Assembly: GCA_008690995.1 (NCBI GenBank) | Contig: VRMN01000004.1 | Coordinates: 1,550,001 to 1,614,000, forward strand | Origin: Porphyridium purpureum | Taxonomy: Eukaryota | Reading direction: 5' to 3' | DNA: 64,000 bases | Shown here: one piece after another, positions 1 to 64,000 of the stretch | How the letters are laid out: each line of letters starts with the position of its first letter | Position numbering within the stretch: the stretch's first letter is position 1 | Notes under the pieces: generated by a model | Database searches by the model: none | Told to the model about the DNA's origin: nothing | What the model saw: the letters and a program-made list of their open reading frames with translations, nothing else | Translations under genes and position numbers: made by a program

Positions 1-438
1 TTCTCTTCTCGCCTCTCGCTTAACGGTTTAACGGTCCGCCGGTCCATCGGTTTGAACAATTACCGCATTGCACTTTCTTTCAGAAACATGCTATTCTAGT
101 TACAGACGCTTCTGCATTGCAAAGCAATGTGTGTAGCAAACAGCGTGGGACGACTTCGGCATGTAGATTTTGTGCACACCTGCACACGTTCAGAAGTTGA
201 GACCGAGACCGTGACGCTTATTGCACGCGATGCGCTTGAACAAGCGCGCGCGCGCTGCTCGACACTGCCGAGTCGCCCGTTCACCGCGCGGTGCCCTCAC
301 TGCCTGCACATCGACCCGCGGCTGGCGTTTCGACGTCCTCGCCAGCGTCCAGGCATGCTTAACTACGCTCCGATACCGCAGCCGCAGCCGTATCCGCAAT
401 CAACGAAACACCGAGCGAGACAGTAGGTCGGTCTGGAG

Positions 439-488
439 CGTGACTGCGTGACTGCGTGACTGCGTGACTGCGTGAATGAGTGAATGCG
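439..488. repeat. 8-bp tandem repeat (GCGTGACT)x4 plus degenerate units
   Basis: gcgtgactgcgtgactgcgtgactgcgtgactgcgtgaatgagtgaatgc read directly. Confidence 0.9.
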
Positions 489-707
489 CGAGTCGGCACG
501 AGGTCGCACACCGAGAGAAGATGGTCGTGCTCTGCCTCCATTCCATCTGGAGAACACACAAGGCGAGCGATGAACCGATAAGGTTCAGTTGTTATTGACG
601 ATGCGTTTTGTAGTGTTCTGTTGATTTTCAGGGGACAAGGAAGAAGAACGAGAAGGAGGGAAGAATGGTGTTGAAAGGGAAGAAGAGAAGGAGGAGGAGG
701 AGACGGC

Positions 708-2498
708 ATGGGTGGCGAGGACGAGGGTGAGAATGGCGTGAAAGCGGAACCCGCGGGAGCAGGTGGTGCGGTGTCGACTGCTGCGCAAGGTGGAGCGGCA
801 GATCCCGAGAATGGGACGGCGGTGCGAGTGCCGCTGGATGGGGTCGCGGTGGATGCCGATGTGAGTCGCGCGATGGATGTGCCGCACAAGGCAGGTAATG
901 CTGCGGCCGAGAGTGGTCGTGCGGGGTCTTCTGTGGGTGAGGAAGGAGCGAAGCAGCCGGTGGAACAACTGGATCAACGGAAGGGAGCGCCCCCGATCAA
1001 TAAGCTTGCCGACGTGGGCAACAACAATGACCGGCAGGAACTCGCTGCGGTCAAGACCGAGCAGGTGTCTGCGAATACAGTGCAACATAATTCTGCAGAT
1101 CAGAGTGTTTTGCAGTCGTCGAAAGGTCCGACAGAGTCTGCCGCGGACACAGCAGACACGGTCGTTGTGCGACCTGTTTTTGCTCAGGCTCAGGCTCCTG
1201 CCAGTGATACTCAGAACGAGGCACGGCCTGGGGCTCCAGAAGCCTCGGAAGCGCCCGCCCGCATGGATATACCAACTCAGATTCCCCTGCCTGGTGATTC
1301 TTCGCCTCAGGTCGACCTGGAAGGTGCCAAGAATCGGCGAGCAGGGCCGCCTCCAGCCAGTGCTGCGTCGAAACGGCCTGCAAGTCCTGCGGCTATTGTC
1401 AAGGTAACCAAGGCAAAGCCGAAGCGGCAAAAAGTAGCATCCTCGTCCTCCGCTCCCGGCGGTGCAGGGGTACCGGCCACCGCCACCGGTGCTCTTGCGA
1501 CTTCCGCAACTGCACCGCCTCCGTCGGCGTCGCCCCGCGCCCAACCGTCGATGCGCAAGACAGCACGCCGTGGCTCCGCGGCTGCCCATATCAGGTCGTC
1601 GCCGCGCCTGGGGGCTCAAAACCACAATACGCGTTGGGCCGGCACGGCATCGTGGGAAAACGCCATGCCGATAAGCGGCAGCGTGGCCGAGTACCGCGCC
1701 GGCTGCATGCAGCTCGAGAAGGCGAGGCATTCGCGCGTTTTCGACGCACAGCGCAAACGCCTTCTTGGCGAGCAGCGCGCGCGCTGGGTGCTCGACCACG
1801 AGACTCGGCTCATTGAGGAACAGCATGAGGCAGCCGTGCACATGCTAACACTCAGTGTACTCCAGAAGGTGTTTCAGAAGCAGCAAGCTGTCGAAGAGCT
1901 GTTGTATGGAATTCGCAAACCGCCTGCGGCTTCGACTACCAATGCGGCGAGGGAAATGGAGCCCAGTGCGGCACAAGCAAAGACGAGCGGTGCAGGTTTA
2001 GATTGTTCAGTCTTGGTGGGTGCAAAGACTGGCAGCGCAGACGCCGCGCCGGCGCCAGCGCCCGTGACATTCGCTGGATCCATGACCAGAACGCGGGGCG
2101 GAGGAGCGCGTGAAAGTGCCGCCGTGGGTCCGAGCGATGCTGCCAAGGGATCTACCGCACGCGGCCGCGACGAGGCATCAGTTGTGGCGGGTGACGAAGT
2201 TGGCAACGCAAGTGCACGCGAAGGCCGGCCTCCAACAGGCGTGAATGCGACAAGTGGTTCGAGGCGGCGCATCAACACGCGCAAGCAAGTCATGGACCGC
2301 ACAAGGCTACGGGTAGAATTGGACGCCGGTGAAGTCATGAACGACCTCATGCGCATTGAGAATGCGTCACAGACTGCCGGCTCTGCGTCGTCAACGGGGA
2401 AGGAGAGTAAGGCACAGGACAAGAATGCGGCGAGCGGCAGCGTGCCAGCCACGGCTTCTGGTCGTGTGACACGGAGAGCGCAGGAAAGAAAATCATAA
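708..2498 (+). CDS. Hypothetical protein, mostly low-complexity (Ala/Ser/Pro-rich) with a central helical segment
   Basis: 596-aa ATG ORF preceded by a GA-rich leader like other genes here; no recognisable domain. Confidence 0.7.
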   Translation: MGGEDEGENGVKAEPAGAGGAVSTAAQGGAADPENGTAVRVPLDGVAVDADVSRAMDVPHKAGNAAAESGRAGSSVGEEGAKQPVEQLDQRKGAPPINKLADVGNNNDRQELAAVKTEQVSANTVQHNSADQSVLQSSKGPTESAADTADTVVVRPVFAQAQAPASDTQNEARPGAPEASEAPARMDIPTQIPLPGDSSPQVDLEGAKNRRAGPPPASAASKRPASPAAIVKVTKAKPKRQKVASSSSAPGGAGVPATATGALATSATAPPPSASPRAQPSMRKTARRGSAAAHIRSSPRLGAQNHNTRWAGTASWENAMPISGSVAEYRAGCMQLEKARHSRVFDAQRKRLLGEQRARWVLDHETRLIEEQHEAAVHMLTLSVLQKVFQKQQAVEELLYGIRKPPAASTTNAAREMEPSAAQAKTSGAGLDCSVLVGAKTGSADAAPAPAPVTFAGSMTRTRGGGARESAAVGPSDAAKGSTARGRDEASVVAGDEVGNASAREGRPPTGVNATSGSRRRINTRKQVMDRTRLRVELDAGEVMNDLMRIENASQTAGSASSTGKESKAQDKNAASGSVPATASGRVTRRAQERKS

Positions 2499-2712
2499 TT
2501 GCACAGGCAAGTTGGGAAACGTTGGCATTCCTTTTCGCGCTAGGGTTAGGCAGTGGAGCTTTCGGCATGGCGCTCCCGCATTGTCTCGCGATTGCGATGC
2601 TGATTCCAAAACTTGCTTGTTTTTCAGCCCTCACAACACCACGGTCATAATATTAAAGCTATGGACATGTGACACGCGTATGTACGCGCTTACGCTTGCC
2701 TTATGAAATAAA

Positions 2713-3591
2713 TCAACCTGCCAAAAATCGAGCAACGCCTTCGTATACCACAAAACAGACCGCGTTGGATGGCGCCGCACGAACAAAGCACGGTGCGGCG
2801 CCACGATACAGAGCACGGACGCCGTCCTTGGCGACTATCTCGCGAAGGCAATGCCACGTGCTACGAAAGCGCGGATGCGTGTCCGAGTCAGTTTGGATTA
2901 AAGTCTTGACGACGTCAGCCGGGTATACCGAGCACCAGAACGCGAGGCCAGCGAGCGAACCGCTGGTCATGATTTCAGCAGTGCCGAGCTGCGCGACCGA
3001 AACATCCTTCTGCTTCGCAAAAGCCTTTTTCAAGCCCTCGTACGTCGCAAAGTATATGGCGCAGCCTGGAACCTCGCGCATGACTGTCGGTACGTACCCT
3101 CGAAACAGCCCGGCGGGCCCAGCGGAAGCCAGTAGCTGCTTGGCCACATCGATTGGTCCCTTGTAGACTCCCTTTGCTGCGGCTTGTAGGCGACACTTGA
3201 TCAGCTCGGTAGGCGTGGCCAGTATGCTCACGCCAACGCCAGCGCCAGCGCCACAGGCTGCAAATTGCGCTACCGAAAATGAGTCTACTTGATTGGCGTG
3301 CAGCCCGCTCGCTGCCGCTACCACTTTGCGCATGACGCCGTTGATGGAAAACAGCACAGCATTGAACACCGCGACGGTAGCGAGTGGTACGCCCATCCCT
3401 TTGAATAGCCCCGACGAGCCATGCTCTGCCAAGGTATGCCTTACAGCGTCCATCACCGAGCCATAATGCCCCGCAGGCGCATTCTGCAGTTTCACCTTGA
3501 CCGTGTCGAACGGAAATCCTACCACCAGCTGCGCTGCCCCAGCGCATGTCCCTGCTACCAAGTCCCGCACGACCGCGGACTCCACGACCAT
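2713..3591 (-). CDS. Mitochondrial carrier family protein (carnitine/acylcarnitine or ornithine carrier-like, SLC25)
   Basis: Three Px[DE]xx[KR] signatures: PFDTVKVK, PTELIKCR, PADVVKT; first ATG at 3591. Confidence 0.93.
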   Translation of the reverse strand: MVVESAVVRDLVAGTCAGAAQLVVGFPFDTVKVKLQNAPAGHYGSVMDAVRHTLAEHGSSGLFKGMGVPLATVAVFNAVLFSINGVMRKVVAAASGLHANQVDSFSVAQFAACGAGAGVGVSILATPTELIKCRLQAAAKGVYKGPIDVAKQLLASAGPAGLFRGYVPTVMREVPGCAIYFATYEGLKKAFAKQKDVSVAQLGTAEIMTSGSLAGLAFWCSVYPADVVKTLIQTDSDTHPRFRSTWHCLREIVAKDGVRALYRGAAPCFVRAAPSNAVCFVVYEGVARFLAG

Positions 3592-4197
3592 TTCACGACG
3601 GCTGCAATGGCCGACCAACGCTCCTCCACCTTGCCCCTTAGACCTGCCTCAACGGCTCGCGCGTGCGGTGCAACCTTTTGACCACATTGGTCACGTGGAA
3701 GGAAAAAGGAACATGAAAGAGCGAGAGGAACGATTGGACGGCGGCTTGGGTCGTTTTGCTCGTTCCTTGCGCTCTTGATTGTGGGTGATTTACTGCAGTA
3801 CAATGCCAAATGCTGGACCTACTCAAAGCCACTCGACGGGGACGGAGCAGGATGCGGGTCACGTGACAAACACACATTGCATTGCCCTTCATGGTACGTG
3901 CACTGCGGGCGATCAGCACGCTGATCAGGTTGAGCGCTACCTTTCCATACCTTTTCTGCATTCTGTCTCTCTGAGTCGGAAAAGGATGCTGCTGACGAAC
4001 ATATTCGGGCCACGACGGGCATCTATGAGTGCAGCTGGTGCTGCAAAACATGTCTCTAAGTCTGCGTGCAAGAATACCATATAATTTCAAGGAGCCTGTG
4101 CGCTGATGCCGCCATCTTATACAGGAGTCAGCTCCAACTGCTGCATTGGACTAGTCCACAACGCAAGACAATGCGAGAAATGCTCCGTATCTGATGG

Positions 4198-5205
4198 CTA
4201 CTGGCCCGAACAATTGTCGATGCGCTCGCCGCGCTCGAATTGCTCCAGAGACGTAAGCACGCCCTTGCACACCGTGGTTAAACTCTCTGTCGTAAAGCTG
4301 GCCAAGTGCGGTGTGACAAGGACCCGCGGATACGCCAGTATGCGGCTCACATTTTTGTCTGGTACACCGTGCACACCATGGTCCCGTAGGAAAACGTCGT
4401 TATCGCACTCAAACACGTCCACGCCGAGCGCGCCAATCTGGCCAGATTCGAGGCCTCGCAGCACGGCAGCCGGGTCCATGAGACCGCCTCGACTCGTGTT
4501 TACCAGCACTGTGCCGTGCTTGAGCTTTCTGATCGACTCGTCATTGACAATATGTCTGGTTGCCTCAACCAATGGCGCATGCAGGGAAATGATATCGGAC
4601 CGCTCCCACAATTCATCAAGGCTCACATACTCGCCCCCCAGCTCGATAATGTGCGGCGACTCGAACGCATCGTAAGCCAAAATTTTGCAACCCAGTGCCG
4701 CCAGCGCGTGCGCCACGCGCACGCCCACGCGGCCAGTGCCCAGCAGACCGCATGTCTTGCCTCCTAGTTCGTGCCCAATAAGCGACGCTTGTGTCAAATT
4801 GCCGCCGGCAGCCCGCACGTACGCCTGTGGCACGTTGCGGAACAGGCTCAAAACAAGCGCAATGGTGAGCTCAGCCACCGCAGCGCTAGATACGTGCGGA
4901 ATGCGACACAGCTGGATATTGAGAGACCGCACCGCGTCCAGATCGAGCTCGGGCATGTCCGACAGCGACGGATGGCGCACCACGATCGCCTCCACGCCTG
5001 CCTCACGTAGCACGCGCAAAGTGACCCCATTCAGCACGTCTGTGCGCCCCACGCTCACCGCACGCACGCCCTTGCATAATCGTAGCAGCGCATCGCGCCG
5101 CAGCTCATGTACCGACTGGCTCACGCAGTCGATGTCGAGAGTGCCCACCTTACTGCTCAGCAGTTCGACTTCCGGCGCGATCGTGCTGAAGATCACGCAG
5201 CGCAT
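4198..5205 (-). CDS. D-lactate dehydrogenase-like D-isomer-specific 2-hydroxyacid dehydrogenase
   Basis: GLLGTGRVG Rossmann motif; DIISLHAP; NTSRGGL (Arg); DVFE (Glu); TPHLA (His). Confidence 0.9.
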   Translation of the reverse strand: MRCVIFSTIAPEVELLSSKVGTLDIDCVSQSVHELRRDALLRLCKGVRAVSVGRTDVLNGVTLRVLREAGVEAIVVRHPSLSDMPELDLDAVRSLNIQLCRIPHVSSAAVAELTIALVLSLFRNVPQAYVRAAGGNLTQASLIGHELGGKTCGLLGTGRVGVRVAHALAALGCKILAYDAFESPHIIELGGEYVSLDELWERSDIISLHAPLVEATRHIVNDESIRKLKHGTVLVNTSRGGLMDPAAVLRGLESGQIGALGVDVFECDNDVFLRDHGVHGVPDKNVSRILAYPRVLVTPHLASFTTESLTTVCKGVLTSLEQFERGERIDNCSGQ

Positions 5206-5349
5206 GATCGCAAGGCAGTTACGTCACCGGCTGGTCGTCACTGTCAATGAACAAGAGGAAACCTGACTCTCGAGCGTCGTGCTAGCCATGCGTGACGCTC
5301 GTCACACCCGTCCTACGAAGTCACCGGAACGAAAAGACATTAGACCCAA

Positions 5350-7070
5350 AGTGAAGAAAGCGTCAAGACGTCAGTGACATTGCCAACATCATTGTAGATC
5401 CTTGGTGCTTCGCAAGGTTTGTGGCTGACACCCCGACGATAGAAGCGGGAGTTGAGGACAATGGTAGTGCTGCACGCGACGCAAAGGCTGTCGAGCAATG
5501 TGACGATAACACCGAGGAGGAATAGCCTGCCGCGTAGCGAGGAGTGTGACCTGGCGTAGCGGCGCGGATAAAGCGCAGGAAGACCATCCGGCGGAGCGAT
5601 GTCGAGGTAGACCTCAGCTAGCTTTGCTGTGCCAGCCAAATGCAATGCGAGATCGATGACTGCGACCCTGGTATCGCCCGGCTTTCTGTTCAAGTCAGTC
5701 GCTCATTGAACAAATGGGTGCTGATGCTTCTCGAAGAAGGGGAACTTGTACCGAAACTCGACTAGAGCCTCTTCCAGGCAGATTTTACGACAATGGCGTG
5801 AGCTGCTACGTACGCTGGCGGTCTACGAGCAAGTGTGGCCTCTGAGTATGATTCGCTTCGACTGCCGCCATGTGAACCAGATGCTAAACTGTGCTAGATA
5901 AGAATTCTTGATAGCGTGCAAAAAACCATGTGGCGCTCTTCATCAGCATATGCATTGGCTACGCCTTCAAGATGGTATTTGATACTCTACCGCAGGACTT
6001 CAGAGCTGAGGATCGCCACAAGTCTAGACGCTGCTGCATGAAGCATGTGTCCCGTCAGTGCGGCACTGAAGAAGAGGAGCCTCTGTCTTAGTCATTCAAC
6101 CATGTCCGTACGCCAGCCACTAGGGCAACTGTGGTGAGCTGCATCAATGACAGACCCCAGCGCTACGAGGGTCTACCGCTGGACACTTGTAATCAGTTGC
6201 CAAACAAGCGAATGGAGAAGCACTGATGGGTCTATTCGTGACTGATGTACGATTTGCCAGGCGAGATGCTGGAGCATAGAATCAAAGCGTTTAGTATACT
6301 GCCGCTCTGCAGGCTTGCATTCAAGCAAATCATCGTTGATACACGTACTGAGAGAATGCTGTTGTTGCGTGTTGCTGAGCGCAACGGCTCTGCTACACCG
6401 GAAGCGCTGCCTATAGTCCGGAGCAACGAGTGCCAGTTCTGGTAGACCTCCAGCACACTGCAGCAACACGGAGTACCAGCAGAACATAGGTCTGAAAAAA
6501 GCTCATGCGAAGCGCAGCGAGTGAGTATGCCGAGCACATTTGCAAGCAGCCCTGAATCAGCAGCCAAGTGCCAAGATCTCCAGTATTGTGTCGATGTTGC
6601 ACAAAAAGCGGAGCTGTTCAACACATTGGACAGCCTGCTGTACTTGGAACTTACGAGGCGGGTACGAGGTTCAAGATCTCACAGCATTGCTTGCGGCAGA
6701 GAGTATTGTGTGATATCTGTCATAGGATGATAGCTCGAACTGATCCAAGCGATAAGAGACACACGATGGTGGCGTTTGGATCAGGCACGTCCATCAGCTG
6801 CAGCAGAGACCACGCCCCTGGCCATTTCAATGAATTGCGCAGCGTGCTGCCCAGAAGAGCCATTGAAGTGTATGGCGTGCATGAACACTCCGCTAGTCAC
6901 TGGTGCAACTGCAGCAGCAGCACAGTACTACACACACGCATTGTGGAGGCGGAAACATCGCGATTCACAGCATGCGACTCTCCGTATCAGCGACATGCAA
7001 ATATAAGAGTCTGAATGGCGATGTCTCTGTGTTTACTGGACATCCTGCATGAACTCGTCTCCATATCAGA
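5350..7070 (+). pseudogene. Degenerate Fanzor1 (eukaryotic TnpB-derived RNA-guided endonuclease) with stops, frameshifts and an internal deletion
   Basis: Collinear + strand fragments: LNKWVLMLLEEGELVPKLD*SLF (~5706-5775), KAFSILPL...IIVDT (6284-6343), EYQQNIG..KRSE*..PSAK (6471-6575), QRVLCDICHR..VAFGSG..HAPG..LRSVL..VHEHSASHWCNC (6697-6912), IHSMRL..C..LNGDV (6963-7025). Confidence 0.8.
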
Positions 7071-7079
7071 AGCCTTGAT

Positions 7080-7295
7080 AGTTGACCGGAATTGTTTACA
7101 CAGAGATAAGAAATTGAAGTCGCGCGTGCCGCAGCTTCTTAAAGGAGCACCATGCGGCGATAAAAAAAAACGCAGCGGTGTGAAACGGTGCTAAGCGTCC
7201 CTCACGCCAAGTAATAGGAGGGGGCATACGTACCCCATTTTTTTTGGTCTTACGGTCTGTCACGACATCCTCCGCCACAGAAGGGTGTAACATGA
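7080..7295 (+). ncRNA. Candidate omega-RNA or element right-end region downstream of the Fanzor relic
   Basis: Hairpins GCCGCA-GCTTC..GGAGC..TGCGGC (7128-7158) and ACATCCT..AGGGTGT (7265-7288); position 3' of the ORF matches known Fanzor/TnpB omega-RNA placement. Confidence 0.3.
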
Positions 7296-7556
7296 CTTCT
7301 TTTTTTCAGTGATAGCGACAACATTGCAATGACCTCTCCAGCCGCTGGTAGCTCTCCTGCCATCGACCTGCGAACTGGTCCTGTCCAAGTCATACTTTCC
7401 GAAAATGAAAGCTCGAACTGTCCCTTTCCGTCACCACAATACAACCGTCAAATATGCCAAGTCCTTCCGTCACCATCTAACGTCAGAAGCAGAGCGCGCC
7501 AGCTCAAAAGCAGTTGCCGCAGTTATACGATCTAAGAACGGGCTGGCCGATCTATG

Positions 7557-8657
7557 TTAGAGGCCTACCCAGCCACTGCCACTATACATGCGGTGTACAG
7601 CGTCATCAATGTATCGTACGACACTGAACAATCGCATCCGAGATAGCAGCCGATAGGCTACGGTCAAGCCAGGCAGGCGCGCAAGCGACACGCCACCCAC
7701 TGACACGTCTGTCCAGCACGACGCGAGGACGCCATCCACAACAATGCGCATGTTTTCGGTCTGAGGGTTGAGCACGCGGCCCGAGACACGATCGATGCGT
7801 GTGACTTGCGACTTCTCGGAAACCCCCGACTCGCTCATCACCACGAGCTGCGTGCGTGTGGAGACGTCGCGCGCCGCGATCACGCCCTCCTTCGGGTCTG
7901 CGCTCACAAGCAAGTGCGACGGCGTTACGCGGAGCGGCGAGGCGCCCTTCGAGTGGTGGATGAGCAGCAGCTCACGGACCATGCGAACGTCGGCGTGTTC
8001 CACGTGCATGAGCGTCGTAAACTCACGCGCACCGTCCAGCTGCGAGTAGGACTCGACGCGATCGCCCGCGACGAGCTCCACGAGCGGCTTGCTCAGTACG
8101 CTGCCGTCCCGCTGCATCGTCCTCACCTGCGCGTCCTCGGAGAAGCATTCAGGCTGGTCCAAGCACTCTGAGCACTCGAAGCGGAACGCCTGGTTTGAGA
8201 ACAGCCGGAAGCACCCAAACGTTGGAGACTCAGAGTCTGGCTGGGAGACGAATGTCACGTTGGGAATCACGTCGCCATCCAAAATGCACTGCGTTGGGGG
8301 CACGAGCGCCGAGATGTTATACTGCCACTGATCTGTGCGGAACCCGCCGCACTTGTCGTCTGTGGTGCGCGGGAAGCAGTTCATTCTGGCGGCCTCAAAC
8401 AAGGGCCTCAAGCGGCCGGTGCCCAGCACGCAAAAGTTATTGGGGTAATCGACACACACGGCGTTCCTCGGCGGGGTGAACGGCGGGAAGAGGAGCAGAT
8501 CCGCGCGACACTGCCGCAGCAACTCGTCCTGATCTCCGACGACGCCATCGCCGTACACGCAAATCCTCACGCTCGACACGGTGTCGACGTCATTCTGCGC
8601 GGCCGCAAGCGCGCACACCGCTGCCAGCACCACCACAGCCGCCCAACGCCCTCCCAT
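7557..8657 (-). CDS. Secreted protein with a Cys-rich N-terminal domain and a hedgehog-type Hint (Hog) autoprocessing domain
   Basis: Signal peptide MGGRWAAVVVLAAVCALAAA; Hint start E|CFSEDA at 8147; LVAGDRV; VTPSH (TxxH); NPQT..IVVDGVLASCW. Confidence 0.88.
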   Translation of the reverse strand: MGGRWAAVVVLAAVCALAAAQNDVDTVSSVRICVYGDGVVGDQDELLRQCRADLLLFPPFTPPRNAVCVDYPNNFCVLGTGRLRPLFEAARMNCFPRTTDDKCGGFRTDQWQYNISALVPPTQCILDGDVIPNVTFVSQPDSESPTFGCFRLFSNQAFRFECSECLDQPECFSEDAQVRTMQRDGSVLSKPLVELVAGDRVESYSQLDGAREFTTLMHVEHADVRMVRELLLIHHSKGASPLRVTPSHLLVSADPKEGVIAARDVSTRTQLVVMSESGVSEKSQVTRIDRVSGRVLNPQTENMRIVVDGVLASCWTDVSVGGVSLARLPGLTVAYRLLSRMRLFSVVRYIDDAVHRMYSGSGWVGL

Positions 8658-9722
8658 CCCGCCTCTCACCACCCCTCTCATCCCCCCCCACCACCACCAC
8701 CTTCCCTCCCTCTCCCTCTCCGTTCTTCTCTCTCCTCCCCCTCCCATAACCCCCCACCCCTCACCACTTTTGCCGCCTTCCCTGTTCTTCACTGTGCCGA
8801 ATCTTCCTATCAAGTCGGCGCAGTTTTATTACATCCATACGCACACACCCACACCCACCACGAATACGCCATGATCCACAATGAGTGCGTGCGGTTCGTT
8901 TCTGCGTCTTCTGCGTGTTCATAAACCACCACCACGCCAACAATACAAACCATCAAACAGCTACCAAGCAAGGATGGTTTGACTCCGGCCCAAGAGGTTC
9001 TGCTGGTTCTTTCGTCCTTTTCGTTTCGGAAGGGGGTTGACCGATTTCAAAAATGGAAACGGCGCGTGTGCATCGCACTAGCAGCAGCAGCAGCTCAAAA
9101 TAAGCACACCGAATAACACCGCGCGTTCTGGCAGAGCGCCGCGTTCCTAGTAGCTGCTCGCCTCTTCATAGGTCCCCAGCCTCATTTGAGCCCTATTTTG
9201 AGACATTGGTACAGCTTGGGTACAGTAGATGGCTTGGTTGGTTTGATGTGTGTTTTGGGGATAATGGCGGATCTGCTCGCCGCTAAACCGCTAAACCGGT
9301 AACCAGTAAGCAGTAAGCGGTAAGCGGTAAGGAAGGTGGGTGGGAAGGTGGATGTGTTGGTGATGCGCCGCTGGCGTGGAACTGCGGAGACTGCATCGTT
9401 GGAGCAGGGATATTGCGCAACATTAGGCTCGGGCGCAGGGCGTGGCTACTGAGGCTGTTGGCACGCGGTGTCACCAGGGAAAAGTCGCTTTGTTTGGGGC
9501 AGTGGCGCGCGAGCGCGGTTTGGCGGCTGCCAGTTCGCACGCGCGCGCGGCGACGCTTCCACCGAGAAGTACAGTTTGGGTACTGTTCGACCTGGGCGGA
9601 AACGGTTCAAGTGGTTCACATGGGAGGAATCTGGACGACTTCTGGTTTCGATGTGCGAGGCGGTGGTGGATGGGGGTAATGAGAAAGGGGAGAGGGAGAG
9701 ACGGGAGACCGCGAGCGGAAGG

Positions 9723-11420
9723 ATGGGTATGGGGTTTGTGGTTGTGGCGTGGGCATGCGTGTGGAGCGTCGGTCGGCGGAAGCGGCAGAGCGGGACTGGG
9801 CAGGGGCGATGTGAGGCGTGCGAGAGCTGGAGGGGCTCAGCGGCGCCGTGCCGAAGTGGCAGGCACGGCACGGGCAGTCATAGCATACGGAGTTTGCACG
9901 GACGGCGCGCGCGCCCGCGGCGGAGATTAGGCGGCGTTGCAATGAGTGGCGAGAATGCAAATAATCATGTACAGATTCAGAGGTACGGACATAAGGATGT
10001 GACGCGCGTCGTGCTCTGTCATCAGACGGTCGATTTCGACTCGCTGGCCGCGGCCGTCGGGTTGGCCAGGCTCCATCAGGCGTACGTCGTCATTCCGTCG
10101 GGTATGTCACTGCCTGTCAGGCTCTACTTGGCCACGCACTCCCATCTGTTCCCGATCATTCCCAGCAAGGTCGTCGATCCCACGCGCATAGAGTGGCTCG
10201 GCATCGTCGACACGCAGTCCAAGGACAGGCTCGGCGTCGGCGCAGAGTGGGTTTCATTTGCGAAGCACGTGACCGTGTACGACCACCACGTGCACATGGA
10301 GTGCGATATCATCCAGAAATCATCCAATAACGGCGTGGTGCACGAGCTCATCGTCGAATCGGTCGGCGCCGTGACCACGCTGATTGTGGAGAAGCTGCAC
10401 AGCGCAAACATCCAGTTGCACCCGGCAGAAGCCACGCTGCTTGCGTTGGGCATCCATGCAGACACGGGAAACCTCACGTTTGAAACCACGACGGCGCGCG
10501 ATGCACGCATGCTCGCGTGGCTCATGATGATGGGCGCAAGCCAAAGAGCCGTCGCAGAGTACATCCAGGAACCGCTCAACCAGGCTCAGACCACGATGCT
10601 CATGAAGGGTCTCGACGAGCTGCAGGTACGGCAGGTCAAGGGGCTCAGTATAGGCTTCGTGCTCATGCACAGCGACGAATTCGTCAAGGGAATGTCCGTG
10701 GTCACGCAGGACCTTTTGGAACTTGGGAATGTGGACGCGATTCTTCTGCTTCTTGTGAGCCCCGCAGGCCGCGGGCGCGCCTCCAGTCGGAGGCGGAAGC
10801 CGCGTAGCGACGACGAGGAGAGCGATACTTTGCAAATCTCTGTCATTGGCCGGGCTCGGGCCAGTGCAGGGCGTGTGAACTTTCACACGCTTTTTGCCCC
10901 TCGCGGCGGCGGTGGGCACGCAAAGGCGGCTGCGCTCAGCTGCAAGAGCTCAGACCCGGGGCACGCCCGAAGCCTGCTCGATGAGCTCTTGGCGGAGCTT
11001 GAGCTGCAACTGCCCTCTGCGCCGACCGCCGCCGACTTGCTGGGCGGCTCCATTCCGCTCCACAATGTGGTGCTTGCGCGAGATGCGACGTGGCTGGACG
11101 CGCAGCGCGTTCTCGCATCATTTCCAATTGCCGTGGTGGTCGAGTCGCTGGCGCTCGCGGACGAGGCGCCGCGCTTCCTCGGAGTGGTGTCGAGAGAGCA
11201 GCTCTCGGTGGCACAGTCAAAAGGCGCAGCAGCGCTGGCGGGTAAGGTGCATGGCTGGGCACAGAAGGGCGTGTTTGTCAGGCTGTCCCATTCGATTCGG
11301 GAAATCAAGGCCACGTTTGAGGAGAACCCGATTGGCGCTCTTCCTGTGCTCGACGAAACATGCAAGCGGGTGGTGGGCGTACTGGAGTCCACCGACGTGC
11401 TCCGACAACAGGGCGACTGA
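9723..11420 (+). CDS. DHH/DHHA1 phosphoesterase with a degenerate CBS pair, probably plastid-targeted
   Basis: LCHQTVDFDSL, IVDTQ, VYDHH, GIHADTGNL, GGGGHAKAA; C-terminal IGALPVLD..VVGVL CBS-like; MGMGFVV transit-like start (alternative ATGs 9729, 9942). Confidence 0.85.
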   Translation: MGMGFVVVAWACVWSVGRRKRQSGTGQGRCEACESWRGSAAPCRSGRHGTGSHSIRSLHGRRARPRRRLGGVAMSGENANNHVQIQRYGHKDVTRVVLCHQTVDFDSLAAAVGLARLHQAYVVIPSGMSLPVRLYLATHSHLFPIIPSKVVDPTRIEWLGIVDTQSKDRLGVGAEWVSFAKHVTVYDHHVHMECDIIQKSSNNGVVHELIVESVGAVTTLIVEKLHSANIQLHPAEATLLALGIHADTGNLTFETTTARDARMLAWLMMMGASQRAVAEYIQEPLNQAQTTMLMKGLDELQVRQVKGLSIGFVLMHSDEFVKGMSVVTQDLLELGNVDAILLLLVSPAGRGRASSRRRKPRSDDEESDTLQISVIGRARASAGRVNFHTLFAPRGGGGHAKAAALSCKSSDPGHARSLLDELLAELELQLPSAPTAADLLGGSIPLHNVVLARDATWLDAQRVLASFPIAVVVESLALADEAPRFLGVVSREQLSVAQSKGAAALAGKVHGWAQKGVFVRLSHSIREIKATFEENPIGALPVLDETCKRVVGVLESTDVLRQQGD

Positions 11421-11476
11421 CATGTAGAAACATCGTGATTTATTTAACAACGCGACATTATCTGACCCCATCTGGC

Positions 11477-11896
11477 CTAGATGTGATCTTCGACGAGGTT
11501 GCCCAGGAAAGGCACCTTGTACTTCTCACCCGTGTCGGCGCCCGTGAACGCCTTCCACATGAGTCCGAGCCATGCCAAGAGCGAAATCACGCCCAGAACG
11601 ATGCTGAGCCAGCCTGCGAGACCGAACAGCATACCCCGGAAGAAACCGATCAGGGCGCCCAGGGCAGACACCAAGAGGAAGAACGCGATTGACTGGCACG
11701 CGTGAAACTTGAGGTAGGCGTTTCTGTGCTCTAGTGCCAGCACCACAATGCCGCCGACCCAGGTGAACAAGTAGCACAGCACGGCCGCCACGTGAATGGG
11801 CACGCCCGTCCTCGTGCTCTTATCGTACAAAACCTGGTCCCTTGTATTTCCCAGCGCCTCCTTGGCGTCCTCGCCAATCGTCTTGTAATCCGGCAT
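11477..11896 (-). CDS. DUF4870/Tic20-like small membrane protein
   Basis: AAVLCYLFTWVGGIV..E..N.YLKFHACQS, three hydrophobic helices, YKVPFLG end. Confidence 0.8.
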   Translation of the reverse strand: MPDYKTIGEDAKEALGNTRDQVLYDKSTRTGVPIHVAAVLCYLFTWVGGIVVLALEHRNAYLKFHACQSIAFFLLVSALGALIGFFRGMLFGLAGWLSIVLGVISLLAWLGLMWKAFTGADTGEKYKVPFLGNLVEDHI

Positions 11897-11898
11897 CT

Positions 11899-11941
11899 TC
11901 AACCCTGTCCTCAACCCTGTCCTCAACCCTGTCCTCAACCC
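11899..11941. repeat. 12-bp tandem repeat (TCAACCCTGTCC) about 3.5 copies in the 5' leader
   Basis: Read directly from sequence. Confidence 0.9.
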
Positions 11942-12153
11942 ACCCCTCCTCTACTCCACTCCTCCCCTCCCCTCTCTCTCTCTCTCTCTTTCTTTCGTCT
12001 CTGGCATATCTCTCACTGGTCTTAACCCCCAAACGGACTTTTTTTCCCGCCCTCACGCTTCCACGTGTTTCATCACTGTACACCTATGTACTGTGACGCT
12101 GTACTTGTGTACTGCTGTGTTCGGTCAGGTCGTGGCAAGTGGTTGGTATGCGT

Positions 12154-12194
12154 AACCCTGGATCTGACTGCTTGTTTGGGTTAGATCGAGGGTT
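12154..12194. promoter_or_regulatory. Inverted-repeat telo-box-like element upstream of RPL35a
   Basis: AACCCTGGATCTGAC-N11-GTTAGATCGAGGGTT (13/15 inverted match); same element at 24166-24206. Confidence 0.6.
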
Positions 12195-12450
12195 TTTGCG
12201 TGGTGTTGCGAGTCAACGCGGGTTGCGGCCGCGTATAGCGAAGGGGGCGCAGTTGCGGCGGGAGTCCAAAGTGGGTTTATAGTAAAGGAGTGTATTTTCA
12301 TAGAAAACCGCCACAGAGCAATGAGTTGGTTGCCGGGGGGAAGAGGCGGGGGGAGGAGAGAAGAGAGAGAGAGAAGAGAGGAGAAGAGAGAGAGTAGGGG
12401 CGTGTGTGGTTGTGTGTGGGAAGAGAGTGTGGGGAAGGGTTGGAGACACG

Positions 12451-12792
12451 ATGGGAAAGCAACCTGTGAGATTGTATAGCAAGGGCGTGGTGCAGGGCTA
12501 CAAGCGTGGCATTCGAAACCAGCACCCGGCTCAAACGCGGCTCAGCATTCAGGGCGTGTGCACGCGCGACGACGTGCAATGGTACCTGGGCAAGCGCGTC
12601 GCGTATATTTACAAGGCCTCGGCGCTGAAAAAGGGCACCCGCGGAAAGGAGACGAAGATCCGCGTCATTTGGGGAAAGGTCATTGCGCCGCACGGGAACT
12701 CTGGCCACGTCCGGGCAAAGTTTGCAAAGAACCTGCCGCCCACGGCAATTGGAGGGCCCGTCAGAGTCATGCTCTACCCCAGCCACACATAA
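12451..12792 (+). CDS. RPL35A: 60S ribosomal protein L35a (eL33)
   Basis: RLYSKG..GYKRG.RNQ, YLGKRVAYIYKA, RVIWGKV..PHGNSG, VRVMLYPS. Confidence 0.97.
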   Translation: MGKQPVRLYSKGVVQGYKRGIRNQHPAQTRLSIQGVCTRDDVQWYLGKRVAYIYKASALKKGTRGKETKIRVIWGKVIAPHGNSGHVRAKFAKNLPPTAIGGPVRVMLYPSHT

Positions 12793-13271
12793 AATAAGTA
12801 GATCGGGAGCGGAAGCGTTTCCGGTAAGAACGCGGACAAGACGCCAATCATGCTGCTCGCGAACGAGCACGGGCCCAAGTGGAGCGCGGATGGAAATACA
12901 GGGAGTCGTCTCTGAATGGATGATAGCTGCGAGCGCATGGACGGTTTGACACACTTTGAAGGGCTTCTGCCTTCTCGCGGATGTCCAGAATATGACTTTC
13001 GAGATCGCGCGACAGATTCGCGGCGGGGTTGGGCTGCTCGTGCAGAAGCTGCTTTCTCCCGCCCGTTGCTTCAGGCCACGATGTGCTTGGAGTCAGATAG
13101 GTGTGAGATCGTTTGGGCTTCTAGCGTTCGTTTTCTTTACCTAAAATGCATTTCACGGTTTATTGCACGGTCGTTCCATCGGTCTGTACGTCGTCTTTAT
13201 GACATTTGCACGAGCTTCAAATGCGCATTATGCGCGACTGGCCATTTTCATCTTGTTTGTTTAGAGAGCAG

Positions 13272-14606
13272 ATGAATTTTGCGCATCTCTCCTCAAAGTG
13301 CCATCTGCTCTCGTGTTCGCGGTCACGACTGCGTGCATGCTCGCGCCCGTCGCTCGCACTGTTGCAGCGCCGCAGGTGTGCGAGACTCGCGGCTTGTGCC
13401 ATGGATGCCGTGGGCACGGTGCGCGAGTTGCTCAAGCTTGAAGAACACAGGCTTGAAAATGATCCGTTTGTCGCACACCTAGAGGCAATGCGCAAGCTCC
13501 TCGCGAGCGCGTCGCAGTCGCCTCGTGCCGTTCGAGTGATGATGGGCAACCAAGCAGCTGACCTTGACTCGATTGTGAGCAGCACAGTGCATGCTTACGC
13601 CGAACAGTCGTCAAACTCTGTGCGGGCTGACGTGCAGTGTGTTCCTGTAATGAATGTCAGTGCGGCCGAAGTCAGACTGAGGACCGAGGCCACTTTTTTA
13701 TTCTCGCTGCTCGGCTTGGATCTCGCGTCCGTCACCAGCACAATCGACCAGTTCGATCTGGCTGGGCTGAAAGCACAGGACCGGATGGAACTGGTGCTGG
13801 TGGATCATAATGTGTGCGCACCGCAGCAGAGCGACTTTGAAGCTTGTGTCGTAGGCGTGATTGACCACCACGTCGATGAATGTTCCGCAGCGATGGGCGT
13901 GGACGGTCTTGAATACCTGATTGTGGAGCCAGTCGGCTCTTGTGCAACCCTCGTATATGAAAGGCTTCTGCAAAGCCAGGCTGCTGTGAGCTCGATCAGG
14001 CTGCAATTGCTCATCCTGGCTACCATCTTGCTCGACACCGCAAACATGGATCCGAGCGTGGGGCGAGCGACGACGAAAGATTCGCATGTAGTGGACATGC
14101 TTTCTCATCAACTCGCGAGCAAAATGGGGTGGAGCCAAGTCGAAACCGCGCAGTTTAAAGATGGCCTGTTTGCCCAAGTTGTGCGAGCCAAAAACAACAA
14201 GTCGGGCTTGTCGCGGGCCGAGCTGCTCATGAGCGATTATAAGCAATATGTGATGGGCTCGCGGTCCGTGGGCATCTGCTCAGTGCTCGAGCCGCTCACG
14301 TGCTTCTCTGAGAAGGATGTACTCGACTTTTACAATCTAAAGGCGCCTCTGGATCTCGTGTTGGTCATGGCGTCGTTCAAGGACACTGGAGGCGCGTTCC
14401 GGCGTCAGCTTGCTCTGTTTTCGTTCGAGGACAAGGAGCTTGCTCGCATTTTACATGCAAACCTGGCGCAGTCGGAGCATCTCATCTTGGCGCCCTTGGA
14501 AACGCCGATGGAGACTGAACACGGAATCTATTTGGAACAAAGAAACCTTAAGCTCTCGCGCAAAATATTGCAGCCTATCCTTCAGCGCGTGCTTGAAACG
14601 ATGTGA
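13272..14606 (+). CDS. Exopolyphosphatase PPX1/prune family (DHH-DHHA2)
   Basis: MGNQAADLDSIVS, LVDHN, VIDHH, VGSCATL, ILLDT, SDYK, SRKILQP; N-terminal extension; start uncertain (13272 or 13401). Confidence 0.9.
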   Translation: MNFAHLSSKCHLLSCSRSRLRACSRPSLALLQRRRCARLAACAMDAVGTVRELLKLEEHRLENDPFVAHLEAMRKLLASASQSPRAVRVMMGNQAADLDSIVSSTVHAYAEQSSNSVRADVQCVPVMNVSAAEVRLRTEATFLFSLLGLDLASVTSTIDQFDLAGLKAQDRMELVLVDHNVCAPQQSDFEACVVGVIDHHVDECSAAMGVDGLEYLIVEPVGSCATLVYERLLQSQAAVSSIRLQLLILATILLDTANMDPSVGRATTKDSHVVDMLSHQLASKMGWSQVETAQFKDGLFAQVVRAKNNKSGLSRAELLMSDYKQYVMGSRSVGICSVLEPLTCFSEKDVLDFYNLKAPLDLVLVMASFKDTGGAFRRQLALFSFEDKELARILHANLAQSEHLILAPLETPMETEHGIYLEQRNLKLSRKILQPILQRVLETM

Positions 14607-14641
14607 CTCTTTACATTGCCAACTGTCACTTTTTTTATATA

Positions 14642-15859
14642 TCAGACTAGATCCACTGGGCGCCTCGTGTACCAGACCCAGTCGGAAGTATCTCGCTTTT
14701 CTGGTCTCTGGATGTGGGGCAGGCCTTCCGACGTGAAGGATACGCTTTTCGGAACGATGGTGAACACATCCTCACCTCCCATTCTGCGCGACAAACGGTC
14801 GGGAATTCCGTTCCTTCCTTCGACGTGAGCAGCGCCGGCCAAAATGACAAGCTGACCTTGCCCGTTCTTGAAGCCGGGTGCATTTTGCAGAAACTGGCTT
14901 GCCGAGTCCGCCATGTAATCTTCCCAGAGGCAGTACGCCTCATAGTACGACTTGAGATACGCGCCGGCCACATCTGCGTGCACGCCCATCATGTTGCTGG
15001 CGAAACGATTGTAGTGTTTTTGGTTCGACAGATCGATCTCAGGAAACGTGGAGCGTAGCTTTTCCGGCACACTGTCGAGGCCTCGCTCGGCGACGATCTG
15101 CACGGCTTTGGAAGGCAAGTTGAGCCCGACTAGCCGTATTCCATGCTGCCGTGCATACGCAAAGATCGGCAGCCAAAAGTTAAAGTCGTGGCCCCACATT
15201 TCGTCCCACTTTGTGCGTTCCTTGAGCTTATTCAGTCCAATGCGCCCGTATACGTAATCGTCCAAGTGACCCTGATGTTGCCGGTAAAAATGCTCCAGGC
15301 CGATCGCGAGCGGTTTGGTGGGTGCATTCTGACGCAGCGTCTTGATGACATCGAGTTGCATGCGGTGATGCAATGGGTGCGTGTGTTCCTCCCCAATGAC
15401 AAGCAGGCGTTTCTGAGCCGACGAGGGTGGAACTGCCGAGTCAGCCAGCTCAGGGTTCGTGTTTCCCCGCAGGTACCTGGGCAAGTGTTCCATGGCGGCT
15501 CGGATGGGCAGATACGAGCCAATGCGTGTGTCAAAGATGCGCTCTCCTTCCCGAATCACACGTGGAGCATGTTGGAGCTGCGCCATGTCTGCCCATGCAG
15601 GCAAGACGGTGCCCATACTTCCCGAACCGAGGCCCAGCCCGAGGCCCACCCCGACGACTGATCGCAACAAGTCGCGCCTGGTCGGCTGCGCTTCCCGACC
15701 AGACTCCAGCTCTCCACACTCCATGCGAGTGACGTGGCTCTCAGCACTTGCATGACGAACCCCACGCCTGGCCCTGTTCACGCAGCACCGTCCCTTGCGT
15801 CCCGACTGTCTCTGCGGTAGCACCGCCTCTCCCAGCGTACCCCCGTGCTGAAACGCCAT
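14642..15859 (-). CDS. ChaN/PhuW (DUF399) haem-binding-uptake family protein, thylakoid lumen-targeted
   Basis: VIGEEHTHPLHHRMQL, IGLEHF..Q..LDDY, LWEDYMADS, LAGAAHV..GIPDRL; MAFQ start and twin-Arg TRRDLL..AWA signal. Confidence 0.88.
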   Translation of the reverse strand: MAFQHGGTLGEAVLPQRQSGRKGRCCVNRARRGVRHASAESHVTRMECGELESGREAQPTRRDLLRSVVGVGLGLGLGSGSMGTVLPAWADMAQLQHAPRVIREGERIFDTRIGSYLPIRAAMEHLPRYLRGNTNPELADSAVPPSSAQKRLLVIGEEHTHPLHHRMQLDVIKTLRQNAPTKPLAIGLEHFYRQHQGHLDDYVYGRIGLNKLKERTKWDEMWGHDFNFWLPIFAYARQHGIRLVGLNLPSKAVQIVAERGLDSVPEKLRSTFPEIDLSNQKHYNRFASNMMGVHADVAGAYLKSYYEAYCLWEDYMADSASQFLQNAPGFKNGQGQLVILAGAAHVEGRNGIPDRLSRRMGGEDVFTIVPKSVSFTSEGLPHIQRPEKRDTSDWVWYTRRPVDLV

Positions 15860-16912
15860 GGCGTGCGTCTGGCGTTGCCTCTGCTCGTGTCGTTTCATCA
15901 GCTCGTCACCAAGCTCCATCTGCAGCCGTCTGGTGCATTCCAGTGCACTACTGTCCGAACGCTCTGTGGCCTTTATTCTTGCGACACGCCTCGGGGTCCA
16001 CGCTTGTCGCGCCTTCCAAGTCTCTGTGCGCGTCAGTACCAATCAGCGCAGAAGCAGGCGTCTCCCAGGCGCTAGCTGGCTGCCGCGAATCTCTTTATAT
16101 GCGGCAGCATTCATGTGCCGGTTGGAGGAATGCGGCTGCTGTTCTTGCGGATGCTGCTGGTATGTCCCACTCCGATTCGCTGTCTCTCCGCAGGCTTTCT
16201 TCCCGCTTACTGCTGGAAACACCGCTTCTCACAAATTCTCAGGCTCCGGTTCATATAAAAACAGTCGAAATTTATGGGATATTTAAATGCCCACTCGTCC
16301 AAACGTCCGTACGGCCAAACGCTCCAACGTCCAAACGCCCAAGCTCCTACCGGGAAGCGAGACGAGAATAGGGCGCCAAGTCGAAGAGGCATTGGACCTG
16401 CGCTGAAATAATGGTGTCGCTTGGTACGCGCTGATCGCTTCATTTTCATGTCCAGCTTATGCCTAAAAACTAAGTGACAACACACCCGTCGGGCATTCGA
16501 AAATCTTCCGACGGTATTCCAATACATCAACATCGCCACAATCACATACACATCCACCCGCTCGGGAACCGCGGGTACAAAAACGTAAAAACAACAAGGA
16601 CATTCAGCAACGCAGCACGTGCCAAGTAAACCCCTTGCTATCTTACCTCCACACACATCAACATCGACTAACCACGCCTAGCATTATCAGGCAGTCACTC
16701 CGCTTCACACTTCTTTATGCTCATCCACTCCCACCAACCCGTCACCACAAATAAACACCCACTCGCATATTCAAAGCCTCACTTAAACACACACACACAC
16801 AATATCCCTCCTTCCCTGCTTCCCTCTCTTGAACAAATGCTCACTACATTCTGTACAATCCAGCTTTCAGCAATCACTCGGCAAAAGCCAGCACCATCGA
16901 CGCCCCGCCCCG

Positions 16913-19900
16913 TCAATAAAGCGAGTTCCCTCCACCCGCACCGCTGTACATGCTTGATGCGCCGTATGGAGACATGACGCGCGGCGAGCCAGCCCAACCG
17001 GGCTCAAGTCGCGCGAGAATGTGTTTCCCGTACGAATATTTCTTGATAAGGTTCATCTGCACGCGCAAAATATTCACCACGCGCTCGCGTTGCTGCGGCT
17101 CGGCCACATCGAGCACACGTTGCACGACATAATTACCAAAATTGTCACGCACAAGCGAGCTCAGCGGGCTCACTCCGGGCGGACCTCGGCCGTCGCCTTC
17201 AATGAGTACCTCAATCAGCTGCTTACGCTGCATCGCGTTGCCGTGCTGAAGGCAGCGTTCGACAACATTCGACGCGAATTTGTGCTGGGAGAGCGCAACG
17301 ACATCCTCAAAGACAACGGCGGTGACAGCCGCGCGCTCCTGCTCTGTACCATGCTCCACAATGTGCTGGATCACATAGTTGCCGTACTGGTCCGAAATCA
17401 GCTTGTGAATGTTCTTCATGATCTCGTTACGAATGGGCGCTTTCTGAAAATCAGCGCCAAATTCAAGCACGCGCTGCACGACTCGGCACCCGTACGAGTG
17501 TTCCGCCAGGGACACGGCCTGACCTGTGATGGCATCGACAATGAACTGTACCTTGTCTGCGGCGACGAGCTCAACTGATTTCTGGATCACGTGGTTGCCA
17601 TTCTGGTCTCGAATGCACTTGAGCACGTGCCCATTCAGCTCGGCTACCAACACGGCGCGTTCTTCCGCGCCAAGCACCTCTAGTGCCTTTTGTACGACAC
17701 GGCACCCATACATATGCAGCGATAATGTCAGCATGCGTCCGCGTAGCTCGTTGAAGATCTGCGGAACCGCGTCCGCTTGCTGTCCATGCTCTAGAAGCTT
17801 TTGCACCACGTAGTTTCCAAAGACGTCGGTCATCAGCAACTGCATCTCGCTTAGCGCCTCATTCAAGACAAAACGTAACTCCTCGACGCGCGCACTTTCC
17901 AGCTTCTGCTGGATAAATCGCGAGCCATGCTGGTCTGTCGCGAACTCGACCACGTGCCCCCGAATATCTTCCAAGTGCCACTCTCTATACGGCGCGTTCG
18001 CTCCACCGCCAGCGCCCATGACCGGCGCTGAAGCGTTCAGTCCCATTGTAGAATACCCACCGTACAGTGACATCGCGTTGTGGTCACCAAGGTTCATATT
18101 CATACCCAAGCCACCACCATTCTGGTGATTGTTGCGCGACGTGGGCGCACCAGAGGTTGCGCGAAAGTCCTCAAGGATAGCAGACCGTGGGTGCATATCA
18201 CTGCCGCCACCCATCGATTTCTTGTCTCCAGCTCCAAATGGACCATCGGGACTTCGCTGGCTACGCATGTTGTTTCTGTCCCCGCGCGGGCCGCCACCAC
18301 GGCCACTGCGGGGCGCGCCACCGTCTGGAATGTAGGAGCCCTTCCGGCTGTGGTGACTTGTCGGCGTCATTGCTCCGCCGGCACCACCCGTCGCAGCCGC
18401 AAGCATGGCCGACGCAATCGACGGAGAACCGACACCTCCCACACCGTGCGCTGCTGGATCGGCGAGTAGCGCCGCATACATTTGCTGCAGGGATAGATTA
18501 TTCATGTTCATACTGGCGCTGGGCCCGCCACCCACGGGGCCGCCGTGGCCACTGAGCGACGGCGAGTTTAAAGCCATCATCATCTGTGCCTCAAACAGCT
18601 GCTGACGCGCGTTGATCAGATTTGCCATTTGCAGACGAAGGGCTGCGTTTTCTTCCATCGTGTGCTGGTGTCCCAAACCAAGCGCCGAGGGCTTCTCAGG
18701 CGATGCGGTCGGTATAGATCCGTCCTGAAAAAAGAAGCTGCCGGGCTGATCCGGGTTGGAGTCCGAAAGAGATTGACTGCCATACCCAGACGTGCCAAGG
18801 TCTACGCCAGACATTGGTGCCATGCCACGCCCGCCGCTTTGGAACCCGCCTCCACCATGCTGAGCATATTGCGACGGCGGGTGCTGTTGTTGATGTTGCT
18901 GGTGCTGCACATGATGTTGTGTGAACGACAGCTGCTGCTGTTGCTGTCGCATCAGCTGCTGCTGGGCAATAATCTGCGACAAAACCTGCGCCTGCGTTTG
19001 CGGGTCTACGATCCCAATCATGTTCATGTGCTCGACAATCTGATCCAAATTCGCACCACTTGCCGCCAAAGTCGAGAGACTGCCCATATTGATGCCCAGA
19101 CCACCGTCACTGCCCGCGGCTCCGCCGAGTGCACCGCCGCTCTGACTGTGTGGGGTGTTAGAGTTGGGACTTGCCACTCCGCCGTAACGCCCCGCAAAGT
19201 TGGCGTTCGTGCCGCTGCTCGATCCCCATATACGCTGCCGGTCCAAATCGGTCGTTTCTCGGGCTGCACTAAGCGTCACGTTCCCTAAGCTACTGTGTCC
19301 TGACTTTGGCACTTCGCCAGCGTGCAAGTCCAGATCCGAAACGCCCGCACGGGCCCGTAGCACTTCCATGTCGCTCCCTGTCCTTTGTCCGCTCACAGGA
19401 AACGCCGCGCTTGAATGGACTCCTCCCTTCTGGACCTGAGCGGGTACGTCTGTCGCGGCTTCTCCCCGATAAGGTGCACCGGCAAGAGGGGTGCGTGTGC
19501 CCCGGTTAGACGCCGGGATAAACTCCAAAGAACGCGTCCACGGGTTTGGCGCCTGCGCAATATTGCTGCTATTCAGCCCGTTCGTGCTGGCGTTGGTGCT
19601 GCCCAGTGAGTCCAGCATGCTACTGTACGACGCGTTCCTGGACTGCTGCAGTGACGTGCTGGGCGCCGATCCATTCTTCATGCCTGCTCCAATCACGCCA
19701 GCGGGCATCGCAGAGACGTTCATCGACGCCATTGAATTGACCAATGTCGTGCTGTCCAGCAAACTGCTTGACGACAGGCTGTGCACAGCAGGCGCCTTTT
19801 GATAATGATCGCCGATCGAGCGCATCATTGGTGACGCCGATCGCGGCGTGTGTGCGCCACTTGCGTTTCTGGGACTTATTGCCGGCGGCGGCGGCGGCGA

Positions 19901-20104
19901 TGCCGTCCCAGATTTGAGCTCCTGCTGCTGCTGCGGCTGCTTTGTGCCGCTCACAGGAGTGTCCGCGTCGTCCATAATGCCTTCAATGGCACCCAATAAA
20001 TGTGCAGAGTCCTCGAACCCTACGGCCGAGTTGCGACTCGCAGGCAGTGACGAGTGAACTGCATCACCCTGCGCGGACGTGTGGTCCCATCTAGAAGGAT
20101 CCAT
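16913..20104 (-). CDS. Pumilio/PUF RNA-binding protein
   Basis: Eight PUF repeats ([83 protein letters not shown]) after a Gln/Gly-rich disordered N-terminus. Confidence 0.96.
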
Positions 20105-21691
20105 GTATGTTGCGCGTGCTCAGAAACGACGCTCGGCACAACGACTCCAAAACGTTTGGTTTGATGCCAGCACTATGTACACTGTACAGCCACGTGCGAT
20201 CGCGGCGATGCCCTGTGTGTTCCCCGGCTTGCAGGAGACTTTCAGAGGAACGTGGAGCGATGTGTTCGACGGAGGGGCCCCGCGATAGAAGTGATCAAAG
20301 ATCTTTAGAAACACACACAACGACGCGCGACGGAACACTCACATCCATACATCTGACCATCCGCTTTCCACTGTTGAGCTCTTTGTGCAGGCCTCGATTC
20401 CTGTACAGCGCCCAGTCTGTACACAGGCCCCTGCTTGCTCGCTCTTTGCCTACACACGCCCGTATGTACAAAACCGCATGTATATACAAAAATCCACCGG
20501 TCAGACACGCACACACATTCGAGCCGCCGCGCAGCGCCCCTCGCGCTTAGTAACACCCTGCTCCACTCCGCCCCTCCCAACCCCTCCCATCCACGGCCGC
20601 CACCACGTCGTCCCCTGCCGGCGTGCACTCCGCCACCGCGCGTCACCCACTGCCGCGCGTCTGCACCGCACCCACCCCTCTCACACACACACACACCCCC
20701 AAACCCCCCTCCCCTCAAGCATGCACAAGCAACAGCACACTCCCAACACCCACCCACCCACTCACCCTCTCCTCTCCTCTCTCTCTCGCCGTTCACATGC
20801 ACTCGGCAAGATCCCAAGCACGTGCTCTTCGCCCCCTTTCCTCCTCTCCTCCCCTCTCTCCCTTTTCCCCTTCTCTCTCTCCCTCATTCTAATCCCATTC
20901 CAACACTACCAACCCACCCATCTTCACCACCACCACAACTCGTCGGTACACTCCCGCCACAAAACATCTATCAAAATACACTGCGTTACTAGACATGCTT
21001 CGCGGGACGCCTTCTCGCCTTGTCGCTCGGTCGCTAGAGTAATAATAATTCTAATAGAGCACATAATAGAGCGTGGGTAGTTTGATACGAAATACAAGAG
21101 ACAAGAAACAAGAATCAACAAGGAACAACAAGGAATAAAGAGAAACGCAATAGCGCCAGCTAGGTGAAAAACAAAAGGGTTCGTGTGGATTCGGATAGTG
21201 TTCAGTTGGTCGATGATAAGGCGGCTGAGCATTCGGACAAAATCGACGCCGTTTTGATAGCATCGACGAACGATTGGACGCCGGGGGGGGAGCGGGAAGG
21301 GCGGGACGGTGTGGCGTGCTCGTTTGGTGCATTACAGCGTGAGCTGCACAACGACGTTTTGATACTGACCATCGAACGCATTGCTATATCATCCGCGTGG
21401 ATATGTTTGTTTTCACACAGAGGCGCTCAGGGGGTGTGGTTGAACGCGTTGAAGCGGAAGTGCATTGTGGGATTTCATTCCCGCATCACAGAACATCTGA
21501 AATAGGCGCAGTTTTATAGATATAATCAGGATGGCAAACGAATGCGATTTATTGTTCCGCAGTGTCTGTATCGGTTTCTGCGATCGATCCGGCGAACCGA
21601 ACCGATCCGAACCGAGCCGAGTGGGGGGAGACCAAATATGGTGAGATGTTCGTGGGTTGGTGGTGACAGAGTGAGGAGGCGACGGGAGAGG

Positions 21692-23269
21692 ATGGGAAGG
21701 GGAACTTGTGTTGCATGCTGGGCTGTGAATGGATGGTTGGGGCTGCGCCGAGGATCGTGGGTGGCTAGAGGTGCTGTTTGTGGACGTGGGCCGCGGGTGT
21801 GTGTGAAGAGAGCGGGTAGCGTTGTGAGCACGCGCGCGCACGTGCGATGTGCAAGCATGCAGACGGCAGCGGGAACACGCAGCTACGCATTGGAGCACGG
21901 AGATGAGTTTCAAGTGCCCGGACTGAAAATCAGCGAGCATGCGCTGCGTGTGCCGCTCGATTATAATGCGGCGTCAGGGAAGCAGATCCGCGTGTTTGCA
22001 CGCCTGGCGCGCGCGAGTAAGGGCGCGGAGCCCGAGGAGAACGCTGCGCTGAAGAATGTGGTGTGCTATCTTCAGGGTGGACCTGGATTTGAGGCCCCAC
22101 GGCTCGCGGAGAACGGCGGCATGATCAAGGAGCTGCTCAAGCGGTACGACGCCGTGCTTTTGCTGGACCAGCGCGGCACGGGCCTGAGTACACCTGTATC
22201 GGCCGCGTCGCTCGCAAAGCTCGGATCGCCGCAGAATCAACTCGAGTACCTGGTGCATTTCCGCGCAGATTCCATTGTGCGCGACGCCGAGGCATTCCGC
22301 GGCGCAATTCTCGGGGAAGACGCCAAGTGGACCATTCTTGGACAGTCGTTCGGCGGCTTTTGCTGCGTGACCTACCTGAGCCTTTTCCCGCAGCATCTCA
22401 AGGCAGCCTTGATAACCGGCGGAATTCCATACATCCAGGACACGGCCAACGCCGACGAGCATTGTGCAACAAGGGTGTACGAGCATCTCGTGCCCCGATA
22501 CTTGCGCGCCATGGACCGATTCTACAGCTTGTTTCCCAACGATGCAGAACGCCTTCGTTCTCTCATTTTGCACTTGAGCGCATACGAGGTGAAGCTTCCA
22601 GGCGGCGGCACACTGAGTGCAAACCTGTTCTTGTCGCTGGGGCTGCGGCTGCTCGGCGCACCAGGCGGGTTTGTCCGCCTGCACTATTTGCTGGAGCGCG
22701 CCTTTGAGCTCGAATCAACGCCGGCCGCCCTCAGTGCCTACTTTTTGGCCGACGTGCAGGGTATGATACCATTTGGTATGAACCCGCTGTATGCTTTGCT
22801 GCATGAGGCATGCTACGCAAACGCCGACGGCGCGACCGCTTTCGCATCAGACCGCGTGGTCAACTCGGACCCGTACAAGCACTTGTTTGACGCCGCTTCC
22901 CGGGCGGCGGCGGGTGAGAACGTGTACATGTACGGCGAGCAGGTGTTCTCGTGGATGTTTGAGGATATTGCGGAACTCAGAGACATGCAGCCTGTCATGC
23001 AATTGCTGGCCGAGTACAAGCAGTGGGGGGCGCTCTATGACGTGGACGCCTTATCTGCGAACACGGTCCCTGTGGCTGCCACCGTGTACGTCAACGATCT
23101 GTACGTAGACTCGGAACTGAGTCTACGGACTGCCGCCCGCATCGGTAACACACACTGCTACGTGACTAACCAGTTTACCCATGGCGGCTTGCGAGAGAAT
23201 CCCAGTGATGTCCTAGACACCTTGCATGGTCTGTTGGAGCGCAACGCATGCAGTCTGGAAGCGCTCTAG
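21692..23269 (+). CDS. Proline iminopeptidase (alpha/beta hydrolase, S33), probably organelle-targeted
   Basis: YLQGGPGF, LDQRGTGLS, FRADSIVRDAE, GQSFGG nucleophile, DLYV, HGGLR; start uncertain. Confidence 0.9.
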   Translation: MGRGTCVACWAVNGWLGLRRGSWVARGAVCGRGPRVCVKRAGSVVSTRAHVRCASMQTAAGTRSYALEHGDEFQVPGLKISEHALRVPLDYNAASGKQIRVFARLARASKGAEPEENAALKNVVCYLQGGPGFEAPRLAENGGMIKELLKRYDAVLLLDQRGTGLSTPVSAASLAKLGSPQNQLEYLVHFRADSIVRDAEAFRGAILGEDAKWTILGQSFGGFCCVTYLSLFPQHLKAALITGGIPYIQDTANADEHCATRVYEHLVPRYLRAMDRFYSLFPNDAERLRSLILHLSAYEVKLPGGGTLSANLFLSLGLRLLGAPGGFVRLHYLLERAFELESTPAALSAYFLADVQGMIPFGMNPLYALLHEACYANADGATAFASDRVVNSDPYKHLFDAASRAAAGENVYMYGEQVFSWMFEDIAELRDMQPVMQLLAEYKQWGALYDVDALSANTVPVAATVYVNDLYVDSELSLRTAARIGNTHCYVTNQFTHGGLRENPSDVLDTLHGLLERNACSLEAL

Positions 23270-23499
23270 GCCACGTGTGCATGCGGTTTATCGAGAACGG
23301 CGGCACCGTGAGGGAAATATAAATGCGCCATCGGGAATTGTGATCCCGCGCCCATGTTTATTCATCCTGACTTCTGGACTAGACGCCTCCAAGAATACCG
23401 TTCGGCACACCAGCTGCGGCTAGGCATTTCACATTGTCGTACCAGAAGGATAGAGTGGAACAACTGCGCGAGATCGAAGCTTTAGAAGAACGAGTCTAG

Positions 23500-23892
23500 C
23501 TAGTACACAAAGCCGAGAATTTTGCCTCCTACGTGCTTCTTCCTTGCGTCCTCGTGCGTCATGATCCCGCTCGAGGTGGTGAGCACGAGGTGGCCAAACT
23601 GTCGCGAGGGCAGGATCTGGGAGCTCCACTTCTCAATCTCCTTGACGGGAATGTCGTATCTCGGCGAGATCGCGCGGGTCTTGTTGATTCTTCCCAGCAG
23701 GTTCACGACGATCTTTTTGGAGCGGTGGTCGTCCACCACGACAAACTCGCCAATGTATCCGTGCTTCTGCATCACCTGCAGAAAGCTGATGAGCGTCTTG
23801 GACGCCGGGCGCAGAAGCACCTGCCGCTTCCCCTTCTTCTCCGCATTCGACAGCGTCTTCAGCGCGTCCGCCAGCACACTCATTCGCACCAT
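23500..23892 (-). CDS. RPS15A: 40S ribosomal protein S15a (uS8)
   Basis: [50 protein letters not shown]. Confidence 0.98.
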
Positions 23893-24165
23893 ACTGCCCA
23901 ACCCCCACCTCTCGCACACTTCCCCTTCCCCTTTCCCTTCTCCCTCTGCCTCTTCTCTCCTCCCTCCCTCCGTCCCTTCGCACCCACGGCCGCTTATGTG
24001 TTCAGGGTCTCTCTCTATCAAACCGCCCCAACGCGCTCATTCTGCCTCCCACACATCCAATACCACCACCACCACCAACTGTACTCACGCACGCCAGCCG
24101 TCGGCGTCCTCTGTCTCTTCCCCCCCCCGGCCTTCCTTTATTCTTCGTCCTTTTCCCTCTCAGTC

Positions 24166-24206
24166 AAACCCTGAGTCTAACTGTCGCGCGGTTAGATCCA
24201 GGGTTT
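24166..24206. promoter_or_regulatory. Inverted-repeat telo-box-like element in the divergent RPS15a/RPL27 promoter
   Basis: AAACCCTGAGTCTAAC-N9-GTTAGATCCAGGGTTT (14/16 inverted match). Confidence 0.65.
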
Positions 24207-24508
24207 CTGCGTCGATCAGGATGACATTGGAATGACTGCTTAAGGCCTCAGACCCATGCGCGGGAGGTTCAGTTCGCGGCGGCGGCGATGTAGGTAATTA
24301 GGCGTGTTTTGGTGGAGAGGGGTACAGTTCGAAGCCGGGGAGGGGAAGAAAGTTGAGAAGGGCTTGCGGCGGCGTCGCGAAGGAGAATAAGAGGAAGGGT
24401 GGGACAACATCTTGTTGAGAAGGTGAGGAGTTGTGTGGGGCTCTGTGTGTCTGTCTCGGTGAGGTAGTGCGCGCGTGCGTGTGAGAGAGATTGAGAGGGA
24501 GTGTGAAG

Positions 24509-24922
24509 ATGGTGAAATTCCTGAAGGCAGGCAAGTGCGTGCTGGTGCTGAAAGGGCGCTACGCAGGGAAGAAGGCGGTGATCGTGCAAAATTATGATGG
24601 CGAGTCGAAGAGCCATCCGTTCGGCCACGCGCTGGTGGCCGGCGTGTCCAGGTACCCGCGCAAGGTCACAAAGGATATGAGCAAGAAGAAGGTGGCGCGC
24701 AGATCGATTATCAAGACCTTTATTAAGAAAGTTAACTATAATCACCTGATGCCCACGCGATACACGCTGGACCTGGGCGAGCCGCTGCGCGAGGCCGTGC
24801 CGAATGATGCGGCTGCCGACGTCTCGGTCAGGAAAGACGCAAAGGTTGCGGTCCGAAAGCTGTTCACCGAGCGGTACAACGGCGGGAAGAACAGGTGGTT
24901 CTTCGCAGCGCTCAAGATGTGA
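24509..24922 (+). CDS. RPL27: 60S ribosomal protein L27 (eL27)
   Basis: [37 protein letters not shown]. Confidence 0.98.
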
Positions 24923-25241
24923 GCCGGCGAACGGATTCCGTGGTGACTCTGTTTGGAGATCAGTTCGGCTCAAATTGAAAATGCAGGCGGACCCATGCCT
25001 TTGCACATTTCAGCTTCGATTAGGGGATTGCTCGGCATTCTTGCGGACACTGATGATCTCATCGGCACGCGCCGCGCTCCAGCTGCTGCCAATTTTCTTC
25101 ATTTTTACAGACGTAGATTTGCCATCGGGTTGCTGCTGAAAAAGTTCCGTTTTGTACGCATGTCCCAAATCAGTAGGCCCTGTTTGTGTGCCTCACTTTT
25201 CCTTGCCGAGCTTTCATGCCTCCCCTGTAAACGTGAAACAC

Positions 25242-28200
25242 TCACCGCCCTTCACGGCCATCCGAGTCCGTGAAAGAAGCACGAGCAAAGGCTGATGGAA
25301 AGGGCCTTTGCTCCGGCGGGGTCCTTGGAAAGCCCGGACTATTACCGTCCAAGCTGGCCAAGGCAGGACGCACACTAGTTCTGCTGATTATGCGTGAACT
25401 GCTGGCGCCGCCGCGATCCTGCATGGACGCTGTGATAGACGGCATCGATCCAAACAGATGGGAAGGGCTCGAAGAGGGCGAGTAAAACGTGTCCCTCGGG
25501 GGCGCCACCGACTGCTGTTCCTGGACACCACCTGGGAGCAACGGCATGAGCTCAGCGAACACTGCTGCTGCCGCGTACTCGCTCTCGCATGTAGCGACCA
25601 AGGAGCCGATAAAGGGCGGCGGCGGCTGGTGCTGCCCTGTCTCGAGCCGGATGCGAAGCATCAGCTCGTCTCCGAGCTCACGCGCAGCGCTTGACTTCTT
25701 CGCGCCATTTGAGGGTCTCAAGGACATCAAACGTTGGGCCAATGATGGCGCTGCCATATGTCGGTCTCCACCGTCCTTGGTACCGCTCCAGCCTCTGCTC
25801 CGCTGCTTCCAGCGAAGACCCCCGCGTAAGATGGCAACTAGACAAAGTTCAACACGTTCGCACGAGACGCGTACGAGGTCTTCAAGCAGCACTTCCCAGA
25901 TGATCGTCCACCGCCCAGCCATGTGATAGCTGATCTGTTGCGCGATATTTCCGGGCCAGCGCGATTTTTCAGCCGCAGCATCCTTGCTCTGCATGAGATC
26001 CAGGCGGATGGCTCGGTGCGAAGTCAGCAGCAGTACGCTAGTTGCTGAAAGTGCGAAAAGCGCATGGCTCGCTTCGTTTGGCCACTGGCGCTGCTCACGA
26101 TGAAACAAGAAAATCTGCTCGCCCCACGAATCCCGGCGATACGAGAAAGGCACCAGTGCGCCAGATTCAGCAAGGCCTCTTGGCGGGCGTAGCGCGAGCA
26201 AGTACCCATTCAGCCCCACTGAAAACGGCCCCACGTGAACGACTGCAGGGTGCACAAGCTGGCGCATGAATCGAATAAAGAACACGACGCTACTCTGAGC
26301 GAGGCGGATCGTGCTGTATGCCACGCTCCACAGGTTCGGTGACGAACGCATCGAGCTTCGCTGATGGTGTCGCAGGAGCGACAACGTCTCTGAGTACGTG
26401 GATTGATACTCATTTTGCGCCGTCGGCACCGATGGAGTCGCCAGCGATGCCGCCATCAAGGCGCGCATTTCGCGGCTCGACGCACTGCTGAAGTGCTGCT
26501 TCCACCGGTTCAGTCCCTGGAAAACGTCGTAGTACATAGAAGCAAGTCGATCATCCACATCATGGAACCTGTGGGCATTCCGCTTTCGCTGCTTCGGCTC
26601 CAGCTGAAAGACTTGCTCGCCCAAAACAATGAGTTGGGCCAATAGGTCCTCGCACGCATCGAGAAAGCCGCTGGACACGGCGATGACCCCGAGTGACGGG
26701 CAGCTCTTGACCACCATGCGCAACGGGTTGAAGATCTTCAGGCTGAGCACGGTGGAAGCCGCAGCAGTCAGAAACTGCGACGCGTAGTGCAGCGTCATCG
26801 TCCGCATCAGCTGTTGTACGTCCGGCGCTCCCGCATCGAGCACCATGCGCTGCGCGAAAAACGAGAACGGACGCAAGTTGAGAAATGCGCGGTCGACCAC
26901 GGCGAGCTGCAGAATGCGAACGTGAATAGGAACATTCAACTCGGTACCAAAGAGACGAGGCAAATCCGCCGACTTTACGTCAACCGACCATACCGCCCGA
27001 ATGGGATCCACGTAGAGTTCGACCTGCGCCGCCTTTGGTACCGCAAAGCCTGCCGCCGGCGCTCTGGCTTCTGCCAACGGAGCACGAACGAACGATAGGC
27101 GATCAACAAGATGTCGCTGCACAGCCGCTTTCAGGTCCAGGTCCCCTTGACCATCTGTCTCGCACCGTTCAGAGCATCCGCACGTTTCCACCAGCATGTG
27201 CTCCTCGCTGTCTTCCACGCCCTGTCTAGTCAGCAGAGGAAGTATGAAGGCATGCTTCAAGATCAGGAAGAAGCCCGAGTCGGCATCGATCGAGATCGGA
27301 GCCACAGCAACGTGAATGCGTGCTTGCGTATGACCCTGCTGCTGTTTCACTTCTGTGTCGTATATTGCGCTTCCCACCACTCGGATGAAAGGCGGTACGT
27401 CTTGAAAGCTTCTATCTGGCGACTGCACTTCTCTATCGCCAGAGGACCTCAATACCCGCGTGCGCACGTGTGCTCCGCTCTGATCCATATCACGCGAACC
27501 GCTCATTTCGAGCGCCGTGAGCTCGACGTTTCGCGACAGCAGCGGTCTCGCTCGATCCAGCAAGTTGTCTAACTGCACATGTGGTACGCACAAGTGAAAT
27601 GAAGCCGAGGTTTGGCTTTGATTCACGAGGAGGACTGTGGCCAACGAAATGCTTGACGCCTCCAAATAGGCAATCTCAAACGGAACGGAATGATGCTGAC
27701 GCTGTGCGACAGTCGGCGACCGCGCGGCACGATTCGTGGGTTTTGATTTTTGTAGCACACGGGCGACTTTCTGTAGACCACCGAGCGCGGTGCGATTCTC
27801 CAGTTCCACCACTGTCCCCGTGTCACTTAAAACCGACATCGAGATGCCTGCGCATTTCAGAAAAACCCACATCGCCAGTTCCTGCTGTTTCGGGTCTTCT
27901 CTATACCTGATGTGCCCGTTGGTAGGCATGGAAGAAAAGGGAAGCCCACTTGGTAACGATGCTACGAGCGGGCGGTTCGATTCAAAGCGTCCCATTTCTT
28001 CTTGACGCTCGAACTGCAGCCCCCGGGGGCCGACGTCATGGGGCGGCGCAACTGCAGGTGACATACCTGAGTGTATCATCAAGTACATACGTGCACCGTC
28101 GCGAGCACAATGCACGCGAACCGTGAGCGTCTTGGTGCTGCTTTTTGAAAGCTGATGCTTCTGTCTTTGCTTTTGACTGTGTGTTGATGTTCCGCTCGCA

Positions 28201-31200
28201 CGTCTACTCTCGGGCAAACTCACTTGAAAATCCCACTCTCGCCCGTCCCACGCCTCCTCCGCATCAATGCAGCCAACGAACAGCTCCATTTCACTCGCAC
28301 GATCTTTGCGTGTAGCAGATGTGCCAATATCCGTACTGACTCGGCGACGGAGGGTCAACTGGAGTACGCGCTTGCCGCCGGGATCATCCCAAGCGTAGTC
28401 TTGATCGCTGTGAGGATGAAGCAAAACTGTAGGCCTCTTCTTGTCAGAGCGTGCAAGCCCGTCTGGACCAGACACTTGCGCAATCTCAAAAATCTCGTCA
28501 GAATTATTCGCGAGGTACACAGGAATCTGCGCGGCGTCTGCAGGCGACACAGAGACTTTCAGTACGCCGTGCGGATCGGTTACGCACACATTGATCACCA
28601 CAAAGCGTGACGATGGCTTGTTCTTGGTCCTAGTGCGTCTGCTTGTGGTTCGCAAGACCAGTTGCGCTATCAGCGACGTAGGCATTTTGTGAACCCTCGA
28701 GGCGGGTTCGGAGACATCAGGATGTGAAGCGGGAATGCTACTGTAGAGATCGGCCTGGAGCGGCAAGCATCCCATCCAGAGCCACTCATCGTCATCCTCG
28801 TCACCACGCATCGACAAAGAAAGCGCTGGTACCAGTGAACTGACTGGCGCGTACGGTAGCTTCAGCAAGCTCACTGTTTCACCAATGTGCACGGGGCGCG
28901 CGGAGATGTACCTACACGGTGTAAACAGTGATCCGCGAAACGGATGCATCGCCGAACTCAGCCCGAGGCGAAGTACGAGCGCACAACTTTCCCCTGCACA
29001 CCCAGAAGACGTTGGCGGAGATGCACACGAGTTCCGCACATAAACTGCCGGCATCAAGCTCACGATCGTGGTGTCCCGAAAAAGTCCTACCCCACGCGAT
29101 ACTACCGGTGCAATGCAAGTCGCCGCTCGGACAACGTGCCTCTTGCTGGCCAAGTTGGACGCTGATAGAGATGTTCGCGTTCGAACCAAAGGCTTTGCAG
29201 ACGAAGGCGAAGACCCCGCGGACGGGACAAAAATCAGATTGCCCACAGTTTGGCCGCCGCTTGTTAGAACACCGTCCACGTCTTGGCCAGCAAGGGTCGG
29301 AAATTTCATCCATTCCTCGATCGGTGTGACAGAAATCCACTCCGACTGCCCGAGCTTGAGCTTGATGTTTAAAGTCGATCCACTCTGCGCTACCGCATGC
29401 GGTTCCGCATACTCGAGCTTTGAAATATACTTGGGCTGACTATGGCTCCTGGCTGCTGCCACACTCGCAGCAGACGCCTTATTTCGCGAACTTGACGTCT
29501 TTGTGAGGGATGAGGCACGTTGGCCTACCATTACGGATAGTGGCATCTTGAGCACGTCCTGCGGATATAGCATGTTCACGAGCCAAAACTGACTCCAAAG
29601 TCGCACGGTGTATGCCGCGAGCGGGGACGAGCCACAACTTGGTCCGTTTTCGTTGCTGCTTTCCCAATAAATGTGTTCATCTACTGCCACTTGGGCTTCG
29701 AGTGCATTCTGCTGAATGTTCATACCCAGCCCTCCAAACTGAGGGAGAGATACACGCGCGGACAAAGGAGCGAACGATGGCGACTGGGCACTTGCGTCCG
29801 CCAGCTTCACGGGAGCACTCCATGCGCCACTTGACACCAGCCGACAGCGCATTCCAAGCTCCGCGAGACGTACAATACTTGGAGACTTTCTCAAAAAGGC
29901 ACCAGAACCTTGCGAGCCACAACTCAATTCAGAAATCTGCCGTTTCGCGCCACTCGGGATCACGTGTTGATGCATTTTTTCGTGCGCATACTCTTCTTCT
30001 GAATCTTCGACCTGGTACGAATCACTTCGTGCCAAGTCGGAAAAGAAGCCCAGTTCCACTTCTACGTCGTGAGACAACGCATTTTGAAACTCGACAAAGT
30101 CGACCAGGGTAATGGTCTTTCGGCTGACCGCTGGACGAAAGCTCTGTCCGGAAGAGGATTCGCGCACGGCTAAGATATACGTACACTCCACGTCTGGATT
30201 GTGCATCACTACGAGTTGATGCCCAGACGGCCGCGGCTTCGTTTCGTGAGCGCTGGTCCTGCTGCCCAAAGTCCTACCCGTAATCGAAAAGATTGGCTCC
30301 GAGCTCCATGCCCAGCCAAAGTCGGACTGTTCTCCATCGGCATCTACAACACCAGGAAGCCCGCAAAAAATACTGCATGCAGAACCCGGGCCGCGGTCGC
30401 TAAGGAGTGTGAAGAGATCCACTGGGAGTGAGCAACGGTCCGGAGACAATAACTGCCCCAGCAGACGCTCACCCACAGTGACCATCCCTTCTGCCGAGAC
30501 AGCCTTGAGGAGCAAAGTGTGGGAGGAAATATTCACCACAGACACATGTGAGCGCAAGGTGAGCACCGTCGCTTTCCCCACGTGACGCACGTCCACCATA
30601 ATGCAAGCATCGCCTTCTCGACTGGGTGTCGCATGTACACTGGATATTTTCCGTGCACCATCCTGATTTGACTCGGCACATTCTGTTTTGACTATTACAG
30701 CACGTATGCCCGGTGGACAGTCGCGCAGCCGAAGCCGCGCACACGGTAGCAGAACGCCAGGCGCGCTAAAGCTCAAATCCACCATTTCGCGATCATGTGA
30801 CTGCATATCGTTTGTGGAGGGCGAAGGGTCACGCAACGGAACACTGGCGTACGAGGTTGACGCAACGTCTACAAAATTCTCATCAAGCTGATGCTGAAGA
30901 TGTTGTGCTTTTGGCCTCGTCCATACAACGACCTTCAGATCTATTCCAGTCTCGTTACAAATCCATAAAGGCGCGTCCGAGCCCGCAACATTCGAAAGCA
31001 ATCGCTTGTCAAGATGTTGCTCCCCGTATTCACTGCCTGCCTTGCTCAACGTGTCAGGGTCCGAAAGATGCATTGAGGAAGTAAACAGAGGCTGCAAGGC
31101 CCTTTGTAGAATATGAAATGAGCGCACAAATCGAGTGGTCATGTTCAAATTCACCGTTTGCGGCACATGCACATTTAAGAAACATGAAAGCGGTGCTCTT

Positions 31201-34200
31201 GACGACCCATCCGTCTCGTCTCCGCTGCTCGTGCGTTTGCCTCCATCTCCTTTTTCTTCCGCCCGCATAGTGCCAGGTAAGATCGTGCGCTCACATAGTG
31301 GCTCCCACACCCCAATCTCGGGGTACAAGACATCTGACTGGAATTCTAGTTTGGCAGATCCATAAACCGCCTTGTCTCCTGACTGCTTCTGCAGCACAGT
31401 CTCGTCCATCTTTGCCGCATCCGCTTTCAACCCCAACATGAAACGCACTGCGGCGGGCGTTCTGGAGCCCCAACTATCCATCAACACAAAAAAACACTTT
31501 TCTACCTCCAGCTCTACCGTAGGCCATTGCAGCGAGACGAAAGAATAGATTGGACTGCTGCTCTTTCCTCCGACTTGTTCTTGTTCCTGTGACGGTCGCG
31601 GCCGCGCGAAAATCTGATTGTAACGATCGACTTGTTTCTGAGACTGCTCGCAAAGGCCCACGATTGCCATGACTTCTGAAGCAGCCACGTGCACATGGAA
31701 GCCGCTCAAGCTCACGCGCACCTTTGAGCAATCTGTCTCTGTCCGCGTTAAATCGCGTTCGCCGCTGACTTTCCCATGCGTGATGCGTACAATCGGGATC
31801 GGCGACATGCGGGCACCCAAGCAAGCCGTGTAGTGGGTCAAGCGCGAAGCCCCGGAAAGGGCAGTCGTCGCTCTCGACGCCCCTGACACAGACGCTGAAG
31901 ATGACTGCCAGTCTAGATTCAACGCGCCCCCGCCGGCTTTGGTAGCACTGCTGAAACTGTTATTGCTAGCTGTGGTGGTGAAGACACCAGGCGGGCAAAA
32001 TGAAATAAGTGTCTTGGACATGTCGAGCTGAAAGTCTGGAATGCTGCGCGGCGGGTCCGCAATCTGAAGGCATAGAGCCACAGGAGCGCGGCACAGCAGT
32101 GCGCTCGATCGCGGATCAAACGGGTCCGCGTTAAACCACAGCTCCAGTCTCAGTCCCAACTTGACCTCCACTGTGCCATGTGTCTGAACCACTACCGGCA
32201 CCGGTTCGTCGACAAGATCTATAGCCTTTGCATCTTTGATATCCATTGGCCCGGCAGCGGTTGCTTGGTTGTCCTGTGGAGACGGCGGTTGCAAAAAGTC
32301 GACCAGCAAGAGCATGAAATCAGTTGACAGTGATACAAACAGCCTACCAAAGTCAAGCTTCGCGGCTATGTTCATCTCCGGGCCACCACCCCACATATCG
32401 AGCTCAACAGCAAGCGCCAGTTCGTACCCGCGAGCAGGTGTAACACGCTCTGCGCCAGTCAGAAGCAAATCAGGGACGCGGTCTCTCTCAATTTCGTTCA
32501 GAGCTGCGGCTGGCCCTTGCATCACCGAGCGTTCGCTATCACCGGATGCATATTTGAGAGGTGTTCCGCCACGCCGGACTGGACGCGAAAGAATAACTGT
32601 ACGAAACGGGGTATATACTCCGTTGCGCGAGTCGCGGATAGCAATCGAATGAACGCCTATGTGCGTGCGTTCGTGGTACGTTGTCACAGCGCCAGCGACA
32701 TCCTCTGCGCGACTGGTCGCAGAATCGACTACGCGCAGGCCACGAAGTGCCACCGACGCCAGCGGTAAAAGATCTTTGCCGTTGCCGTGACTGTGCTGCA
32801 CAAGCTCAATCTGCACGTCATCTAACGACAATTCGGTACCAAACCAGTCGACGTTGCCCCGCTGCGAGGTCGCCGCAAACAGGTTCGGGTCATACATGAT
32901 ATTGTGCTGGCCGACAGCCAATAACGCTGCCAGCTGCTCGCTTGATAGCATCACGTGCAATTCATTCACACGCAAGGCGACACCTGTGAATGATGCGCGG
33001 CAACCTGCCACAGAGTGAACTTGCATCTGCACATTCATGTTCGTGAGAAACCGAACATGACATGTCTGTGGATGCTCTCGTCGTTGCCTGTCGCTGCCAT
33101 TCAGTAAACTCTCGTGCAACGAGAAGCGCACGGCCCCACTAATTTTGACGCAATCAATCGAGAGTTGGCTGCCCAAAACAGCGGAACCGCTTGACTCTCC
33201 TTGCTGATACAGCTGCGATATCTCCTGCCGTTTCGACGCCAGGAGGTCAAGCTTATTCGCAATTTCGGGCAAGAGTCGAATTCGTGTCGCATGACCTGAT
33301 AAAAGCACTGCATCGCGCATGTGCGCGCCTTGCGGCAATTCAATGAGGAAAGGGCCAGTATTTACACTGATGGCCATACTTTTTGCAGTCGCGTCATGTG
33401 CCGACGGCGGAGTAGCCGCGGCTTGATCTTGTCCTTGACTTTCTATGCTGGTCGGATGCTTCCCGACGGTGCCCATCATGCGAGTCAGAAAAGAAACGAA
33501 GCGCATGACAAATGCTGCCCGGACTCTACCAAGCGTGACCTGAACGTCGCTGTGATTGCTCTTCATGAAGACGAGAGCGTGCAACGCACACTTGTTTGAA
33601 TCAAATTTCGTTCTTTGCACACGAGCATCGCCTTCCGCCATTGTCTCGAAGGACATGGAACTATCGAGCGATGAAGTAGGACGGCTTAGGTCTAGCACCC
33701 GCGGATATAAGCCTTTATGTCGCGTGTGATCGTGCACGCTCAGAGCCTCAATATTTGCCTGCAAAACTTCTGTGCTTGCACGCACATCGGTGTCCTCACT
33801 TTCCACTAGAAAACCTCCATTACGACTTGGATCACTCTTAGCGACGTTTCCTGACTTTTCATACACAACCTGAAGGCGCTCAACGCACAGTCCTACGCCC
33901 CTCTGCTTCTCTTCACCAAGAATGATATCGAGACGTGCTAGATCAAAATTCACGAGAAGCGGCTGCTCAAGCGAAGTCTGGGTCGGTACCGGTGCTGCTG
34001 CTGCTGCTGCCGCCGCCGCCAAGGCTGATGATTCGGGAGAGGATGACGCAGATGACGATGGAAGCACTTGTCCTTGTTGTGTGAATTGACTCGCCATCTG
34101 ATTGCTCCATTGTGAAAAGAACGCAACGTATTGATTAAGGCTCGCGGTGTCGACCGCAATCGCAACGGTGCCGAGCCGCGCACTAATTTCAGGACTCGGT

Positions 34201-37200
34201 TTCCCAAAGGCGAAAGTGTCGTACCACACAATGTCCAAAGCCATGCAAGCTCGAAAGGTTCCACCACTGGAACCCGAGATATCAAAAGAAGAGTACAGGT
34301 CACTGGAGAGGCCTTCTCTTGGTGCCTCCAAGTCGAGGATAGATCCGTCCCACCAGCGTGAATTCTCAGCCTCCAGAGCATTCGCTCTCGATCGCCGATC
34401 GACCAGCGAAATATGCTTGATGCGTGCTCCAGCCTGCGTTCTTCCGCTCTGGTCAGAGCTCATAGATATTTGCAGATCCAAAATGGCCAAGTGAATATCA
34501 AGCGGGGTCGCACTCTCTGCATCGACGACGGTGATGGCAACTCTGGATATCACGGCACGCACGCACATGCTTCTCGGACGCACTAGTTCCTTATCTGGTC
34601 CCAAGGGTACCGATGTTTCAGAAGCGGTCACCGCGACAAGAGTAGGTGGCATATTCGCGTTGGCCGCGCACACATTCAGGATCTCTATGACTCTTGGGAC
34701 AACAGAAAGGTGTAGTTCCGCTTCAACCGGAGATAGGCTCACCTCCACGACTTGCATGCCGCGGTCGCATCCTAGCTCGAGTGCAAACGGGTGCACCAGG
34801 GTGGACACTTTACGAGATGTTTGCTCGATTCTTTCGCTTCCCTCACAAAAAGCGGGATCCTTGAGACAGATCCCTATGCGACTGATCTGTAGCCCTGCCC
34901 AATGCTTCATTGCAGCTCCATTGTCCCCGCCGTGGTCAGAGTTCTCGCAGTCATGGGATACATGTACGGTGGCATTCGCTGCCAAAAAGACAACTTCACC
35001 CGCTTTTCTATCTCCTGCACAGATTTCCATTTGAGACAATGTCAAGCACCCTGAGATTCCGAGAAAGGCGTCTGCGCTCGATTGGGACTCCACAAGAGCA
35101 GCCTCCGGCGGATTGCCCACAATGACAGGCTTGTCATCGCCCACATTTCTACCGTCGGGTGTCGTCTCCATAACGAGATCATCAATTGCTGAAGGCGCTG
35201 TAACAATGCTCGCAGTGTTCATCAGAGCGAGCGCATTGTACATCTCAAATAAAGGCAAGCATGCTCGGAAGTCAGCCTGTAACCGAATTGGGGGAATAAA
35301 GCCGTGAAATTTTGCAGTCCAGGTCTTACTCGTCGTGCTTGAGAGTAGACTGTCACATGCTGAAAAGCCCACGCTCAAGTATTCGGTGTCTATCCCATCA
35401 CCGTCAACTTCATCGTGACCACCTCCGCACTGCAGGACACGGATAGTTTTCGTGCTAGAACTATGGTAGTCCAAGCAACACTGAGTTAGTTCGCACGTTG
35501 CGGTCAAGACATTAGGGTCTGCGTGAGCCTTCAAGCTGACAGAATTGAGACAAAGTTCAAGAGAATTTCCTGCACGCAGACGCCCCGTCCGGGCCTGCAC
35601 TTTCACTGCTATGCGCTGCATGAGCACAGAAAGCGACAGCGACATTGCTGAGGCGGTTGATTCCGACGCTCCTGCATTGAACGGCACACCTGGGTCTCGT
35701 ATTTGAATATCTTCGGCATCTGTGCAGTACGAAAGAATCTCCCGATAGGATTCTTCTAAATTGTGGGCAGACAATGTGCCGCCCTCTTCTTGCTTGTATC
35801 TGGACATACTACTACCCTTCAAACCCACAATTTGACTCACACTTTGTTGGATTCGGAGCTCACGACGCACAAGGCTTCGGAACACAGCCAACTGGAAAGC
35901 AGGCGTGCGGCTCTCAATCTCGAACAACTTGCTTTCCTCGTCAAGGCTAAGCCCGTCTGTAGCGCCAGCTTCGGCGTCTGCCGTGGCCTGGGTTCCACCT
36001 CGTTTCAAGGAATTCCGTGTGAGTAGCCGCAAAAACGTGCGGCGGTCCTGTCCAGCCTGCTTCACGCCAGCTTCTGTGAGCGCAGTGGCGTGCTTCGGAG
36101 AATGCCGAAGCGCGGCACGCACAGCACAGTATGCGTACGACCACCAACTCGTCGCATCAAAGTTTTCATGTGTTAGCGTCGGCCGGCCGTGCTCAAAATT
36201 GCTTCGACGCAGTGTCGTCCGCGTGCTGCGTGAGTGAAATCTCAAAAGCGCACTAATGTCACGATCAGTGCACACCATTTCAAACGGCTCCACGATCGCG
36301 TCACATGTCACACGTTCAAAAAGTCCCTTCTCATCTGAGATGGCGGGAGTGCGGCCTGCTTCTATTGATGTGGCGCTTTCAAGGAGTGCGAACGACATTC
36401 GCACGTTCAGGGGTCCCATAATCGGCTCTGTTTCGGGCTCGTGTTGCAAAAGTTCCTCGCTTGCCCTGCACTTTCCTGCATCCGCGATATCCATGTCAGA
36501 AGCGCCTTTGATTTCAGTTTCCGTTTCCCGCGCAAAGCTTGACACAGCCATTAGTTTGCACAGTTCAAGTCTTTTTGTTAGTTTCGCAGGTACCAACTGC
36601 TCTTGTACCAGTGAGGGGCCTACATGTAGACCAGAAGCCTCAGAAGGTCCACCATCCGCGCTGCTTGTGGTCCCGAGTCGCTCAAACCCAAGAAGGAGGG
36701 TCGTGGCATCACCAAATCGAAGGCGAATGGATGCGTTCACGACCTCGATACTCATGCGCTCCACTATACGTACTGCATGCGGCAATAACACTGAAAGTGC
36801 AAAAGAGCGCAGACGACGAAGCAGAGATACGAGCCATCCGGATTGCTTCTTGGGCTTTGTTCCAGACTCGCTCTGTTCTTGCGCAGCACGCTCTGCAGCG
36901 CGTACAAGCTGCAGGGTGTGCAAGCGGCGCTGCAGACGCATTGCCTGCTGGTACTGCGGCGTCTGCAAGTGCTGCAACAGCATTTCTTCTAAATGCTCTG
37001 AAATCTCGTCAAGCTCAACCTGGAGCCCAACAAGTCGCAACTGGATACTTGCGCCGCCGTACACGGCTCGCCAGGGCACGTCCAAACGCAACTCATCAAA
37101 ACGCACGCGGCGTGGAATCAAAGGCAAGCCAAGCTGGTGGTACAAGTAGACCAACAAGCTTTGTTGCCACGGCACCGACTTCCACGCGACGGACAGGCCC

Positions 37201-37430
37201 GCGTCCTGCTCGATCTCGTGTTTCTCTGCACAACTATCGACATGCGCTTGCGCATCGCGCTTCTCCGCACCGTCCTTGTCCGGACGCACCGCCAACTCCA
37301 CGTCCTGCAGCACGAACGAGTCTGCTCCGACGCTCACATTCAACCGGTCCAAGTCGGCCTCGCCAATCAGCGCGGCGCCAAAGTACGGTTCCAAGCGGCG
37401 CAGCACCCATTTCTTCAGGCGCGCTTGCAT
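25242..37430 (-). CDS. VPS13/chorein-like giant lipid-transfer protein (about 4060 aa, single exon)
   Basis: Chorein-N-like start (L..YFG..L.V.VG..LQDVEL..L.LDVPW); WWSYAY; WEPLCE; YAWDDP.G VAB-like; VQLDNL; RPPR and PH-like C-terminus. Confidence 0.8.
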   Translation of the reverse strand: MQARLKKWVLRRLEPYFGAALIGEADLDRLNVSVGADSFVLQDVELAVRPDKDGAEKRDAQAHVDSCAEKHEIEQDAGLSVAWKSVPWQQSLLVYLYHQLGLPLIPRRVRFDELRLDVPWRAVYGGASIQLRLVGLQVELDEISEHLEEMLLQHLQTPQYQQAMRLQRRLHTLQLVRAAERAAQEQSESGTKPKKQSGWLVSLLRRLRSFALSVLLPHAVRIVERMSIEVVNASIRLRFGDATTLLLGFERLGTTSSADGGPSEASGLHVGPSLVQEQLVPAKLTKRLELCKLMAVSSFARETETEIKGASDMDIADAGKCRASEELLQHEPETEPIMGPLNVRMSFALLESATSIEAGRTPAISDEKGLFERVTCDAIVEPFEMVCTDRDISALLRFHSRSTRTTLRRSNFEHGRPTLTHENFDATSWWSYAYCAVRAALRHSPKHATALTEAGVKQAGQDRRTFLRLLTRNSLKRGGTQATADAEAGATDGLSLDEESKLFEIESRTPAFQLAVFRSLVRRELRIQQSVSQIVGLKGSSMSRYKQEEGGTLSAHNLEESYREILSYCTDAEDIQIRDPGVPFNAGASESTASAMSLSLSVLMQRIAVKVQARTGRLRAGNSLELCLNSVSLKAHADPNVLTATCELTQCCLDYHSSSTKTIRVLQCGGGHDEVDGDGIDTEYLSVGFSACDSLLSSTTSKTWTAKFHGFIPPIRLQADFRACLPLFEMYNALALMNTASIVTAPSAIDDLVMETTPDGRNVGDDKPVIVGNPPEAALVESQSSADAFLGISGCLTLSQMEICAGDRKAGEVVFLAANATVHVSHDCENSDHGGDNGAAMKHWAGLQISRIGICLKDPAFCEGSERIEQTSRKVSTLVHPFALELGCDRGMQVVEVSLSPVEAELHLSVVPRVIEILNVCAANANMPPTLVAVTASETSVPLGPDKELVRPRSMCVRAVISRVAITVVDAESATPLDIHLAILDLQISMSSDQSGRTQAGARIKHISLVDRRSRANALEAENSRWWDGSILDLEAPREGLSSDLYSSFDISGSSGGTFRACMALDIVWYDTFAFGKPSPEISARLGTVAIAVDTASLNQYVAFFSQWSNQMASQFTQQGQVLPSSSASSSPESSALAAAAAAAAAPVPTQTSLEQPLLVNFDLARLDIILGEEKQRGVGLCVERLQVVYEKSGNVAKSDPSRNGGFLVESEDTDVRASTEVLQANIEALSVHDHTRHKGLYPRVLDLSRPTSSLDSSMSFETMAEGDARVQRTKFDSNKCALHALVFMKSNHSDVQVTLGRVRAAFVMRFVSFLTRMMGTVGKHPTSIESQGQDQAAATPPSAHDATAKSMAISVNTGPFLIELPQGAHMRDAVLLSGHATRIRLLPEIANKLDLLASKRQEISQLYQQGESSGSAVLGSQLSIDCVKISGAVRFSLHESLLNGSDRQRREHPQTCHVRFLTNMNVQMQVHSVAGCRASFTGVALRVNELHVMLSSEQLAALLAVGQHNIMYDPNLFAATSQRGNVDWFGTELSLDDVQIELVQHSHGNGKDLLPLASVALRGLRVVDSATSRAEDVAGAVTTYHERTHIGVHSIAIRDSRNGVYTPFRTVILSRPVRRGGTPLKYASGDSERSVMQGPAAALNEIERDRVPDLLLTGAERVTPARGYELALAVELDMWGGGPEMNIAAKLDFGRLFVSLSTDFMLLLVDFLQPPSPQDNQATAAGPMDIKDAKAIDLVDEPVPVVVQTHGTVEVKLGLRLELWFNADPFDPRSSALLCRAPVALCLQIADPPRSIPDFQLDMSKTLISFCPPGVFTTTASNNSFSSATKAGGGALNLDWQSSSASVSGASRATTALSGASRLTHYTACLGARMSPIPIVRITHGKVSGERDLTRTETDCSKVRVSLSGFHVHVAASEVMAIVGLCEQSQKQVDRYNQIFARPRPSQEQEQVGGKSSSPIYSFVSLQWPTVELEVEKCFFVLMDSWGSRTPAAVRFMLGLKADAAKMDETVLQKQSGDKAVYGSAKLEFQSDVLYPEIGVWEPLCERTILPGTMRAEEKGDGGKRTSSGDETDGSSRAPLSCFLNVHVPQTVNLNMTTRFVRSFHILQRALQPLFTSSMHLSDPDTLSKAGSEYGEQHLDKRLLSNVAGSDAPLWICNETGIDLKVVVWTRPKAQHLQHQLDENFVDVASTSYASVPLRDPSPSTNDMQSHDREMVDLSFSAPGVLLPCARLRLRDCPPGIRAVIVKTECAESNQDGARKISSVHATPSREGDACIMVDVRHVGKATVLTLRSHVSVVNISSHTLLLKAVSAEGMVTVGERLLGQLLSPDRCSLPVDLFTLLSDRGPGSACSIFCGLPGVVDADGEQSDFGWAWSSEPIFSITGRTLGSRTSAHETKPRPSGHQLVVMHNPDVECTYILAVRESSSGQSFRPAVSRKTITLVDFVEFQNALSHDVEVELGFFSDLARSDSYQVEDSEEEYAHEKMHQHVIPSGAKRQISELSCGSQGSGAFLRKSPSIVRLAELGMRCRLVSSGAWSAPVKLADASAQSPSFAPLSARVSLPQFGGLGMNIQQNALEAQVAVDEHIYWESSNENGPSCGSSPLAAYTVRLWSQFWLVNMLYPQDVLKMPLSVMVGQRASSLTKTSSSRNKASAASVAAARSHSQPKYISKLEYAEPHAVAQSGSTLNIKLKLGQSEWISVTPIEEWMKFPTLAGQDVDGVLTSGGQTVGNLIFVPSAGSSPSSAKPLVRTRTSLSASNLASKRHVVRAATCIAPVVSRGVGLFRDTTIVSLMPAVYVRNSCASPPTSSGCAGESCALVLRLGLSSAMHPFRGSLFTPCRYISARPVHIGETVSLLKLPYAPVSSLVPALSLSMRGDEDDDEWLWMGCLPLQADLYSSIPASHPDVSEPASRVHKMPTSLIAQLVLRTTSRRTRTKNKPSSRFVVINVCVTDPHGVLKVSVSPADAAQIPVYLANNSDEIFEIAQVSGPDGLARSDKKRPTVLLHPHSDQDYAWDDPGGKRVLQLTLRRRVSTDIGTSATRKDRASEMELFVGCIDAEEAWDGREWDFQVSLPESRRASGTSTHSQKQRQKHQLSKSSTKTLTVRVHCARDGARMYLMIHSGMSPAVAPPHDVGPRGLQFERQEEMGRFESNRPLVASLPSGLPFSSMPTNGHIRYREDPKQQELAMWVFLKCAGISMSVLSDTGTVVELENRTALGGLQKVARVLQKSKPTNRAARSPTVAQRQHHSVPFEIAYLEASSISLATVLLVNQSQTSASFHLCVPHVQLDNLLDRARPLLSRNVELTALEMSGSRDMDQSGAHVRTRVLRSSGDREVQSPDRSFQDVPPFIRVVGSAIYDTEVKQQQGHTQARIHVAVAPISIDADSGFFLILKHAFILPLLTRQGVEDSEEHMLVETCGCSERCETDGQGDLDLKAAVQRHLVDRLSFVRAPLAEARAPAAGFAVPKAAQVELYVDPIRAVWSVDVKSADLPRLFGTELNVPIHVRILQLAVVDRAFLNLRPFSFFAQRMVLDAGAPDVQQLMRTMTLHYASQFLTAAASTVLSLKIFNPLRMVVKSCPSLGVIAVSSGFLDACEDLLAQLIVLGEQVFQLEPKQRKRNAHRFHDVDDRLASMYYDVFQGLNRWKQHFSSASSREMRALMAASLATPSVPTAQNEYQSTYSETLSLLRHHQRSSMRSSPNLWSVAYSTIRLAQSSVVFFIRFMRQLVHPAVVHVGPFSVGLNGYLLALRPPRGLAESGALVPFSYRRDSWGEQIFLFHREQRQWPNEASHALFALSATSVLLLTSHRAIRLDLMQSKDAAAEKSRWPGNIAQQISYHMAGRWTIIWEVLLEDLVRVSCERVELCLVAILRGGLRWKQRSRGWSGTKDGGDRHMAAPSLAQRLMSLRPSNGAKKSSAARELGDELMLRIRLETGQHQPPPPFIGSLVATCESEYAAAAVFAELMPLLPGGVQEQQSVAPPRDTFYSPSSSPSHLFGSMPSITASMQDRGGASSSRIISRTSVRPALASLDGNSPGFPRTPPEQRPFPSAFARASFTDSDGREGR

Positions 37431-38106
37431 GTCCCCTCGTTCCCTGTGACACGCAAGTACGCAAGCACGCAAGCATGCGAACAGGCACACGCCACCAATC
37501 TGCCACGGGCGCCCAACCCCCCGCACTCCGTCGTTCGTCCGTGCTCCCCGTTCTTCTTCTTCTTCTTCTTCCTCCTCATTCTTCCGCCCTTCAATGCGCT
37601 TGCCGCATGCTTCGGCTGCCACAACTTGTGTCATGTGGGGGGTTCAGTCAAAACACGTACAGTTGACTGTAAATCGTCCAAACGGTCCGCATTACCGCCA
37701 GATGAACCGAACCGATAAGGAATCGGTGAGGACCAAGCGAGCGCAGAGACAGACGACACCAGGAGTAGAGAACGCGGGACGACGAACGTCGGCAGCGCGC
37801 GCGTGATCGTTGCAAGGTTGGAAACCTGCTTTTGGCGTGGTTGGGAGTCAACGTAACCAAGTGTTATGAGGTTGTGCGGTTGAGTCCCAGTAGCGGAGCT
37901 TTTTCACGAACTCAGCTGTGTCTGGATAAAGAAAAGTCGAATGCACAGTTTCAAGCATTAGGGTTAGGGATTCAACGGGAAGACGCAAGTCGTACAGAGC
38001 TCAACGATTGATTACACGATTGACAATTGTTTCAGGTTACAAAAGGAGAATGATAAACCACGCAAGGACTCCAGGTGGCTCGGACACCCACACGCGCATA
38101 CGGTAC

Positions 38107-40281
38107 TTATGTGAGCGCATTCATGGCGATGACAAACTCCACGATGCTGATGGAATTGTTACGGTCACGGTCTTTGGACCGCAGCACTGCCTTGATCCGC
38201 TCGAACTCCACCCTGTCGCAGAGTAGCTCTGCAGCGACATGAGCCGCCGTCTCGACGTCGAGTTCCTTCACTTCCGTGACGGCACACATCTGGTTGAATG
38301 CAGCTTTCCATTGTGCCAATTTGTCGCTCATTGATTCACGCCCTGAACCAGCTGGATTCGGCGGGACGCGAGATTTTCGCTTCAGGTCCTCCAACTCGCG
38401 CAGCGCGTGGCTATTCTCCATCGCCGTAATCATCTGTATCATTCCCATCACAGCGACCTGCGGCGCAGCAAGGTGGTGATCGCGTACCGACGCATGGAGT
38501 GCGCCGTCTGCCCACATTTCCCCCACTAGCTCAATCGCATTGATAATATTTTCTGCGCCTCCTACAAGCTCCGCAGCATTTGTCACGATTTCCACAACCG
38601 ACGAGAAGTCCACTATGCTGTCCAGGATCTTGGTCAGTCCAGCGCCAGCGTACGGGATGAAAGAGATGAGAGCCGTCACCGCAGCAATCGTCGCCCTTCT
38701 CTTCAAATGCTTGCGGTAGAGTCCCTTGAATGCTCGCACCTGCGCGTCCACCTGGATGGCGTACTCAGCAACGTTGGTTATGCGTTGATCCAAAAGTACC
38801 ATCGCTGTTTGCAGCCCTGACACGTGATCATTCAAATCAACCACTGCCGTTTGAAGTTGTGACATTTGCGCCGAGTGCAAAGTCACCGTCTCCTCCAGCG
38901 TACGGTAGCGGAAGTCTGCAAAAACGTTGTCCTTTGTAAATTCATGAACCAGCCTTTCCCGCTCATTCGCGTCGATCACTTTGTCTTGCTCGAGCCTTGG
39001 AAGAATAATCCTGCTCAACATCGTCATCACTTCCGAATTCTTATCAAACTTGAACTCCTTCGAAATACGACGAAGCACGCTTCTAATGTAGTACTGCACA
39101 TGGACTCGTTCAATTTCTCCATTCTTCAGGGCCAGGCTAGCGAGCGTGTAGAGCACTTTGAGCTCTGAAACATCCGAAACTAGTGGGGACAGCCGGACCA
39201 ATGCTTGGTACCCACCAAGTGCTTCGTCATTGCACTGCACGAAAACAGCGAAGAATTGAGATCCTGGTCCACATTTTAGGTCGCTGGTGCCCCACAGCTT
39301 GACCGTGCTGTCCCAGCTGCCGGACGCGATGAACCGGCCATCGGGTGCAAAGTGCACCGCATGCACCTTACTTGAGTGCCCCGTCATGGTGCGCAAACAA
39401 GCGCCGGTCTGCGCGTCCCACAGCTTGACCGTCTCGTCATCGCTGCCGGACGCGATGAACCGGCCATCGGGCGAAAACTGCATTACTGTCACATCATCTG
39501 AGTGCCCCGTCATGGTGCGCACGAACGCGCCGGTCTGCGCGTCCCACAGCTTGACCGTCTTGTCACCGCCAACGGACGCGATGAACCGGCCATCGGGCGA
39601 AAACTGCATTACCGTCACATCATCTGAGTGCCCCGTCATGGTGCGCACGAACGCGCCAGTCTGCGCGTCCCACAGCTTGACCGTCTTGTCGCCGCCAAAG
39701 GACGCGATGAAGCGGCCATCGGGCGAAAACTGCACTACCGTCACATCGTCTGAGTGCCCCGTCATGGTGCGCACGCACACACCGGTCTGCGCGTCCCACA
39801 GCTTGACCGTCTTGTCGCCGCCAACGGACGTGATGAACCGGCCATCGGGCGAAAAGTGCACCGCTAATACCCAGTCCGAGTGACCCATCATAATGCGCAC
39901 ACACGCGCCTGTGTGCACGTCCCACAGCTTGAGCGTGTCCCCGCCAACAGACACGATGAAACGGCCATCGGGCGAAAAGTGCACGGCAAATACCCAATCT
40001 GAGTGCCCCGTGATGGTATGCACGCACGCGCCGGTGTGTATGTCCCACAGCTTGAGCGTGTCGCAGCCAACGGACGCCATAAACCGGCCTTTGGGCGAAA
40101 AGTGCACAGCTAATATCGAATCTGAGTGCCCCGTCATGGTGCGCACGCACACACCGGTCTGCGTGTCCCACAGCTTGACCGTCTTGTCATCGCTGCCGGA
40201 TGCGATGAGCCGACCATCGGGCGAAACGTGCAACGTATTGACGCAATCTGAGTGCTCGCGCATAGTCAACACAGCCGCCAT
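38107..40281 (-). CDS. WD40 protein with eight highly conserved repeats, coiled coil, hydrophobic helices and a C-terminal EF-hand
   Basis: GHS..V..V.FSPDGRFIAS...D.TVKLWD x8; DRDRNNSISIVEF EF-hand loop. Confidence 0.92.
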   Translation of the reverse strand: MAAVLTMREHSDCVNTLHVSPDGRLIASGSDDKTVKLWDTQTGVCVRTMTGHSDSILAVHFSPKGRFMASVGCDTLKLWDIHTGACVHTITGHSDWVFAVHFSPDGRFIVSVGGDTLKLWDVHTGACVRIMMGHSDWVLAVHFSPDGRFITSVGGDKTVKLWDAQTGVCVRTMTGHSDDVTVVQFSPDGRFIASFGGDKTVKLWDAQTGAFVRTMTGHSDDVTVMQFSPDGRFIASVGGDKTVKLWDAQTGAFVRTMTGHSDDVTVMQFSPDGRFIASGSDDETVKLWDAQTGACLRTMTGHSSKVHAVHFAPDGRFIASGSWDSTVKLWGTSDLKCGPGSQFFAVFVQCNDEALGGYQALVRLSPLVSDVSELKVLYTLASLALKNGEIERVHVQYYIRSVLRRISKEFKFDKNSEVMTMLSRIILPRLEQDKVIDANERERLVHEFTKDNVFADFRYRTLEETVTLHSAQMSQLQTAVVDLNDHVSGLQTAMVLLDQRITNVAEYAIQVDAQVRAFKGLYRKHLKRRATIAAVTALISFIPYAGAGLTKILDSIVDFSSVVEIVTNAAELVGGAENIINAIELVGEMWADGALHASVRDHHLAAPQVAVMGMIQMITAMENSHALRELEDLKRKSRVPPNPAGSGRESMSDKLAQWKAAFNQMCAVTEVKELDVETAAHVAAELLCDRVEFERIKAVLRSKDRDRNNSISIVEFVIAMNALT
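39285..40262 (-). repeat. Intragenic 126/123-bp tandem array encoding the WD40 repeats
   Basis: CCACAGCTTGA anchor at 39292, 39418, 39544, 39670, 39796, 39922, 40045, 40168. Confidence 0.95.
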
Positions 40282-41279
40282 CGCGCACCTCTCCGTTCCG
40301 CGCCTCTAGCACGCCCATTCATACCTCAACCCCCTCACCAACCACCACCACTCCCAACAACCTTCCTCTTCACCAACACACCACCTGCGCACGCGCTTTA
40401 GTATCCACCACCAGCCCTCTAACGCACGCGCCTCGACCCATTCGATGATTCCCCCAACGCAACATCGCGAAGCCGCATACTCACGATTTCGCACGTCGTG
40501 ACGAATCGGAGAGAAAAAAAACCACCAAAAACCCCACAAAAACCCCACAAAAACACTACAGAACACGACTTGGATTCGGGTTTCTACGGCTTTGCGGTGT
40601 TTTCGTCAGACGCACGCGAGTTGTTTTGATTTGGACACGTGCACAAAATCGCAGTGTGACTCTAGCTGCTCGCAGCGATCAAAAGGCGAAGAAGAATGAT
40701 AAGATGCTCTGCAACTGCGCGCTTTGTGCGAGGCACGGCGAGCACGGAACTTCGGGCCTCGTGTTTTCATGTACACTCGGCACGTGGCCAGCGCTATGTG
40801 TGTCGTGTGTCGTGTTGGGTTGGTTGGGAATGCGGGAATGAATGCGGGCATGTGAATTGGAGATGCGCTGAAAAGCCTGAACGGACGGGCGTTGAGGTTG
40901 TGCTGCAAGCTGGACGTCGGCGGTGCCATGCGCAAGTGCACACGTGCCTGCCGCGGTGCGAAGCGGCGGGCGCGATGCAGTTGTGCAGCAGTCGTGCTCG
41001 TGCGCAGCGTGCGGATGGTGAACATGGAGAACAGGACCAAGGCGGTTCGCACTGCCACGGCGAGGCGTCAGCGACGAGTCGCAAAGTCGCTCGACGCATG
41101 TGTACCTAGGCATGGCGCTTGCACATCGCTCGCATATAGTCTCGACCATGTCACGCACGGCGGCTGTGGGGGTCACGAGCCACTTCTGCAGAGCTCCCCT
41201 ATACCGCACACCTCTGGTCGTCCGGGCGAGCTCATCACACTCACATGCTCCTGGCCTAACCCTTATGTTCAGGGGTGAC

Positions 41280-43000
41280 TTACTGATTCACAGTGCGCCT
41301 TGGCAATGACCCCATAGTCTCATTCCTCGTATCATAGCCGTCTCGCCAGCGCACAAGTACCAGCGTTCTTTTGTCCTCTGTAGGCATGACCATGATGCGC
41401 GGCCCGTGGCACAGTCTTAGCCGGAAAGGTGCGGACGTGCTCGAACGCATCAGCCAGCGCCCGCGCATCGTACCACAGAGCTCCGCACAGGCGCGGTCCC
41501 AAGACCTTCCACGGTGAACAGAAAGCTTTCTGTCATCGCGCCAGGGCCGCGGCTTTCTGGTTGATCGGTTCAAAGTGATTCTTGGAAGCCTCGTTCTCGA
41601 GTACATTCCGCAAGCAATCCACTGCGGCTGCCGCGACGTGCGAATCATCAGCTATTGAAATGCCGACCTCCGGCGCGGGCGCTACCGCGTGCAGCTCGGC
41701 ACGTACCAGCTCTTAAAGCATGCCACGCGTCACACGTCTCGCCCTGCACCTCCGCGAGCTGTCGCAACCAACTCACAAGCGGTTAGTGCAATTGTCCAAG
41801 GAACGGAATCTTGCTTTAGTGTAAAAGACAGACTGACTCAGAGCCGCTGCCCGCTCAAGCGCAAATCACAAAAGAACCATCACTTGGCGGGCTTCCGCAC
41901 GATGCAAACCTCACCGACGCCGATCTCCAAACTAGGAAAGACAGCCCGCCCGATAATCTACAACTAGACAGACGTCCACTCGATCTACTAAGCCTTTGCC
42001 TCGTCACGCGCACACCCGAACCACGTTAACGGCCGACCGCTGACGCACCGTGGCAGTGCTCGTTCTCACCAAAACTCGCATGCACCATATTTAGCTTACT
42101 TCCAATTCTTTGAACCCGACCCGTCCGGCCAAGTAACAAGCTCCCGGACGCGCCGCACAATCGCAATCACGTTCGCTCGCTGGCTCGGTCGGACCCGGAA
42201 GCCCAGCTACCAGACCAGGTTCGATGCAGAAAGATATCCTGGAGCAAACGCGGAAGCACGCTTTGCACGCTCCAATTCATCGACGAGAATACTCACCAAT
42301 TACGCCTTGAACCCTTCGTACGACTTTTGCTCCGGCAGCCACTTTTCGACTTTCCTATTGTCCGGGAACGAAAAATGTGCAAACTCTTCGAGCTCTTTCA
42401 AATCACGCGGCGCCTCGCTGCCAACCGTGTGTTCCTTCATATTCTTCACCGATGCAACGTCAACCCATGAGACCTCTTCCAGTACTTGAGCCTGCTGCTT
42501 ACGGTCAGATTATCCATCGCCGTTTCCACTAGCACACTCTGAAAGTCGATGTCCGACCAGTCGTGTGCCGGTATGAATGTCAGAAGCACCGTGGTCCCCA
42601 CTGCTCGTGGCGCATGGCGGCGACTCTCCGAACAGGTTCGAACCCGGCGCGTCGATTTTGGCCCGTGGCGAGTGCAAACCTTGTTGCAAGCGTGCCGTAC
42701 TCGCCGCCTTGCCGTTCTGTGTGAACGCAACGAAGCGCGGCGCGAGCACAGAACCATCTTAGGTTTGCGCTCGCTTGTCGCAACGCATCGCAGTCTTCTC
42801 CCCAATCCGGTACATCACCGAGCTCGATAGCCGTGCCCTTGAGAAGAGCAATAGCGCCTCTTGGGCGTCCAACGCTCCGCTCCGAGTTGATGATCTCCCA
42901 GAACTCTCGGCAGTACTCTTCCCCGTCGACCATTCTCGACATGCTCTTGGGGTCACACGTTTGGTCGATTGTCCACTGCTTCGGAAGCTACGGTACCATG
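41280..43000 (-). mobile_element. Possible heavily decayed LTR retrotransposon (chromovirus-like) fragment
   Basis: Stop-interrupted - strand frames: Gag-like helical pieces (42300-42940), SPWKVLG (GPY/F-like, ~41500), VLVRWRDGYDTRNET chromodomain-like (41317-41361); no RT or LTR seen. Confidence 0.35.
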
Positions 43001-43514
43001 TTCAGCGACCGCAAACATCACGCGCTTCTCTTCATTCTCGGTCTTTCGGGAGACGGCGAGGCGGTCGCCCATTCCTTCTGGCCTCACATGGAGCGGCTTT
43101 AGCGGACGTGGAGCCCAATTCTGCGTCTGCCGACATCATCACTCTGCAACATTCTCCTGGCTCAGCTGGTCCGGCATGTTCTTGCGAACACAAACGCCTG
43201 CTGGATGGCCTTTTAAAGAAGCCGCTGCAAGGGCTGCATGTGCAAATCAATCATTCATGAAAGCCAATGCCTGTGGAAAGGCCATTGCCAGGACGCGGTG
43301 TGTTGGACGCCGTAGAGCTCACGCCGCAGTCGCTGCTTCTTGGGACAAGCGACCTTCAGGAACAAGTACAGTGAGTACTGTTTCCAACATGAAGTACTGT
43401 TAGCTGTACCGCGTTGATTGCATGTGAGTTGGAATGCGGAAGGAGGTTGGGGGTGAGGGAGAGTGGGATCCAGACTGGGAGAGGTCGAAAGAAGTTGAGA
43501 GTGGTACGGAGAAG

Positions 43515-44231
43515 ATGATGGAGAAACTTGTTGGGCTGGCTGGCCGCGTGCGGCAACTGAAGCCTATGATTGAGCGCACGGTGGTGAGCCAGGAGTTCTC
43601 GGCCGCCGCGGCGGCGGGCGTGGGCACCGCGCGGTCGTACAGCCTGCCGGATTTGCCGTACGATTACGCTGCGCTGGAGCCCGTCATCAGCGCAAAGATC
43701 ATGGAAGTGCATCACTCGAAGCACCACAATGCGTACGTCACCAACTTGAACAAGGCGCTGGACGCGCTGGACAAGGCAAAGGACGTCAACGAGGTGATCG
43801 CGCTGGGCCCAGCGCTCAAGTTTCACGGCGGCGGTCACCTCAACCACAGCATTTTCTGGACAAACTTGTGCCCTCCAGACACCTCCCAGCCCCCGAGCCC
43901 AGATTCCGCGCTGGGAAAGCTGATCGCTGAGCGGTTCGGCAGCATGGACGCCTTTGTCACCCAGTTCAACGCCAAGTCCGCCGCCATCCAGGGCTCTGGC
44001 TGGGGTTGGCTGGGTTACGACAAGGCGCGGAAGAGCGTCGAGTTTGTAGCTTTGTCCAATCAGGACCCGCTCGAGGCAAGCACAGGACTGACGCCTCTGC
44101 TGGGCGTGGACTGCTGGGAGCACGCTTACCACATGCAGTACTTTTCGGACCGCCCGGGCTACCTCAAGAGCATCTGGCGCTGCATCAACTGGCAGAACGT
44201 TGAGCATCGCCTGCAAGCAGCCATGGCTTAA
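43515..44231 (+). CDS. SOD2: Mitochondrial Mn superoxide dismutase
   Basis: LPDLPYDYAALEP, HHSKHH.AYV, FHGGGHLNHSIFW, QGSGWGW, NQDP, DCWEHAY; presequence ending ..RSY. Confidence 0.95.
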   Translation: MMEKLVGLAGRVRQLKPMIERTVVSQEFSAAAAAGVGTARSYSLPDLPYDYAALEPVISAKIMEVHHSKHHNAYVTNLNKALDALDKAKDVNEVIALGPALKFHGGGHLNHSIFWTNLCPPDTSQPPSPDSALGKLIAERFGSMDAFVTQFNAKSAAIQGSGWGWLGYDKARKSVEFVALSNQDPLEASTGLTPLLGVDCWEHAYHMQYFSDRPGYLKSIWRCINWQNVEHRLQAAMA

Positions 44232-44424
44232 AACTGCTGTCCCGTACAAACCTGTGTCGAAGATTTGAAAAAAGAGGTACTGCGGGCAGAGATGAGAATC
44301 TTGTCTTGCGCCCCACGCGTCCTCGAGCCAGATCAAGAGTAAAAGCAAGTAGCCCTGCAAGAAGAAGAAAGAAAATGCCACACTTTTTTTTTGTCTACCA
44401 GCTGTCGCAAGTCCTCTGAAATGA

Positions 44425-45063
44425 TCACGTGGGCGAGACGGCCACGCGGACAAGCTCGAGATCGTACTCGAGGACGCTGTTGGGAGGGACCAGGCAGCCC
44501 TCTTCTCCAAAGCACACTCCGCGCGAACCGTAGGCAAGCTTTGGTGGCACAATGACCTTCCTTTTCCCGCCTGGTTGCATGGTCCTGAGCGCTTCCTCTA
44601 GGCCGGGAATGACCTTGCGGGCGCCCATTTGGAACGCCAGCGGCTTGCGGCCAGGCACTGTGGTGTTGTCAAAAATGGTGCCATCAGCCAAGTAGGCAAC
44701 ATAGTTGACGATGACCAGGTCACCGTCGTGCGGCATTGGCCCGCTGCCCTTTTTGATCTCTGCGTACGCCAGGCCCGACTCGGTGTCAATGAACGTGAGC
44801 TTGCTGGCCGCCTTCTTCTCCTCTGCGGCAATCACCGCCGGCACAAGGCCGCCGCGTCCGTCGGCAAACACAGAGCCGTCGGGCGCCCTGAGCGCACCCA
44901 GAGATGTACCGAATGCCACGCCCAACACAGTGACACCCACATCGCGCAGCACCTGCCGACGCGACGGAGCCTCTCGGGAATCATCCGCGCGTGCCGCGCA
45001 CACCACGGCGCGTCGGCGTTCCGCCCGGCGCGCACATGCACCCACTGCACTCACGAACGCCAT
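44425..45063 (-). CDS. Thylakoid-lumen FKBP-type peptidyl-prolyl isomerase
   Basis: MAFV transit peptide, SRRQVL twin-Arg signal; G..FD, VIPGLEE..M.PGGKR..PPKLAYG..VPPNS.L.YDLEL. Confidence 0.93.
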   Translation of the reverse strand: MAFVSAVGACARRAERRRAVVCAARADDSREAPSRRQVLRDVGVTVLGVAFGTSLGALRAPDGSVFADGRGGLVPAVIAAEEKKAASKLTFIDTESGLAYAEIKKGSGPMPHDGDLVIVNYVAYLADGTIFDNTTVPGRKPLAFQMGARKVIPGLEEALRTMQPGGKRKVIVPPKLAYGSRGVCFGEEGCLVPPNSVLEYDLELVRVAVSPT

Positions 45064-45307
45064 GACTTTTCTCGCTGCGTGAGTGGACTATTGATGTGAA
45101 GACGGCTGCGTGTATGGACGCGTGCGTGTCCCACGTCTGTCAGGAGTTCCAGCTCTTCCTCTTCCTCTCGGTCTCCGGAATCCCCTGCCCGCATCGTCGA
45201 CGCACGAGCTCGCGAGATTCAACGTCATTTGAGGTACAGCACTGTACATAAGCCCGGTTGCGTGGGGGGCAGGCGGATGTGGCGAGGCTGCGCAGCGGAA
45301 ATCAAGG

Positions 45308-45889
45308 ATGGGGAGTGGCGGCGCGCAGGAACTGGATCAATGGGAGGCGGCGTTGGCGGCGCTGGAGACCCAGCTGGCGGCGCTCAAGTCTGGTTCTGGC
45401 CATGAAGTAGGCGCCGCGCGCTCAGATGCGCCCGACGTAGGTGCGCTCGAGCAAGGCAGTCTCTGCAACGACGCAGAAGCGGCATCACGTGGCGCTGGGA
45501 ATGTGCAGGAGGACGCGCATCGCAGTGCGGCAGAAAAGTTGAGCGCAGAAGCGTTTGGCGTGATTTTGAGCGTGCTGGACGGTATGCCAGAAGACGAGCG
45601 ACAGGTCTGGGCTCAGCAGCTCGAGCATGACGAAGTTCTGGGACTCGGTGCGACTTTGAACGGTTCCGTGTCCGCACAGGCTTCCGCAGGTGTGACCCGC
45701 TGCGCCGCATGTGGTAGCGAAGTGTCCCGGGACGCGCTGCTGTCTTGCTTGCACGGGTGCGTGCTGGTCGAGTACTGCTCGGCGAGCTGCCGACGGAAAC
45801 ACGCACACGCGCATGCCCGGCGCTGTACTGCTCGCAGGTACCAGACCGTGGCCAAGACCAATCTCTACGACCAGCGCGTAGACTTTTGA
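45308..45889 (+). CDS. MYND-type zinc-finger protein
   Basis: CAAC..CLHGC..YCSASC..H...H...C pattern. Confidence 0.75.
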   Translation: MGSGGAQELDQWEAALAALETQLAALKSGSGHEVGAARSDAPDVGALEQGSLCNDAEAASRGAGNVQEDAHRSAAEKLSAEAFGVILSVLDGMPEDERQVWAQQLEHDEVLGLGATLNGSVSAQASAGVTRCAACGSEVSRDALLSCLHGCVLVEYCSASCRRKHAHAHARRCTARRYQTVAKTNLYDQRVDF

Positions 45890-46104
45890 CAACGCCTTGA
45901 TTCGCGCTGCGCATGGCTGCCGAGAGGCGTGGCACGCGCTGGGCAACAATCAAAAAGTCCCGAAATCATGACGAAATATATTATGCAGTGCTGTATTCTT
46001 ACAAAGCTTCAGATGACTGGGCTGCTGGAATAGCCCCTACGGTCGCGCGCGCGTGGCTGCCTTGCTTTATGGAGCCTCTTGTTCCGGCCCCCTTGTAAAT
46101 CAAT

Positions 46105-46698
46105 TTAGATTCGACAGGAGCAGCCGCATGTTTCGCAGGTCCTTGAATGAGCAGGGCCTTGCTCCAATACTTTTGGCCTGTGTCTTGACGCATCCTGCTC
46201 GGAGGCAACATGGCCGTTGCCATATCGAGGCACCGCCGCGGAAAGAGCCTGACCGCTACTGGAGCGCCGTCTTCGGTATGTTGCACGCGAGGTATGCGTT
46301 TCGCTGACAGTGACGGAGTGTAGAAGCGGTAGTTTTGGCTCGAGATAGTGGAACACCCACTTTGCTATGAATTCTGCCGTGGGCGAATCCGTTTGCAAGG
46401 TTTCGTTGAGGTTATGGTGGTCCAAGTAAGCGTCGAGCATCTTCTTACACACTGCCGAGATATCACTAAAGTCCATGAGCATATTAACTTTGGGACCGTT
46501 CTGCACGAGCGTGTGCGAGCACAATGCCACTCTCAATCCGTACGAGTGTCCATGAGGCCGCGCACACTTTCCGTCGTGGTGCAGCAGCACGTGCATGGCC
46601 TCAAACCGAAACTCCTTCTCCAGCTCGAACCATTCATCCTCTACGCCATCCTCAGCCCATACTTCCACGCTCTCGCATTCCGCTGCTGCACCCGCCAT
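46105..46698 (-). CDS. queD: 6-pyruvoyl-tetrahydropterin synthase family, QueD/PTPS-I signature
   Basis: F.FEAMH, KCARPHGHSY (CX3HGH), MDFSDI, LDHHNLNE, PTAE.IA, V.VSET. Confidence 0.85.
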   Translation of the reverse strand: MAGAAAECESVEVWAEDGVEDEWFELEKEFRFEAMHVLLHHDGKCARPHGHSYGLRVALCSHTLVQNGPKVNMLMDFSDISAVCKKMLDAYLDHHNLNETLQTDSPTAEFIAKWVFHYLEPKLPLLHSVTVSETHTSRATYRRRRSSSGQALSAAVPRYGNGHVASEQDASRHRPKVLEQGPAHSRTCETCGCSCRI

Positions 46699-48615
46699 CT
46701 CGCGCTCGGCCCGTTCTTCCCCTTCCCCACCCCAGATACACACATGCACGCACACAGAGGCACAGAGTCGCAGAGACACTCACACACCTTCGTCCTTCGT
46801 CTCCCTCTTCTTCCGTCCTCGCCACGTTGCACAAGCCATCCTCCATTCACTGTACATCTGGGTACACTCTTTATTCTAAATCGCACCTTTTTTAGTATGA
46901 ACGCCCGGCCGGCGTGCGACACAAACCGCTTGGACCGAAAATGAATAGCCAAACAAAAAAACCGGTTATTCAGCTAAACGGCTTCACTCGTGTTGCGCCG
47001 TTTCCGCGCTTCGCATTGCAGCTCTATCAGAATGATGCAATTGTATTGAACGGTCTCAAGGATAACAAAGTAATGTGACGAACAATGGTTTATCGGTTTC
47101 ATTCTCTCGGCTCGTGCTTAAAAGCAAAAAAAAAAAGACATCGCGAGTTGCTTTCTTGACTGCGGCAAAGTGTGAAAGTTCGTACGTGCTATACGGAATT
47201 GAGTCACGGACATGCACCGCGCACAGCGCTTAGACTGGATGTTCTGCGCAGCGTTTGAAACACGCACATTTTCGGAATGGCAAGGGCAGAGACGCATCTG
47301 GACCACACCGTGCTAGCATGCCTTGTCAGTGGTCATCTGACCTTCTCCGAATGGCGCTGCTTTTCTCAGCGTGATCCATCTAGCATGGGACCGTGTTGTG
47401 TCCGGAACATTTCGACGTGACTCTGCGGAGGTAGGGCACAGCGAAAGGGTACGTGCCCGTCCCGACAGTTTTGAGCATGCAGCATGGAAGGTTTTCGAAC
47501 ACGACCCAAAGATTTCCTGATTCTGCGCACACCCAAGCGGCTAGTCAATAATAAGGTGTCAATAGATCGCAACGGCTAATTCTTAAGGATTTCCATTGGG
47601 CCCGATGAGTAATCTCCAAAGACCGGCTCGCGGCTGAATCACTTGGGCGACATACCGTTGCCAAGCAGTGAGGAAATATGATGCTCGCCGAGGTTTTCTG
47701 TGGTCTATCGGAAATAAGACTGTCTGCATAAATTTACATTCAGGTCCGAGATCGGAGACCAAATATTTCTTCTTTTGGAGACACTTCGATCCTTCCAAAA
47801 CGTCAAGAAACCCACAAAACTCAAACGATTCACGGAGAAAGCAATGGCATGGAACCTTGGGATTGCTTTCCATCGCAAAAGGTCTCATCTTCCCACACCT
47901 TGGCAGCGTCTACGAGAAGGATGGTGTCGTCACATTCACGACTGCTTTCACGCTGCGTGCAGCAGACCCCAGAGCTGCACACGAAGACGCCCTGTGCTTC
48001 AAAGTTCCGCGAAAGAAAAAATTCCTTGGCAGCGCTGAAGCCCCGGTCCACAACCGAAAGGCAGGCCGCGGACTTACGCAAACACACCTTGGCACTGACC
48101 ATTTTGGCGTTGATTTGTCTGCAGGTGCGGCACTTCCCGATAGTGAACGATCACTGATCAGCGCCAGCGCGGTTTCACCAAAGCTGGCACTTCATGCCCA
48201 TGCAGACGTGCGCGCTGCACGCGCAGCCAGGCCTCGCTGCCGCCACATCAGCGTGCTGCCGGACAGAGAAGTCACATTCGCCGGACTCTGGGCCATCATG
48301 TCAGTTCCCTCCTTGAGCGCTCATGCTCATGCCGCGAGATATCATGCCGCAGCTGCGGCCGGGTCTTCTCTCCTCAGCTTCTTCCTTTCCGACGCATGTT
48401 GTATCCAAGCGCCTAGTCAAACATTCTTCTCAGGCGGACCAGCGCCTCGCCTGGCAGTGGTCCAGACTTTTGTCAAAAGCGCGCGCACTCACAGAGCAAC
48501 AACACGCGCGGTCCTGCTTGGTTGCGAGGCAGGCAAAGTGTGTGTGTGAGAGCGGGAGACCGGTCTAGGGCATGGGCTTGCGCTGCCAAAGCTCGCGCGG
48601 CGCTGGAGAGAAACC

Positions 48616-51600
48616 ATGCAGCTGTACCACTTGACGCTACGGCAGAGCGGGCAGGTCGAAAAGATCGCATACGGCTCGTTCTCGGGCGCCAAGCGGCATG
48701 AGCTTGCGGTGATCAGCGGCTCGCGTGTGCGCCTGTACGCGGTGGCGTCCGTTGGGGATAGCAAGACTCGACGATTGGTGCCGAAATGCAGCGTCGACTG
48801 CTTCGCGCGCATGCAGAGCATCCAAGCTGTGCGCGTGCCAGGTGCAAAAACGGACCGCATACTGCTGAGCTCGGATGCCGGCAGGCTTGTCTTGCTCAAG
48901 GCTGTCATCTCCGACGCCACAGGAGCGCTCACGCTTGTCTCAGAACAGTGTGAGACGTATGGCAAGTCCGGCATGCGCAGAGACGTCCCGGCAAAACACA
49001 TGGCTGTCGACCCGAAGGGCAGAGCCGTCATGATCGCTGCTATTGAGGCCAAGAAGCTCGTTTACGTTTTGGGCAGAACTGCAGAATCAGAAAATATCAC
49101 GCTCAGCTCGCCTATCGAGGCTCACCGCCCGGACCACGTAGTGATCGATGTGGTTGCGTGCGACGCCGGCTATGGCAATCCGCTCTTCGCTGTGCTGGAG
49201 CAGCAGAATTATGCGAGTAATGCTGCGACAAGTATGGCTCCGATATCGCAGCCTCACCTGAAATCACGCGCGTTGGGCTCGGCGTCGCTTCCGCCCAAGG
49301 TGCTGACCCTCTACGAGCTCGACCTCGGAATCAATCACGTGAGACGCAGGAAATCGATTCTTGTGAACCCGTCCTCGCATAAGCTGATTCCGCTACCAGG
49401 GGCTCCGGAGGGGCCAGGTGGTGTGCTTGTGTGCTCATTCGGCCGAGTGTCCTACTACACGTTGACAGCGTTCGACGAGGACGGCGCGGACGGCAGCGAC
49501 TCGCAATCTGCCACGCTGGTTTGCCAGATTCCGCTCCGTAACGAGTCTGACACCGCAGATATTCAGGCCGAGGTGCTGATCAGTGCTTATGCGTTGCATC
49601 GCCAGCGCGGTATGTTCTTCCTGCTCATGGCGAACGAATTCGGTGACCTGCTGAAGCTTGATTTTACGCTTTCCACTGCAACGGCGCCAGCGCAAGTCTT
49701 GGCTCGTGACGACCCGCCAGCATCCGTGACGGCGACGCAAATGAGTCTGTACTACTACGACTCTTTGCCAGGCCCAACGCTCGACTTTGTAATCACGAAG
49801 AACGGCTGTTTGTTCAATGCGTCTGAAGCTGGCGACCACGGTCTCTACCTGATACAGTCCCTAGAAGAGGCAGACAATGTGGAGGATGGAATTTGTACCT
49901 CTGCGCACGGATGTCTGGGTGACTTTGACACAATCATTCCACCAACGCTGCGCCGAAAGGTCTTTTTTGACGCCCGACGGGCGCTTCGGAACTTGCTGGT
50001 TCTTGATCGGCTCGAGTCCCTCGCACCTTTGCTTCGGCCCTGCGCTCCGAATTCAGACGCACCAGACTTGAGCGTCGTGCAACCTTCTGGTGAGCCTGAG
50101 ACAGAAAGTGACCAGATATCCAAGGACGCATGCATTGTGGCCGGTGCGGGATCGCGTCGTCTCGTGAGGCTGCACCGGTCTCTCGCTGTCACTGAGCTTG
50201 CCGTGTCCGAGTTGCCAGCGCGCGCGCTCAATGCATTCAGCCTGCAGCTGGAGCCTGATGGAGAGGACCGCTTTGTCTTGGTTTCCTTTGCGAACGCCAC
50301 GCTGCCTCTACAGGTTGGAGAGTCCATTCAGGAAGCCACCGCGGTTCCTTTTGTCAAAACGGAGCGCACACTCGCAGCATGCACTTTGTACGATGGGAAA
50401 ATGATCCAGGTGCATCGACTCGGGTTTTGTGTCATTCAGGCGCACGCTCCGGCCGCACGCTCTGCACCAGCAGCGGAAACAGATGTCAAGCAAAACGGAA
50501 ACGATACAGATTCTGTCCTCGCAGATGCAAACGAGGCCATTGTTCCCGCAACCGCTTCTGTCGCGGAATCTGTTTCGTTTACAGTAGCACAGGATCATCT
50601 TCTCGCACCCAAAAACAGGGCGACTGACAAGTACCCGGAGGAGCCCTCGGTGCTGCAGGCGGCCGTCAGCGCATCGCAGCTCATCTTGGTTACAAACAAG
50701 AAGCAGTTGATGTACTTCATTCTTGATCCCTCAAGTGGGCAGATGCGGCTTGCGAGTCGGATGGACTTGGTGAGCAGCGAATCCGTTTCCGATGAGAAGA
50801 GCGACAATGCTGTGTCATCGATTTGTCTACCGGGTACCGCTCACGTTCTTGCCGGCTCACAAGATCTTTCGGCAAGCGTGCCATTGGCTTTGAGCTTGGC
50901 ATGCAATACCTCAGCGCCTAGTGATACTTATGCAGGTCTGTGCGCTGTCGCATTAGGGCGCTCGCTGCGAGTGCTCAAGCTGACGCCTTCGGCCGGGGAC
51001 GTGCGGTCGAATTCAAGCGCGCGGCTAATTACGCCTACCGCGCTTCAAATGCTGCCTGCAGATGTCAGCGATGTTACGTTTATCCCGCTGCAAGGTGGCG
51101 ACTTTGCCATGTTGGCGGCTACACGCGCGGGAAGCGTGGTGTATTCGACAGTGGACCACGTAAGTGGTACAATTAGTGGCCGGTTTGCACGCTTACTTGG
51201 TACAGATGCTGTGCACTTTTTTGATGTGCGACTCGTTCGCGCGCAGCTAGCTGAATCTGTCTTTTCTGCGGTTCGCAGTCAGAATCAGCCACATATGTAT
51301 CGCCCACCCCTCGTTGTGGCGGTGTGCGGATCGAGCGGGACAAGTTGGCTCGTGCGGAACATCACGTCCTTTGGTACGTCCGCGGGAGGTTTGCTTTTCA
51401 GTCCGCTTCGTGGAGTCCATATGGAGCGCGGTTGCAGTTTCGCGTCCTCGCACATCTCACCAGGTGGCCTTGTGGGCGTGCACAAGGGTAAGTTGCTCAT
51501 CGCAGTCATTGATGAGATCGAAGGCGTGCTCCTTTCGTTGGAAGAATCAACCTCCGAGCATGCGGCGTTCCATGCTACTTTCGCGTCCGCACAGCACACA

Positions 51601-52994
51601 GTTCGTCGTGTTTTGAGCTTGGGGCAGAAGTCTGGCCATGAATCGTCGCAGAGGGCAGGAACGCGAAATGCTCAGAGTCACCTAGGCGCTTCATTGCAGT
51701 ACGTCGTGTTGGAAGCGGACCCTGTTCATCGGGGAAGTGGTGGTGTGACAACCAAGGCCGGTGCGTTGGCGTCGCGCGTTTGCTTTCGTCGGACGAGGAA
51801 GACATGCCGGCGCTTTCGGCCCCATTCGTGTCTTGCACAGACCTAAGCGAAGACCAGCTGTCAGAGCGAGGGGCGATGAATGGTACGCGATTGATTTTTT
51901 GGGACAAGCCAAACATGCCACACGTGTGCGTGAGCTTAATTGGTGCGGACACTAATACGCCTGCCGTGATCCGCACGTACAAGGTAGAGGAAGGCAGCGC
52001 TGGGGCCGGTACGTCTGTGAATGAATCTCCGGAGGAAAGCGTAGAGGCCGGCAAGCTAGCCTTGCAGGCGGCCGTGCAAGCGCCGAAATCATCGCCCGCA
52101 CCACTGCAAACAGGACTTGTTCGCATTCACGATACAGTGGTCGAAGGTGTCTGCAACGTTCTGTGTGAGTTTGGAGGTCGTTTATTGGCGGGTGTGGGTC
52201 GATCGCTGTTGCTCTTTGACCTCGGGAGGAAAAAGCTGCTCAAAAAGTGCGAAACGGCGCATGTAGTCCAACACAAGATCGTGGACATCAGTCCCGCAGG
52301 CGGCTGCCGGCTCTTCGTGGCCGACGTTCAAAGTTCAGTCTCCGTGGTCGAATATGATCCGGAGTACAATGTATTTCTGGCGCTGGCGGGCGATCCAGTG
52401 CCTCGCTACTGTTCCAGCATTCTGGCGCTCGACTACTGTACGGTTGCGGTGGGCGACAAGTTTGGTAATGTTGCGGTATTGAGTATACCCATCAGCTGCA
52501 GCGCCGCTCCTATGGCTGCAGCGGCGGCAGCAGCAACAATGTCTACAAACAATTGCCTACCGGATGAGCAGCGCTTTTTGCTGACGCTTGAGGCATGCTT
52601 TCATGTTGGTTCCGTGGTCACGGGTCTTCTGAAGATGAATTCTGTCGACTCCCTTCTGACCAGCGGTAATGGCAGCAGTGGTGGTGTGCTGGTCTACACG
52701 CTAATTGACGGTACGGTGGGAGCGCTGCTGCCGTTCGATACCAAACAGAGCGTCAGCTTCATGGCGAACGTGGAGCGAGCCATGCGCGAACGACGTGAGC
52801 TTCTTCTGGCTGGGCGGGACCATCTTGCGTATCGGTCAAGCTTTTATCCCGTCAAGCACGTCATTGACGGCGATTTGTGCGAGCTCTTCGCGTCGCTTTC
52901 GCCAGCTGATCAGGCGGCAGTTGCCAGCAAAGCCAGGGTCGGTACCGCGCTTGTTCTCACCCGCCTACAGGCGCTGCGCTTGGCTGCCATGTAA
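48616..52994 (+). CDS. SF3B3: Splicing factor 3B subunit 3 (SAP130/RSE1), split across two frames near 51760-51840
   Basis: MQLYHLTL, ETYGKSGMRR.VP, DPKGRAVMIAAIE.KLVY, YELDLGINHV; second frame DLGRKKLLKKCE, GDKFGN, GRDHLAYRSSFYPVKHVIDGDLCE. Confidence 0.93.
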
Positions 52995-53073
52995 ATAGAT
53001 GTAGGTTTGCTTTACTTTTTACAGAGCACAGAAGACGCTCACAACGGGGACGCGAGTGCATTCACGCCCGTCA

Positions 53074-55131
53074 TCAAGTCAGCTCGTCCTCCAGATACTG
53101 GTACTCGAATCGGAAGTCGGCCTTGTAGCGGTTCAGCCAACCAACATCGGTGTCATGGCGCAGAACATAGTCAAAGTACACGTAGGTTCCCTGCTCGAAA
53201 TCATCAGCGAGAACGGTGGGCTCGACGTGGCGCTGAAACCACGTGCAATACTTTTTGTGGAAGCGCCAGTTCTGTTTCTTCAGCTGCTTGGCGGCCAGGT
53301 ACTGCTGCAACGTGCCCGGCTGGTAGTAGAACACGTAGAATAGCGTTTCTGGGCCAAAGCGCTCAAACACCTTCTCGTTTTCCAAGTTGGGCGGCATCTT
53401 CTGCGGGAAGCACGCTGGCGTATTCACTGAATTGTGCCCATTCGCCTGCTTCAAGCCTTGCTTGCGCTTCATGCTTGCAAATTCAGACTCGGCCGACACT
53501 GGCATGCCCGTGCGCAACGCAAACTCTAGCGCTTGTGCGGATGACAAGCCCGCACGCTCCGCGTCCGGCGCGTCCTTGGGTATCGCAGGAGCCGCGGAGG
53601 CTGAAGCACCGCGCAAACCACTGCTGCCCATTCCGGATAAATCGAAGGGATCCATACTAGCCCCTTGTGCCTGCCCACCAGCTTGCGCGGCGCTTTCGTG
53701 GCCGACTGCGGTTGAAGGAGTTGGTGAGGATGACATACCACCACGCAGGCCTGCATGTGGCGCGTTTGTCGCAGAAGGATGCATGCCTGTTGCGCTGATC
53801 TTTGGCGACGCAGAGCCACCCTGTGCGGCCTGAGCCGGCGCTGGGGAGGGCACAGGAGCCGGGGCTGCAGAGACCATCGGCGAAGGTGCTCGCCCCGGAA
53901 CTGCCGCTGGGACCGAAGCGAGAGTGGGCGTTGTTCCCGTCGCAACAGCAGAGACCGCAGAAGGCGCAGAGCCCTTCACGATCGAGCTGAACGCAAGCGG
54001 GGGTGCAATAGTATCGACGCCACTCGCCGCCGCGGCCGCGGCGTAGTCCACTGCCTTGACTCCGTTTTCAGATGACGTCGCGGAGGGGGCCTTCATCGAG
54101 CTCTTGGCGGCCGGCGAGGAGCCGAGCCGCGCATTTTCCGACCCCTTGGGTTCTGGTGCGCTGCCGCCGACCTGCACAGGCCCTGGCCTGGCGGCAGTCT
54201 TTCGAGGTATGGATACTGCCGACGACGCGTTCAAAATCGACGGCGACGCCGATGGGGAAGATGACAACGTCGCCACTTTTGCGACATTATTGCTGGTTGG
54301 CGGCCGCGGAATATCCTTGCCTGCTGCATTTCTCGCGGAGCCTTGCGCGTTCAACTCGTCTATTTCAACTCCAGCGGCCGCTGCCGCGGCGGTATCCTCC
54401 TCTTCCTTCTTGCTTAGAAAAGCAGACGCCGGTACGGCATCGAGGTCGAGGTCGTCGTATAGCGTGTCGTCGTCCATGAAATCTGGGTCCTGATTGCTGT
54501 CCAAGTAGTACTCGATGGAGTCCTTGAGGTCGTTGGCCTGCTCGGGAGTGATGGTCTCATTGTGCACGGCACGCAGCACTTTCTCCAGCATGTCCTGGTG
54601 GAAGACGTGCCGCTCCATAGTGCTTTGCACGTCATTGGACTTTTCGGACGCGGTGCCTGTGCCGCCCTTCTTCTTCTTGCCCTGGGTCTTGATTGCCTCG
54701 AGCTCGGCCTCCAGCTCCTCGAGCTGGTCGCCCAGCCGAGTAATAAAGTCCGCGACCCAGTCGCCCACTTCCTGCTTGGCGCGCTCCTTGGGGTCCGTGC
54801 GGTCCAGTTGCAAGCCCTCCTTGCTGAACGCCTTTGTCTTGGTCTCCTTCTCGCAGATCTTGAACTTTTCCATCTTGGACTCGATCAGTTTGCGGTACGA
54901 GTCGAGCTTTGTCTTGTCCTTTATGGAACTATCGCCCTGCCACGACTTGATCTGGTCGCGCAGGCGCTGGAGCTTCTTAATCTCCTTCTTCAAGTCGCCC
55001 TCATACTTTTCCTTCTGCGCGGGCGTCGCGGCGCTGTACACCTTGTCCCATATCTGCTCAAAGACCACCACACCCTCGTCGACCTTTTTGAACACAATCT
55101 CGATTTCCTTCTGCAACTTGCGGTTCGCCAT
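53074..55131 (-). CDS. NOT3: CCR4-NOT complex subunit NOT3/NOT5
   Basis: RKLQKEIE..KKVDEG, KEIKKLQRLRDQIKSW, EKETKTKAFSKEGL; NOT-box ETLFYVFYYQPGT.QQYLAA.QLK...WRFHKKY.TWFQRH. Confidence 0.96.
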   Translation of the reverse strand: MANRKLQKEIEIVFKKVDEGVVVFEQIWDKVYSAATPAQKEKYEGDLKKEIKKLQRLRDQIKSWQGDSSIKDKTKLDSYRKLIESKMEKFKICEKETKTKAFSKEGLQLDRTDPKERAKQEVGDWVADFITRLGDQLEELEAELEAIKTQGKKKKGGTGTASEKSNDVQSTMERHVFHQDMLEKVLRAVHNETITPEQANDLKDSIEYYLDSNQDPDFMDDDTLYDDLDLDAVPASAFLSKKEEEDTAAAAAAGVEIDELNAQGSARNAAGKDIPRPPTSNNVAKVATLSSSPSASPSILNASSAVSIPRKTAARPGPVQVGGSAPEPKGSENARLGSSPAAKSSMKAPSATSSENGVKAVDYAAAAAASGVDTIAPPLAFSSIVKGSAPSAVSAVATGTTPTLASVPAAVPGRAPSPMVSAAPAPVPSPAPAQAAQGGSASPKISATGMHPSATNAPHAGLRGGMSSSPTPSTAVGHESAAQAGGQAQGASMDPFDLSGMGSSGLRGASASAAPAIPKDAPDAERAGLSSAQALEFALRTGMPVSAESEFASMKRKQGLKQANGHNSVNTPACFPQKMPPNLENEKVFERFGPETLFYVFYYQPGTLQQYLAAKQLKKQNWRFHKKYCTWFQRHVEPTVLADDFEQGTYVYFDYVLRHDTDVGWLNRYKADFRFEYQYLEDELT

Positions 55132-55749
55132 GCCTGCCTATTGCTTGCATGCGCGCGCGCCGCTCCTCACCACCCACCCGCCCTCGCGACTCTATCCTTT
55201 TCCCTCCCTCCCCTCTCGCCGCTTCTCTTTCCCCCATCCTTGACTTTTCTAGGGTTTCATTCCTCGACACTGTACCTCAGCATTCCGTCATTCCATCACT
55301 CCCCACGTTTCATACACGCAAGCGCCGTTTATATATGAACACGCACCTTTGCATTTCCTTTCAATGCGTCATGACACGCTGTACGTCCAAGTACAGTTAC
55401 GTGTTGAGCGTGTCATCAGATGAACCAAACCGAACCGATCCGATAAGGAACTGAGAAGGAACTGAACCGAGAAGGGATCGGAATTGGTGCGCGCCTAGCC
55501 TGAGCGCGAAGAACCGACACGACAAACAACAGACCCGCACTCGCGGGACAGAAGAACACCGGGAGCGCGCGCGTGCATGCACGTGTGATATTGTGATCCA
55601 GGGCGCCAAACCTGTGTCTGTCGTTGTCGTGGTTGTGCTGTGTAGTTGTTGAGGATGAAGAGGCAGAAAGTCTGTGTTTTATACAGCTGCTGTTCCAGCA
55701 CCTCCTGCACTGCTCTCCTTGTCGTCGCAAACGCATCTATCCTTCTCGC

Positions 55750-55777
55750 GTGCCGTGCCGTGCCGTGCCGTGCCGTG
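55750..55777. repeat. (GTGCC)n pentanucleotide microsatellite
   Basis: gtgccgtgccgtgccgtgccgtgccgtg. Confidence 0.85.
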
Positions 55778-56272
55778 CTTCGCCCTGTTCTGTTCCAACC
55801 TTTTCGTGTTCCACTCCGGTTTAGCAGTGAACAGGTAACTGTACACTATCACCAGGATTAGGGTTTGTGTGTTTGTGTTTTTGGCGCGCGTTTTTGTGAG
55901 TGTGATTGTGGTGGCGGCAGAAATCAGGAAGAACGCGCGCGAAAACTGTTCGCACGGGACGCGCGCTGGTGTGTATGTAAATCGGGGCGTTTGAGTATGA
56001 ACCACTGCGCCGAAACCCTAGACACGAGTGGCGTGATGGGCGTTGAAGGGGAGAAAGGGGGGAAGAGGGGGAGGGAGAGAAGGTGGGAGAGAGAGGAGGC
56101 GCAGATGGCGGACTCGGAGAGTGCGGCGCCTGGCGCTGGCGGTAGTGCTGGCGCCGCTAGTGCCGCTAGTGCCGCTGTGCCGCTGGTGCCGCTGGTGGCG
56201 CTGGTGGCGCTGGTGCCGCTGGTGGCGCTGGTGGCGCGGTGAAGCGGACGTACGCGGAGATGCGCGCGACGG

Positions 56273-57721
56273 ATGCGCGCGAGGTGCCGCGCGGGATCGC
56301 GACGCGCAGGAGCGGCATGGCGCGCGCGCGAGGTGGCGTCGGGGCGGGTGCGCGTGGCGTGCTGCGAGGATGCGGCGGCCTGCTGGGAGGAGGGCGAGCT
56401 GCTGGAAATGGAGTCCGCCGAGCTGCTCACCAACCCGCGCCGCAGGAGGGTCAACGCGCTGTTCCGCACAAATGGCGGCGATGATCCGCACCTGATGAGG
56501 AGAATACAGCGAAGACAGCTCTCGCACGCCGGCGCTTCGCACTTTAGCAAGTTTGCCCCGCGCGATAAGCTGCGCAACATGCAGCTCGCAAGCGAGCTGG
56601 ATACATTTGACGACGAGTGCGTCAAGCCGCGCGCGCCATTTGCCCAGCGCCGCTCGAAAGTGGTCGAGATCGTCTCTCATGGGTCGCTCATGCTTGCGCT
56701 GACGCTCACCGGCGTGTGCGCTGCCTTTGACGTCCGCTCGGGCAAACGGCTCTGTTTCTTAAACGTGTCGGACACAGAAATCATCCGCTCCTTGTTCTTG
56801 AACCGTGCTAATCAGAGCGTAGTGACGGTGTCGGTCTTCCAGGATGATAACTATAGCTCGCTCAAGTGTCGCAGTACGCCGCTAGAGTATATTCGCCGAC
56901 AGCGCCCGCAGGACGGCTTTGAGCTCTTCGAGTCTGAATGGCTCAAGTGGCCTGGCTTTGTAGAGTTCGACGATACAAACGGCAAGGTACTGACCTTTTC
57001 TGCCCGAGACCGCACGTTCAAGGTGTGGGATCTCACCAATTACAGCTTGCTGTATGAAATTCGCGATTCGCGGATCCAAGAAATCAAGATCTCGTTGGGC
57101 ATCATGCTGCTTGTCTTCACGCGCAGTCCGGGCTACGTACCTTTACAAATTGTAGACATTGAGACGGGCGAAGTGCTCAAAGATTTCCACCACCTGCTCA
57201 AGCGCTCGCGGAAAATCGACTTTATGGAGCAATTCAACGAGAAGCTTTTGGTGAAGCAGGAAAACGAAAACCTGCAAATTATTGACGTTCGCACAGGCGA
57301 TATTGTGGAGGTGGCGCGGAGCAAGTTCTTGACGCCTTCGGCGTTCATCTTTTTGTACCAAAGCCACATGTTTCTGACGTTTCGAAACGGGCAAGTCACA
57401 GTGTGGAATTTCAAAGGCGAGCTGGTCACAACGTTTGACGACCACCGTCTGTGGTATCAAGATACCAACACTAACAATATTTATATCACGGGCAACCAAG
57501 AGCTGATCATTAGCTACTGCAAGCAACAGGAGTGCTCGCACGGAAGCATCAACATCTCTTCGATTGCAAAGGGCAAGTGCTTTGCCAAAATCACATGCAG
57601 CCACGACGACAACCGCCACCGCCTTGCGCTGGAGGATGTCACGTCACTTTTCTACAACGAGGATCGTAACGAAATCTACACTGGAAACCGCAACGGGCTC
57701 GTGCACGTGTGGTCGAACTGA
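56273..57721 (+). CDS. Conserved plant/algal-type WD40-like protein; true 5' end may start at 56105
   Basis: RSKVVEIV, GVCAAF, IRSLF.N, LFESE.LKWPGFVEFDD.NGKVLT, FMEQFNEKLLVKQENENLQI, RNEIYTGN..G.VHVWSN. Confidence 0.85.
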   Translation: MRARCRAGSRRAGAAWRAREVASGRVRVACCEDAAACWEEGELLEMESAELLTNPRRRRVNALFRTNGGDDPHLMRRIQRRQLSHAGASHFSKFAPRDKLRNMQLASELDTFDDECVKPRAPFAQRRSKVVEIVSHGSLMLALTLTGVCAAFDVRSGKRLCFLNVSDTEIIRSLFLNRANQSVVTVSVFQDDNYSSLKCRSTPLEYIRRQRPQDGFELFESEWLKWPGFVEFDDTNGKVLTFSARDRTFKVWDLTNYSLLYEIRDSRIQEIKISLGIMLLVFTRSPGYVPLQIVDIETGEVLKDFHHLLKRSRKIDFMEQFNEKLLVKQENENLQIIDVRTGDIVEVARSKFLTPSAFIFLYQSHMFLTFRNGQVTVWNFKGELVTTFDDHRLWYQDTNTNNIYITGNQELIISYCKQQECSHGSINISSIAKGKCFAKITCSHDDNRHRLALEDVTSLFYNEDRNEIYTGNRNGLVHVWSN

Positions 57722-59153
57722 GCTAGGGTAAGCGAAACGAGAAGCTTGTAGATTTGTGGCATCGTGAAGTGAGCAAAAGCCAGTCCGTGCCAAACAAATC
57801 GTCCGTGCCGCACGCAAAATGAGCAGGTCGATGATTGTAAACGTTCGGGCTTCTGTGTTCGTCCGATGCGCTCACCGCCCTGGGCTCACTCCAAGCGTGC
57901 GCTGGTTTTACGGCAAGCGGAGATCAACACAAAGATAGGCCGATGCTGGTGTGTATAAAACATTAAGAGAAATGAAACAGCCCGGACTGCAATGTTGGAC
58001 CTTTGAACCCCCCGGAGAAGCAGAGCTTGGCCTGCCTGCCTAGGACGAATGCGCAAATCGTACTTTCAAGCGCTATTGTCGGGGAACGGAATGTGTAATT
58101 GGATTTGTCTCCAATGGCCTTATGTCGCCAAACTTGGCGTGCTGGGTTTGCTGAGCGACAAAGAGCTTGATGAGGATGAATAACCTTGGACTCTGCTGCT
58201 GCCTTTGTGCGCGTCATAGCCTGCGCGAAATTGACTGACAAAGTTCAGTTCGATTTCGAAGAGCCGCTTGGCGCTTATTGCTCTGTCCCAAGGTCGTAGC
58301 TTTGGTTGAGACCGGGAAACAGAAAACAGGGAAGATCAGAGCTGGGCGAAAGTCAGCAGGGATGCACTCAGCCCTCTCGTTAATTACAGCGCCGCAACTT
58401 TGCCACGTTTCTTCTGCATTTTTCTTCCCGCTTGGAGCGAAGACAACGTTGCTTCTTGTCTGTCCTCCTCTGCAATGCATATCTACCTGGCACGGTAAAT
58501 ATGAGTAGAAAGAAGCACTCTGAAGGCCATGCGCGGTTAAGTCGCCGAGCGTCGAGTCCGTGGTTGCTGGGGAAGCGTACGAATTGGTCGCATCGTACGT
58601 TGAGTTATGACATCAAAAAGACGGATAAGGTGAGCACGCGGAAATAATCCCTGACCCTACACCAGGTAAACGAGTGACAATCAGTACGGTCTCGGGGCAC
58701 GCCCGGAAAGGCGCGCGCGCATACCTGGTTTGGGCCTCGCCGGTCCAAGGAGATCGTCGAGATTTGGGCAGGATTTTTCCGGACAGCGCGGGGGAGCCAA
58801 AGGCACTCTGCATCAACTGAGCGGAGTGAGATGAAGAATCTCAGAGCAAATGGCTGTGCGCAAATGAGGCTCAAAACGGGCCGACCTTTCGAGGATCACT
58901 GTAGACGCCCGTGGTCAAGCCGCAATGCAGCCTTATGAATATCACCACATGTTGACTGCTATCGTGTCAGGTGGGTATGGTGGAATGGGCACCATATCAT
59001 CCTACAAGAGATGTTGAGCCTATTATGCATCGATGCCTCAATACTGTTCATACCTTGCTTAGAATAAACGCCATCCCACAAAAAATGTTTGCCATGTGCT
59101 CCACCATTTGTTCAGTGCAAGATGAAAGCGAAGCGAACGGCAGTTTCGTCGTC

Positions 59154-60809
59154 ATGAGCCACTGTTTTCTCCATTCAAGTGTGTTTGTTGGAGCCGGTGG
59201 CTTGCCCTCATCGCGCTCGTCTTCTCGGTATGCAGTGTGTATGAGCGGCGCCAGCGATCCGCCGCCTGGCAACAGCGTACCGGTGGTCGCGTCGCCACCG
59301 AGCCTGAAGCGTTGCAAAGCAGTGTTTGCCGGGATTGCAGCTGCCGCGATGGTGGTTCTGCTAGGTCAACAGGAACCGGCAGTGGCGTTTACCGCAGGCC
59401 CCCCTGTGGCAGCGAGTCAGATTGAGCTCGGACGCGCGCACACGACGCTGGAATTTGCACCGCTCGCTGAGCTGAAACTGCCGCAATACACCAGACTCGA
59501 GCTGCAAAATGGACTGCAGATCTACTTGATGGAGGACCACCAAGTGCCGCTGGTCAGCGGGTCGATCGTGTTTCACGCTGGTACGCGTGTCGAGCCGATG
59601 TCCAAGAAAGGCCTGGCGTCGATCTATGCGTCCGTTTTGCGACTCGGTGGTTCTGAATCGCTGCCAGGCAAGCAACTGGACGTGATGCTTGAGGATCGCG
59701 CGGCGTCGATCGAGGCCGGTGCTGACTCGTCATCCTTTGGCGTCTCGTTTGCATGCTTGCGCGAAGACTTGGAAGTGGTGCTGTCACTAATGGCTGATGT
59801 GCTGCAACATCCGGCGCTTCCTGAAGCAGAGATGGCTCGAGCACAGCAGCGCGCGTTGGGCGGGATTGCGCGACGGAACGACGACCCAAACGCAATTCTC
59901 AGCCGCGAAATGGCCAAAGTCGTGTACGGAGAGAATTCACCCTACGCTCTTACTGCCGAAAAGGCCACCATCCGAGCGCTGACGAGGGAAGATCTCATTG
60001 GGTATCACGCACGCTACATGGCACCGAACAACGCGCTCATGGGCATCGTGGGTGACTTTGACTCTAAAGCCCTCGCCAAGCAGCTGCGCGACTTGTACGA
60101 CGAGAAGCAGTGGCCTAGGAATGAACGCGCAACGGCACCGGAGGTGCCCAATGCTCTTGCATCGGCAGACTCACAGAAGGGTACCATCAGCCTTGCAGAA
60201 AAGCGCGAGGTTTCGCAAGCTTACGTTCGCATGGGCCACCTTGGTGGTAGACTGGATGACCCGGATTACTATGCGCTTGATGTGATGAACTCGATTCTGA
60301 ACGGACTGGGCGGGCGTCTGTTCAACGAAATCCGGTCCAAGGCCGGGCTTGCGTACTCGGTATCCGGCTCGTGGTACCCGGCGTTCGATCACGAGGGCGT
60401 GTTCTATGCCGGTGGCGAGACAGACGCCAAGAACACGGGCGCCTTCATTCGCAAAATGCTCGATGTGCTGAGCGCTTTAGACAAGGATCCGCCGACCGCT
60501 CAGGAGGTCGAGGACGCTAAGCGTTCCACGCTGAACTCGTTTGTGTTCAACTTTGAAAGCCCCGCCGACGTTTTGTCGCGAGTGATCAAGTACGCGTTCT
60601 ACAATTATCCTGAAGACTTTGCCGAGCAGTATCCAAAGCGCATTGCCAAGGTCACGCCGCAGGATGTCGCGAAGGTACTCAACCAGCGCGTCGAGCAAGA
60701 CCGGTTCAGTTTTGTCGTTGTGGGCGAGAAGGCCAAAATCCTACCTAGTCTGCAGAAGGAGCTTCCATCGTTGCCCATTCGCGAACGCGACGTGCGAATT
60801 AAGGAATAA
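59154..60809 (+). CDS. M16 (pitrilysin/insulinase) family protein lacking HxxEH, plastid- and probably lumen-targeted
   Basis: L.NGL.IYLMEDH.VPLV, GLAS..ASVLRLGG, Y.P.NA..GIVGDFD, RLF.EIRSKAGLAYSV, VTPQDV. Confidence 0.87.
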   Translation: MSHCFLHSSVFVGAGGLPSSRSSSRYAVCMSGASDPPPGNSVPVVASPPSLKRCKAVFAGIAAAAMVVLLGQQEPAVAFTAGPPVAASQIELGRAHTTLEFAPLAELKLPQYTRLELQNGLQIYLMEDHQVPLVSGSIVFHAGTRVEPMSKKGLASIYASVLRLGGSESLPGKQLDVMLEDRAASIEAGADSSSFGVSFACLREDLEVVLSLMADVLQHPALPEAEMARAQQRALGGIARRNDDPNAILSREMAKVVYGENSPYALTAEKATIRALTREDLIGYHARYMAPNNALMGIVGDFDSKALAKQLRDLYDEKQWPRNERATAPEVPNALASADSQKGTISLAEKREVSQAYVRMGHLGGRLDDPDYYALDVMNSILNGLGGRLFNEIRSKAGLAYSVSGSWYPAFDHEGVFYAGGETDAKNTGAFIRKMLDVLSALDKDPPTAQEVEDAKRSTLNSFVFNFESPADVLSRVIKYAFYNYPEDFAEQYPKRIAKVTPQDVAKVLNQRVEQDRFSFVVVGEKAKILPSLQKELPSLPIRERDVRIKE

Positions 60810-61015
60810 ATTCGGACACACCGACTTGATTCTTCTGCTTCTTCCTCTTCCCACTTGTGCTGGCTGACCGTTTCTCGTCTCGACAAGAATTGAGCGTGGT
60901 GACAGTGTGCGCACGTGTGTTGGGCCGAACGGAAAAGTCAATTGACGCAGCTTCGCCGGGCTGAGGAGTGGACTTTGCGCGCGCGCGCTTGACCGGTTGT
61001 CTTTTGAGCCAGGTA

Positions 61016-62998
61016 ATGGAGCATTCTCAAGTGCCCGCATTGCACGCGCAGGATCATGAAAGAGCGACGTGTGAAGATACGGAACACGAACGCGCGCAGA
61101 CACCGAATGGACATGACGAAATGGAGCCAGTGCGTCTTGCAGGCGATACGTTGGGAAACTCTCCGACACAGGTAACCGCCGGTGCGGCTGTGCACGTCAG
61201 TGGTGACGAGTGGACGGCTTTGGACTCTGATGCCGTGTCCTGTGAGGAGGACCTGGACGTGGCTGTCCGCACGTCGCAGGCTCAAGCGACGCCGCTCGCG
61301 AGTGGGTCCATTCTGCCTGCTGACGAGGATGACGGAGCTGAGAAAGGTGACAAAAGCGCGGATACTAATGAACGAGTTGAAGTGGCTCACGCCGTTGATC
61401 CTTCCCGAATCAAGGACGAGGGCGACTTGATCGCGCACCTCCAGGGGCTTGGACTCTCTCCATCAGAGGTGGATACCATAGTAGCCGAACAGCGCCAAAT
61501 TCGAGAGGACGAACTCATGGCAATGCGCCTAATTCACATCGACCCGATTGAGGAGACTCATCCTGGCGGCTTAGATGCAGAGACAATTTGCGTAGTGTGC
61601 TTTGAGAAGTCATCACATGCGGTCATCGAGCCGTGTATGCATCGCAATGTGTGCATCAGCTGCCTCAGCAACCTCACCAAGTGCGAATGCCCGACGTGCA
61701 GGATCAAGCTCTCTCACGTTCAGCTGGTTGACGCGGAGGGTACCCTGCTTGCTCGACGCACTGGAGAGTGGCTGCTGGGCTTACGGAAGCGCTGTGAATT
61801 TGAGGCCTGGAGTCGGACTTATCAGGTTGTATTTGTAGGCTCATCTGCGTCCGATAATGAGCGCAGTCGGGACGCGGCCGAGCCATACTCCCAACAACAG
61901 CAGCTATTATTGGCTACCGAGCTGGTAGAACGGGAGGCAGATGGATCTTTGCAACCTTCGGCGACACGCCGCGCCACAGGGACGGGCATAGGGGCATCGT
62001 CTAAGCCGGCCGCGGCATTATCAAGCCGCGACTTCTGGAGCATGTTTACTGACACCAAAAGTGAGTCATTGTTCCACGAAGAGCTTGAGCTGGCGTTCGC
62101 ACCAAACGCGCGGTTTAAAGGCGTCGGCCTGAAAGTGTCTGCCCTTTTGCGAACCTCTTTTGCCTCGCGGCGAATGATTCTGGAGGACTTGAAGTGCTTT
62201 CGGCCGGACGCGGTTGTGATCTGTGCGACCATCCCTTGCATGCCACCGGGCGTGAGTGAGCTCTCTGCAAGCGCGACCTGCGTCGAAACACAAAAGTGGA
62301 ATCGGCTGCTTCGCCAAAACTCGACGCTTCCTCGCATTTGGCTGCTTTGGTACCCAGAGGACGTGCTTTCTCTGGAAGACGAGCGCGAGCGACTGCGCGC
62401 GAGTGTTTTGAGCATGGTGTCACGTATTGAAGTAGTTCACCGGCCGCGGGCCGTCATTTTTGCACACACGGAAGAGAAAGGGGATGAGGAGCCATGGCAG
62501 CAGCAGTTGCTGCGTGCTTGCTACGTTGGCGCGCAGCTGGGTCGCGCGACACGAAGCAGTCTGCTGCCGGTCGGGGTGGCTTTTCCAACAGACCTGCCGG
62601 GTGCCGAGCGCGAGGCCAGTGGATTAGGCAACGGTGGCTCTTTTGTAGCGAACGCAAACGCTACAAGTCAGGCCATTCTAACCGGTGCAAGCGCGGGACT
62701 AACCTCGCTGTGGACAATGCTGTCGTCTTCAGTCTGGGATGATGCGGCTGCACAAGCGGAAGAAACCACGGTACCGAACCGGCTCGGATCCAGGGGCATT
62801 GCTACACGGGAGCCGCGTGAATCCTCTAGTCAGATTGAACGGCCTGTGGATGCAGAGGGGTCGCAGGACCTGGATTCTACTGATCAGCTGCCTCCGAGCA
62901 GGTCGTCGCCTCCCGCCGCAGACCCAGAGCCTCGCTCGGATCTCCTTGAATCGATGGAGTCAATGGCATCCAGTTTCGCGCAGTGGTGGCATGGCTAG
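61016..62998 (+). CDS. RING-HC (C3HC4) putative E3 ligase with a downstream degenerate small-GTPase-like region
   Basis: CVVC..PCMHRNVCISC..CPTCR. Confidence 0.8.
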   Translation: MEHSQVPALHAQDHERATCEDTEHERAQTPNGHDEMEPVRLAGDTLGNSPTQVTAGAAVHVSGDEWTALDSDAVSCEEDLDVAVRTSQAQATPLASGSILPADEDDGAEKGDKSADTNERVEVAHAVDPSRIKDEGDLIAHLQGLGLSPSEVDTIVAEQRQIREDELMAMRLIHIDPIEETHPGGLDAETICVVCFEKSSHAVIEPCMHRNVCISCLSNLTKCECPTCRIKLSHVQLVDAEGTLLARRTGEWLLGLRKRCEFEAWSRTYQVVFVGSSASDNERSRDAAEPYSQQQQLLLATELVEREADGSLQPSATRRATGTGIGASSKPAAALSSRDFWSMFTDTKSESLFHEELELAFAPNARFKGVGLKVSALLRTSFASRRMILEDLKCFRPDAVVICATIPCMPPGVSELSASATCVETQKWNRLLRQNSTLPRIWLLWYPEDVLSLEDERERLRASVLSMVSRIEVVHRPRAVIFAHTEEKGDEEPWQQQLLRACYVGAQLGRATRSSLLPVGVAFPTDLPGAEREASGLGNGGSFVANANATSQAILTGASAGLTSLWTMLSSSVWDDAAAQAEETTVPNRLGSRGIATREPRESSSQIERPVDAEGSQDLDSTDQLPPSRSSPPAADPEPRSDLLESMESMASSFAQWWHG

Positions 62999-63612
62999 AA
63001 TCCGAGCGACGAACGAAAAGAAAAAAAATTCAGTTGCAGAAGTATTGAAGCAGCATCTTGGGGCGTTGATGAAGCATCGCGGTTGTCGTGCGGATGTATG
63101 CCAATCGCTGCCGGAACCTTCCATTCCACCTGTCCATGCGCATAAATAAAATGATTGTGTGCCGTCTCATTCTTGCGTTCTTTCCGTGACACCACAAAAA
63201 CCTCGCTCAACGCACGGATACCACATTACGTTGCGCCGACCGGAAAAAGATCAGAACGAGATCTTCAACGCTGTCTCCGCACCATGCACCCACTACAAGG
63301 ATCTTTCATTTTGTTTATTTCTTGTCTCTCTGCCTGTGCTTCATTGTCCATGCGATAAAGCGAGTCGCCAGAAAAGGTTTAAAATGATTGCGGACATGGT
63401 GTAGTCCCCTGTCCTCGTGACATGTTCGCGCAATTCACAGTCACATCAGTACCGGAGACCAGCGCGGACTATTTCCATCGCCATCACCCACATCCACGAT
63501 GCAGCAGCTCATTCCCCTCCCCCCCGAACAGAGGCAAGCGTCACCGATGTGGCTAAACGGTTTCATAAACCGTTTACAAAAAAATGGTGTTCTGGAATAA
63601 AAAAAGATTTCA

Positions 63613-63714
63613 CGCTGTGGACAAGACTCGAACTTGCGCAGCTTTCGCTATGACGTGTAACGAGTTTCGTGGAACCGTTCGAGCGTCACCCCTTAACCGC
63701 TCGGGCACCACAGC
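63613..63714 (-). tRNA. tRNA-Ser(CGA) with a 21-nt intron at 37/38 (63657-63677)
   Basis: Acceptor GCTGTGG/CCACAGC, anticodon stem TGACG/CGTCA around CT-CGA-A, long variable arm TAGC-GAAA-GCTG, T-arm GCAAG-TTCGAGT-CTTGT, downstream T-run. Confidence 0.93.
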
Positions 63715-64000
63715 TTGATGGTAGCAGCGAGGGAGGAAATTTAACAACTATATAGCCTTGTTCTTTCTATTCACGGTTTGAAGACTTTGAAACCGAGGGA
63801 GTACAGTCATATTCGATAGTGTACACTTGAGCGAGATTTGTTTTTCAGGTTTGGACATGCGGCGAGGAGAGAGGTGATCATGAGAGACGCAGAGAGGGAA
63901 GGAGGGAGGGAGGATTGGAGAAGGTCTTGGTGTCGTTTGCCTCTGCAAGATGAAGGTTGTGGTGCCGAATATGCTGGACTTCCTGCAGTCGCCAATATAC

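What the first reader, a model, noticed from the sequence alone, without database searches (positions are those of the whole stretch)
5350..7070. Hidden decayed Fanzor1 (TnpB/Cas12-family RNA-guided nuclease) between two housekeeping genes
Seen: this apparently intergenic 1.7 kb yields collinear + strand peptide fragments when read through stops and frameshifts. In order: an N-terminal block VEVDLS*L...IARLSVQVSRSLNKWVLMLLEEGELVPKLD*SLF; KAFSILPLCR..IIVDT; EYQQNIG.K..KRSE*...PSAK; QRVLCDICHR..VAFGSG..HAPG..LRSVL.RR..VHEHSASHWCNC; IHSMRL...C...LNGDV..LDIL. Established: this order matches Fanzor1, with the FSLLP..I.IDT motif, bridge helix, RuvC-II AFG..vdE.xTSxxC zinc finger and RuvC-III NRDxNAAxNI. 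Inference: this genome hosts, or once hosted, a Fanzor-carrying mobile family; intact siblings elsewhere could be new programmable nucleases from a little-sampled algal lineage.
Basis: partly seen in the sequence, partly recalled or inferred. Interest (0 to 1): 0.9.

Follow-up and report, generated by a model that had tools for sequence, protein, structure and literature searches.

The report
Dead Fanzor1 gene in an alga
This 1.7 kb stretch is the broken remnant of a Fanzor1 gene (a eukaryotic RNA-guided DNA cutter related to Cas12), likely left by an old transposon in a red alga; it cannot encode a working nuclease, so it is a fairly ordinary fossil of a known family, useful mainly as a pointer to intact, untested relatives elsewhere.

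Summary
Window 5439-7142 (+) is a Fanzor1 pseudogene. Five collinear blocks match a profile of intact relatives at 19-144 bits; shuffles reach 1.1. Read through, it is 55% identical to intact 655-661 aa proteins. The predicted fold of one of these matches SpuFz1 (TM 0.67, E 2e-23).

Runs from other studies share the damage.

The subclade is already catalogued as FZ1 through an oomycete protein. A second degenerate relative is annotated in Porphyridium purpureum, the likely host. No intact sibling, terminal repeat, target duplication or transposase was found, but no genome was available, so copy number is open. The guide-RNA tail is only marginally recognisable (p 0.03-0.08). The relic is weakly transcribed, and its right end lies in the neighbouring Hint gene's 3' UTR. 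This scan earlier noted decayed Fanzor1 copies in another red alga. Verdict: new member of a known kind, low-moderate interest.

The parts
5439..7142 (+). Fanzor1 pseudogene, whole former reading frame (start codon now ATA, terminal TAA at 7140-7142); 14 premature stops and 8 frame changes, break positions approximate
   Evidence: tblastn with P0046/P0049; read-through alignment, 55.6% identity over 534 columns to P0049
5439..6448 (+). N-terminal extension, first WED strand and REC region, including the FSILPLC..I.IDT motif (three frames)
   Evidence: profile domains of 64, 19 and 144 bits; 57% identity over 176 aa to P0046; domain names inferred from the alignment to SpuFz1
6448..6453 (+). 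Junction of a deletion of about 91 codons (P0046 residues 337-427) that removed the WED TDG motif and the RuvC-I DPG with its catalytic Asp
6453..6930 (+). Helical region after RuvC-I and RuvC-II; the repositioned catalytic Glu survives as GAA at 6883; zinc-finger CxxC now CxxS
   Evidence: profile domains of 31 and 76 bits
6948..7142 (+). Rest of the zinc finger (third Cys lost), RuvC-III (Asp survives as GAT at 7020, NRD now NGD, frameshift just after) and C-terminal tail
   Evidence: 75-80% DNA identity in 40-64 nt stretches to L002/L003/L005
7143..7255 (+). Possible remnant of the element's right end / omega-RNA scaffold (weak)
   Evidence: collinear similarity to the shared ~110 nt tail of L002/L003/L005, p 0.03-0.08; missed by a covariance model; no folding signal
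4198..5205 (-). Left neighbour: D-2-hydroxyacid (D-lactate-type) dehydrogenase gene, host
   Evidence: PF02826/PF00389; homologues
7557..8747 (-). Right neighbour: Hint-module protein gene, host (start codon uncertain)
   Evidence: PF01079, E 3e-15
7047..7556 (-). 3' UTR of the Hint gene, running antisense over the relic's last codons and right end; poly(A) added at about 7084
   Evidence: depth 240-400 in the orientation of minus-strand genes, read starts at 7047, and a non-genomic T24 loose end at 7084

Best explanation
This is a broken Fanzor1 gene, likely the remains of an old Fanzor-carrying transposon that inserted between two host genes of a red alga (probably Porphyridium) and then decayed without selection. 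Shown: homology across the whole length; loss of the start codon; 14 stops; 8 frame changes; deletion of RuvC-I and the TDG motif. Inferred from family knowledge (PMC10432273, PMC10711439): the ancestral protein of about 660 aa bound an RNA made from the element's right end and used the flanking bases as a guide to cut double-stranded DNA beside a short motif, which helped the element spread. Inferred: the element carried no transposase of its own here and was moved in trans. Inferred: it reached the red alga horizontally, because its nearest named intact relatives are from an oomycete. Today it cannot make a nuclease. Its weak sense transcription is probably leftover or divergent-promoter activity, and its right end now serves as part of the neighbouring gene's 3' UTR.
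For: Collinear profile hits far above shuffles. 50-56% identity to P0045-P0049 and P0055. The profile of relatives hits only SpuFz1 (E 8.9e-17), PpFz1 and GtFz1 at E<1e-7 in the PDB. The model of P0046 (pLDDT 83) matches Fanzor1 structures at E 1e-18 to 2e-23 and TM 0.59-0.68, against TM 0.28 for Fanzor2 and 0.23 for ISDra2 TnpB. The relic sits in a clade with P0046/48/49/55 and the P. purpureum protein (SH-aLRT 99, quick tree), on a branch of 0.9 against 0.03-0.17 for intact members. Identity to L003 is 64/67/54% at codon positions 1/2/3, so first and second positions have eroded too. Contigs from two other runs span most of the relic with no gaps and 2 and 5 other letters, so the damage is not assembly error. 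Three relatives share a 95-96% identical 3' end that stops abruptly at one motif in three different flanks, as mobile elements do.
Against: No element ends, terminal repeats, target duplication or transposase were found, so the transposon origin of this copy is inferred from the family. The pairing of the relic with the P. purpureum protein is a long-branch join with weak support (57/26). No relative was found in viral contigs or prokaryote genomes, so the route of arrival is unknown. Among strain differences, 7 of 13 are synonymous where 2.9 are expected (P about 0.012, post hoc), which pure neutrality does not predict.
Confidence: 0.88

Rival explanations
1. The relic is one copy of a family that still has intact, active members in this genome or in close strains, and some of the RNA reads come from a younger sibling.
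For: RNA reads differ from the window at 13 sites in the relic with an excess of synonymous changes, and 3 of 4 reads lack the one-base frameshift at 5920. One metatranscriptome holds two variants at 6154-6183. C. merolae keeps a few intact copies among about 150 decayed ones (PMC3627910).
Against: No listed variant removes any stop codon, and no contig below 90% identity maps on the relic at the 80% setting (that call's tables omit 10 rows each). The only named Porphyridium relative found is itself degenerate. The profile search returned no row named Porphyridium among 62 hits, though most hits are unnamed.
Confidence: 0.1
2. The relic has been co-opted: it is kept as a non-coding transcript or as the 3' end signal of the Hint gene.
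For: Sense-strand RNA at depth 3.5-12 across 5476-6951 in a stranded library, and contigs over it in a run that lacks the adjacent 4492-5311 stretch. The Hint gene's mRNA is polyadenylated inside the relic.
Against: The depth is low, at the level of the weakly expressed neighbour and 30-100 times under the Hint 3' UTR. The relic carries 13 listed strain differences against none listed for 7000-8680. No Rfam family and no folding signal.
Confidence: 0.08
3. The gene arrived as a fragment of an integrated giant virus rather than in a transposon.
For: Fanzor1 occurs in giant viruses (PMC10432273). One more distant relative (L001) lies beside an intronless MYND-finger gene and a long unknown gene, which could be viral (my impression, not tested).
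Against: No viral gene in the window. No relative in the viral contig collection. The closest loci with DNA (L002, L003, L005) sit among eukaryotic-looking genes.
Confidence: 0.07
4. The breaks are errors of a long-read assembly and the true gene is intact.
For: One frameshift lies in an A-run and is absent from 3 of 4 reads of one read set.
Against: Short-read contigs of two other runs span 5448-8687 and 5510-6879 with no gaps; the stops are substitutions; the 91-codon deletion is bridged by these contigs.
Confidence: 0.01

Closest known systems
Fanzor1 of Nothophytophthora sp. Chile5 (RLN68060.1, branch FZ1 in Supplementary Table 1 of Saito et al. 2023, PMC10432273; database relatives P0056, P0061)
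   Same: Same subclade: the table row shows the same motifs (YSNKEYQQKIGLKKA, FSQHCLRQRVMYDIC, VAFGAG); 48-49% identity of the relic to P0056/P0061; sister to the relic's clade.
   Different: Oomycete host, catalytic motifs intact; the relic is broken and lacks RuvC-I.
SpuFz1, PpFz1, GtFz1 (solved Fanzor1 structures: 8GKH, 9CF0, 9CER)
   Same: Same fold and domain order in the intact relative (TM 0.59-0.68); profile match across positions 106-525.
   Different: Only 14-18% identity; target motif and guide RNA of this subclade unknown; the relic itself makes no full protein.
CMe-1A / CMe-1 of the red alga Cyanidioschyzon merolae (Bao and Jurka 2013, PMC3627910)
   Same: Old Fanzor1 family in a compact red algal genome, mostly decayed, no terminal repeats, unknown transposon class.
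   Different: The CMe-1 protein shown in the supplement lacks this subclade's signature motifs by eye (not computed); a motif search of that file found no member of the subclade. About 150 copies there; copy number here unknown.
Porphyridium purpureum hypothetical protein FVE85_9124 (KAA8492852.1; P0015)
   Same: Degenerate member of the same clade; 10 shared derived residues at 51 columns.
   Different: A different locus, on a contig of different length from the window's genes; keeps DPG but lacks both ends; annotated as a gene and not named a Fanzor.

Membership tests
Fanzor1 (descent) | Full-length homology to Fanzor1 rather than Fanzor2, TnpB or Cas12 | tested here: met
   Relic 55% identical to P0046/P0049; their profile and fold hit Fanzor1 structures first by a wide margin
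Fanzor1 (descent) | Repositioned RuvC-II glutamate next to the zinc finger (Ealt; PMC10711439) | tested here: met
   Glu at 6883 aligns with VNEDY of the relatives and with DEYKTS of SpuFz1
Fanzor1 (active nuclease) | RuvC-I DPG motif with catalytic Asp | tested here: not met
   Present in intact relatives (P0046 residue 405), deleted in the relic
Fanzor1 (active nuclease) | WED-domain TDG motif (PMC10711439) | tested here: not met
   Present in relatives (P0046 358-360), inside the deletion in the relic
Fanzor1 (active nuclease) | RuvC-III Asp and four-Cys zinc finger | tested here: not met
   Asp codon survives at 7020, but 2 of 4 Cys are lost and the region is frameshifted
Fanzor1 (active nuclease) | Continuous open reading frame of about 600-700 codons | tested here: not met
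   14 stops, 8 frame changes, start codon lost
Fanzor1 system | Structured omega-RNA at the element's right end | tested here: inconclusive
   Weak collinear similarity to the relatives' tail (52-155 of 2000 shuffles score as well); not found by a covariance model built from only three near-identical tails; small RNA not examined
Fanzor1 system | Carried by a transposon (ends, target duplication, transposase, several copies) | tested here: inconclusive
   No terminal repeats or transposase seen; relatives L002/L003/L005 show a sharp shared right end; genome not available
Fanzor1 system | RNA-guided DNA cleavage beside a target-adjacent motif | not testable with these tools
   Needs a biochemical assay with an intact relative; the relic is predicted inactive

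The most novel reading that the evidence does not exclude
A stramenopile-type Fanzor1 transposon jumped into a unicellular red alga, spread, and still has an intact, RNA-guided copy in some Porphyridium strains. The transcribed variant with a synonymous excess and one fewer frameshift would be a trace of that younger copy. The 110 nt tail shared by three recently mobile relatives would give the guide scaffold for an untested 660 aa Fanzor1 subclade.
Probability: 0.1. Interest if true: 0.5.

Novelty: new member of a known kind. Interest (0 to 1): 0.27.

Why it matters
As it stands it adds a probable new host genus to the known range of Fanzor1. I found no Fanzor described from Porphyridium in the searches named in the full report. 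It also hints at a transfer between oomycete or other stramenopile lineages and a red alga. The relic has no tool value. The practical by-product is a set of intact 630-700 aa relatives with complete catalytic motifs (P0045-P0052) and a defined 3' end for a closely related family (L002, L003, L005), which could be tested as programmable nucleases.

Tried and rejected
Whole-genome search: no genome is held for this window. The word-indexed protein search with the short fragment found nothing; the index-free search did. Pfam, NCBIfam and PDB sequence searches with raw fragments gave only chance zinc-finger or cytochrome hits, rejected. P0008 (a Flavobacterium repeat protein) was dropped from all alignments as a chance hit. 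Viral contigs (0 of 29 candidates) and prokaryote genomes (0 of 22) held no relative. Rfam gave nothing credible. The covariance model from three tails did not find the relic's tail, nor the tails of L001 and L004, so it is too narrow to be decisive. Folding z-scores of the relic's tail are near zero. No terminal inverted repeat was found. An alternative right end at about 7314, and a chance CAAGTAATA at about 7210, were considered by eye and set aside for the collinear register. The higher depth of contig 5448-8687 in run X2 (142 against 23) was considered as a sign of extra copies and rejected: the contig breaks at transcript boundaries, so the run is probably RNA (inference). I first suspected C. 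merolae CMe-1 and rejected it on the published protein (by eye) and on marine samples holding the stretch. A search of flanking-gene homologues did not name the host. The shuffle controls timed out and were replaced by those. The ESM Atlas did not answer. A second read lay on likely DNA runs gave no result, so genomic copy number stays open.

Full report
Observation. The window is a gene-dense, intron-poor eukaryotic sequence of 56.5% GC; the relic is 52% GC. Its neighbours are a D-2-hydroxyacid dehydrogenase gene (4198-5205, minus) and a Hint-module gene (7557-8747, minus). Raw fragments do not hit Pfam; the C-terminal piece hits no solved Fanzor, no TnpB model and nothing in a word-indexed search. 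An index-free search with 6574-7014 found 16 proteins at E<=0.001 among 1.84 billion, best 1.5e-14. Of 11 of these scanned, 7 carry the Cas12f1-like TNB domain PF07282 above its cut-off. A profile search widened the set to 62 proteins.

Significance. A profile of 22 relatives matches five collinear blocks from 5502 to 6927 at 19-144 bits. Nothing else in the window exceeds -1.2 bits and 200 shuffles reach 1.1. The relatives were seeded with the C-terminal piece only, so the N-terminal matches are independent support.

Anatomy. Against the closest intact proteins (P0049, 661 aa; P0046, 655 aa) the frame begins at 5439, where ATA aligns with their first Met, and ends at a TAA at 7140-7142. Identity is 55.6% over 534 columns to P0049. 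Using nine segments that I chose from the alignments, there are 14 premature stops (one, at 7083, lies at a break of uncertain frame) and 8 frame changes. P0046 residues 337-427 are missing between 6448 and 6453. This removes the TDG motif and the RuvC-I DPG, both described as Fanzor signatures in PMC10711439 (passages). The RuvC-II Glu (6883) and RuvC-III Asp (7020) codons survive; two of four zinc ligands are lost. It cannot encode a nuclease.

Family. The profile of first hits matches SpuFz1 (E 8.9e-17), PpFz1 (7.4e-16) and GtFz1 (3.5e-8) in the PDB; the fourth of 4 hits is noise at 0.64. An AlphaFold model of P0046 (mean pLDDT 83) ranks seven Fanzor1 structures first (E 2e-23 to 1e-18, TM 0.59-0.68), far ahead of Cas12f, Fanzor2 (TM 0.28) and TnpB (0.23). 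This tests the relative, not the relic. In a quick tree of 35 rows the relic falls in a clade (SH-aLRT 99) with P0046, P0048, P0049, P0055 and P0015; the oomycete Nothophytophthora proteins lie in a neighbouring clade within an unresolved group. A careful 12-row tree agrees. Supplementary Table 1 of PMC10432273 lists a Nothophytophthora protein of this subclade as FZ1. I therefore file the locus as a pseudogene descended from Fanzor1, not as an active Fanzor1.

Host and family history. No tool named the organism. P0015 is an annotated hypothetical protein of Porphyridium purpureum and is itself degenerate. It shares 10 identical residues with the relic at 51 columns where both differ from all intact relatives, although the tree join is long-branch and weak (57/26). 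The window's genes are held in the same four source collections as P0015, and marine RNA samples hold about half of the stretch's words. Porphyridium is thus likely but inferred. Identity of 48-49% to oomycete proteins after heavy decay, and 59-62% DNA identity over about 390 nt to L002/L003, suggest horizontal transfer; direction and vector are unknown. No relative was found in viral contigs or prokaryote genomes.

Right end. Of 8 metagenome loci, L002, L003 and L005 share a 95-96% identical 3' region that ends about 110 nt after the stop at GTAATA and then diverges; L001 and L004 end at the same hexamer with a different tail. This marks an element end and a candidate omega-RNA scaffold for the relatives (folding z -1.4 to -3.1 for three of four tested; +0.7 for L004). 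The relic's 7143-7255 aligns in register with the L002-type tail only marginally (52-155 of 2000 shuffles as good; rank 51 to 636 of 6386 overlapping windows). A covariance model missed it, it shows no folding signal, and Rfam has nothing. No terminal repeat or left end was found.

Reads. I laid 4 of the 24 listed runs. In stranded raw RNA reads (X24, up to four samples, about a fifth read) the relic has sense-strand depth of 3.5-12 over 5476-6951 against 0-1.5 antisense. The Hint gene's transcript runs antisense through 7047-7556 at depth 240-400, and X14 shows a non-genomic T24 end at 7084, so this mRNA is polyadenylated inside the relic. X14 and X2 are listed as 'DNA?' but behave like RNA (my inference). 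Their contigs span 5510-6879 and 5448-8687 without gaps, so the breaks are real. Against a purely neutral reading: 7 of 13 listed strain differences in the relic are synonymous (2.9 expected, P about 0.012, post hoc; 10 rows of that table were not shown), and 3 of 4 X24 reads lack the 5920 frameshift. No listed variant removes a stop. I leave this unexplained; chance or a second copy are both possible.

Literature. PMC3627910 (passages; supplement list; passages of files 1, 8, 9; files 13-14 not searched) describes CMe-1A, about 150 decayed Fanzor1 copies in C. merolae, so decayed Fanzor1 in red algae is known. bioRxiv 10.1101/2025.02.11.637652 (one passage; supplements closed) mentions uncharacterised Fanzor elements in Bangiophyceae. 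For Porphyridium: a full-text search for Fanzor plus Porphyridium gave 1 paper, where the terms are unrelated; Fanzor plus rhodophyt gave 7 papers, 6 listed. Supplements of PMC10432273 have no Porphyridium row (one PDF unreadable) and its file 3 has none for six other red algal genera; PMC10530073 has none (supplement search only). PMC10711439 has 2 Porphyridium pattern hits; neither is P0015, and they look like unrelated zinc-finger proteins to me (recalled). Long table cells were cut and subscription papers and Repbase were not searched, so absence from print is not established. PMC10432273 main text was seen as passages; PMC2362128 (Hint proteins, red algae) only as a search listing.

Verdict. 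Real and correctly identified, but a dead copy of a known family in an already catalogued subclade. New member of a known kind; interest 0.27.

Noticed in passing
L002:528-638, L003:405-513, L005:286-394: Three near-identical (95-96%) Fanzor1 3' ends in different eukaryotic-looking flanks define a recently mobile family with a ~110 nt tail ending GTAATA, a candidate omega-RNA scaffold. L002 begins abruptly in the middle of the gene (residue 530), so it is a 5'-truncated or internally deleted copy.
   Followed up: partly
L001:1258-3335: Intact 654 aa Fanzor1 with all catalytic motifs and a strongly folding 113 nt tail (z -3.07, 0 of 200 shuffles) that shares a 73 nt block and the terminal hexamer with L004; a ready candidate for testing.
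   Followed up: partly
window 7557-8747 (-): Hint-module (Hedgehog-like autoprocessing domain) protein with a hydrophobic N-terminal stretch and a Cys-rich region; highly expressed, with a ~500 nt 3' UTR that ends inside the Fanzor relic.
   Followed up: partly
window 5478-6757: 13 strain differences in the relic, 7 synonymous in the dead frame (2.9 expected), and a read set lacking the 5920 frameshift; unexplained.
   Followed up: partly
window 9453-11420 and 13203-14606 (+): Two nearby DHH-family phosphoesterase genes, one with CBS and DHHA1 domains and one with DHHA2 (bacterial-type architectures).
   Followed up: no
window 38107-40305 (-): WD40 protein with a recent, highly similar 123-126 nt tandem repeat array (39291-40292, 68-88% identity between copies).
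   Followed up: no
window 25242-37643 (-): Uninterrupted 4133-codon frame with a weak VPS13 adaptor-binding domain hit.
   Followed up: no
window about 3990-4004: All four read sets laid show the same loose end before 4004 that does not match the window: a strain difference, a splice or an assembly difference.
   Followed up: no
window 56845-56869 and 63823-63847: 25 nt inverted repeat pair (80%) 7 kb apart in low-GC intergenic stretches; may be chance or the end of another element.
   Followed up: no

Follow-up and report, generated by a model that had tools for sequence, protein, structure and literature searches.

How do single-celled algae recognize parasites and other non-self? The matter is little understood, and the candidate algal receptors put forward so far are mostly built on an NTPase (NB-ARC, NACHT, or ROCO). 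We analyze a gene of Porphyridium purpureum whose product, P0001, carries the evolutionary signature of HET-E on an NTPase-free chassis, and we ask what such a protein could sense and how it could act. The gene lies in a stretch of 64,000 nucleotides (contig VRMN01000004.1, assembly GCA_008690995.1), here called the window; all coordinates are positions within it.

The repeat gene and its genomic setting

P0001 is read from a single open reading frame (ORF; Table 1), with an in-frame stop 9 codons upstream. Its WD40 repeats begin at residue 5, all other domains come after them, and inspection of the N-terminus found neither a hydrophobic stretch nor a signal peptide. The WD40 units measure 126 bp in five cases and 123 bp in two, the eighth being shortened; they are 69-95% identical in pairwise DNA comparison, and identities of at least 87% are confined to repeats 5-7. 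As a tandem array they stand far above chance, with a TRF score of 1084 (runner-up 127) and 10 word matches where 0.44 are expected. Mean amino-acid identity between the repeats is 0.69, against 0.25-0.57 in those relatives' propellers that have at least 4 repeats, and in the best stretch of 100 residues 91/100 are self-identical at an offset of 42. The array thus reaches the mark of 85% over 100 residues for "high internal conservation," a mark that, in the available portion of PMC4986451, 0.4-1.2% of repeats reach generally and that is enriched in fungal NLRs.

A preliminary description of this DNA had claimed eight HET-E-like WD40 repeats of 126/123 bp and the absence of NACHT and P-loop. 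Both claims hold: the unit is 42 codons long and the residues quoted were correct, and P0001 contains no Walker A. Among 37 proteins, the Walker A pattern matches 1, at the end of a 184-residue fragment.

Table 1. Features of the P0001 gene, with window coordinates
Feature	Residues	Position	Strand	Remarks
Whole ORF (P0001)	724 aa	38107..40281	(-)	No intron sign at contig joints listed
Eight WD40 repeats	5-334	39280..40269	(-)	
Repeat unit starts		40269, 40143, 40020, 39897, 39771, 39645, 39519, 39393	(-)	
Unnamed six-helix domain	342-451	38929..39258	(-)	10-residue block pLDDT 76-96
Coiled coil	457-526	38704..38913	(-)	Continuous hydrophobic a/d core, L462...L526
Basic patch	513-530	38692..38745	(-)	Directly before H1
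Hydrophobic helix H1	530-550	38632..38694	(-)	21 uncharged residues, central Pro/Gly; candidate membrane segment
IVDFS motif	556-560	38602..38616	(-)	Asp558 kept in 27/28 aligned members
Helices after H1	552-636	38374..38628	(-)	Helix 608-634 weakly hydrophobic
EF-hand pair	651-724	38110..38331	(-)	Second loop (38137-38172) canonical, first non-canonical
Likely 3' UTR		37989..38106	(-)	Contig of run X16 (RNA only by guess) with poly(A)-like end at 37989

Genes in the window read without introns. Those flanking the repeat gene are unrelated to it (VPS13-like, superoxide dismutase, FKBP, PTPS, and others), and tblastn found no second copy of the gene within the 64,000 nucleotides. Pieces from run X19, an RNA library, are identical to the window, although contigs cannot prove transcription.

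Several other loci in the window merit a record of their own. The VPS13-like gene, which adjoins the repeat gene directly downstream, is a single ORF of 4130 residues (25242-37634, reverse strand) with weak VPS13 matches (VAB, E=0.0019; VPS13_C, E=0.12). An RSE1/DDB1/CPSF1-type gene (48616-52994, forward strand) is split over overlapping ORFs, 48616-51846 with two propellers and 51804-52994 with CPSF_A; the split suggests a frameshift, an intron, or an assembly error. A 396-residue protein (7557-8747, reverse strand) pairs a Hint module (E=2.6e-15) with an unclassified N-terminal half. Two neighboring DHH-family genes (9651-11420 and 13221-14606, forward strand) include one with CBS and one with DHHA2, and at 588-2498 ORFs of 413 and 596 residues, both without a Pfam match, overlap on opposite strands.

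Paralogues and strain variation

The window stretch, or part of it, is contained in 20 of 24 listed runs, and contigs of 6 runs were compared; the ORF is intact across them. Over the C-terminal part, one contig of run X4 equals the window and may be where it came from. Another X4 contig, of 1925 nt, matches residues 357-636 in three pieces at about 77-82% identity and continues from a WD40 end; its coil is shorter by 42 nt, or two heptads. In that run, contigs of a second type correspond to helix 608-624 plus the EF tail. Hand translation of the loose ends where the WD40 array stops gives DLKCGPE, DLQCGLE, and DLHCG (in two forms), against DLKCGPG in P0001. A different letter stands at one repeat position in 11 to 20 contigs of each run. 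Several contig joints fall at the boundary of repeat columns 11 and 12 (39864), where hand translation adds C, R, L, Y, S, and F as alternative residues of column 11. Among the 145, 52, 84, and 85 records compared, many contigs from other loci fit the repeats at 80-95% identity, and no listed piece spans the array. We conclude that there are at least 3 module-bearing genes and a larger pool of repeats; the paralogues that the preliminary description proposed collecting are present in public contigs.

In run X17 there is one more copy (38090-38968), whose coil, H1, and tail share 85-95% identity with the window; its linker is about 96 bases longer, and a single contig is listed over the six-helix domain. 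Among the contigs listed for four runs (X4, X13, X17, and X19) it appears in X17 alone. This extra copy points to either a mosaic allele or a duplication of recent date. The strains show no sign of rapid change, because the few allele differences of run X16 (5 in the C-terminal part, 2 of them amino-acid changes, and 4 listed in repeat 2) include none at the four codons that HET-E diversifies, and the unique contigs of run X1 over repeats 1-4 equal the window.

Probable diversification of the propeller face

Top-face columns are variable in any WD40 propeller. For Podospora NWD repeats, the available text of PMC1805685 reports diversifying selection at codons 7, 9, 25, and 27, which flank the conserved codons 8 and 26; the equal spacing of 18 codons places these at columns 9, 11, 27, and 29 here. 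When the 8 repeats of P0001 are fitted with a fixed-sites codon model, omega is 3.03 for the four HET-E codons and 0.27 for the rest (LRT 8.02, p=0.0046). Null simulations at omega=1, run with a faster version of the model (LRT 7.76), reached the observed value in 0/150 clonal and 1/150 mosaic replicates. The signal is strongest at columns 9 and 11 (LRT 9.26), and sites 27 and 29 alone are not significant (LRT 1.8). Columns 11, 9, and 27 hold ranks 1, 2, and 4 of 42 in non-synonymous divergence, a value that 8 of 20,000 random column triples reach.

Leaving out any single repeat among 1-7 keeps the LRT at 5.5-12.9. Significance is lost without repeat 8 (omega 1.73, LRT 1.96) and in the internal repeats 2-7 alone (omega 1.56, LRT 0.96), and repeats 5-7 are nearly alike at the four sites. 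Synonymous differences are likewise high (pS 0.75 at columns 9, 11, and 27), so that conversion bringing in older codons could look like selection; such conversion, from older paralogous repeats, may contribute to the divergence at these codons. Support for diversifying selection at the four codons is moderate, resting on 8 sequences and leaning on repeat 8. The diversification first proposed is supported at the HET-E codons, with omega about 3, and is not significant at the five sites that had been singled out (1.22, p=0.54). Far from being a single-copy gene under purifying selection at these sites, the gene has paralogues and an omega above 1 at the HET-E codons. The WD40 head is probably a diversifying binding head.

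An unnamed C-terminal module

Residues 335-724 contain, in order, a six-helix domain, a coiled coil, a basic patch, a hydrophobic helix (H1), Asp558, further helices, and an EF-hand pair. They match no named family in any library searched, in keeping with the earlier suggestion that the architecture may be undescribed, and none of these libraries describes the module of about 300 residues. Pfam yields only 3 matches, all weak, and a Foldseek search of PDB and BFVD gives 0 matches at E<=0.001; the titles and abstract openings of the open-licence literature returned no description of the module or the architecture. Our analysis adds to the preliminary description a trimer-type coil, a separate six-helix domain (conserved residues F343, Y378, F410, D413, and D433), and head and tail swapping across algae.

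H1 is the outstanding segment. Its 19-residue hydropathy is at least 1.6 in 22/27 members and below 1.6 in 5/27, and the other segments of the module reach this value in 0/26 (six-helix domain), 0/29, 0/29, and 1/26. The H1 of P0001 is moderately hydrophobic (1.64) and rich in Gly, Ala, Ser, and Thr. A basic patch, with a net charge of +1 to +9, lies ahead of H1 in 27/27 rows shown. The positive patch, the 21 uncharged residues, and the near-invariant Asp incline us to the view that H1 sits in the membrane.

Known membrane-active folds were looked for. A HeLo/4HB or pore-forming fold is absent from the top 50 VIA rows, which EF-hand matches filled, and HeLo, MLKL-4HB, and RPW8 are absent among the 25 families listed of the 77 Pfam families matched by 18 members. 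XhlA matches 3/18 members weakly, its best E of 0.0067 lying below the chance level of coils. The EF-hand noticed earlier proved to be a pair, a helix-loop-helix pair with a 12-residue loop; judged from its loop residues, this tail likely binds calcium.

Predicted self-association through the coil

A three-copy model of residues 339-636, three being the sole copy number modelled, scored 0.63 against 0.00 for the best of 3 controls, with at least 44% contact agreement between runs and a partner pLDDT of at least 55. The score mark is reached by 21/30 microbial and 17/29 eukaryotic solved self-pairs and by 0/23 and 0/30 single chains; this calibration is for two copies, and of 7 eukaryotic pairs that have no older solved relative only 1 reached the mark. 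The predicted interface comprises the heptad core of the coil, L462 to L526, and H1 packed against helix 608-634 of the neighboring chain.

The family offers further indications. The length spanning the coil is a multiple of 7 in 14/24 rows, which are related to one another, and in 6/16 distinct lengths (p=0.02). The RhxxhE motif is linked to trimeric coils, though not exclusively, in the accessible part of PMC5381506; it occurs in the coils of P0011, P0013, P0014, P0015, P0021, P0023, and others, and its exact form is absent from P0001. On the model, we think it highly probable that the coil forms an oligomer.

A family with exchangeable heads and tails

Relatives of the module, where named, come from red algae and ochrophytes, the closest named ones being red-algal. 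Among 36 relatives scanned, the heads are WD40 in 13, ankyrin in 3, and Kelch in 1, and other heads are unclassified; the tails are EF-like or SAM, 1 of them a Pfam SAM match, and differences in coil length often amount to complete heptads. P0004, with its ankyrin head, falls inside a group of red-algal rows that carry WD40 (clade 100/100), and sequences with unclassified heads group with those that combine WD40 and SAM (99/99): heads and tails are exchangeable across the family. The canonical EF loop pattern is found in only 9/49 proteins, three of them near-duplicates; the loop is degenerate in most pelagophyte rows, and P0003 ends without a tail.

Two groups of proteins extend this picture. 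P0005 and P0009, Timspurckia ankyrin proteins, end in 4 and 2 tandem EF-hand-pair tails and have no core module, from which it follows that the EF-hand-pair tail moves on its own. In P0019, P0025, and P0030 the module stands behind an N-terminal region without a Pfam match, which in P0019 and P0025 resembles two copies of a beta-rich unit and may be a new head domain.

A proposed mechanism and its alternatives

The best explanation, held tentatively and at rather less than an even chance, is that P0001 is an NTPase-free, trimeric cytosolic sensor of non-self that acts at the membrane. Three chains would join via the long coiled coil, and the ligand of the variable WD40 heads would be a protein that is foreign or has been altered. 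The stalk would relay the signal to a bundle of hydrophobic helices, sitting in or inserting into the membrane, which the EF-hand tail would tune by calcium as feedback. In this arrangement the coil would take over oligomerization, which in NLRs is the task of NACHT or NB-ARC. The output could be ion leak or membrane damage; permeabilization as such strikes us as rather doubtful. With a HET-E-like head, an unnamed module, and a missing ATPase switch combined, P0001 may well be a new kind of immune-type sensor.

A bolder version would make the family an undescribed class of NTPase-free algal immune receptors: pre-formed trimers with exchangeable heads (WD40, ankyrin, or Kelch) that gate a membrane pore. 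H1, the Asp558 motif, and helix 608-634 would line up as a small pore on a heptad-adjustable stalk, EF-hand or SAM tails would give calcium feedback or clustering, and sensor and channel would share one chain, common to red algae, pelagophytes, and diatoms. We regard this full version as unlikely.

P0001 could instead be a soluble trimeric scaffold or adaptor with a coronin-like layout, in which H1 would be buried at the center of a three-chain helical bundle and the heads would bind partners within the cell. The low expected error of the contact between H1 and helix 608-634 in the three-copy model is compatible with a soluble bundle, as are the composition of H1 and the members in which its hydropathy stays low; yet no other helix of the module is comparably hydrophobic, the basic patch precedes H1 in every row shown, and paralogue turnover together with diversifying sites is unexpected for a housekeeping scaffold. 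These points leave the scaffold improbable, though still worth weighing.

Alternatively, the protein may be a single-pass membrane transducer without a pore, with the layout of STIM turned around: beyond H1, an EF-hand or SAM tail would sense calcium or cluster, the coil would relay, and the six-helix domain and repeat head would recruit cytosolic partners. The single hydrophobic helix with its preceding basic patch, the N-terminus lacking a signal peptide, and tails drawn from the two domain types of STIM's luminal sensor all suit this arrangement. However, exchangeable heads and an omega above 1 on the binding face fit a sensor better than an output, the scarcity and degeneration of canonical EF loops and the tail-less P0003 sit badly with a sensing tail, and in the model H1 packs with a helix that follows it in the chain. 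We consider such a transducer a poor bet.

Finally, neutral turnover of a recently re-amplified propeller, whose exposed, unconstrained positions vary without any role in recognition, is quite improbable: it agrees with the continuous amplification of propellers, many of which may decay soon after origin, described in the part of PMC9218822 available, with the similarity of repeats 5-7, and with the lack of significance in the internal repeats, but it is opposed by omega above 1 at the four sites over all 8 repeats beside purifying selection elsewhere, by the intact ORF and the contig with a poly(A)-like end, and by conservation of the module from red algae to ochrophytes.

Comparison with known systems

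In NLR and STAND proteins a central NACHT or NB-ARC P-loop NTPase stands between an N-terminal effector and C-terminal repeats. P0001 has the reverse order, and since the NTPase is absent as well it is not an NLR.

Coronin joins a WD40 propeller to a trimeric coiled coil. The propeller and, in relatives, a parallel coil with RhxxhE-type motifs are shared; the coil of P0001, in contrast, is internal and of variable length and is followed by a hydrophobic helix, more helices, and EF or SAM, and the coronin family is absent among the Pfam matches shown. STIM has a signal peptide, a luminal EF-hand then SAM, which together form the luminal sensor, a transmembrane helix, and cytosolic coils. P0001 and STIM have in common a pair of EF-hands of which one loop is canonical, a single hydrophobic helix, and a coil on the far side of that helix; SAM is shared by relatives of P0001. 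The order is reversed, however, the signal peptide is missing, EF and SAM are alternatives rather than neighbors, and a repeat head is present; P0001 has no SAM, and no sequence or Pfam link to STIM was found. HeLo/MLKL 4HB, ApoL, ClyA-type toxins, and XhlA resemble the module in having a long helix, then a basic patch, then a helix of moderate hydrophobicity that is rich in Gly and Ala; none of them shows a significant sequence match or appears in the top structural rows, which EF-hands dominate.

Closer in lineage, the available portion of PMC6928737 lists 7 NB-ARC+WD40 entries from Pyropia red algae as candidate R proteins. These, too, are red-algal WD40 proteins proposed as defense receptors; P0001 differs in lacking the NB-ARC NTPase and in carrying a module that has no Pfam family.

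The nearest parallel is the NWD/HNWD family of Podospora anserina (HET-E, HET-D, and HET-R), which shares with P0001 WD40 units of 42 codons, high internal identity, a multi-gene repeat pool, and an excess of amino-acid change at the same four top-face codons. P0001 differs in having no NACHT, HET, or TIR; its propeller is single and N-terminal, and the rest of the chain is the unnamed module with its coil, candidate membrane helix, and EF-hand pair. Algal groups far apart combine that module of about 300 residues with various heads and tails, and if the proposed mechanism is true, it would represent a new coupling of recognition to membrane action in eukaryotes.
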